A stretch of 24,000 nucleotides of DNA from Candidatus Sigynarchaeum calidifontis (GTDB taxonomy: Archaea; Asgardarchaeota; Lokiarchaeia; Sigyniarchaeales; Sigyniarchaeaceae), in the NCBI GenBank assembly GCA_030587475.2, contig JAUQYZ020000243.1, positions 12,007 through 36,006 on the forward strand, given 5' to 3'. Under the pieces are notes generated by a model. The model did not search any database. It worked only from the letters and a program-made list of their open reading frames with translations, and had not been told where the DNA came from. This document shows, one piece after another, positions 1 to 24,000 of this stretch (the first letter of the stretch is position 1; each line of letters starts with the position of its first letter). A program made the translations under genes and the position numbers.

Positions 1-17
1 TACTCTCGGGCATCCGG

Positions 18-1148
18 TTGCCATGCGCGATGCTTGATCTCGATAATTACAACGCCAATCTCGCGATCATCCGGGATGCCATGAATGCTACAAGGAAAAA
101 AATGCGGCTTTGCACGAAATCGATTCGCGTCCCGGAGCTGGCGGCATCGATCGCCCGCGAGGACTTCGCCAGTGGGCTGTTCGCGTCCCGGGCGGCGGAG
201 GCACTTTACTACACGGCGGAGCACGGGGTCAAGGACATCATGGTCGGGTACCCGCTCATCGCCCCGGAGGACGCGCGAGATTTGTGCAAGGCCAAGAAGG
301 AACACGACGCTGCAATATCGGTCATGGTCGATTGCCCGGCCCAGCTCGAGGTGCTAGAGGCAGCTGCTTCCAATGCCGGGATACATCTTGATGTCATCAT
401 CGATATTGACGTGGCAGACTCTTTCCTCGGGATGAAAGTGGGCGCCCATCGCAGCCCGATACATGACCCCAAGGCCGCGGTTGACCTCGCCATCCACATC
501 GCAAAGAAATGCCCGCATCTTGAATTCGCCGGTATCATGGGCTACGAGGCGCAGAATGCGTCCATCGGGGACTCGTCCGCGTTCATGCGCTGGATCAAGG
601 CACGTTCACGCAAGCATGTCAACGCGCTCAGGGCTGCGGTCGTCGATGCTCTCACGAGTGCCGGGTTCCCACCACGCATCGTCAACGGCGGGGGATCTGG
701 CTGCTATCCAGATACCGCTGCGGAACCTTGCGTGACAGAACTCGGCATCGGCTCGCTGCTCTTCAAATCGCACCTCTTTGATTCCTTTCGCGTGCTGGAG
801 AAATACAAGCCAGCGATGTTTTTCGCTTTGCAAGTTGTTCGAAAACCATGCAACGATATCGTCACAGCCTTTTCAGGCGGATACGTGTCGTCTGGTGTTC
901 GCGCTCAGCCGATCGTGCACATGCCAGCCGGCATCTCTGCACTCGATAGAGAAGGCTTCGGCGAGGTGCAAACACCCTTGAAATTCGATCCCAGGAAGCT
1001 CCAGCTGAACCCCGGCGACATCGTGCTTTGCAGGTTCGGAAAAGCAGGCGAACCCCTGGAACACTTTAATGAAGTGCTCGCGATTTCGAATGGAACCGTG
1101 AAAACGAGATATAAAACATACCGTGGCTTAGGTTTGCAATTCTTCTGA
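18..1148 (+). CDS. Fold-type III PLP enzyme, alanine-racemase-N / D-serine-dehydratase-like (amino-acid deaminase/aldolase family); possibly 5'-truncated by the window edge
   Basis: 376-aa ORF. N-terminal LDLDNYNANLAII segment followed by a candidate PLP lysine in RLCTKSIRV. GYEAQ, NGGGSG and ELGIGS motifs fit the racemase-type TIM barrel, with a C-terminal beta domain. The listed start is TTG, and the frame stays open back to nt 3, so the true start may lie upstream of the window. Confidence 0.7.
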   Translation: MPCAMLDLDNYNANLAIIRDAMNATRKKMRLCTKSIRVPELAASIAREDFASGLFASRAAEALYYTAEHGVKDIMVGYPLIAPEDARDLCKAKKEHDAAISVMVDCPAQLEVLEAAASNAGIHLDVIIDIDVADSFLGMKVGAHRSPIHDPKAAVDLAIHIAKKCPHLEFAGIMGYEAQNASIGDSSAFMRWIKARSRKHVNALRAAVVDALTSAGFPPRIVNGGGSGCYPDTAAEPCVTELGIGSLLFKSHLFDSFRVLEKYKPAMFFALQVVRKPCNDIVTAFSGGYVSSGVRAQPIVHMPAGISALDREGFGEVQTPLKFDPRKLQLNPGDIVLCRFGKAGEPLEHFNEVLAISNGTVKTRYKTYRGLGLQFF

Positions 1149-1180
1149 ACTCTTGCCTTGCTCGCTAGATCATGTCATGG

Positions 1181-1198
1181 AAAAAAAAATGGCAAAAA
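1181..1198 (-). terminator. Oligo-T tract (T9 and T5 on the minus strand) just downstream of the 1206..1628 gene
   Basis: Plus strand reads A9 (1181-1189) and A5 (1194-1198), i.e. T-runs on the minus strand within 25 nt of the stop codon. This is the usual form of archaeal intrinsic terminators. Confidence 0.5.
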
Positions 1199-1205
1199 GA
1201 CGGGA

Positions 1206-1628
1206 TCAAATCAAGCCCATTAGCATCAGCGGCAGCAAGGTCACGTATATCAACCATTGGACAGTCAAGTACAGCACCAGGGTAACGAGGGCAAGGAGGA
1301 TCGCCACGGCCATGCCTCGTCCGAACGAGGTATGATAGGCCATAGAAATAAGCCCTGCATACGCAAGCCAGATGGTAACCAACCCGATAAAATACGCAAA
1401 CGGCTCTGATAGCGCGATCGTCAAGTAAGGCACCATGTACTTGAGGATGACATACCATATCCCAACGCCGATGAGTACCACGAAAAAAGCCCTGCCAAAA
1501 CTTCCCGCGTGCCGATTCCTGATGATGCCTTTTGACATCGCGTTCAAGATCGCGGCAATGATGAGGAGTACCACGATCATGATGATGACATCGACTATCA
1601 TCTTGATTTGTTCTTGAGTTAATGCCAT
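1206..1628 (-). CDS. Small membrane protein with about 4 TM helices, unknown function
   Basis: The ORF track gives 1206..1667. I prefer the internal ATG at 1628 (MALTQEQIK...) because a GAGGTG Shine-Dalgarno-like motif (complement of 1638-1643) lies 9 nt upstream. About four long hydrophobic segments. No family recognised. Confidence 0.6.
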   Translation of the reverse strand: MALTQEQIKMIVDVIIMIVVLLIIAAILNAMSKGIIRNRHAGSFGRAFFVVLIGVGIWYVILKYMVPYLTIALSEPFAYFIGLVTIWLAYAGLISMAYHTSFGRGMAVAILLALVTLVLYLTVQWLIYVTLLPLMLMGLI

Positions 1629-1673
1629 GTTGATGACACCTCTATTATAACAACTCGTGTAGCCCAATGAAAC

Positions 1674-1693
1674 CGTAATATTAATTAATTTCG
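1674..1693 (-). promoter_or_regulatory. Candidate TATA box for the 1206..1628 gene
   Basis: The minus strand reads AAATTAATTAATATTAC here. The position would put a transcription start about 30 nt upstream of ATG 1628, leaving the GAGGTG motif in the leader. Position and composition only. Confidence 0.35.
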
Positions 1694-1921
1694 AGGCAGT
1701 TTCGTGGAATTACATTCACGTGGTAATTGACATGCAATCGCGGCCGGTAGAGATGACGAGAACATTGGAACTCGTAAAACGATTTCTCATGGAATGGCAT
1801 TCCGGGAAAGCTGGCGAGCTACTCGATCGCTTCCCGTGAGCCAACACATGATGTACATAGAAATCGGTGCATCCTTTTTTCGGACATTATCGCGTGCCTT
1901 CTATCACGTGAATACATGGTG

Positions 1922-2557
1922 TCAATCTGCTGGATACTTGCCGAAAAACCTGCACAAGTTATACAACTGTGCTTTTGCATGAGGTGAACAGTAATCATAA
2001 GGAGAGCGATTGTTATCCGAGGAGAAATCGAGCGTGTGCTCGTTCACGTTCCAATGGATATGCGGGAACTCGGAGCCGGGTACAGGAACGAGGAACCCGA
2101 TGCTATCATTTACATTGACGCTTTGAAAAAGATGCACCGAGATATTCTGCATTTGTGCATCGATCACGCTTGGGTTGGTCGTCCATGGTTCGAACGCGAT
2201 GAAATAAGACCACCGCGCGTCGATCGTGACGGTCACGTCAATGATCCAATATCCATTGCTCATCTGATGCTTCGAGATCTGGGTAACCATGCCACCCGCG
2301 GGGGCGAAAATCTCCGTGGGATTCTCCAGCTTGAAATCGAAGCCGTTGTGCACCTGACCCGTGGAGCGATTATCATGGAACACTTGTATCCCGCTCACCA
2401 TGGCGAGATCGTGGACAGGGAGTGTGAATTGTGGTGACGGGGCCGTGTAAACGAGAACTGCGAACACGCCGAAGGCACCAGCCCCGATAAGAGCCAGCAC
2501 GAGGAAAGCACGGCCAACCTTCTGCTTGGTTGAAAGCGGGCGCTTTTTCTTGGTCAT
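1922..2557 (-). CDS. Signal-anchored protein with M23/LytM-like metallopeptidase motifs
   Basis: The ORF track start (2563) is GTG. ATG at 2557 is preferred because AGGTGA (complement of 2567-2572) lies 9 nt upstream. N-terminal basic stretch plus one TM (FLVLALIGAGAFGVFAVLVY). The ectodomain carries HNGFD (HxxxD), APAGGMV and PHIHWNV (HxH) in the order and spacing of LytM/M23 zinc sites. Confidence 0.55.
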   Translation of the reverse strand: MTKKKRPLSTKQKVGRAFLVLALIGAGAFGVFAVLVYTAPSPQFTLPVHDLAMVSGIQVFHDNRSTGQVHNGFDFKLENPTEIFAPAGGMVTQISKHQMSNGYWIIDVTVTIDARWSYFIAFEPWTTNPSVIDAQMQNISVHLFQSVNVNDSIGFLVPVPGSEFPHIHWNVNEHTLDFSSDNNRSPYDYCSPHAKAQLYNLCRFFGKYPAD

Positions 2558-2611
2558 GAACACGAATCACCTAAAGCTGGTTGAACGTTCCATGTCGATT
2601 TCTGGGCCATG

Positions 2612-2650
2612 CAATGTTAATATGTCGACCTCCCTAAACTTATTTATTCA
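2612..2650. promoter_or_regulatory. Divergent promoter region with two AT-rich TATA-like elements
   Basis: GTTAATATG (2616-2624) could serve the minus-strand gene and TTATTTATT (2640-2648) the plus-strand gene. Both lie at plausible distances from ATG 2557 and ATG 2698. Composition and position only. Confidence 0.3.
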
Positions 2651-2697
2651 GATGAGTATCTCTTTCGTAATAGTGCTCGACTTCTGCCGGGAAAACC

Positions 2698-3603
2698 ATG
2701 CACGCCTTCAATCGTGACCGCACGCTCCAGCCCAGAAGCGTCGCGGCTGCATCGGCAATCGTTGCAGCGGCTTGTGCCTTGCTTTATCTTTCCACTGGCC
2801 AAGCGTTATTCGGTACATCGGCCTCGATCGCGCTCGCAAGCGCGGGCATCGCTGGTGGTTCTTTTATCGCTAAAGCCCAAGCACGAAAGGCGAGAAAGCG
2901 CGCGATTGCCATAGCGTCCGAGGCCAGGGAAATGACAAAGGCCAAGTTGAAGGAGATCACGCGGCCATCATCTGAACCAAAAAGCGACGCGAAATATGAG
3001 CTCGCTTACGAGGATCCAGCTGCTATTGACGATTATTTCGCGTTCCAAGAAGCATTGCAAGCAATTTTCCTTATCGACGATGTCACGGGCGAGTTGCTCA
3101 CGTCGCTCTATCCCAACGATAACGATCTAGAGTCTGAGGAATGCTGGCTCGTAACGGTCCTGTCTTGCTTCGTGGAGCAGTCGAAAGATTCTCTCGAGCC
3201 CGTCGTGGAAGGTAGCCCGCTGCAACTTGGAAAGTTCTGCGAGCTTGGCCGGCAGTTCCTCGTGTATGGGATCAATCGCGGTTATTTGATCACGTTCGTC
3301 ACCGCCGAAGGAACCCCGGTGCCGGACATCGTCCACCGGCGCGTGCAAGGGATCCTCGAACACATCGATGCGATGGGGATCCACGGGCTCTGGGACCAGA
3401 GCATGGCCGACACCATATCCGCGATATTCGACGAGCATCTCCCGTGGGGAAGCATCGTGGGATATCGCATTCCTGCCGTGGTACTCGACAATCACATGGC
3501 CAAGCATCAACACCCCGGCGATGACGATTCCATCGACAGCACCGAAGAGATCTTGGATGATTTGTATCAGTTAAAGCAGGCATTCCAATTAGGGAGGGAT
3601 TGA
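2698..3603 (+). CDS. Membrane-anchored hypothetical protein (2 N-terminal TM helices, basic/coiled linker, cytoplasmic alpha/beta domain, possibly Roadblock/LC7-like)
   Basis: 301-aa ORF. Hydrophobic segments SVAAASAIVAAACALLYL and SASIALASAGIAGGSFIA are followed by a KARKRAIAIASEAREMTKAKLKEI linker. The AIFLIDDVTGELLTSLYP ... FLVYGINRGYLITFVTAEG ... VHRRVQGILEHIDAM pattern resembles Roadblock-type beta-alpha-beta folds. That domain call is weak. Confidence 0.55.
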   Translation: MHAFNRDRTLQPRSVAAASAIVAAACALLYLSTGQALFGTSASIALASAGIAGGSFIAKAQARKARKRAIAIASEAREMTKAKLKEITRPSSEPKSDAKYELAYEDPAAIDDYFAFQEALQAIFLIDDVTGELLTSLYPNDNDLESEECWLVTVLSCFVEQSKDSLEPVVEGSPLQLGKFCELGRQFLVYGINRGYLITFVTAEGTPVPDIVHRRVQGILEHIDAMGIHGLWDQSMADTISAIFDEHLPWGSIVGYRIPAVVLDNHMAKHQHPGDDDSIDSTEEILDDLYQLKQAFQLGRD

Positions 3604-3615
3604 GAGGGAAGGATC

Positions 3616-4392
3616 ATGGCAGACTTTTCTGAACGCATTGCATCTGCAAGCGAGAGGGACGCTTGCGTTCTTGACGTCGACAACCTCGTCGATGCGATGC
3701 GCGGGATCGTGCCAGGGACTGATGATGGAGCGCTGCAATCCATGGCCTTGAAGATAAACGACATCATTCAAGATGAATGCCAGCTCCACAAGAAGATACT
3801 CGTTCCACGGCTATACACGAAGATACGGCGGCGGATAGGTCTCCAGTCCACGGCGGCGCTGCAAGTCATCGAATACCTCGAGAAAAACCATTTTATAAAG
3901 GACAATTCTACGCTCCTCAAAGCCACGCTCATGGAAAACGGGCGGCGGAAAATCATCTTCCAGGAGATCTCGAGATTTCCCGGGATTTATTTCAACCTTC
4001 TTAAATCCCGAACAGGCTCCGGAAGCAAGGTTTTGGAGCACCATCTCTCGATACTCATCGAGTTTGGCTACATTTTCGAGGAGTCGATGAACGGGAAGCG
4101 CTGTTTCTTCCCCGCAACAACGTCGAGGGAGGATGCATGGTTTCATTACTTCTTCCAGCTCGAAACTGCGAGAAAGCTCATCGACGTGCTATCGCAAGCG
4201 GGCGATGAACGACTCGAGCTGCAAGAGATCAGCAGGCGTGCTTGCCTTGCATACCCGCTCGTGGCATATCACATGGCCAAGCTGCTCAACAAGAACGTCG
4301 TCGTGGTGCAAGAATCAGTGGACCGACGAGTGTATGGATTGAGCCGCGAATTTGCCGCATTCGTCAAGCGTATGCATGATTTGGTCGATTGA
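3616..4392 (+). CDS. Multi-winged-helix (ArsR/MarR-like wHTH) transcriptional regulator
   Basis: 258-aa ORF starting 12 nt after the previous stop, with a purine-rich GGGAAGGA just upstream. Two to three wHTH-like units, e.g. RRKIIFQEISRFPGIYFNLLKSRTGSGSKVLEHHLSILIEFGYIFEESMNGKRCFF and LELQEISRRACLAYPLVAYHMAKLLNKNVVVVQESVDRRVYGLS. Confidence 0.65.
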   Translation: MADFSERIASASERDACVLDVDNLVDAMRGIVPGTDDGALQSMALKINDIIQDECQLHKKILVPRLYTKIRRRIGLQSTAALQVIEYLEKNHFIKDNSTLLKATLMENGRRKIIFQEISRFPGIYFNLLKSRTGSGSKVLEHHLSILIEFGYIFEESMNGKRCFFPATTSREDAWFHYFFQLETARKLIDVLSQAGDERLELQEISRRACLAYPLVAYHMAKLLNKNVVVVQESVDRRVYGLSREFAAFVKRMHDLVD

Positions 4393-4608
4393 ATCTTTCA
4401 TTGGGCGTGGCGCCCCGTCTTCCGCGAGCAAAGCGTGATCGAAGCTTCCTTCCAGTTCAGCGGCCATAATTATCACTGCTCCTTATTGGTCATGATCGCG
4501 TTGGTGCGCATGAACTAGTTCCAGGTTTTCATGCATTGGTTTAATTCTGTGTCCCCGGGAAACGCATCGAGAAATCCAACGTCGTATCGTGAATCCATTT
4601 CCTCGTTG

Positions 4609-5721
4609 CTATGGTTTGAGGAGGAAGAGTATCCATGGTATCACGATGGCTATGATGACGAGCGGGACGACGCAGCAATTGCGGCAAGAGTTTGTCGGGA
4701 GCACGAATCGCCTCGCGAGCTCCAGGATGGCTTTTCTTTGCCGCCATGGTTCCATGTTGATGAGCGGCTCGAGGAGTTCCCTCGAATCGCTCGTGAGGGC
4801 GTCGATGTAGAGCAAGCCGATATCCGAGATCATGGCCGCAAAGAGCGAATACCAGTCCCGTTGGTCATACAGCGACGGGTTGGCATTGTACCCGCAACCG
4901 AGCGGCTCTTTTGGCGGGTGCGCTGCCCACTCGCGGAAGATCAGCCCTTTGAGCTGGGCATCCATCTTCTCCACGTTCGGTCCCAAGGTCTTGTAGACCG
5001 GATCGACGAGCTTTTCGTTGATCGCGCTAACGAAAGCGATCTCCATGAGCCCCGCATGGTGATCCATGTTGATGGCCTCGAGCTCATCATCCGACAAGGG
5101 TTGCTGGCCGAGCTTCTCGGTATATTTCGAGAAGACTGCTTTCGGGTCGTCCATGTATATGGTCTTGGCGATCCAGTGGTTCGGCGAGAGGATGCGAACG
5201 TCGAGTTTCTTGTACTTCCGCATCACGCTATTCGCCGCCTCCTCCATCGAAAAGGAATGTGTCATGCCATGGTGGACGCTCATGAGCAGCATTTTCCGGA
5301 AGCCGGCCTGCACGAGGCTATCTAACACGCCCTTGCACAGCTCGTAGATGGTTTTTCGCGAGTTGTTGATCGTGCCCGGGTGGCCGCGGTTCGTCCCCGT
5401 GCCGACGGGGATGCCGGGAAACTCGACGAGCGTGTATTTCTTCCCGTCACGTTCCTTCTTGAGCACGTTCTTGAGGAGGTCGATGGCGAGGTAGCATTCG
5501 ATGAAATCCGATCCGAGCGGCAGGTACTTGCCGTGGATCTCCATCGGGCTGATCGGGATGAGCACGATGGCCTTTTCCTTGTCCGGCAAGTCGATTAACT
5601 GCTGAAAATTGATTTTTTCATATCTCACGATGGTTAGATTCTTGTCTTCGTGCATGTACATTGCATCATGCCTGTACAAGTCGATGTGCTCGATCGGCAC
5701 CCCACGAATGTCCGTTACCAT
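4609..5721 (-). CDS. Creatininase-family metal-dependent amidohydrolase with a C-terminal transmembrane tail anchor
   Basis: 370 aa. IPISPMEIHGKYLPLGSD matches the family motif P.G..E.HG.HLP...D. SVHHGM and DHHAGLMEIAF supply the remaining His/Glu ligand motifs. The C-terminus is NSCRNCCVVPLVIIAIVIPWILFLLKP, one hydrophobic helix. A TATA-like box lies 27 nt upstream of ATG 5721. Confidence 0.8.
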   Translation of the reverse strand: MVTDIRGVPIEHIDLYRHDAMYMHEDKNLTIVRYEKINFQQLIDLPDKEKAIVLIPISPMEIHGKYLPLGSDFIECYLAIDLLKNVLKKERDGKKYTLVEFPGIPVGTGTNRGHPGTINNSRKTIYELCKGVLDSLVQAGFRKMLLMSVHHGMTHSFSMEEAANSVMRKYKKLDVRILSPNHWIAKTIYMDDPKAVFSKYTEKLGQQPLSDDELEAINMDHHAGLMEIAFVSAINEKLVDPVYKTLGPNVEKMDAQLKGLIFREWAAHPPKEPLGCGYNANPSLYDQRDWYSLFAAMISDIGLLYIDALTSDSRELLEPLINMEPWRQRKAILELARRFVLPTNSCRNCCVVPLVIIAIVIPWILFLLKP

Positions 5722-5744
5722 CCATCTTCACGGTTTCTAAATGG

Positions 5745-5776
5745 TATTATTAGGATTCGGTCTTTTCATATAAATA
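5745..5776. promoter_or_regulatory. Back-to-back TATA boxes of a 76-bp divergent intergenic region; both mRNAs probably leaderless
   Basis: TATAAATA (5769-5776) is centred about 26 nt upstream of ATG 5798. TAATAATA on the minus strand (5745-5752) is centred about 27 nt upstream of ATG 5721. Neither start codon has a Shine-Dalgarno motif. Confidence 0.6.
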
Positions 5777-5797
5777 GGCATTTTTGAAACCACGTGG

Positions 5798-7246
5798 ATG
5801 TCCATGGATTATGCAGAATTGATGCAAAAGCTCAAGGCACTCGCCGATGGGCCTATCATTCCCCTCCCAGACAATGTCAAATCTGACGCGTTGAGACAAT
5901 ACGATCAACGGTTCAAGAGATCGAAGGAACTGGCCATCGAGGCCAAGAAATACATACCAGGCGGCCACGAGCACCAGAATGCCATCAAATTTCCCTTCAC
6001 GATCTTCATGCAAAAAGCGCAAGACGCCTATCTCTATGACATCGACGGTAACCGGTTCGTCGATTATCTCATGGCATCTGGTCCCATAATACTTGGTCAC
6101 AACTATCCCGAGCTGCGCGATTTCGTCGTGGATGTAATCAAGGAGCGGGGACCGATCACGGGGGTCATGGTCGATTACGAGGTCATGGCTGCAAAGGAGA
6201 TAATCAAGCACGTGAAAAGCATCGAGCGCGTTCGCTTTTATCAATCCGGAACGGAAGTCGGCATGGCGGCTGCCCGGCTCGCCCGCTGCTTCACGGGGAA
6301 AGAATACATCATCAAGGTGGGGGGATCATATCACGGCTGGTCCGACACGCTCGTCTACGACTTGCACTTGCCCGGCTCGGCCAACATGTTCTCCTACGGC
6401 ATCCCGAAGGGTGCCATCGACAAGACGCTGTCCGTGAAGCCCAACGATGCCCGCCGTATAGAGAAACTCATCACGCTCTATGGTAAAGAAGGCAAGGGCG
6501 GCGTGGCGGCCGTGTTCCTCGAGGGCCTTGGTGGCGACGGCGGCACGTGGTACGTCCCGCCCGAGTTCTACAAGGAGGTGCGGGAAATTTGCGACAAGCA
6601 CGGGGTATTGCTGGTCATGGACGAGGTCATCACGGGTTTCCGGCTTGCCATGGGCGGGGCGCAAGAATATTTCGGCGTGAGAGCGGACATCACGATGCTC
6701 GGCAAGATCGTCGGGCATGGTTATCCGTCAGCTGGCGCGCTTGGTGGGCGGGCAGACATCATGGGCTATCTCGGTGCTCAAGCTGAAAGCATCGATGGAA
6801 AGAAGCAAGCGATAGAGAGATCCGTCATGACCGCGGGCACCATGGCTGGTAACACGCTCACGTGTGCCGCCGCGTGGAAAGCGATACAGCTCATCGAGAA
6901 AACCGACGCGATCAACGTGGCCGGGCGAGCAGCGACCAAGATCTGCAATGGCATTAATGATATCTTCCAGCGCGCCTCTCTACCCTTCGTGGCCTACAAT
7001 TTCCAATCCATCATTCACATGCCGATGACCGCGTTCTATTTCGTGAACATGAACCGCCCCGACGCGTTGCAGCAAGTCGACTTGCGACGCAAGACGCTGC
7101 AAGATTACCAGATGCTGCTTGCCCTGGAAGGCATCAATTCCTTGCAAGCAATGCGATATTACACGTGTTTAATGCACGATAACCAAGCGATCTATGATGA
7201 AACGTTCAAGGCATTTGAGAGCTTTTGCAAAAAGCTCACACATTGA
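5798..7246 (+). CDS. Class-III (fold-type I) PLP aminotransferase, glutamate-1-semialdehyde-2,1-aminomutase-like paralog
   Basis: 482 aa. YDIDGNRFVDYLMASGPIILGHNYPEL, GTEVGMAAARLAR, YHGWSD, LVMDEVITGFRLAMGGAQEYFG and the PLP-lysine motif MLGKIVGHGYPSAGALGGRADIM are collinear with the HemL/class-III family. The N-terminus is extended and HemL's GGVNSPVR-type motif reads GGHEHQNAIKF. Confidence 0.85.
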   Translation: MSMDYAELMQKLKALADGPIIPLPDNVKSDALRQYDQRFKRSKELAIEAKKYIPGGHEHQNAIKFPFTIFMQKAQDAYLYDIDGNRFVDYLMASGPIILGHNYPELRDFVVDVIKERGPITGVMVDYEVMAAKEIIKHVKSIERVRFYQSGTEVGMAAARLARCFTGKEYIIKVGGSYHGWSDTLVYDLHLPGSANMFSYGIPKGAIDKTLSVKPNDARRIEKLITLYGKEGKGGVAAVFLEGLGGDGGTWYVPPEFYKEVREICDKHGVLLVMDEVITGFRLAMGGAQEYFGVRADITMLGKIVGHGYPSAGALGGRADIMGYLGAQAESIDGKKQAIERSVMTAGTMAGNTLTCAAAWKAIQLIEKTDAINVAGRAATKICNGINDIFQRASLPFVAYNFQSIIHMPMTAFYFVNMNRPDALQQVDLRRKTLQDYQMLLALEGINSLQAMRYYTCLMHDNQAIYDETFKAFESFCKKLTH

Positions 7247-7263
7247 ATCTTGGGGAGAGAAGT

Positions 7264-7437
7264 ATGATGCAATCAAAGATTGTTCAGATCAACCTATCCA
7301 CGGGAAAAGTGTCAAGCGATGACGTGAAGCAAGATGACGTTCAAACCTTGAAACACGTGATACATCGCGGGGAAGGTCGCGGGGAGCATTGCTTTTTATG
7401 GATTCTTGTCGAATATTTGATCCAGTCTTGGATGTAG
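7264..7437 (+). pseudogene. Relic of an AOR 5' end (about 28 in-frame codons, then frameshifted) in tandem with AOR1; could alternatively be a 57-codon upstream ORF
   Basis: MMQSKIVQINLSTGKVSSDDVKQDDVQT aligns with the AOR1 N-terminus MVQSKILRVNLSTESVSIENTKQEDLEL, 14/28 identical by my count. It lies exactly 192 nt upstream. A GGGGA motif is repeated 6-7 nt before both ATGs. AOR-like residues continue in another frame (RGRSRGALLFMDSCRIFDPV). Confidence 0.6.
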
Positions 7438-7455
7438 CAAGATCGGGGATATGCG

Positions 7456-9306
7456 ATGGTACAATCGAAAATCTTACGGGTCAATTTATCCACGGAAAGC
7501 GTTTCCATCGAGAACACGAAGCAAGAAGACTTGGAACTATATATCGGGGGCCAAGGCGTCGCGGCGGCTATGTTCACCCGCGAGGTAGCACCGGGCACGG
7601 ATGCATTCGACCCGGCGAACGAGATCATCTTCTCTGTCGGTCCTTTTTGCGGCACCGCCGTCCCACTATGCGGGAGGCACTTCGTGCTATCGAAATCGCC
7701 GCTCACGGGGCTGATCGGCGAGGCATCGTCCGGCGGGTTCTTCGGCAAGGAGTTGAAATGCACCGGCTTCGACCATGTCGTCATCACGGGCAAGAGCGCC
7801 AAGCCTGTCTATCTCTTGATAAAGGATGGTACCGCCAGCATCAAGGACGCGTCGGAACTGTGGGGGAAGGGCACGCGCGCCACGGAAGCAAGGATCAAGA
7901 AGGAACTCGGGGACAACACGGTCAAGATAGCATCCATAGGCCCCGCGGGTGAAAACCTCGTGCGGTTTGCCTCCATCATGAACGAGCACGACCGTGCCGC
8001 GGGTCGCTGCGGGCTCGGCGCTGTCATGGGTGCCAAGATGCTGAAGGCGATCGCGGTGAAGGGCACGGGCAAGGCACCAGTGGAGAACGAGGACGCGCTC
8101 AAGGAGGCATCGCAAAAGCTACGGGATCTCATCAAGACCAGCCCCCAAGCGATTGCCTACAGCTCGTTCGGGACGCCGTCTGGCATGGATAGCATGGAGT
8201 CCTATGGCGACATACCCGTCAACAACTACCGCGAGAGCAGGTGGAAGGGAAACAAGGGACTCGGCGCCGAGGCGCTCGCCAAGCGCGGCGAGATCAAGAA
8301 ACACGGTTGCTTCAATTGCCCTGTCGCTTGCACGGGGCTGGTCAAGCATGGCGAGGAGCTCGTGCGCTGGCCGGAGTACGAGACGCTCGCGATGCTCGGA
8401 TCGAACTTGCTCGTCGGCGACCTCGAATCCATCATCCGCTGGAACGTTATGGTCAACGATCTTGGCATGGACACGATTTCACTCGGAGCGGTAATCGGTG
8501 CATTCCTCGAGGCTATTGAAAAGGGACTTCTTTCGGTTAACCTCGACGAGCTCGGGTTCACGAAGGAGGTCATCCCGGAGAAAGGTGAGACCTACAAAAT
8601 CTGGGGGTCAGTACCCGCCATCGAAAAATTAATCGCCATGGTCGCTCGCCGGGAGGGCATCGGGAACGATCTTGCGGAGGGCACGAAAAGATTCGTGAAG
8701 GCGAGGAATTTGCCCTCCGAACTCGCGACGCACGGGAAGGGGCTCGAGGTGCCCGCGCACGAGCCACGCGCTTGCGACATGACGGCACTCGACTATGCAA
8801 CGACGCCTCGAGGCGCGTACCATTGTTACATGCCCGTCCATCTCATCGTTAACATGAACCTGAAGAAGGACATCGGCATCGACAAGGCGGTTGACCGTTT
8901 CAGCGCGAACACGGCCGATGGCAAGAATGGCCTCGATGTCACGGCGGAGGTAGTAGTGAAGATGCAAGATGCGGCCGAGGCCTATTCGGCATGCGGTGGA
9001 TGCATGTTCGGTTTCGAATTCGTTTCCGAAGTCACGCCATGGCTGGCGGCATTGAACGCGATCACGGGCAAGGTCCGGACGCTCGATGATTGGATGCACG
9101 CGGGCCGGCGGCTGATCGACTTGAAACGATCCTACAGCATCAAATGTGGCATCACGAAGGCGGATGACACGCTCGGCCCGCGATTTTTCCAGGCCATCCC
9201 GAAGGGAGGCACGAAGCAGCACGTCCCGCCCCTCGACCAGCTCTTGCCGCGATACTACGCGCTTCGAGGCTGGGATCCCGAAGGCCGCCCTCGAAATGCG
9301 ACATGA
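7456..9306 (+). CDS. aor: Aldehyde:ferredoxin oxidoreductase family (tungstopterin, 4Fe-4S) enzyme, paralog 1
   Basis: 616 aa. N-terminal KILRVNLST...YIGGQG, GPAGENLVRFASIMNEHDRAAGRCGLGAVMGAKMLKAIAVKG, Cx2Cx3C cluster motif CFNCPVAC, NDLGMDTIS (pterin motif DxxGxD-type) and GLEVPAHEPR. Subfamily (AOR/FOR/WOR) not assignable by eye. Confidence 0.92.
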   Translation: MVQSKILRVNLSTESVSIENTKQEDLELYIGGQGVAAAMFTREVAPGTDAFDPANEIIFSVGPFCGTAVPLCGRHFVLSKSPLTGLIGEASSGGFFGKELKCTGFDHVVITGKSAKPVYLLIKDGTASIKDASELWGKGTRATEARIKKELGDNTVKIASIGPAGENLVRFASIMNEHDRAAGRCGLGAVMGAKMLKAIAVKGTGKAPVENEDALKEASQKLRDLIKTSPQAIAYSSFGTPSGMDSMESYGDIPVNNYRESRWKGNKGLGAEALAKRGEIKKHGCFNCPVACTGLVKHGEELVRWPEYETLAMLGSNLLVGDLESIIRWNVMVNDLGMDTISLGAVIGAFLEAIEKGLLSVNLDELGFTKEVIPEKGETYKIWGSVPAIEKLIAMVARREGIGNDLAEGTKRFVKARNLPSELATHGKGLEVPAHEPRACDMTALDYATTPRGAYHCYMPVHLIVNMNLKKDIGIDKAVDRFSANTADGKNGLDVTAEVVVKMQDAAEAYSACGGCMFGFEFVSEVTPWLAALNAITGKVRTLDDWMHAGRRLIDLKRSYSIKCGITKADDTLGPRFFQAIPKGGTKQHVPPLDQLLPRYYALRGWDPEGRPRNAT

Positions 9307-9319
9307 GGCTTTTAATTCA

Positions 9320-9326
9320 TTTTTTT
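9320..9326 (+). terminator. T7 tract 14 nt downstream of the AOR1 stop
   Basis: CATTTTTTTAATAAA directly after TGA at 9304-9306, followed by an AT-rich spacer. Confidence 0.5.
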
Positions 9327-9414
9327 AATAAATCCTTAAAAATCCTATCTGTGATACTGAATCTAGTTGATATTATCATCTTATTTACAAAAGATGGACT
9401 AGGATGAGAGCTTT

Positions 9415-10074
9415 ATGGAAAACAGTGGAATCAACAAGCACTTTGTCAGCTTAATCGTAATGTATTTCGCATGGGTCGGTCTTTGCACTACCATTGTCTC
9501 GTTACTCATAATTCAGGCTAAAGCACAAGTTGATCTCGGTGGCGACGTGGATATTACATCGATAGTCGGGATAATCCTCGCTTCCACGTTCGGTTTTGGT
9601 GTTGCCGGGTTAGGCATCGTGCTTTCAATAATAGGGCTCAATTTATACAAGAAAAAGCCTGATGTGGCCAAGGGTTTCGGTATTGCCAACTTCGTGTTCA
9701 TTTTAACAGGTCTGGGAACCATGGTCGCTGGATCGATAATGATCAGCATAGGCTTTGCTAATATATTCGAATGTATAGAGCATCCTTATAGCCCGGCATG
9801 GTTGGAAAAATGTCAACAAGATCTCGTCTTCCAAATAGTGATCGTCATTTGCATGGTTGTTATGGCCTTACTGTCTGTCATCGGGATCGTGGGCTGCGTG
9901 AAGATTGTAAGTAAATTGAACCAATTCGCGCCGCGTACAGGATTCGTTCAAGCCCCTGCCGCATCGGCACAACCTGTTGCTTCAACTGGATCGAAGGGTA
10001 ACTTTTGCTCGGCATGCGGCGCTGAAAATCCGCAAGATTCCAAGTTCTGCAAAAAATGCGGCGCAGCCATGTAA
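9415..10074 (+). CDS. 4-TM membrane protein with a C-terminal zinc-ribbon (Cx2C-x10-Cx2C)
   Basis: 219 aa. Four long hydrophobic helices, then FCSACGAENPQDSKFCKKCGAAM at the C-terminus. AGGATGA motif about 8 nt upstream of the ATG. The gene and its flanks are visibly more AT-rich, with A/T-ending codons, than the neighbouring AOR genes. Confidence 0.7.
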   Translation: MENSGINKHFVSLIVMYFAWVGLCTTIVSLLIIQAKAQVDLGGDVDITSIVGIILASTFGFGVAGLGIVLSIIGLNLYKKKPDVAKGFGIANFVFILTGLGTMVAGSIMISIGFANIFECIEHPYSPAWLEKCQQDLVFQIVIVICMVVMALLSVIGIVGCVKIVSKLNQFAPRTGFVQAPAASAQPVASTGSKGNFCSACGAENPQDSKFCKKCGAAM

Positions 10075-10284
10075 TAGTCTCGTCTTGCAACTCTATCTTA
10101 CTTTTCTTTCTGTCTCACCAAATATTTTTACGAAAAATGGCAGCCGGGACAAGGGAAGAGTATCGTTCTAGGTGCACGTTTATGTCGGCAAGGAAAAGGA
10201 CAGAACGCTTTATAGTCACGCGTGGGGATCTGTTCTCAACACAGTAATGTTCATGATCGAAAACGAGCGAGGACGTAAAACAAC

Positions 10285-12123
10285 ATGTCAATCAACATGA
10301 AACTCTTGAAAATTGACCTTACAAACGGAAAATCGAGCACCTTGCCTCTTGACAAGTCGCTTTACAAGGCATTCGTCGGGGGCGCGGGAATGGCAGCACG
10401 GATCTTGTACCCGATGCTCAACGTGCGTATAGATGCATTGTCTCCTGCCAATCCTCTTCTTTTTATGGCTGGCGCGTTGGCTGGCACGCTTGCGCCGAAT
10501 TTCGGGCGACACGTCGTTTGTGCTCGATCCCCGTTGACTGGCATTTGGGGCGAGTCCAATTGCGGAGGCACGTGGGGGGCGGAGCTCAAGCTGGCGGGCT
10601 GGGACGGCATATTGCTGCTCGGCGCGGCAAAAGATTGGACACAAGTGGTGATCAAGGACGATGATGTCCAGTTACTCGATGCACGAACCCTTGCTGGAAA
10701 GCGCGTGACCGAAACCGAAGCGACGATAAAGAAAGACATCGGCGAGAACAAGCTCAAGATATCGAGTATCGGCCCTGCCGGCGAGCACCTTGTCAAATAC
10801 GCCGCAATCATCTCCGATGAAGGCCGCGCGGCAGGACGCACGGGCATGGGCGCGGTCATGGGATCCAAGAAGGTCAAAGCAATTTCGATAATCGGGACAA
10901 AAAAACCAACGATCGCGGATCCGGCGAAGTTTAACGAGGCCAAGCAACAGCTGCAGCAAGAAATCAAGGATAACTTCACGCTGAACATGTTCAGTGATCT
11001 TGGCAATGCGGGCTATGTTGACATGGCTAGCGTGACCGGGGATCTTGCGTTCAAATATTTCACCAAAGGCGAATGGGACGGTGCATATGATATCTCCGGT
11101 GCGAGTATGAAAGAATCGATTCTCAAGAAACAATTCTTCTGCAAGCAATGCATCGTCGGCTGCGGTCGCATCGTCGATGTGCCGGAGGGCAAGTACAAGA
11201 CCCCCGGCCCAGTGCATGGTCCAGAATACGAGACTATCGGAGCCTTCGGTGCAACCATGCTCTGCCGGGATCTCAAGGCTATCGCCCAGGCGAACTATTT
11301 ATGCAACGACTTCGGTGTCGACACGATCAGTTGCGGTGTTTCCATCGGGTTTGCCTATTATTTGCAAGAAAAGGGCTTGTTGCCTCCAGCCAAGATCGAG
11401 GGCTTAAAACTCGAATGGGGGAATCTAGATCCTGCCATCGCCTTGATAAGCAAGATTGCCAATCGAGAGGGCATCGGAAACGTTCTAGCCGAGGGCGTGA
11501 TGGGCATCGCGGGGCATTTCGGCGTTCCTTTCGACGAGGCCGCTGCAGTTAATGGAATGGAGGTGCCGTTCCATGATGCACGCGCATATGTTGGTTCGGC
11601 TTTGGAATATGCGACGTCGCATCGAGGAGCATGCCACCAGTCTGCCCAGTATTACTTGACAAGCATGGGCGCGCCGTTTCCAGACTGGGGCATCATGCCC
11701 ATCGATCGATTCGAGCACGAGGGTGTTGCTGAATGCGTCGCCAAGCTTCAAGACATGCGGGCAGTCTTCCAGTCCTTGTCGCTCTGTAATTTCGTTGTGC
11801 CGAGCTCCGCCACGCTTCTGGCAGATTTGTTTTCGTCGGCGACGGGGGTGCCAATGACGAGGGAGGAGCTCATCCTCGCGGGCGAGCGGATCTGGACCTT
11901 GCGCCGCCTCATCAACTTGAATCTTGGATATTCGCCCACGTCAGAGAAGTTGCCGGCCATCTTGCTGAAACCGCTCGAGGGGGGAACGAGCGGGACGGTT
12001 CCAAACCTTGAAAAGATGCTGGCAGAATGGTACGCGTATCGTGGCTGGAATCGGGCTACTGGAAAGCCTCCAGAATCCAAGATCAAGAGCCTGGGATTGC
12101 ATGAGCTCAAATCAATTGTTTGA
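10285..12123 (+). CDS. aor: Aldehyde:ferredoxin oxidoreductase family (tungstopterin, 4Fe-4S) enzyme, paralog 2
   Basis: 612 aa. KLLKIDLTNG...FVGGAG, GPAGEHLVKYAAIISDEGRAAGRTGMGAVMGSKKVKAISIIG, Cx2Cx3C motif CKQCIVGC, NDFGVDTIS, MEVPFHDAR and SLSLCNF (candidate fourth Cys ligand). The start could instead be ATG 10297 (MKLLKIDL). Confidence 0.92.
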   Translation: MSINMKLLKIDLTNGKSSTLPLDKSLYKAFVGGAGMAARILYPMLNVRIDALSPANPLLFMAGALAGTLAPNFGRHVVCARSPLTGIWGESNCGGTWGAELKLAGWDGILLLGAAKDWTQVVIKDDDVQLLDARTLAGKRVTETEATIKKDIGENKLKISSIGPAGEHLVKYAAIISDEGRAAGRTGMGAVMGSKKVKAISIIGTKKPTIADPAKFNEAKQQLQQEIKDNFTLNMFSDLGNAGYVDMASVTGDLAFKYFTKGEWDGAYDISGASMKESILKKQFFCKQCIVGCGRIVDVPEGKYKTPGPVHGPEYETIGAFGATMLCRDLKAIAQANYLCNDFGVDTISCGVSIGFAYYLQEKGLLPPAKIEGLKLEWGNLDPAIALISKIANREGIGNVLAEGVMGIAGHFGVPFDEAAAVNGMEVPFHDARAYVGSALEYATSHRGACHQSAQYYLTSMGAPFPDWGIMPIDRFEHEGVAECVAKLQDMRAVFQSLSLCNFVVPSSATLLADLFSSATGVPMTREELILAGERIWTLRRLINLNLGYSPTSEKLPAILLKPLEGGTSGTVPNLEKMLAEWYAYRGWNRATGKPPESKIKSLGLHELKSIV

Positions 12124-12177
12124 TCGCATGCAATTGATGGTCCTATCAATTTTACTGCCAGCGAGAAGTTTTCTATC

Positions 12178-12211
12178 TCGATTTTCTTTTTCCAGATCGT
12201 TCCAAAATCGA
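12178..12211 (+). terminator. T-rich tract inside an 8-bp inverted repeat downstream of AOR2
   Basis: TCGATTTT (12178-12185) pairs with AAAATCGA (12204-12211). GATTTTCTTTTTCC (12180-12193) supplies the oligo-T signal. The whole element starts 55 nt after the stop at 12123. Confidence 0.4.
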
Positions 12212-12270
12212 TATTACGGTGCGCCATGATAGTTTTATTTGAAATCGAGACGAATTCCTTGTGAAACCAC

Positions 12271-13692
12271 ATGTCCGAAACTAGCAATCCCCCACCATCG
12301 CGCACGCTTCTCGGCTGGCGCTTGGTCTTGTTTGCAATTGGCACATTGGGGCAAATGGCTCCGATTGGCTTTTACAACACGTACGCGACCACCTTCTATA
12401 ACTTGACCGTCGGGCTTAATCCCACCATCACGTTTACGGGGCTATTCCTTGGACTGACCACGTTTGCCGTCATGGCACCTGTTTTTGGCACGATAGTCGA
12501 TAATAAATCGCCGGGGCGGCTTGGAAAACGCAAGCCGTTCTTGCTCCTGGGCATTCCGCTCATCATCGTGCTCATGATAGTCGCATGGATGCCCCCGCTG
12601 TGCCCGATGGAGGGGGGCGTGATCGTCGACCCGAACTACATGCCGACGACGGTGTATTACCTCGTCGTGACGCTGCTCGTGTATTTGAACCAGGCGTTGC
12701 TGGTCAGCACGTACCTGTCAATGCTCTCGGAGCAATCAACGGATCAAGATAACCGCGTCAAGATAGCGACGCTCCAAGGTATCTTCAGCATCATCGGCAC
12801 CGTGCTCTCGATCCTCGTCCCGATCACCCTGGAGAGCAAGCTCGTCGATCGAACCAACACCTACTGGTTTACCGTTTCTGGCCAGTATCTCACGTCAATA
12901 TTACCAGTGGTCGGGGTCATTTTCGCGTTGGTCGGCGCGGGTTCCTTCATCGCGGTGTACCTGGCATCGGACGAGTCGTTCCTCGCCACGCGTGCCACCA
13001 AGGAACGGCCACGAACAGCCCTCCGAGAAACCTTCAGCCAGATCGCAGCCCCCTTTTCCGACAAGAACTACCGATATTGGCTCGGTAACGCCTTTTTCTT
13101 CAACATGGCGATCCGCATCTTGATCGTCATCTTGATCCCCGTCATGCGCTTTGTGCTCGAGTTGGAAGAAAATCAAAACATCTGGTTTTTCGTTGCCATC
13201 ATTCCTTTCGCCCTCGGCGGATATGTCCTCTGGGCTCGGAAGATAAAAACATCAGGGCTGAAGGCATCCTATGGCTTGAGCTTGCTCGTGAACGTCATCT
13301 TCGCATTCGTCGCGCTGGTTTTCCTCATACCGATGGAGCCGGGAATCCGGTTCGCTCTCGGTGCCGTCGTCTTGGGCATGTTGATATCCTCGCTCGTCGG
13401 CGGGTACTTGTTTCCGAACCCCATCGTGAGCACGCTGGTCGATAGAGCGCCCTCCGCGATGCGGGCAAGGGCGGACGCGCTCGGGCGCGGGATATCGGGG
13501 AGTTACTTCGGCTTGTACATTTTCTCTTATAACATATCGCAAGCGCTCACCAACATCATCCTGCTATTCATCATCACGCAAGAGACGAAGACGAACCCCC
13601 TCTACATCCTGGCAACCCTTCCAGTCGCGGGGATCCTCGTGTTGATTTCTTACTTGTTTCTTCGCAAGCTCGACTTGCCAAAAATGAAGTAG
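12271..13692 (+). CDS. MFS-superfamily transporter, glycoside-pentoside-hexuronide (GPH)/MelB-like cation symporter family
   Basis: 473 aa with about 12 TM helices. The loop 2-3 motif FGTIVDNKSPGRLGKRKPFLLLGIPL matches the GPH signature D..(s/t)...G+R+P. A TATA-like AGTTTTATTTGAA lies about 30-40 nt upstream. Confidence 0.7.
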   Translation: MSETSNPPPSRTLLGWRLVLFAIGTLGQMAPIGFYNTYATTFYNLTVGLNPTITFTGLFLGLTTFAVMAPVFGTIVDNKSPGRLGKRKPFLLLGIPLIIVLMIVAWMPPLCPMEGGVIVDPNYMPTTVYYLVVTLLVYLNQALLVSTYLSMLSEQSTDQDNRVKIATLQGIFSIIGTVLSILVPITLESKLVDRTNTYWFTVSGQYLTSILPVVGVIFALVGAGSFIAVYLASDESFLATRATKERPRTALRETFSQIAAPFSDKNYRYWLGNAFFFNMAIRILIVILIPVMRFVLELEENQNIWFFVAIIPFALGGYVLWARKIKTSGLKASYGLSLLVNVIFAFVALVFLIPMEPGIRFALGAVVLGMLISSLVGGYLFPNPIVSTLVDRAPSAMRARADALGRGISGSYFGLYIFSYNISQALTNIILLFIITQETKTNPLYILATLPVAGILVLISYLFLRKLDLPKMK

Positions 13693-13708
13693 TTTCCTTT
13701 TTATTTTT
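13693..13708 (+). terminator. Oligo-T tracts immediately after the transporter stop codon
   Basis: TTTCCTTTTTATTTTT directly follows TAG 13690-13692. Confidence 0.5.
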
Positions 13709-13873
13709 GAATATTGAAACTCGATCGGTCGCGTGTGTGCATTTCATCTTGGTACACGAGAACCAGCGCAAAAATCTTTCACGCGCGTTCTCAAGGATGA
13801 GCATGCCTACCGAACTCATCCAGGTGATCGCGATCCCCCTTCCAGAATCCTTTAATTATTCTTAATAGAATAA

Positions 13874-14689
13874 ATGTTCATGGCAGACGAAAACGCTATC
13901 TTTAAATTCTTCAAAGGCACGTTTTCGAGGAAAACGATGCTCACGCGTCTCGTTCCCTCCATTCTTGCAATTTTGCTCGTGACTTTGTTCATAGCAGGCT
14001 TGATGTTCCCAAAGGCGTATGATTGGCGTTATCTCGTGATCTCGGCGCTCTTGAGCACGCAGCACAATCCAATCTGGAACGCATTTCCAGCGATAGGAAT
14101 GACCGTGGGGGGAATCTTGATGATAGGAATGCTTGGCTATTACCAGAAGAGGCTGGGGAAGATCTGCCGCGGGACAACGGGCGTGGGAACCGCTTTCTTG
14201 CTCGTCGCCATCATCGGCCTCATCGGTGTCGGCACGATCGGGCAAGCGGGCGAGTTGATCCCCGAATTCCACGCCATCCTCGTCGATGCCGGGCTCGAGA
14301 AACTGCACGAATACCTGGCTGCGCTCGGTTTTCTTGGCGTGGTCTTCACGGCTATCTTCTACAGTTGTCCCATTTTAAAGGATCATTTCCGAGGCGCGAA
14401 ACAATTCAACATGCGCATCTTCTTGGCCAGCCTCGTTCCGATCCTCGTCGGCGTCGTGGGGTTGGCCTTGAGTTCCTTGTATACCGCGCTTACAGAATGG
14501 GGGAGTCCTCTGGGGAATCCAGCAAATCCCCGTGTCGAGGATGCTGGTAAATATCCTGCATGGATCAGCTTTGCCTTTTGGGAATGGATACTTTTCATTG
14601 GCGTGGTTATTTACATCGTCATGCTCGCGGTCCTGGTTCCTGAAACCGTGATACCATTCGAAAAACGCAATAAAGAAATGAAAGGATGA
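13874..14689 (+). CDS. Polytopic membrane protein (6-7 TM), unknown function, possibly DUF998-like
   Basis: 271 aa with hydrophobic helices throughout. PKAYDWRYLVISALLSTQHNP loosely resembles the N-terminal DUF998 motif. TTTAATTATT lies 15-25 nt upstream, so the start may be ATG 13880. Confidence 0.55.
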   Translation: MFMADENAIFKFFKGTFSRKTMLTRLVPSILAILLVTLFIAGLMFPKAYDWRYLVISALLSTQHNPIWNAFPAIGMTVGGILMIGMLGYYQKRLGKICRGTTGVGTAFLLVAIIGLIGVGTIGQAGELIPEFHAILVDAGLEKLHEYLAALGFLGVVFTAIFYSCPILKDHFRGAKQFNMRIFLASLVPILVGVVGLALSSLYTALTEWGSPLGNPANPRVEDAGKYPAWISFAFWEWILFIGVVIYIVMLAVLVPETVIPFEKRNKEMKG

Positions 14690-14715
14690 GATAAGCCGTC
14701 TTACTCTCTTCAAAC

Positions 14716-14737
14716 CTTGCTTTTTTCTGTTTTTCCT
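14716..14737 (+). terminator. Oligo-T tracts (T6, T5) downstream of the 13874..14689 gene
   Basis: CTTGCTTTTTTCTGTTTTTCCT begins 27 nt after the stop codon. Confidence 0.5.
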
Positions 14738-14754
14738 CGCATGCGTGCCCGGGC

Positions 14755-15477
14755 TCATGGCGAGCCCGCCGGATGGCCCCCGGGGCGTGGATGGCTTGCC
14801 GCGTGGGCAAACGGTGTCTTGTCCTTGATCTCGACGGCCTTGCATAGATACCCGAATGGGTACTTGTCTTGATGGAGATGGAAAGCATCCATGGCGAATA
14901 ATTCCCTTGCGGCGAGTAAAAACTGGTAATATGGATTTCCAGGGAAAACCTTGACGATCACTGCATTGAACTGGAAGCTGGGGTACTTGGGGGCCTCGCC
15001 TGTATAGAGTAACGATATCCGGGGATTTCGCTCCATGTTTTTTGCGGTCTGGCCCTCGAATATCTCGAGGCCGCCGAGCATGCACGTGTCGAAATTGTCC
15101 ACGTCGCTGTAAAAGGTCTCCATTGCCTTCAACCGTGCCGGCAAGGTTTCTTGAACCGGCTTTCCGGCACTCTCCAACCGTGCTTTATCGAGCATGTCCG
15201 TGAAGAACGCGATCTTTTCTTGCTTGGGGACGACTCCCATGCCGCGTGTCGACAAGTTCACGGGGAAATCGTTTTCATTCCCTTCGGGATCCCACGTCGC
15301 GAGCACCGGCAAGTGCGCTGGCTGGGCTCGCACCTGGCTCGCGCCACCCTGGGCCATGGCCTTGAACATGCGCACGCGCGCTTCGGATTGCCACTCGAGG
15401 AATGACCGTGGAAGCGCCACGGTCGAAAACGTGCGCTTTTTTCCCCCAATCGTTATTTCGATGATGTTTTCTCCCAT
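14755..15477 (-). CDS. Soluble conserved-looking hypothetical protein; weak hint of an FMN-binding split-barrel-like C-terminal half
   Basis: 240-aa ORF with ordinary composition and no TM segments. The competing overlapping ORFs are Arg/Pro/Gly-rich shadows. The LEIFEGQTAKNMERNPRISLLYTG...FNAVIVKVFPGNPYYQF pattern is only loosely reminiscent of PNPOx-like barrels. Confidence 0.5.
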   Translation of the reverse strand: MGENIIEITIGGKKRTFSTVALPRSFLEWQSEARVRMFKAMAQGGASQVRAQPAHLPVLATWDPEGNENDFPVNLSTRGMGVVPKQEKIAFFTDMLDKARLESAGKPVQETLPARLKAMETFYSDVDNFDTCMLGGLEIFEGQTAKNMERNPRISLLYTGEAPKYPSFQFNAVIVKVFPGNPYYQFLLAARELFAMDAFHLHQDKYPFGYLCKAVEIKDKTPFAHAASHPRPGGHPAGSP

Positions 15478-15506
15478 TTGTCGTCATCTTGCGTCAGGAT
15501 ACATGT

Positions 15507-15530
15507 ACGACCGCATCGGTCGTTATAAAG
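15507..15530. promoter_or_regulatory. Perfect 7-3-7 palindrome abutting a TATA box in the divergent intergenic region upstream of the envelope cluster
   Basis: ACGACCG-CAT-CGGTCGT (15507-15523) is followed directly by TTATAAAG (15523-15530). The region separates ATG 15477 (minus) from ATG 15593 (plus). Confidence 0.4.
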
Positions 15531-15592
15531 GATACGATGATTAACCATGCCGGCGATCAGCTTGATGACGAACGCGAACGCGTGGTTTGGCA

Positions 15593-17062
15593 ATGAATCG
15601 ATCCAAAGGCGTGATCGTGGCAGGTCTATTACTGCTCGCCATGGTTCCCGTGCTCATCACGATGCACGCGATGCTCGTGCAAGAAACGATCAAGATCGTC
15701 GATCCGATGATCGGCGCCCCGCAGTTCAGCAAGCCTGGCGGATCGTTCATGGTCTTCGTCGAAAAAACGGGCTGGGTAGATCCTGGCTCGTGGAAGGCGC
15801 AGATGCAGTCAGTCGACTTCCCGTGGGCAGCCGCGATCCCCCTTCCCATCGAGGACTCGGGCATGTTTCGCGAAGGCCGACACGTGTTAACCGTTCGGGT
15901 GCCGTCCACGTCTTTACCCGGCTTGTACGACTTGAACGTGTCGTGCACGTCGCTGGGCACGCGCTACTCGGCCATCGAGCCCCACTCGGTCTGCATCTAT
16001 GCGAACGTGTCCACGCTGCGATTCGCGCACCTCACGGATCCGCACGTTACCATTCCGGACAAGACCGTGAACATGAACGTCGCCCCGCCGCACACATCGG
16101 CCACGTGGATGGAGCGCTCGATCAACAACAATTTACGATGGTTACTCGAGAACGTTTCAGTTGCACGTCCGGAGTTTGTCCTGCTCACGGGCGACATCGC
16201 CACTCGCGGGCTTGAGGATGAGTTCAAGACGGCCAGGGACATCATAATGGCCTCTAAAATTCCCGTTCTCTGCACGCTCGGCAATCATGACCATCGAAGT
16301 CCCCCGAGCTTCGCGTATTACCTTGCTCCCCCGTATTTCTCGCGCGTGATAGACGCTTGGCGAATCATCTGCCTGGACACCGGCGCAACCGAGGGTAACG
16401 GCTTGTTCGGGGCTCAATTAAGGTGGTTTGGCGATGAGCTCGTGGCGGCAGCGGCGGCGGGGCAGCAAGTCTTCGTCGGCATGCACATCCCATCGACAAC
16501 GGAGCCGATTAGCGGCTACACGATCGCGGGAAACGAGGAATTCCGGGCGCTGTGTAAGCAATATGGAGTCCGCGGGATTTTCACCGGCCACCATCACTAT
16601 TCCGATGCCGCGCATGATAACGGGTCGCAAGTCTTGATACCCGATCCCATGCCGCCGAGTGCAAAACCAATCTACGTGAAGACCGGGAGCACGACGCTCG
16701 ATTACGGCAACGGGGATCGCGGCATCGGCTGGCGATTCGTGTGTAGCTACAGGAATGGATCCTTGTCCATTGGCTATGACATAGCCGGGGCGGGCACGAG
16801 TGACCCGGTCGAAGACATCCCGCTGAATGGGTTATTTCGAGCGGATGGGGCCCTCTGGATAAACCTTACCAATTGTTATCGCATCACCTTCACGAACGTC
16901 ACGATCCCCGTGCAATTCTCACTCTCGTCCATTAGCGACCAATTCATCCCCTCTGAAGGCACGATCATTGGCCAAGTCCGCACTGAAACCATGGCCGGCC
17001 TTTTACTACGTATTACATTGCCTGAAACTAGCAGCAAGCAAATCACGTTCACGAGGATGTGA
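15593..17062 (+). CDS. Signal-anchored extracytoplasmic calcineurin-like metallophosphoesterase with N- and C-terminal beta-rich domains
   Basis: The ORF track start 15587 is TTG. ATG 15593 (MNRSKGVIVAGLLLLAMVPVLI) is preferred. All five MPE motifs are present in order: LTDPH, LLTGDIATRG, LGNHDH, VGMHIP, TGHHHY. One N-terminal TM helix and 7 N-x-S/T sequons in the ectodomain. Confidence 0.82.
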   Translation: MNRSKGVIVAGLLLLAMVPVLITMHAMLVQETIKIVDPMIGAPQFSKPGGSFMVFVEKTGWVDPGSWKAQMQSVDFPWAAAIPLPIEDSGMFREGRHVLTVRVPSTSLPGLYDLNVSCTSLGTRYSAIEPHSVCIYANVSTLRFAHLTDPHVTIPDKTVNMNVAPPHTSATWMERSINNNLRWLLENVSVARPEFVLLTGDIATRGLEDEFKTARDIIMASKIPVLCTLGNHDHRSPPSFAYYLAPPYFSRVIDAWRIICLDTGATEGNGLFGAQLRWFGDELVAAAAAGQQVFVGMHIPSTTEPISGYTIAGNEEFRALCKQYGVRGIFTGHHHYSDAAHDNGSQVLIPDPMPPSAKPIYVKTGSTTLDYGNGDRGIGWRFVCSYRNGSLSIGYDIAGAGTSDPVEDIPLNGLFRADGALWINLTNCYRITFTNVTIPVQFSLSSISDQFIPSEGTIIGQVRTETMAGLLLRITLPETSSKQITFTRM

Positions 17063-18351
17063 TGGCCACGAGCGCAAGTATCCCATCTAACAAGATCGAT
17101 CTGTCGTGGCTGCAGCGCACGTTCGAGACCCATCTCCCCGTTATGGCCCTTTGTACCATCGTCATCCCCAGCATCGTGTTCGGGATGTTCACGATGGGGC
17201 TCAACCCTGAAGATAGCGAGCTCCGCACGACATACTACATCGTGATCACGGCGGCGATGCCCGTATCGATGCTGGGCGGTTTCTTGCTCGCGATGATGCC
17301 GGCTCGAAGGGTTCTCCTCATCGCTCTCGATGCGGCGACCGGGGTGGTGGCGTTCTTGTCGTACGCGTGGTTTCAGGCCAGGATATCGATCGTGCCGGCC
17401 GACCATGCATCGACCTTCCCGGGCTGGCAATGGCAGTCCCAATACCAGCAAGACGTGCTAACGGCGCTCGTCATCGTCATGTCGCTGCGCTGCGGCATGT
17501 CCTTCCCTCGCCGCGGAGCGATGCCATCCGCGGATGGAGACACGTCGGCCGCTTGGGCAACGGCGTGTTCCTTGATCGTGATTGCTTCCGTGTATTTCGT
17601 CAGCTGGCTGTTCGGGACATGGTGGCTCCTCCACTTGCAAGTTGCGTGCATCGCGTTTGGGAGTTGCGGCGTGCAAGTGCTGCTCCCGCGTTATCCAAGC
17701 TCGACCGACGAGCATCCGGCAGCGACCGGGATGCGGAATACAACATGGATGCCCATCCTCTTCGGTTTCGGCATCCCGCCCCTCATGCTTGCCCAGGGCT
17801 TCACTATAGGCGTAGCTTTCGTCGTGAATAGTTGGTCTGCTAGCTGGTGTGCCCACATTGGCATTATGATACTCACGGCGAGCCTTGTTTCGTGCGGGAT
17901 CTTGTCAGCAGAGAAGCGGCTCGCGAAGGTAATGGATACCGCGTGGATACTCATCACAGCAGACGCGTTGCTGCTATTTCTTGTCATCTTGCTTCATTCC
18001 CGGGCCATTGTTCCCGTTGCGCCCAGCTGGAGCATGGCAAGCGGGGTTTCGGCTGGGCTGATTGCCACTGCCTTGGCCAAGCTCGCAACTAACCATCGCC
18101 ATCCCTTCCGTGCAACAGTGCACTTGATGCTGGCCTTGTTTTGCACTACCATCGGCATTGGCGGGGGTATCGCGTACTATCTCTATTCGGGCCAGTCGAT
18201 TTCAATCTTGCCAGGTGGGGTTTCATCTGAATTACTGATTGCTTTCACCATTTCCGGTTCTGCGATTTTCGCTGCCATCATGATAATTTTGATTATCGGC
18301 ATGCGTGCCATCATCAAGGTGCGGCATCACGAGGTGAAAGCTTCGCATTGA
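17062..18351 (+). CDS. Polytopic membrane protein (about 12 TM), no recognisable family
   Basis: ATG 17062 overlaps the upstream stop (TGATG), with GAGGA 4 nt upstream; the track start GTG 17059 is also possible. About 429 aa, almost entirely hydrophobic helices with short loops. The first loop contains NPEDSE. Confidence 0.65.
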   Translation: MATSASIPSNKIDLSWLQRTFETHLPVMALCTIVIPSIVFGMFTMGLNPEDSELRTTYYIVITAAMPVSMLGGFLLAMMPARRVLLIALDAATGVVAFLSYAWFQARISIVPADHASTFPGWQWQSQYQQDVLTALVIVMSLRCGMSFPRRGAMPSADGDTSAAWATACSLIVIASVYFVSWLFGTWWLLHLQVACIAFGSCGVQVLLPRYPSSTDEHPAATGMRNTTWMPILFGFGIPPLMLAQGFTIGVAFVVNSWSASWCAHIGIMILTASLVSCGILSAEKRLAKVMDTAWILITADALLLFLVILLHSRAIVPVAPSWSMASGVSAGLIATALAKLATNHRHPFRATVHLMLALFCTTIGIGGGIAYYLYSGQSISILPGGVSSELLIAFTISGSAIFAAIMIILIIGMRAIIKVRHHEVKASH

Positions 18352-21239
18352 GCGGAATCTCGGAGCGAGTGACGGTTGCCGAGCGCTGTGGCCCGGTTGC
18401 CCGATGGGCTTTCACGCTCGTGTATCTGGGGCTCTCGCTCGCAGTTTTTTTCACATATCCCGTGATAGGGTACATCGCGGAGCACGGTTCATTCGATGTG
18501 GAAGCTTTCCTATCGGGTGACGTGTTCGGCAACTACCGCATCAGCCTGGTCGATGCGCTGCTCGATGCAGAGCATTTACTTGCGAACTTCATGACCGTGA
18601 TCCTTTTCTCGCTCGTGCTCTCCGCTTTCCTCGTCCATTACGGACCTTCCAAGGGTGAGGCAAGACCGGAGGAATTCTCGAAGCGATATTTTGGCCGGGC
18701 CAAGTGGCTCGGCTTCGCTGCTGCCACGATACTCGGCACGGCCATCGTGCTGACCGTCACCGGCATTGGATACACCCGGCCCGAGCTCGAGGGGCGTACC
18801 GCCTCGATAATGCTCGGGAACTTCCACCCGGAGAACTTCTCGGTGCACGTGTTCTACTATCTTTTCCTGTTCTCGGGACTGCCAGGCTTTTTTTACATCA
18901 TTGCTGCAGGGAAGGCAAACCCACGGCGGAGTACATGGCGCCCAGAACGTCCGCGGGTCGGCTTGTTTCTCCTGATCGTTTCCTTGCTAATCCTGGAGAT
19001 CGTCGCCCTGTTCTCGCCTTTGGTGATGTGGGACGTGATCAATGCGCGCACCTCGATTCGCGAGATCTTGTACTCGATCATCGACAGCGCGTTCATCACG
19101 GCCATCGTGCTCGTAATAGAGTGGCGCGACCGGGCTCGCTTGTCGCAGCCAGCCATCAAGGCAGACACGGACGCTGGCATGCCGAGGATCGTAAAGCACA
19201 TGATCACGTGGAGCATCCCCATAATTGCATTCCTGGGTCTCGTGATTTTCATGTTTTCGGAAGGGTATCTCGAACTCTTCATCAGCGTTGCATATTACTT
19301 GTCAAGAACATGGACATTTGCCTTTGCGGTCGTGTTCACCTTGTTCTTGTACCACGCCGGCACTCTCGTGAAGCTTGGCTACAAGCCCGCTAGATGGAAG
19401 TTGCCCAATCTCTCCCGCGTCAAGCCACGCGTGCTAGCTGCCTTGTTGATCGCCAACTTTGCCATCGCGGGATCCTTGGTCGTGATAAAGGCCCATGTAG
19501 AATCGCCGGTCCTAATAATGAACCAGGCAGGGTACCTTCCCGCGCAAGACAAGACGTTCCTCGTGAAGACGAGGTATTTGCACCAATCCGGGTGCTTCGA
19601 CGTTCTCGAAGCATCGAGCGGGATACCTGTCCTCAGCGCGGCACCCCTCGAATACGTCGGCACGAGCTGGGGTGCGCATTATTACCGCGGAAACGCGTCG
19701 GCCATCTCGACGAGCGGTTCCTACCGGATCGCCACGCGATTCGTCGATAATGGAATGGTCACCGCGGCCACGGCGCCGGAGCCGTTTAACGTCGGGACGG
19801 GCGTGTACGACCTCGCGGCGAGGCGCGGGTACGAGTTCTTTTACTACCAGCGGTGCGGCACGCGGGTGCACGAGATCGTGCCCGGTTACGTGGGCCACGA
19901 GCCGTGCCACTTGGATGATGGCATCATGTACAAGGGAGCCTGGTTGAATCTCACGGGAGCATGGCATTCTGCTGGCGATTATGCCAAGCATATATATTGG
20001 GGCATGCATTGCGAGGCTGTCATCTACTCGTGCTTGTTCGCGTACGAATTGGCGCCAGATCTTTATGATGGCATCGATCTCGTTACCGTGAATGGGGCCC
20101 CGATGCCAAATGGCATCCCGGACATCCTTGACGAGGCCATGTTCGGCCTCGAATATTACGAACGCAGCTTCCTCGACAATGGTACACTGCTAGGGTCGAT
20201 CGTGGGGGACCTGGTGTTTTGCCCGCCGGAGAAGGACACGGACAACATTCCTGGCACCGCGGACGACCGCCATCTCTTCTGGGAGGAAAACCACGTGCTC
20301 GCCCGGCCCTACGAGGCCATGTACGTCGCCGCGAGCTTCGCCAAGATGGCATGCATCGCTCGCGACAAGTCGTATTTCAGCAGCCGCGAGGCGGAAATGG
20401 CGCGATTCGCCGCTAACATCTACGGGAACTTTAGCACCGCGATAAACGTCACTGCCCCGAACCACCCGGCCATCAACAGCGAAGCATCGTCGCTGCTTCT
20501 CGCCACGCTCGAGATGTACCGGTATTTCGGCACGCCATCGCTGTCGAGCAAGTTGGATGCGGTCGCGGCCTACATCCACGATCATTTCCCCGATCCTGCA
20601 GTGCTGTGGGGTGACGAGCTAGGTGAATGGAACCGGGTGCCTGGTTATTTCTGTTACTGGGCGCTCGTGAACGGATCGGCGACGGCGAGGGCCATGGCGG
20701 CTGACGTCGCCCTTGCAATGTTCAATGGGCGGTTCAAGCCGCTCGCATCGGAGCCAGGGAACTTGTTCGGCATGATGGAAGTCAAGCTCGATGATGGCCG
20801 AACCGAGCCGTTCTGGTCGCGCATCGGCCTCAACTCGTATTACTTGACCGCGGCCTTTTCCGCGTTCATGGCATACAACATCACCGGCGGCACGCGCCTT
20901 GATATCCTGGATTTCGGCTTGAAGCAAATCGGTTTCGTGCTCGGGACGAACCCGTATGGAATATCAATGGTCGAGGGCGTCGGCACGAGGAACCCGCCGA
21001 TCTACCACCACAGGTACGCGTACATCCCGGGGAACCCGCGCGGTGCCGTGCCCGGGGCCATCATCAACGGCATCATCGAGAAGGGCGGGTTGCCGTTCAT
21101 GAACGTGAACTCGGCGGCTGGCTCCAGCATCCAAGACCACCTCGCGGATGCAATGTCGAACGAGCCATGGTTGCCGCACAACGTGCACTTCATGTATGTC
21201 ATGGCGGCGTTACTCGGCTGCGTCCAAGGCATGCGATAG
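18348..21239 (+). CDS. Fusion protein: about 9-TM N-terminal domain + CelD_N-type Ig-like domain + glycoside hydrolase family 9-like (alpha/alpha)6 domain
   Basis: 963 aa. The TTG start overlaps the upstream TGA (TTGA), with GAGGTGA 10 nt upstream. Residues about 1-390 form nine hydrophobic helices. NQAGYLPAQDKTFLV...GSYRI...PFNVGTGVY matches the cellulase Ig-like N-domain. FFYYQRCG and GAWHSAGDYAKH correspond to GH9 GGW.DAGD..K. VEGVGTRNPPIYHHR matches GH9 signature 1. D-x4-A-x3-E-x5-N (IQDHLADAMSNEPWLPHN) has GH9 signature-2 spacing. Confidence 0.72.
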   Translation: MSGISERVTVAERCGPVARWAFTLVYLGLSLAVFFTYPVIGYIAEHGSFDVEAFLSGDVFGNYRISLVDALLDAEHLLANFMTVILFSLVLSAFLVHYGPSKGEARPEEFSKRYFGRAKWLGFAAATILGTAIVLTVTGIGYTRPELEGRTASIMLGNFHPENFSVHVFYYLFLFSGLPGFFYIIAAGKANPRRSTWRPERPRVGLFLLIVSLLILEIVALFSPLVMWDVINARTSIREILYSIIDSAFITAIVLVIEWRDRARLSQPAIKADTDAGMPRIVKHMITWSIPIIAFLGLVIFMFSEGYLELFISVAYYLSRTWTFAFAVVFTLFLYHAGTLVKLGYKPARWKLPNLSRVKPRVLAALLIANFAIAGSLVVIKAHVESPVLIMNQAGYLPAQDKTFLVKTRYLHQSGCFDVLEASSGIPVLSAAPLEYVGTSWGAHYYRGNASAISTSGSYRIATRFVDNGMVTAATAPEPFNVGTGVYDLAARRGYEFFYYQRCGTRVHEIVPGYVGHEPCHLDDGIMYKGAWLNLTGAWHSAGDYAKHIYWGMHCEAVIYSCLFAYELAPDLYDGIDLVTVNGAPMPNGIPDILDEAMFGLEYYERSFLDNGTLLGSIVGDLVFCPPEKDTDNIPGTADDRHLFWEENHVLARPYEAMYVAASFAKMACIARDKSYFSSREAEMARFAANIYGNFSTAINVTAPNHPAINSEASSLLLATLEMYRYFGTPSLSSKLDAVAAYIHDHFPDPAVLWGDELGEWNRVPGYFCYWALVNGSATARAMAADVALAMFNGRFKPLASEPGNLFGMMEVKLDDGRTEPFWSRIGLNSYYLTAAFSAFMAYNITGGTRLDILDFGLKQIGFVLGTNPYGISMVEGVGTRNPPIYHHRYAYIPGNPRGAVPGAIINGIIEKGGLPFMNVNSAAGSSIQDHLADAMSNEPWLPHNVHFMYVMAALLGCVQGMR

Positions 21240-21340
21240 CCAGACATGGTTTTCAGGTGTAATTCCACGCATCTTTCTGGATACCTATGCTTCTCACGCT
21301 CGCTGCGAACTTTCATTAAAGATCGAGCCTTGGATGTCAA

Positions 21341-21946
21341 GTGCCCGCCTTTTTCCACATCAGACCATCACATGCCAAGGTCGGTGCCATCACGATTGCT
21401 GCTTCCGGTATTTTGCTGCTTTTCGGGCTTTGGATACAAGTTCTCGAGGTATCGGTCATCCCTTCTGGTTACAACGTGCTTCACGTGGAGTTTGCCTTCA
21501 CGGCGGAGCAGATGGACAAGGTCCTCGAATCGTGGATCGCTTTGAACGTGCTGCACGTCGAGGTGTTTATTGACCAGCTCGACGTGCTGATGATGCCAGG
21601 ATGGAGCGTCATGTTCTTCGGCGTGCAAGTCCTCGGCTTGCGGGCACTCGACGCTCTCGGCGTGGGTGGACGTTTCCGAAGAGTATCGTGGAAATTGGTA
21701 TATTTTCCCCTGGTCGCCGGGGCTGCAGACACGGTCGAGAATGCCATCATCTTCCAGGTGCTGAGTAACCCGGCAACGTACAACCGGGTCCTTGTCCCTG
21801 TTCTGTTTACATTCGTCGTGACCAAGTGGGGGATGCTGTTCACGGGCATCGTGATCGGTGCCGTTGCAAACATCGGGGCGCTCGCGGTCGTGTTGATGCG
21901 TGCCAAGACCACGTCGCATCAGCGCGGGATCACGGGCATGGTTTAA
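21341..21946 (+). CDS. Small membrane protein (about 4 TM), unknown function
   Basis: 201-aa ORF with a GTG start and no upstream in-frame ATG. Clear hydrophobic helices. The larger antisense ORF 21368..22243 is Arg/Pro/Ser-rich and judged a shadow. Start codon uncertain. Confidence 0.5.
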   Translation: MPAFFHIRPSHAKVGAITIAASGILLLFGLWIQVLEVSVIPSGYNVLHVEFAFTAEQMDKVLESWIALNVLHVEVFIDQLDVLMMPGWSVMFFGVQVLGLRALDALGVGGRFRRVSWKLVYFPLVAGAADTVENAIIFQVLSNPATYNRVLVPVLFTFVVTKWGMLFTGIVIGAVANIGALAVVLMRAKTTSHQRGITGMV

Positions 21947-21965
21947 ACGCGTTCCATGCCGTGGA

Positions 21966-23249
21966 ATGACCATGGATCCTGGGAAAATCGAGGCGGTTCG
22001 CGCAGCCGAGGTCGCGGGCATTTGGTTTGCCCTTGCATCTGCCGCAGCATTTCTCCTCGACGAGTTGCTTTTCGGGGTCAAGTCGGCTTCCGAGCCAAGA
22101 ATCGTCGAGGCCGCAGCGGGGATACTGCTCGGCCTCCTTTCTTGTCTCGTGATCTCGCATCTCGCCGCTAGGTTTCCCCGGCTCGCAGCAATCATGAAAA
22201 TCACCGCCGTTGCATTGCTCGCAAGTCTTGGCGTTATCAACAATCTCGTTCACCTACCTTTAAACTTCCTAGCTCGGTTCGCGGTCTTGATTATCGCTAC
22301 ATTGCTCGCTTGGATCGAAACATCACGCGCGCGATCCTACAGCGATGATCTCGAACGTGGTAATGCAATCCAATTGCAGCGCATGAGCATCGCGATCGTC
22401 GTAGCTTCGCTTCTCGCCGGCGGGAGCCTCTGGCAGCAGCGTGAGAATTTCTATGCATGGCCTTCCGACTTGGAAGTGCTCATGTACACGATCACGGGCA
22501 CGGTGGCTGTCTGTCTCGCGGTGCTGCTCTTGATGGTAGAGCGCGATGCGATAGCAAATGGCGACATGGCGATGGTTCCGCGAACCGAAACGGGTGCGGA
22601 ACGGCCTCCCTGGACCACGGCACTCTTGGCGCTCTGCTCTGGCATGGCAGTGGGACTGTACATGTCCCTTTCGGCGCTCGTCGCCCAGAACACGGCGCTC
22701 GAATTCCCGAGCCGGGTCGTGTATGCAATCAACACGATGGTTCCAGTCGCTATGCTCGCGATCTGCATGGCTGGCACGAGGGCATCCAATATACCGGGAA
22801 CAGCACGAGTGCGGCGTTCCTTCATCAATGAGCCAGCTGGCTTGATTCTCCTCATGTTGACGATCGCGATTACCATCGGGGCCCCATGGATTCTTGGCAC
22901 GGCGAGCATCGTCGACTCCACTGTCGCAGGAACGATGCACGTCGCCGGGCTGATCTCGCTGCCATTGCTAGTATATTACATGCTGTCGAAACTGGCCGTG
23001 ATTCGCCAGACTGGTGGTTATCATGCCCTCGTCTCGTCGCTCGGCAGCGCGGGGCTCGTCATCGGCATCGCGGGGTACCTCGTCGGGGGAACCACGTACA
23101 ACATGGACTTCTACGTCGGCCTGGCCTTCACGGTGCTCATCGCCCATGGAGTGGTGGTGGCTTGGCTAATGGAGCGGTTCCCAAAAGAGCAGCCGCGGTG
23201 TGATGTCCAAGCAAGGCCATCGAGGGCAAAAATGGAGGTGGCGTCTTGA
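21966..23249 (+). CDS. Polytopic membrane protein (about 12 TM), no recognisable family
   Basis: The track ORF starts at 21900, overlapping the previous gene. ATG 21966 (MTMDPGKIE), 19 nt after the upstream stop, is preferred. About 12 hydrophobic helices, with one longer loop (DAIANGDMAMVPRTETGAERPPW). Confidence 0.62.
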   Translation: MTMDPGKIEAVRAAEVAGIWFALASAAAFLLDELLFGVKSASEPRIVEAAAGILLGLLSCLVISHLAARFPRLAAIMKITAVALLASLGVINNLVHLPLNFLARFAVLIIATLLAWIETSRARSYSDDLERGNAIQLQRMSIAIVVASLLAGGSLWQQRENFYAWPSDLEVLMYTITGTVAVCLAVLLLMVERDAIANGDMAMVPRTETGAERPPWTTALLALCSGMAVGLYMSLSALVAQNTALEFPSRVVYAINTMVPVAMLAICMAGTRASNIPGTARVRRSFINEPAGLILLMLTIAITIGAPWILGTASIVDSTVAGTMHVAGLISLPLLVYYMLSKLAVIRQTGGYHALVSSLGSAGLVIGIAGYLVGGTTYNMDFYVGLAFTVLIAHGVVVAWLMERFPKEQPRCDVQARPSRAKMEVAS

Positions 23250-23250
23250 G

Positions 23251-24000
23251 ATGCTGAAACCGGGGGCAAGGAGGCCTGTCTGGGCAGTGGCGCTGGTTGC
23301 GGTCGTGATCGTCTCATCGATCCCTTTCATGCTGGAGATCTACCAAGACGCCAGGCTCGTGCAAACCCATCCGCTAGCACGCGAGAAACACGTGCTCGCC
23401 TACTATTACCCGTGGTTTCACAACGGCACCAATTACACGGGCGCGCTCGGCGACGCCATCGTGGAAAAAGGCAACGCGACGGGTTGGGCGAGGTGGGGCT
23501 CGCCCGAGGATCCGTGCTATAACTACACCCTCGCGTCGTCTTTAACCCAGCAACAAGTCTACTACTGGCGAAACGGGCTGGAGCGGAACTACTCGTGGGC
23601 ATCCATCGCCCATTGGCCGCTCGATGGCTTGTATGACGTCTCCGATCCCGACCAGATCAATCGCCATTTCGACCGCATGAACCGGGCCGGCATCGATGTC
23701 TTGATCGGCGACTTTTTCGGGGATTACGAGTTCCAGGACCCGACGATGGACGGCTATCTCGCCGTGGCTGCCAACCGCTCGGCCGAAGGGAAGCCGTCAC
23801 CGAAGATCACGTTCATGCTCGGCGTCTCGTGGGGCCCCGAGCAAGAATGGTGGGGGCCGACGAGCCGCAATGGCAGCGGCTGGGGCATCATCAGCCACGC
23901 GGAGTACATCTACCACTACGTGAAATCGTATCTCGATGCCCACGGTAACGATGCCCACTTCTTCCGGGTCAACGGCAAGCCGGTTTTTTTCACGTGGGCG
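23251..24000 (+). CDS. Signal-anchored GH99 / WbsX-like TIM-barrel glycosidase-like protein (3'-partial, runs off the window)
   Basis: Not in the ORF track because there is no stop before the window end. ATG 23251 lies 1 nt after the upstream stop, with GGAGGTG 9 nt upstream. My translation is MLKPGARRPVWAVALVAVVIVSSIPF...VLAYYYPWFHNGTNYTG...HWPLDGLYDVSDPDQINRHFDRMNRAGIDVLIGDFFG...VNGKPVFFTWA. The YYYPWF ... P.(L)G.Y(D/S)..D...I..H...M..AGID pattern is typical of the GH99/WbsX clan. 7 sequons in 250 aa. Confidence 0.55.
   Translation, partial: MLKPGARRPVWAVALVAVVIVSSIPFMLEIYQDARLVQTHPLAREKHVLAYYYPWFHNGTNYTGALGDAIVEKGNATGWARWGSPEDPCYNYTLASSLTQQQVYYWRNGLERNYSWASIAHWPLDGLYDVSDPDQINRHFDRMNRAGIDVLIGDFFGDYEFQDPTMDGYLAVAANRSAEGKPSPKITFMLGVSWGPEQEWWGPTSRNGSGWGIISHAEYIYHYVKSYLDAHGNDAHFFRVNGKPVFFTWA

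Follow-up and report, generated by a model that had tools for sequence, protein, structure and literature searches.

In E. coli, glpTQ encodes the periplasmic glycerophosphodiesterase GlpQ together with the MFS G3P:Pi antiporter GlpT. The logic of glpTQ and that of operons joining a glycosidase to a GPH symporter would provide the closest analogues of the locus described here, which lies in an Asgard (Sigynarchaeota-like) archaeon, directly downstream of genes for a GPH-type sugar symporter and a DUF998-like membrane protein, and which we analysed within a window of 24,000 nucleotides (the whole stretch of DNA studied). Like glpTQ, the locus contains a two-gene unit of an extracytoplasmic phosphodiesterase (MPE) and a 12-TM protein of MFS fold (TM12a), and SLC37/G6PT, relatives of GlpT, are among the structural matches of TM12a. 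However, GlpQ belongs to the GDPD family, whereas the Asgard enzyme is a membrane-anchored member of the MPE family of about 490 aa that carries additional domains at both ends, and the sequence of TM12a resembles neither GlpT nor any Pfam MFS model. The nearest PDB relatives of MPE are the class-III metallophosphodiesterases Rv0805/Icc (1e-9) and GpdQ, and SMPDL3B, to which the resemblance is weak. As in melAB-type operons, with which surface-anchored archaeal glycoside hydrolases were grouped for comparison, glycoside hydrolases lie beside an MFS_2 symporter, and one lineage (L011) combines MFS_2, GH9 and an alpha-galactosidase-like enzyme. Unlike those operons, the Asgard locus has no cytoplasmic glycosidase or kinase, and its hydrolases are extracellular and anchored, each with a dedicated orphan polytopic partner (TM8 or TM12b).

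The GH9 enzyme resembles theme-B GH9 proteins (C. thermocellum CelD, 1clc; the metagenomic endoglucanase 3x17; BoGH9A) in the order of its Ig-like module and (alpha/alpha)6 GH9 domain and in the alignment of the HHR and NEP(Glu) motifs, and it resembles plant KORRIGAN in its type-II membrane anchor. It differs from both in the invariant Ser that replaces the first Asp of DAGD, in the orphan 8-TM domain to which it is fused or coupled and in its low sequence similarity to characterised GH9 enzymes. The GH99-like enzyme shares with endo-alpha-1,2-mannosidase/mannanase (BxGH99, BtGH99) a Pfam score above the curated cutoff and both catalytic Glu residues of E-W-H-E, and with Golgi MANEA a type-II anchor; unlike solved GH99 proteins, its motif reads E-I-H-E, the alignment is strong only over the C-terminal third, and its gene is coupled to that of an orphan ~12-TM protein. 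The upstream membrane protein, g269, is similar in size to DUF998/DrmA proteins (Frag1-like clan), with at least 6 TM helices, and its orthologues match both DUF998 and Frag1, but the window copy falls below detection, and DrmA, the one characterised DUF998 protein, is reported only to affect the level of the glycolipid Lys-Glc2-DAG (PMC13370385).

Gene layout and promoter-like elements

The sequence confirmed six genes at 15593-24000 with their overlaps and gaps (Table 1), and the full-length GH99-like protein (458 aa) was obtained from an overlapping contig (L001). The MPE stop and the TM12a start are joined in TGATG (17060-17064); the TTG start of the GH9 fusion (18348) overlaps TGA 18349-18351, with GAGGTGA at 18330-18336; TM4 and TM12b are spaced by a 19-nt gap (21947-21965); and the TM12b TGA (23247-23249) is followed by a single G (23250) and the GH99-like ATG, with GGAGGTG at 23234-23240. 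The earlier note had read the packing of the genes as that of one transcript; translational coupling is tight at these four junctions, but a second transcription unit is indicated. The 101-nt gap at 21240-21340 contains no run of five or more T, and a TATA-like box, GAAC-TTCATTAAAG, is conserved in an alignment of five species, as is the GTGCCCGCC start of TM4, whose start codon is a conserved GTG. Judged from this alignment, the box is likely an internal promoter for a leaderless TM4 transcript, and its conservation argues for two transcription units.

Upstream of MPE, a promoter-like TTATAAAG is followed by an invariant GATACGATGATTAACCATG with the imperfect palindrome ATGATTAACCAT. The element is nearly invariant in five species, its spacing to the MPE ATG is fixed at 56 nt, and it showed no conserved RNA structure. 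The conserved operator-like palindrome overlaps the promoter-like element. The whole is a candidate promoter or operator and suggests that expression of the locus may be conditional.

Table 1. Features of the locus and its upstream neighbours (window coordinates).
Feature	Position	Strand	Description
MFS_2	12271-13692	+	GPH-type glycoside/sugar:cation symporter family; Pfam MFS_2 2.4e-25
g269	13874-14689	+	6-7-TM membrane protein of DUF998/Frag1-like type (hydropathy and orthologue matches)
TTATAAAG/GATACGATGATTAACCATG element	15521-15549	.	promoter-like; candidate operator
MPE	15593-17062	+	489 aa; ATG start per NCBI call
TM12a	17062-18351	+	12-TM protein
TM8::GH9 fusion gene	18348-21239	+	963 aa
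TM8	18348-19400	+	orphan 8-TM domain, N-terminal part of the fusion
GH9 ectoenzyme part	19425-21239	+	anchor helix (residues 360-384), CelD_N (387-463), GH9 barrel (487-951)
GAAC-TTCATTAAAG	21308-21321	.	TATA-like box, ~24 nt upstream of the TM4 start
TM4	21341-21946	+	201 aa, 4-5 TM, orphan
TM12b	21966 (or 21972)-23249	+	~12 TM, orphan
GH99-like	23251-24000 (runs past window end)	+	first 250 of 458 codons

Ectohydrolases and their membrane partners

An N-terminal hydrophobic anchor or membrane domain was found by hydropathy on all three enzymes, and their ectodomains contain 12-19 N-glycosylation sequons per 1000 aa, compared with 0-8 per 1000 in the cytoplasmic proteins of the window. Judged from these anchors and the sequon enrichment, the catalytic domains face outward, as had been proposed, and Pfam scores support the three enzyme identities (metallophosphoesterase, GH9 and GH99-like). 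MPE consists of an N-terminal anchor (residues 5-33), a beta-rich region, the MPE domain and a C-terminal domain; it scores Metallophos at E 5.6e-16, and the five motifs DPH, GD, GNHD, H and GHHH are all present. The GH9 part matched GH9 at E 1.5e-29 and PDB 3x17 at 7e-16, and the Ig-like CelD_N domain before it matched weakly (1e-3). In place of DAGD, which is catalytic in GH9 enzymes (PMC5651568), it has SAGD, and HSAGD is invariant in seven orthologues, so that ordinary cellulase chemistry is not assured for this GH9 clade. The GH99-like enzyme, an N-terminal anchor followed by a TIM-barrel domain, scored 57.8 bits against Pfam GH99 at full length (cutoff 33) and 22.6 bits on the window fragment, and matched BxGH99 (4ad1) at 2e-10, where its NE-I-HEG lines up with the catalytic NEWHEG.

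The three separate membrane proteins (TM12a, TM4 and TM12b), described before as without an assignable family, indeed returned no sequence match in Pfam, NCBIfam, PADLOC or PDB, and for TM4 none of five members matched Pfam. The TM12a family has only 10 representatives among 1.84e9 proteins. While an earlier model of TM12a from 8 sequences was poor (pLDDT 50), the AlphaFold model from 15 sequences showed 12 helices with pLDDT 78.9 and pTM 0.81, and a Foldseek search with it gave 95 PDB matches at E<=1e-3. The best 50 of these 95 are all MFS transporters (E down to 1.2e-5, TM-scores 0.47-0.66); the MFS matches include sialin, MFSD2A, NorA, SLC37/G6PT, GLUT5, MelB and also Spns2. TM12a is a new sequence family that has, on this model, the MFS fold and would be a very divergent carrier. 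GT-C-like transferases, polymerases or flippases had been suggested for the membrane proteins as a group; for TM12a, the most widely conserved of them, the model gives the MFS fold and no GT-C or Wzy fold, and the single GT-C match (AftA, TM-score 0.15) is negligible. Since the MFS fold also covers lipid and glycolipid flippases, it gives neither substrate nor direction for TM12a.

The domain once counted as 9-TM and fused to GH9 is indeed polytopic and fused, but consists of the 8-TM domain TM8 plus the anchor helix of GH9 itself. TM8 had no PDB or Pfam match; its conserved polar motifs (FGxxR, PENFSVH and WD...RE) are predicted in outward loops from hydropathy and the positive-inside rule. 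TM12b has ~12 helices by hydropathy, in a 6+6 layout with a variable central loop, and only three homologues were found; TM4 has the conserved motifs HVEV-IDQLDV-MMPGW and AGAADTVEN. TM8, TM12b and TM4 are orphan families seen only in Asgard sequences. In TM12a, TM8 and TM12b the most conserved polar and aromatic motifs appear in outward loops, as far as the predicted sidedness goes. Plain secondary carriers do not usually show this, and it would also suit enzymes embedded in the membrane or partners that present lipids.

Conservation and modularity in Asgard lineages

At least five other species show these genes linked as well, with 42-88% amino-acid identity, in line with the earlier note, and this linkage exceeds chance. 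Three pairs, each of an ectohydrolase with a single anchor and a polytopic partner, can be told apart in the locus (MPE with TM12a, TM8 with GH9, TM12b with GH99). Across Asgard lineages these pairs change order, go missing or are accompanied by further surface hydrolases. In 10 of 11 lineages MPE immediately precedes TM12a, in some of them with no GH9 nearby, and TM12a is its obligate partner. TM8 is a separate gene for 349-356 aa, adjacent to GH9 with a 1-nt gap, in L011-13, L014/15 and L023/24; the two are fused into one gene only in the clade of the window. TM12b is immediately upstream of GH99 wherever it was found (L004, L006 and L008-10), and TM4 was found in L004, L005, L008 and L014. 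The idea of one fixed six-gene unit was not borne out: the order in L004 is TM12b-GH99-MPE-TM12a-GH9-TM4, L005 lacks TM12b-GH99, L011 has TM8-GH9 without MPE-TM12a, and MPE-TM12a occurs alone, without GH9 nearby, in L017/18 and L021. The simplest version, in L011, reads MFS_2, DUF998-like, TM8, GH9 and an alpha-galactosidase-like ectoenzyme.

The cluster bounds first given were too narrow, as the upstream DUF998-like and MFS_2 genes are conserved neighbours. MFS_2 orthologues (50-73% identity) occupy the same position in L005, L008/9 and L011, so that the symporter is found beside the locus in four lineages, and L008/9 carry an additional Sugar_tr gene; synteny inherited from an ancestor, and not a functional link, could also explain this position. 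Orthologues of g269 precede MPE in L007, L008, L014/15 and L023 and precede TM8 in L011, and matches to DUF998 (best E 5e-10) and to Frag1 (7e-5) come from two of five family members, while the copy in the window matches neither. The claim that the cluster has no transporter holds inside 15593-24000 but not beyond it, where the MFS_2 symporter is a conserved neighbour, whereas the claimed absence of GT, ATPase, Wzx/Wzy and AglB genes within the cluster stands; no GT, nucleotide-sugar, AglB or Wzx/Wzy gene was found in the 24-kb window or in any of the ~ten related loci. Three outcomes that the earlier note had set against its own interpretation (an unconserved gene order, a membrane protein in a well-known superfamily and separate transcripts) were each found in part.

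Probable digestion and import, or possible remodelling of the envelope

We give an even chance to what is our best reading, that this is a surface digest-and-import (feeding) locus of an Asgard archaeon, built partly from undescribed protein families, rather than a novel machine for making glycans. In its favour are the enzyme families and their outward orientation, the conserved pairings of hydrolase and membrane protein, the MFS fold of TM12a, the neighbouring sugar symporters, the simple set in L011, the lack of biosynthesis genes and the operator-like element. The accessory hydrolases vary by lineage (GH99, an alpha-galactosidase-like protein, a C13 peptidase and a nearby GH39), a pattern that would resemble substrate-utilisation loci. 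On the other side, the cluster encodes no cytoplasmic enzyme of sugar or phosphoester catabolism. The glycolipid-linked DUF998 protein (PMC13370385), the SAGD motif, the flippases of the MFS fold, the small number of sequences behind the TM12a model, the conserved motifs in outward loops and the possibly inherited synteny of the symporter also weigh against digestion and import.

The surface-glycan remodelling machine first proposed keeps its enzymes, their orientation and their linkage, but not the fixed unit, the single transcript or, for TM12a, a GT-C/Wzy fold, and is the main rival, which we consider possible though rather unlikely. In this reading the surface enzymes would act on the archaeon's own membrane glycolipids, lipoglycan or N-glycans, trimming or editing them, with TM8, TM12b, the DUF998-like protein and TM12a binding, presenting or flipping a lipid-linked substrate and MPE cutting a phosphodiester head group. 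Each enzyme is anchored and paired with a polytopic protein whose conserved motifs apparently face outward, the TM12a matches include the lipid transporters MFSD2A and Spns2, MPE weakly resembles the lipid-modifying SMPDL3B, and the missing catabolic enzymes and the invariant SAGD, which suggests a non-standard GH9 substrate, point the same way, as do the Frag1-like matches, the tie of the DUF998 family to glycolipid homeostasis (PMC13370385) and the trimming of N-glycans by eukaryotic GH99 enzymes (PMC11025385). However, none of the ~ten loci has a glycosyltransferase, AglB, nucleotide-sugar or lipid-carrier gene in its vicinity, sugar symporters are the conserved neighbours, swapped hydrolases and lost modules (L005, L011) are unexpected for a core envelope pathway, and the operator-like element suggests conditional expression.

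That the pairs, TM4 and the symporter are independent small units, neighbours by descent rather than one system, is improbable in our view: modules do occur apart (L017/18, L021, L011), their order is permuted in L004 and TM4 likely has its own promoter, but MPE-TM12a directly precedes TM8/GH9 in seven lineages (35-64% TM12a identity) with start/stop overlaps, the two halves remain adjacent even in the rearranged L004, and every protein of the cluster belongs to the membrane or the cell surface. In plants and bacteria, cellulose synthesis involves accompanying membrane-bound GH9 or GH8 enzymes, and by analogy with KORRIGAN and BcsZ the hydrolases might edit a product of orphan GT-C-like transferases, polymerases or flippases, in which conserved acidic motifs of the outward loops recall GT-C or Wzy. 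Such a biosynthesis or export machine is very unlikely in our view, being hard to reconcile with the MFS fold of TM12a, with the lack of GT2 or other GT, nucleotide-sugar or carrier-lipid genes in any locus, and with the lack of Pfam matches to PMT_2, Wzy_C, EpsG or MOP families at E<=1.

For surface digestion and import, we infer physical pairing, transport direction, substrates and a catabolic purpose. Pair 1 would be a Rv0805/GpdQ-like ecto-metallophosphoesterase translationally coupled to an MFS-fold carrier, pair 2 an orphan 8-TM protein joined to an anchored Ig-GH9 glycosidase (two genes in more distant lineages, one fused gene here), and pair 3 an orphan ~12-TM protein coupled to an anchored GH99-like enzyme of endo-alpha-mannosidase type, with TM4 as a further small orphan membrane protein beside them. 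At the membrane surface, the anchored enzymes would break down external material that contains phosphodiesters and glycans. The carriers next to them, namely TM12a, the MFS_2 symporter and perhaps also TM8 and TM12b, would then capture the products before these diffuse away from a cell that has no periplasm.

Layout of the locus and families of its surface hydrolases

Exact protein matches placed the window in MAGs named "Candidatus Sigynarchaeota archaeon" at NCBI, an Asgard lineage. ORF listing and translation recovered all six same-strand genes that the earlier note had read as one envelope cluster, and the junctions it described were seen in the sequence: the TGATG at 17060-17064, the TTG start at 18348 overlapping the TGA at 18349-18351 (with GAGGTGA 12 nt upstream), the 19-nt gap between TM4 and TM12b, the 1-nt gap in TGA-G-ATG at 23247-23253 with GGAGGTG before it, and the larger gap before TM4, which is 101 nt long and without an oligo-T run. 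The left limit of the cluster had been drawn too tightly, since the genes for a GPH-type symporter (MFS_2) and a 6-7-TM protein (g269) upstream are conserved neighbours. At the other end, the cluster stops after the GH99-like gene because eIF-1A and then genes on the opposite strand come next.

Genes of the locus and of its upstream side in the window
Feature	Positions	Strand	Basis or context
MFS_2, GPH-type symporter	12271-13692		upstream of MPE
g269, DUF998-like 6-7-TM membrane protein	13874-14689		upstream of MPE
240-aa protein	14755-15477	-	divergent from MPE; between MPE and the 6-7-TM and MFS_2 genes
MPE, ecto-metallophosphoesterase	15593-17062	same as other five cluster genes	ORF listing and translation
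TM12a, MFS-fold membrane protein	17062-18351	same	ORF listing and translation
GH9 fusion (TM8 domain and anchored Ig-GH9 part), 963 aa	18348-21239	same	ORF listing and translation
TM4, orphan membrane protein	21341-21946	same	ORF listing and translation
TM12b, orphan membrane protein	21966-23249	same	ORF listing and translation
GH99-like ectoenzyme	23251 to beyond window end	same	ORF listing and translation

The 240-aa protein gave a faint PNPOx-like match alone; it is kept at 75-80% identity in the related loci L007 and L008, is present as a remnant in L005, and was not detected in L014/15 or L011. Farther upstream (7456-12123), a 219-aa protein with a zinc ribbon at its end is encoded between two paralogues of aldehyde:ferredoxin oxidoreductase (616 and 612 aa), and in L005 one such oxidoreductase and the zinc-ribbon gene are also found upstream of the symporter. 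A Peptidase_M23 (lysostaphin-type) protein is encoded at 1922-2563 (- strand) in this archaeon, which should lack peptidoglycan, and a second one (417 aa) at 16961-18214 of contig L001, downstream of the cluster.

All three enzymes had been assigned to families from the sequence alone, and profile searches bear these assignments out. MPE scored 60 bits against Pfam PF00149 (calcineurin-like metallophosphoesterase; cutoff 21.5, E 5.6e-16, profile positions 1-190 of 191), and of the metal-binding and catalytic motif set DxH, GD, GNH(D/E), H and GHxH its translation carries all five members (HLTDPH, LTGDIA, LGNHDH, GMHIP and TGHHHY); its nearest solved relatives are Rv0805/Icc, GpdQ and SMPDL3B. 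The GH9 domain scored 104 bits (cutoff 27.7, E 1.5e-29, profile positions 1-443 of 444), preceded by a weak Ig-like CelD_N match (20.1 bits against a cutoff of 24.6), a domain that is annotated in the GH9 orthologues of L011 and L014. The GH99-like protein, rebuilt to 458 aa through the overlapping contig L001, reached 57.8 bits on Pfam GH99 (cutoff 33); the 250-codon fragment in the window by itself gave 22.6 bits, below threshold. A role of MPE in defence, raised by faint NCBIfam matches to antiphage phosphoesterases, was rejected, with nothing found in PADLOC.

The GH99 catalytic motif is E-W-[H/G]-E (PMC11025385), and the GH99-like protein aligns to the catalytic stretch of BxGH99 with SWNEIHEG against SFNEWHEG, so that both Glu are kept and Ile stands for Trp. 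The GH9 base is formed by the two Asp of DAGD (PMC5651568); here the stretch reads WHSAGDYAKH, and the Ser that stands for the first Asp is invariant in seven orthologues. The catalytic acid Glu (SNEPWLPHN, aligned with TNEPAIDYN of 3x17) and the substrate-binding HHR motif (YHHRYAY, aligned with PHHRLV of 3x17) are kept. Judged by fold and sequence, the protein is a GH9 family member, though of uncertain catalytic competence or chemistry. The Ser of SAGD is a clade-wide, selected change, and therefore ordinary endoglucanase activity should not be assumed. In each of the three enzymes, an anchor or membrane domain at the N terminus places the catalytic part outside the cell, as the earlier note had proposed. 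N-glycosylation sequons agree with this orientation, their density in the three ectodomains being about 4-5 times that in the window's cytoplasmic proteins.

Polytopic partners and their pairing across Asgard loci

The membrane protein encoded directly after MPE, TM12a, belongs to a tiny family: a set of 5.8e9 proteins contained 8 clusters of it, and when 1.84e9 proteins were searched exhaustively with its profile, 10 representatives turned up. An AlphaFold model built from a 15-sequence alignment (pLDDT 78.9, pTM 0.81) has 12 helices in a 6+6 arrangement as in MFS, with a disordered loop at residues 209-229. Searched against the PDB with Foldseek, it gave 95 matches at E<=1e-3. MFS transporters account for every one of the best 50, with alignments that span the full length (E 1e-5 to 4e-4, TM-scores 0.47-0.66), and on these grounds TM12a is an MFS-fold protein. 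An earlier run with 8 sequences had reached pLDDT 50, and its Foldseek matches were MFS-like and not significant. This kinship is not recognisable from the sequence: TM12a had no Pfam or NCBIfam match at E<=1 and no match in a PDB profile search, the MFS motif A GxxxD(R/K)xGR(R/K) is absent from loop 2-3, which reads MPARRV, and hhalign against the alignment of the locus's own MFS_2 gave a probability of 1%. The strongest conserved motif, F-x-G-W-x-W-x-x-x-Y-Q, is an unusual feature, predicted from the topology to lie in an outward loop.

For TM12b, about 12 helices were predicted with a positive-inside pattern consistent with a 6+6 layout, and three homologues were found. The hhalign comparison of TM12b with the MFS_2 alignment is uninformative because the method fails even for TM12a, its positive control. 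Neither TM12b nor TM4 nor the TM8 domain had a Pfam or PDB sequence match, and paralogy among TM12a, TM12b and TM8 was rejected, none being detected by BLASTP and hhalign. The described fusion of nine helices with GH9 stands as a fusion, but the "ninth" helix is the GH9 protein's own anchor, with the TM8 domain before it. A word-indexed homologue search with TM8 returned one protein, the distant stand-alone P0012, and passed over 62-73% identical fused orthologues in its collection, so that the sizes it gives are lower bounds. Contig scans yielded one short locus in metagenomes with the TM12a alignment and one locus in genomes with the GH9 fusion. By sequence, g269 appears to belong to a DUF998/Frag1-like family: two of its five orthologues match DUF998 (PF06197; best E 5e-10), the window protein is without a match, and the orthologue in L015 carries a precomputed DUF998 match. 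Functional data on this family are limited to DrmA of E. faecalis, which affects the levels of cationic glycolipid (PMC13370385).

We compared gene order in about fourteen related contigs by a tblastn table and gene calls, and all named ones are Asgard. L008/9 and L006 have the order of the window, L008/9 with an extra MFS_1/Sugar_tr gene (L008 247-1521; GYA24 'Lokiarchaeota' lineage) between the MFS_2 and DUF998-like genes. L004 reads TM12b-GH99-MPE-TM12a-GH9-TM4, and L005 reads MPE-TM12a-GH9-TM4 followed by eIF-1A, without TM12b-GH99. In L014/15 and L023/24 the order is DUF998-MPE-TM12a-TM8-GH9, with TM8 (351-356 aa) and Ig-GH9 (613 aa) encoded by separate, overlapping genes; in L014 a surface C13 peptidase comes next (6413-8071; Peptidase_C13 and Big_7, a signal peptide and a C-terminal anchor), with TM4 farther along. 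A GPI-transamidase lead for this peptidase found no PDB sequence match. L011-13 carry MFS_2, DUF998-like, TM8, GH9 and a 723-aa alpha-galactosidase-like ectoenzyme (GH27/36-type; L011 12986-15157) with a C-terminal anchor and many sequons, without MPE-TM12a, and L017/18, L019/20 and L021 have MPE-TM12a alone. Small GTPase genes of the Arf/Gtr1-RagA type lie within 10 kb of two related loci (L011 3387-4328 and L021 14311-15357), consistent with an Asgard origin of these contigs.

MPE lies directly upstream of TM12a in 10 of 11 lineages, and the two form a strict pair. A second pair is TM8 with GH9, for which fusion is confined to the clade of the window, and a third is TM12b with GH99; every pair unites a type-II ectohydrolase with a polytopic protein whose helices are even in number. 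The expectation that the genes would co-occur across genomes was thus borne out in part: they recur together, but as modules, with the order permuted in L004 and pairs lost elsewhere. Enzyme families, orientation, pairing, the fused and split forms, and one fold are what the analysis shows. In L001 (JAUQYY020000061.1), 340 nt corresponding to window positions 22982-23321 are missing, which gives an in-frame hybrid of TM12b (residues 1-338) with GH99 (from residue 25), called as a 771-aa protein; L002 has the same arrangement as the window. The positive-inside rule predicts an outside-to-inside course for the hybrid helix, which would put the fused GH99 in the cytoplasm. We therefore rejected this fusion as Rosetta-stone evidence; a variant in the population that has lost function, or an artefact of assembly, is the likely explanation.

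Transcription units and candidate regulation

Four of the junctions are overlaps or gaps of <=25 nt and are compatible with translational coupling. In the 101-nt gap before TM4, the element GAAC-TTCATTAAAG precedes a GTG start by about 24 nt, and five species conserve the element and the start alike. Compared with archaeal promoters in general, the element resembles a TATA box from which a leaderless transcript would begin. Two transcription units, MPE-TM12a-GH9 and TM4-TM12b-GH99, are likely, with transcription starts predicted near 15550 and 21341; the single-transcript packing seen in the earlier note agrees with the tight junctions, but the element before TM4 points to a second unit.

Upstream of MPE (window 15521-15596), TTATAAAG is followed in five species by an invariant GATACGATGATTAACCATG that contains the imperfect palindrome ATGATTAACCAT, and the spacing of the GATACGATGATTAACCATG stretch to the MPE ATG is fixed at 56 nt in all five. 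This arrangement looks like a promoter with a candidate operator. An RNA leader or riboswitch was rejected here (no Rfam match, no conserved structure), as was a 19-codon upstream ORF (15537-15596, its ATGA overlapping the MPE start), the stop of which is not conserved in L004, L007 and L008. At 2698-4392, genes for a 301-aa protein and a 258-aa HTH_HVO_0163_N protein keep their synteny with the cluster region, at 78-85% identity in L005 and at 41-54% in the distant L011, and for this reason the HTH protein is a candidate regulator of the locus.

Possible roles of the locus

The best-supported reading, to which we give about an even chance, is a surface digest-and-import system. At the membrane, anchored hydrolases would break down material that contains phosphodiesters and glycans, the MPE product would be taken up by the adjacent carrier TM12a and sugars by MFS_2 (plus Sugar_tr in one lineage), and TM8 and TM12b might also carry hydrolysis products. 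We favour it because TM12a has an MFS fold, the symporter neighbour is conserved, the accessory hydrolases swap by lineage (GH99, alpha-galactosidase-like, C13 peptidase), the promoter looks regulated, and no GT, nucleotide-sugar or AglB gene is present in about ten loci. The adjacency of an outside hydrolase and a carrier is kept across genomes, with MFS_2 next to the hydrolase locus in the window, L005, L008/9 and L011 and MPE next to the MFS-fold TM12a in 10 of 11 lineages. The docking of the proteins, the direction of transport, the substrate and the purpose of the locus are what we infer. The main rival, in which the cell would edit its own glycolipid or glycan, is possible and rather doubtful; it draws on the conserved motifs of the partners, which would face outward by their predicted sidedness, on the link of DUF998 to glycolipids, on lipid carriers among the MFS matches of TM12a, and on a cluster in which no catabolic enzyme is encoded.

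That the modules are independent and merely neighbours seems quite improbable. A biosynthetic GT-C or polymerase machine is very unlikely. The suggestion that the membrane proteins are GT-C-like transferases or polymerases fails for TM12a, which had no GT-C, Wzy or MOP match among the best 50 of the confident Foldseek search; the GT-C protein AftA appeared in the low-confidence search alone, with a TM-score of 0.15. The locus is real, conserved and made in part of unknown families, but probably not the novel glycan-building core that had been imagined.

An unlikely reading is that the Asgard archaea of this clade use an unrecognised design, with every surface hydrolase docked physically on a polytopic partner dedicated to it (TM8, TM12b, TM4 or the new MFS-fold family). 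One version would be a hydrolase-carrier complex that couples outside cleavage directly to translocation; a more radical one would be a system that presents lipids and remodels membrane glycolipids, distantly echoing eukaryotic GPI and ER-Golgi glycoconjugate editing in the Frag1/PGAP2-like DUF998 protein, the ecto-MPE, the type-II GH99 and, in one lineage, the C13 peptidase.

Among known systems, the closest functional analogues are glpTQ-type pairs of a phosphodiesterase and an MFS protein and operons of a glycosidase with a GPH symporter, and the closest structural kin are theme-B GH9 enzymes, KORRIGAN-type anchored GH9 and GH99 endo-mannosidases. Unlike these, the locus gives every enzyme an orphan polytopic partner of its own, includes an MFS-fold family without sequence relatives and the SAGD GH9 clade, and is limited to a few Asgard lineages. 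If it is a plain feeding locus with odd anchors, its value would lie mainly in better Asgard genome annotation. The SAGD clade may signal a new GH9 specificity, and the pair of MPE with an MFS-fold protein and the split and fused forms of TM8 and GH9 offer concrete cases for heterologous work. The feeding and surface make-up of Asgard archaea, the prokaryotes most closely related to eukaryotes, are poorly known; a pairing that is physical would assign a function to four families (TM12a, TM8, TM12b and TM4) so far found only in Asgard metagenomes, and would represent a new way for a single-membrane, periplasm-less cell to retain the products of its surface enzymes.

What the first reader, a model, noticed from the sequence alone, without database searches (positions are those of the whole stretch)
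18348..21239. Polytopic-membrane::Ig-like::GH9-like fusion whose DAGD catalytic motif reads SAGD
Seen in sequence: nine hydrophobic helices (about aa 1-390) are fused in one ORF to a CelD_N-like Ig domain and a GH9-like barrel. The GH9 motif GGW.DAGD is GAWHSAGD here, with Ser at codon 541 (nt 19968-19970) and Asp at codon 544 (nt 19977-19979). The C-terminal signature keeps the Glu (codon 939, nt 21162-21164) with canonical D-x4-X-x3-E-x5-N spacing. Established knowledge: in characterised GH9 enzymes the two Asp of DAGD position and activate the nucleophilic water, and the signature-2 Glu is the acid. Known membrane-bound GH9s (for example plant KORRIGAN-type) carry a single anchor, not a 9-TM domain. 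Inference: either an enzyme with altered mechanism or specificity, or a glycan-binding module coupled to a membrane channel or transferase-like domain. An odd TM count with a cytoplasmic N-terminus would place the GH9 part outside, consistent with its 7 sequons.
Basis: partly seen in the sequence, partly recalled or inferred. Interest (0 to 1): 0.68.

Follow-up and report, generated by a model that had tools for sequence, protein, structure and literature searches.

The report
Asgard surface glycanase fused to partner
This archaeal gene fuses a cellulase-family (GH9) enzyme that sits outside the cell to an eight-helix membrane protein of an undescribed family; related Lokiarchaeia encode the same two parts as neighbouring genes, which points to a conserved two-part cell-surface sugar-processing machine.

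Summary
ORF 18348-21239 (963 aa) encodes nine TM helices, an Ig-like domain and a full-length GH9 domain. GH9's DAGD motif reads SAGD (S541, D544), and the catalytic Glu (E939) is present.

New findings:
- The N-terminal eight helices are a separate, very rare protein family: 21 hits among 1.84 billion representatives, no Pfam match, no fold match for a confident model.
- Every named member is from Lokiarchaeia/Promethearchaeota.
- In 8 of 8 stand-alone cases looked up, and in two more metagenome loci, that gene is followed directly by a separate gene for TM anchor + Ig + GH9. The window ORF is therefore a natural fusion of a conserved two-gene module.
- Three fused lineages exist.
- SAGD is invariant in this GH9 clade (28/28), as are the base Asp and acid Glu (28/28 each) and the His of the His/Arg signature (Arg 27/28). 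This argues for an altered but active enzyme.
- A second, secreted GH9 clade also has SAGD without any 8-TM domain.
- Topology and conserved sequons place the GH9 part outside. The membrane partner's conserved residues also face outward.

Best reading: an obligate membrane-partner/ecto-glycanase complex, probably for glycan foraging. The partner's role is inferred, not shown.

Novelty: new variant of a known kind. Interest 0.64.

The parts
18348..21239 (+). Whole fused ORF (963 aa, TTG start overlapping the upstream stop)
   Evidence: Six further full-length homologues, 61-79% identical.
18348..19382 (+). 8-TM domain (aa 1-345), member of an undescribed Lokiarchaeial membrane-protein family. 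Predicted N-in, C-in.
   Evidence: Exhaustive profile search: 21 hits in 1.84e9 representatives, mostly stand-alone proteins of 320-400 aa. No Pfam family. AF2 pLDDT 82, pTM 0.85. No fold match in PDB or BFVD.
18468..18578 (+). Extracytoplasmic loop 1 (aa 41-77) with family motif Y..T(L/F)..xLLD(V/F)(D/E)xF. D73 (nt 18564-18566) is 95% conserved.
18768..18848 (+). Extracytoplasmic loop 2 (aa 141-167) with motifs G.xRPxL and N(F)YPExFS. This is the most conserved region of the family.
   Evidence: Mean identity 0.55, against 0.13-0.30 for cytoplasmic loops.
19383..19430 (+). K/R-rich cytoplasmic linker (aa 346-361) at the fusion junction. It corresponds to the stop/start junction of the split genes.
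19431..19502 (+). TM9 (aa 362-385), the single N-terminal anchor of the GH9 partner. Motif LIANFAIAG, with fixed 22-residue spacing from the Asn to the NQxGY start of the Ig domain.
   Evidence: Absent from the stand-alone 8-TM proteins. Present at the N-terminus of every split GH9 partner. The mid-helix Asn motif occurs in 12 of 16 sequences.
19503..19793 (+). Short conserved connector plus Ig-like (CelD_N-type) domain (aa 386-482)
   Evidence: Pfam CelD_N is weak here but passes in homologues. The clade profile aligns it to the Ig domains of 6FHJ and 3X17. The region is beta-rich even in the low-confidence (pLDDT 46) full-length model.
19806..21200 (+). GH9 catalytic domain (aa 487-951)
   Evidence: PF00759 E=1.5e-29, full profile length. 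PDB relatives 3X17, 6FHJ, BoGH9A, CelD.
19968..19979 (+). SAGD motif: S541 in place of the first Asp, D544 the presumed base
   Evidence: S 28/28 and D 28/28 in the clade
21006..21014 (+). H887-H888-R889 of GH9 signature 1
   Evidence: H887 28/28, R889 27/28
21162..21164 (+). E939, catalytic acid, in NEPWLPHN
   Evidence: 28/28
15587..17062 (+). Operon neighbour: N-terminally anchored, sequon-rich calcineurin-like phosphoesterase
   Evidence: Synteny in L001, L002, L005.
17059..18351 (+). Operon neighbour: 430-aa polytopic membrane protein with no known family. Overlaps both flanking genes by 4 nt.
   Evidence: Unrelated to the 8-TM family.
21341..21946 (+). Conserved downstream membrane protein of about 200 aa, no known family
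21900..24000 (+). 449-aa polytopic membrane protein followed directly by an anchored GH99 (cut by the window end)
   Evidence: The pair moves as a unit in L002 and L005.
12271..13692 (+). MFS_2 (glycoside-pentoside-hexuronide type) sugar transporter upstream. Also next to the split module in L007.

Best explanation
The ORF is a natural fusion of two proteins that work as a 1:1 complex at the cell surface of Lokiarchaeia.

Part one (aa 1-345) is an 8-TM membrane protein of an undescribed family. Both its ends are cytoplasmic, and its conserved residues lie on its outer loops.

Part two (aa 362-963) is a type-II ectoenzyme: a single anchor helix, a short rigid connector, an Ig-like domain and a GH9 barrel.

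Shown: the two parts are encoded by adjacent, overlapping genes in most relatives and have been fused in three lineages. The GH9 part is predicted to be outside. Within this clade the first Asp of DAGD is always Ser, while the base Asp, the acid Glu and the His of the His/Arg signature are invariant (the Arg is 27/28).

Inferred: the GH9 part is an active inverting beta-1,4-glycanase with a remodelled water-activating site (S541 plus a 3-residue insertion after DYxK), not a dead lectin. The anchor helix and the Ig domain dock on the 8-TM protein, so the catalytic cleft is held at the membrane over the partner's conserved outer face.

Most likely role: foraging of a beta-1,4-linked, possibly decorated, glucan. 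The 8-TM partner would capture, hand over or import the products. The partner's exact activity is unknown.
For: Pairing:
- 8 of 8 stand-alone 8-TM genes looked up are followed within 0-4 nt, or with an overlap, by a gene for TM anchor + CelD_N + GH9. Two further split pairs (L017, L021) were found from the GH9 side.
- In that scan, no GH9 outside this group had an 8-TM neighbour.
- Fused forms occur in three separate lineages: the window clade, L019 and P0063.

Rarity and novelty of the partner:
- 21 hits in 1.84e9 representatives, no Pfam family, and no fold match for a pTM 0.85 model.
- All named members are Lokiarchaeia/Promethearchaeota.

Topology:
- Strictly alternating K/R-rich loops.
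- 7 ectodomain sequons against 2.8 expected, conserved across homologues.

Outer-face function:
- 18 of 28 positions that are at least 70% conserved lie in extracytoplasmic loops.
- The anchor helix carries a conserved mid-membrane Asn..G motif at a fixed distance from the Ig domain.

Active enzyme:
- D544 28/28, E939 28/28, H887 28/28 and R889 27/28 across a clade that diverges to about 29% identity.
- A secreted GH9 clade with extra N-terminal domains also has SAGD.

Catabolic context:
- MFS_2 in the window, L001, L002 and L007. TrmB in L015. FGGY kinase in L011. GHMP kinase and a BNR protein in L075.
- No glycosyltransferase next to any module.
- One MAG carries two modules.
- Lokiarchaeal expression of a GH94 cellobiose phosphorylase is reported in bioRxiv 10.1101/826495.
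Against: - No direct evidence of physical contact. The full-length model was unusable (pLDDT 46), and no complex could be modelled.
- No biochemical data exist for any SAGD GH9. In characterised GH9 enzymes both Asp residues of DAGD contribute to base catalysis (PMC4221708), so activity may be low or different.
- The 8-TM protein resembles no known transporter. Its strongest conservation is in loops rather than mid-membrane, although polar E216 and D246 are embedded.
- Sugar-catabolism neighbours are not universal, and some loci are short contigs.
- No cytoplasmic beta-glucosidase or phosphorylase lies in the cluster.
Confidence: 0.45

Rival explanations
1. Biosynthetic or remodelling machine. 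The 8-TM protein would export or present a nascent or lipid-linked beta-glucan of the archaeon's own envelope or EPS. The GH9 would trim or edit it, as KORRIGAN (GH9) does with plant cellulose synthase or BcsZ does in bacterial cellulose synthesis.
For: The split GH9 partner has the same type-II single-anchor topology as KORRIGAN (KORRIGAN topology from established knowledge). The module is an obligate pairing with a polytopic protein whose conserved acidic residues face outward. The window-clade operon also carries GH99, a phosphoesterase and three further unknown polytopic proteins, all facing outward. No cytoplasmic catabolic glycosidase is nearby.
Against: No glycosyltransferase or nucleotide-sugar gene is next to any of about 12 modules. 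The 8-TM protein has only short cytoplasmic loops and no GT domain, and it has no GT-C or synthase fold match. Several paralogous modules can occur per genome, and the neighbours are transporters, kinases and a TrmB regulator, which fits catabolism better.
Confidence: 0.2
2. Trans-complementation or gating. The SAGD GH9 would be inactive alone, and the 8-TM partner would complete or switch on the active site, for example through a loop carboxylate such as D73 or E162. Hydrolysis would then occur only in the assembled membrane complex.
For: The loss of the first Asp coincides with 8-TM coupling in the Asgard clade: SAGD in all coupled lineages except the basal L010. The partners of that DAGD exception differ at R144 and N158. 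Conserved acidic residues sit on the outer loops.
Against: A second GH9 clade (P0065-P0079) has SAGD with a signal peptide and no 8-TM domain in the same polypeptide, so Ser at this position does not need this partner. D73 is also conserved in the partner of the DAGD enzyme. No structural model of the interface exists.
Confidence: 0.1
3. Sensor or pseudoenzyme. The GH9 domain would be a non-catalytic glycan-binding module, and the 8-TM domain would transduce binding, acting as a receptor, or simply tether a lectin.
For: One of the two Asp residues regarded as invariant in GH9 is missing.
Against: The base Asp, the acid Glu, the His of the His/Arg signature and W941/N945 are all invariant, and the Arg is 27/28, over large divergence. 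A truly degenerate GH9 in the same data set (P0014) has lost the whole motif. The cytoplasmic loops are short, poorly conserved and lack any signalling domain.
Confidence: 0.1
4. Artefact or trivial anchor. The fusion would be a frameshift or assembly chimera, or the TM region would be only a membrane tether.
For: In most relatives the two halves are separate genes.
Against: Seven independent assemblies carry the intact 960-966 aa ORF, and two other fused lineages exist. A single anchor helix already suffices in the split forms, yet the 8-TM gene is always retained and has conserved outer loops.
Confidence: 0.02

Closest known systems
Ig-domain GH9 glycanases: C. thermocellum CelD (1CLC), metagenomic endoglucanase 3X17, Paenibacillus nanensis xanthanase (6FHJ), Bacteroides ovatus BoGH9A (6DHT)
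   Same: CelD_N-type Ig domain followed by a full-length GH9 barrel. Base Asp, acid Glu and the HxR signature are present, as are Cys/His residues at the positions of the CelD zinc site (the zinc site itself is recalled from memory). The clade profile hits 6FHJ at 4.6e-35 and 3X17 at 4.6e-33. The loop PExDTDNxPGTxDDR is shared with the xanthanase.
   Different: First Asp of DAGD is Ser. There is a 3-residue insertion after DYxK. The enzyme is membrane-anchored and obligately paired with, or fused to, an 8-TM protein. Host is archaeal (Asgard). Identity to any solved structure is low.
KORRIGAN-type plant class A GH9 (membrane-anchored endoglucanase associated with cellulose synthase)
   Same: GH9 ectodomain on a type-II single N-terminal anchor (in the split relatives). 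Functional association with a polytopic membrane protein complex.
   Different: As far as I recall, KORRIGAN keeps DAGD, has no CelD_N Ig domain, and is not fused to its partner. Its partner (CesA) is a GT2 synthase with a large cytosolic domain. The 8-TM protein here has none and is unrelated in sequence and fold.
SEDS-bPBP pairs (RodA-PBP2, FtsW-FtsI), as an architectural analogy only
   Same: A polytopic membrane protein with conserved extracytoplasmic loops is paired with a single-pass anchored ectoenzyme. In the SEDS-bPBP pairs the anchor helix and membrane-proximal domain dock on the polytopic partner, and the genes are often adjacent.
   Different: No sequence or fold similarity. Different chemistry and domain families. 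Docking is only inferred here.
Secreted SAGD GH9 clade found here (P0065-P0079, about 850-900 aa)
   Same: Ser at the first-Asp position, a 2-residue insertion after DYxK, and the base Asp, acid Glu and HHR signature all retained.
   Different: Signal peptide and extra N-terminal domains instead of a TM anchor, and no 8-TM domain. NJ bootstrap never joins it with the Asgard clade (0/100). It is uncharacterised.

Membership tests
CAZy GH9 | Catalytic (alpha/alpha)6 domain matching the family profile above the curated threshold | tested here: met
   PF00759 104 bits against a cut-off of 27.7, profile positions 1-443 of 444. PDB GH9 relatives.
CAZy GH9 | Catalytic acid Glu in signature 2 (D-x4-X-x3-E-x5-N spacing) | tested here: met
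   E939 in QDHLADAMSNEPWLPHN aligns to the Glu of 3X17. 28/28 in the clade.
CAZy GH9 | Second Asp of DAGD (catalytic base) | tested here: met
   D544. 28/28 in the clade.
CAZy GH9 | First Asp of DAGD (co-positions and activates the nucleophilic water; described as invariant, PMC4221708) | tested here: not met
   S541 aligns to the first Asp. Ser in 28/28 of the Asgard clade and 13/13 of a second clade, Asp in 27/28 of the other GH9 sequences sampled.
CAZy GH9 | His/Arg of signature 1 (..H-x-R) | tested here: met
   H887-H888-R889.
CAZy GH9 | Inverting hydrolysis of beta-1,4-glycosidic bonds | not testable with these tools
   Needs enzyme assays and determination of the product anomer.
CelD_N Ig-like domain (PF02927) | Profile match N-terminal to the GH9 barrel | tested here: inconclusive
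   20.1 bits, below the 24.6 cut-off, in this protein. Homologues pass. The clade profile aligns the region to the Ig domains of 6FHJ and 3X17.
KORRIGAN-type membrane GH9 | Single N-terminal type-II anchor, canonical DAGD, association with a GT2 cellulose synthase | tested here: not met
   9 TM helices here, SAGD, and no GT2 in any neighbourhood. Only the split relatives have the single anchor.
GT-C glycosyltransferases, Wzy/WaaL-type polymerases, SEDS (for the TM domain) | Shared polytopic fold or profile match | tested here: not met
   No Pfam or NCBIfam hit. Foldseek against the PDB gives best E=0.25 and TM-scores of 0.25 or less for a pTM 0.85 model. Foldseek sensitivity on all-helical membrane folds is limited.
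Known secondary transporters (MFS, APC/LeuT, CaCA and others) for the TM domain | Fold or profile match, internal inverted repeat | tested here: not met
   Only non-significant Foldseek hits. hhalign of the two halves gives probability 3%.
New 8-TM family, the GH9-coupled membrane partner (defined here) | About 320-400 aa, 8 TM helices, outer-loop motifs LLD(V/F)(D/E)xF and RPxL...N(F)YPExFS, and a gene directly upstream of or fused to an anchored Ig-GH9 | tested here: met

The most novel reading that the evidence does not exclude
The 8-TM protein is the founding member of a new class of membrane glycan-handling proteins (an importer, a hand-over channel, or a handler of lipid-linked glycans) with a fold not represented among solved structures. 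It forms an obligate complex with a mechanistically altered GH9 (Ser-Asp-Glu instead of Asp-Asp-Glu). Together they would be an Asgard-specific machine that couples extracellular depolymerisation directly to the membrane.
Probability: 0.3. Interest if true: 0.8.

Novelty: new variant of a known kind. Interest (0 to 1): 0.64.

Why it matters
Three reasons.

1. It gives a strong, testable prediction of a physical complex. The basis is strict gene adjacency plus three fused lineages, linking a well-known enzyme family to a membrane protein family with no sequence or fold relatives. That makes it a concrete entry point for discovering a new membrane function.

2. It identifies natural GH9 clades in which one of the two 'invariant' Asp residues is replaced by Ser while the rest of the catalytic set stays frozen. 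This bears on how GH9 enzymes activate water. It could also mark a new specificity, for example for decorated or acidic beta-glucans, given the similarity to a xanthanase.

3. The system is confined, as far as the named sequences show, to Lokiarchaeia and related Asgard archaea. Their cell-surface biology and carbohydrate foraging are poorly known, and they matter for models of eukaryote origins.

Tried and rejected
- Full-length AF2 with the 7-sequence alignment gave pLDDT 46 and was unusable, so no TM-GH9 interface could be inspected.
- The word-indexed homologue search with the diverse TM alignment returned only 4 proteins.
- The GTDB genome scan found only one locus, the P0002 contig. The alignment of all TM members was too divergent for pattern design.
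- Foldseek of the good TM model against the PDB and BFVD gave no significant match.
- hmmscan of the TM domains at E up to 10 gave only scattered noise such as CD225 and Gaa1.
- The neighbouring polytopic proteins (430, 449 and 201 aa) are not related to the 8-TM family or to each other, by BLASTP or hhalign. No internal repeat was found in the 8-TM domain.
- Literature searches for SAGD GH9 variants, Asgard GH9 or polytopic GH9 fusions found nothing relevant. The one apparent 'Lokiarchaeota + GH9' hit was GH94.
- I first thought SAGD was exclusive to 8-TM-coupled enzymes. The last homologue search overturned this by revealing a secreted SAGD clade.
- Whether the two Ser clades arose independently is not settled. 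NJ bootstrap says yes (0/100 for joint monophyly), but both share an insertion after DYxK.

Full report
**1. The observation**

The window contains an uninterrupted ORF at 18348-21239 (+), 963 aa, with a TTG start. The start overlaps the stop of the upstream gene (TTGA) and is preceded by GAGGTGA.

Pfam finds a full-length GH9 domain: PF00759, E=1.5e-29, aa 487-951, profile positions 1-443 of 444. It also finds a weak CelD_N match (E=1e-3, below the curated cut-off) at aa 387-463.

HMMER against PDB sequences aligns 'TGAWHSAGDY' with 'TGGWHDAGDY' of endoglucanase 3X17, and 'SNEPWLPHN' with 'TNEPAIDYN'. S541 therefore sits at the first Asp of DAGD, D544 at the second, and E939 at the catalytic acid.

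Hydropathy gives nine TM segments. The K/R-rich loops alternate strictly: 6, 6, 6 and 7 K+R in loops 97-121, 187-203, 258-284 and 342-361, against 1-2 in the others. This predicts N-in and GH9-out.

The ectodomain has 7 N-x-S/T sequons against 2.8 expected (P about 0.02). Each is conserved in 4-6 of 6 divergent homologues. The neighbouring anchored phosphoesterase and GH99 are also sequon-rich (16 and 28 per 1000 aa), whereas cytoplasmic enzymes of the window have 0-5 per 1000.

**2. The fusion is real, and it is a fusion of two genes**

Six further full-length homologues (61-79% identity, 960-966 aa) exist in independent assemblies named Lokiarchaeota. SAGD and the architecture are invariant in them.

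An exhaustive profile search with the TM part found only 21 proteins among 1.84 billion representatives. Most are stand-alone proteins of 320-400 aa. They end just after TM8, so the ninth helix of the fusion is not part of this family.

I looked up the contigs of eight stand-alone members: P0016, P0017, P0020, P0023, P0025, P0027, P0030 and P0033. In all eight, the next gene starts within 0-4 nt or overlaps. It encodes a 603-661 aa protein (one is cut off by the contig end) with an N-terminal TM anchor, CelD_N and GH9.

A metagenome scan from the GH9 side recovered 58 loci. Local HMM searches found the 8-TM gene only next to GH9s of this group: two further split pairs (L017, L021), the partial locus L020, and another fused form (L019, 990 aa). 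A third fused form, P0063 (1096 aa), contains the 8-TM domain at E=1.4e-24.

In the GH9 tree the three fused forms sit in different sub-clades next to split forms. Fusion or fission therefore happened repeatedly. This is classic Rosetta-stone evidence that the two proteins act together in fixed stoichiometry.

All members with a source name are 'hypothetical protein' from Lokiarchaeia/Promethearchaeota. Their GH9 partners are also named Sigynarchaeota and Hodarchaeota.

**3. The 8-TM partner**

It has no Pfam or NCBIfam family. With a 26-sequence alignment AF2 gives a confident model (pLDDT 82, pTM 0.85) of nine helices plus short structured outer-loop elements.

Foldseek finds nothing significant in the PDB (best E=0.25, TM-scores of 0.25 or less) or in BFVD. 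No GT-C, SEDS/Wzy, MFS or other transporter fold is detected. Foldseek is not very sensitive on helical bundles, so this is not proof of a new fold.

Conservation is concentrated on the outside. Mean identity is 0.47 and 0.55 for the first two outer loops, against 0.13-0.30 for cytoplasmic loops. Eighteen of the 28 positions that are at least 70% conserved are extracytoplasmic. They include D73 (95%), D/E75, R144-P145, N158 and P161.

Two polar positions are embedded in TM5 and TM6: E216 (E/Q/D/N) and D246 (D/Q). There is no internal repeat and no relation to the other polytopic proteins of the operon.

The anchor helix of the GH9 partner carries a mid-membrane motif [LIV][LIV]xN[FAL]xxxG in 12 of 16 sequences. 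The spacing from the Asn to the NQxGY start of the Ig domain is a fixed 22 residues. This fits specific helix packing and a rigid, membrane-proximal placement of the Ig domain. That docking is inference.

**4. The GH9 part**

The clade profile is closest to the Paenibacillus xanthanase 6FHJ (4.6e-35), then 3X17, BoGH9A and CelD. All are Ig-GH9 enzymes acting on beta-1,4-glucan backbones. The clade shares the loop PExDTDNxPGTxDDR with the xanthanase.

In GH9 the two Asp residues of DAGD are described as jointly providing base catalysis, with a Glu as the acid, and are regarded as invariant (PMC4221708).

Across 28 sequences of the Asgard clade, which diverge to about 29% identity, the counts are:
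- S541: 28/28
- D544: 28/28
- E939: 28/28
- H887: 28/28
- R889: 27/28
- W941 and N945: 28/28 each

A truly degenerate GH9 in the same data set (P0014) has lost the whole motif. This pattern argues for an enzyme with a modified water-activating site rather than a lectin-like pseudoenzyme.

The one 8-TM-coupled lineage that keeps DAGD (L010, partner of P0033) groups with uncoupled DAGD enzymes as the sister of the SAGD clade (92/100 NJ bootstraps).

SAGD is not unique to coupled enzymes. A second clade (P0065-P0079, about 850-900 aa, with a signal peptide and extra N-terminal domains) also has SAGD and the rest of the catalytic set. NJ bootstraps never unite the two SAGD clades (0/100). However, both carry a 2-3-residue insertion right after DYxK. 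Single versus double origin is therefore unresolved.

Either way, Ser at this position works without the 8-TM protein. That weakens the idea that the partner supplies the missing carboxylate.

**5. Context**

In the window clade the operon is, in order:
- an anchored calcineurin-like phosphoesterase
- a 430-aa polytopic protein
- the fusion (all three joined by 4-nt overlaps)
- a membrane protein of about 200 aa
- a 449-aa polytopic protein
- an anchored GH99

An MFS_2 sugar transporter lies upstream. Only the 8-TM/GH9 pair is conserved across the whole family.

Other lineages have MFS_2 (L007), a TrmB regulator (L015), an FGGY kinase (L011), and a GHMP kinase plus a BNR protein (L075) nearby. 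None has a glycosyltransferase.

One MAG carries two modules, and L020 shows a GH9 gene followed by another 8-TM gene. A preprint reports Lokiarchaeal expression of a GH94 cellobiose phosphorylase (10.1101/826495).

Together this favours a catabolic, foraging role over a biosynthetic one. The evidence is circumstantial.

**6. Verdict**

This is an altered, probably active GH9 held outside the cell. The TM region is neither a mere tether nor a recognisable channel or transferase. It is a separate, undescribed Asgard membrane-protein family that is obligately coupled to this GH9 clade.

- Shown: architecture, topology signals, the two-gene origin, the repeated fusions, clade-wide SAGD with an otherwise frozen catalytic set, and the lack of any known relative for the partner.
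- Inferred: physical docking, enzymatic activity, the substrate class, and the partner's role in capturing or importing products.

I rate it a new variant of a known kind (GH9 ectoenzyme) with a novel partner, interest 0.64.

Noticed in passing
window 21900-23249 and 23251-24000: A second pair of the same design: a 449-aa polytopic membrane protein with no known family, followed directly by an N-terminally anchored, very sequon-rich GH99 (endo-alpha-mannosidase family, cut by the window end). The pair moves as a unit, lying downstream of the fusion here and in L002 but upstream in L005. It is not related to the 8-TM family by hhalign.
   Followed up: partly
window 15587-18351: An anchored calcineurin-like phosphoesterase (16 sequons per 1000 aa) and a 430-aa polytopic protein of unknown family are translationally coupled to the fusion by 4-nt overlaps (GTGA, TTGA). 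The trio is conserved in L001, L002 and L005.
   Followed up: partly
proteins P0065-P0079 (not in the window): A separate clade of GH9 proteins of about 850-900 aa, with a signal peptide and extra N-terminal domains, also reads SAGD (TGGWHSAGDYNK) and keeps all other catalytic residues. One member is named Bathyarchaeia.
   Followed up: partly
window 19968-20010 (aa 541-554) compared with other GH9 sequences: Both SAGD clades have a 2-3-residue insertion immediately after DYxK (HIYW... in the Asgard clade, LNW.E in the secreted clade) relative to most DAGD sequences sampled. P0064 (DAGD) also has a longer loop.
   Followed up: partly
L020 1-747 and 1414-1782; L010 and L015 (same MAG, GCA_040960995.1): Modules can be multiple per genome. 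In L020 a GH9 C-terminus is followed by the start of another 8-TM gene. One MAG carries both a DAGD-type and a SAGD-type module.
   Followed up: no
L022 499-1398 and 1395-3290: One of the closest DAGD GH9 sequences without an 8-TM family neighbour still has a different multi-TM ORF overlapping its start codon. This may be an analogous or very divergent membrane partner.
   Followed up: no
window 19854-19970 (C503, C520, H521, H540): Cys/Cys-His/His residues at the positions I recall as the CelD zinc site are kept in the window clade. They are replaced (S, D, F) in the GGWFSAGD sub-clade (L016, L019, L075). The zinc-site assignment is from memory and was not tested.
   Followed up: no
window 7456-9306 and 10285-12123; L007 1387-2328; L076 9743-10106: The window carries two aldehyde:ferredoxin oxidoreductase genes flanking a zinc-ribbon protein. 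Arf-family small GTPase genes (an Asgard hallmark) lie near the split modules in L007 and L076. Duplicated eIF-1A genes lie downstream in L001 and L005.
   Followed up: no
8-TM homologues P0020-P0025 (cytoplasmic loop between TM6 and TM7): The cytoplasmic loop corresponding to window aa 258-284 expands to about 60-100 residues of K/E/N-rich low-complexity sequence in several stand-alone members.
   Followed up: no
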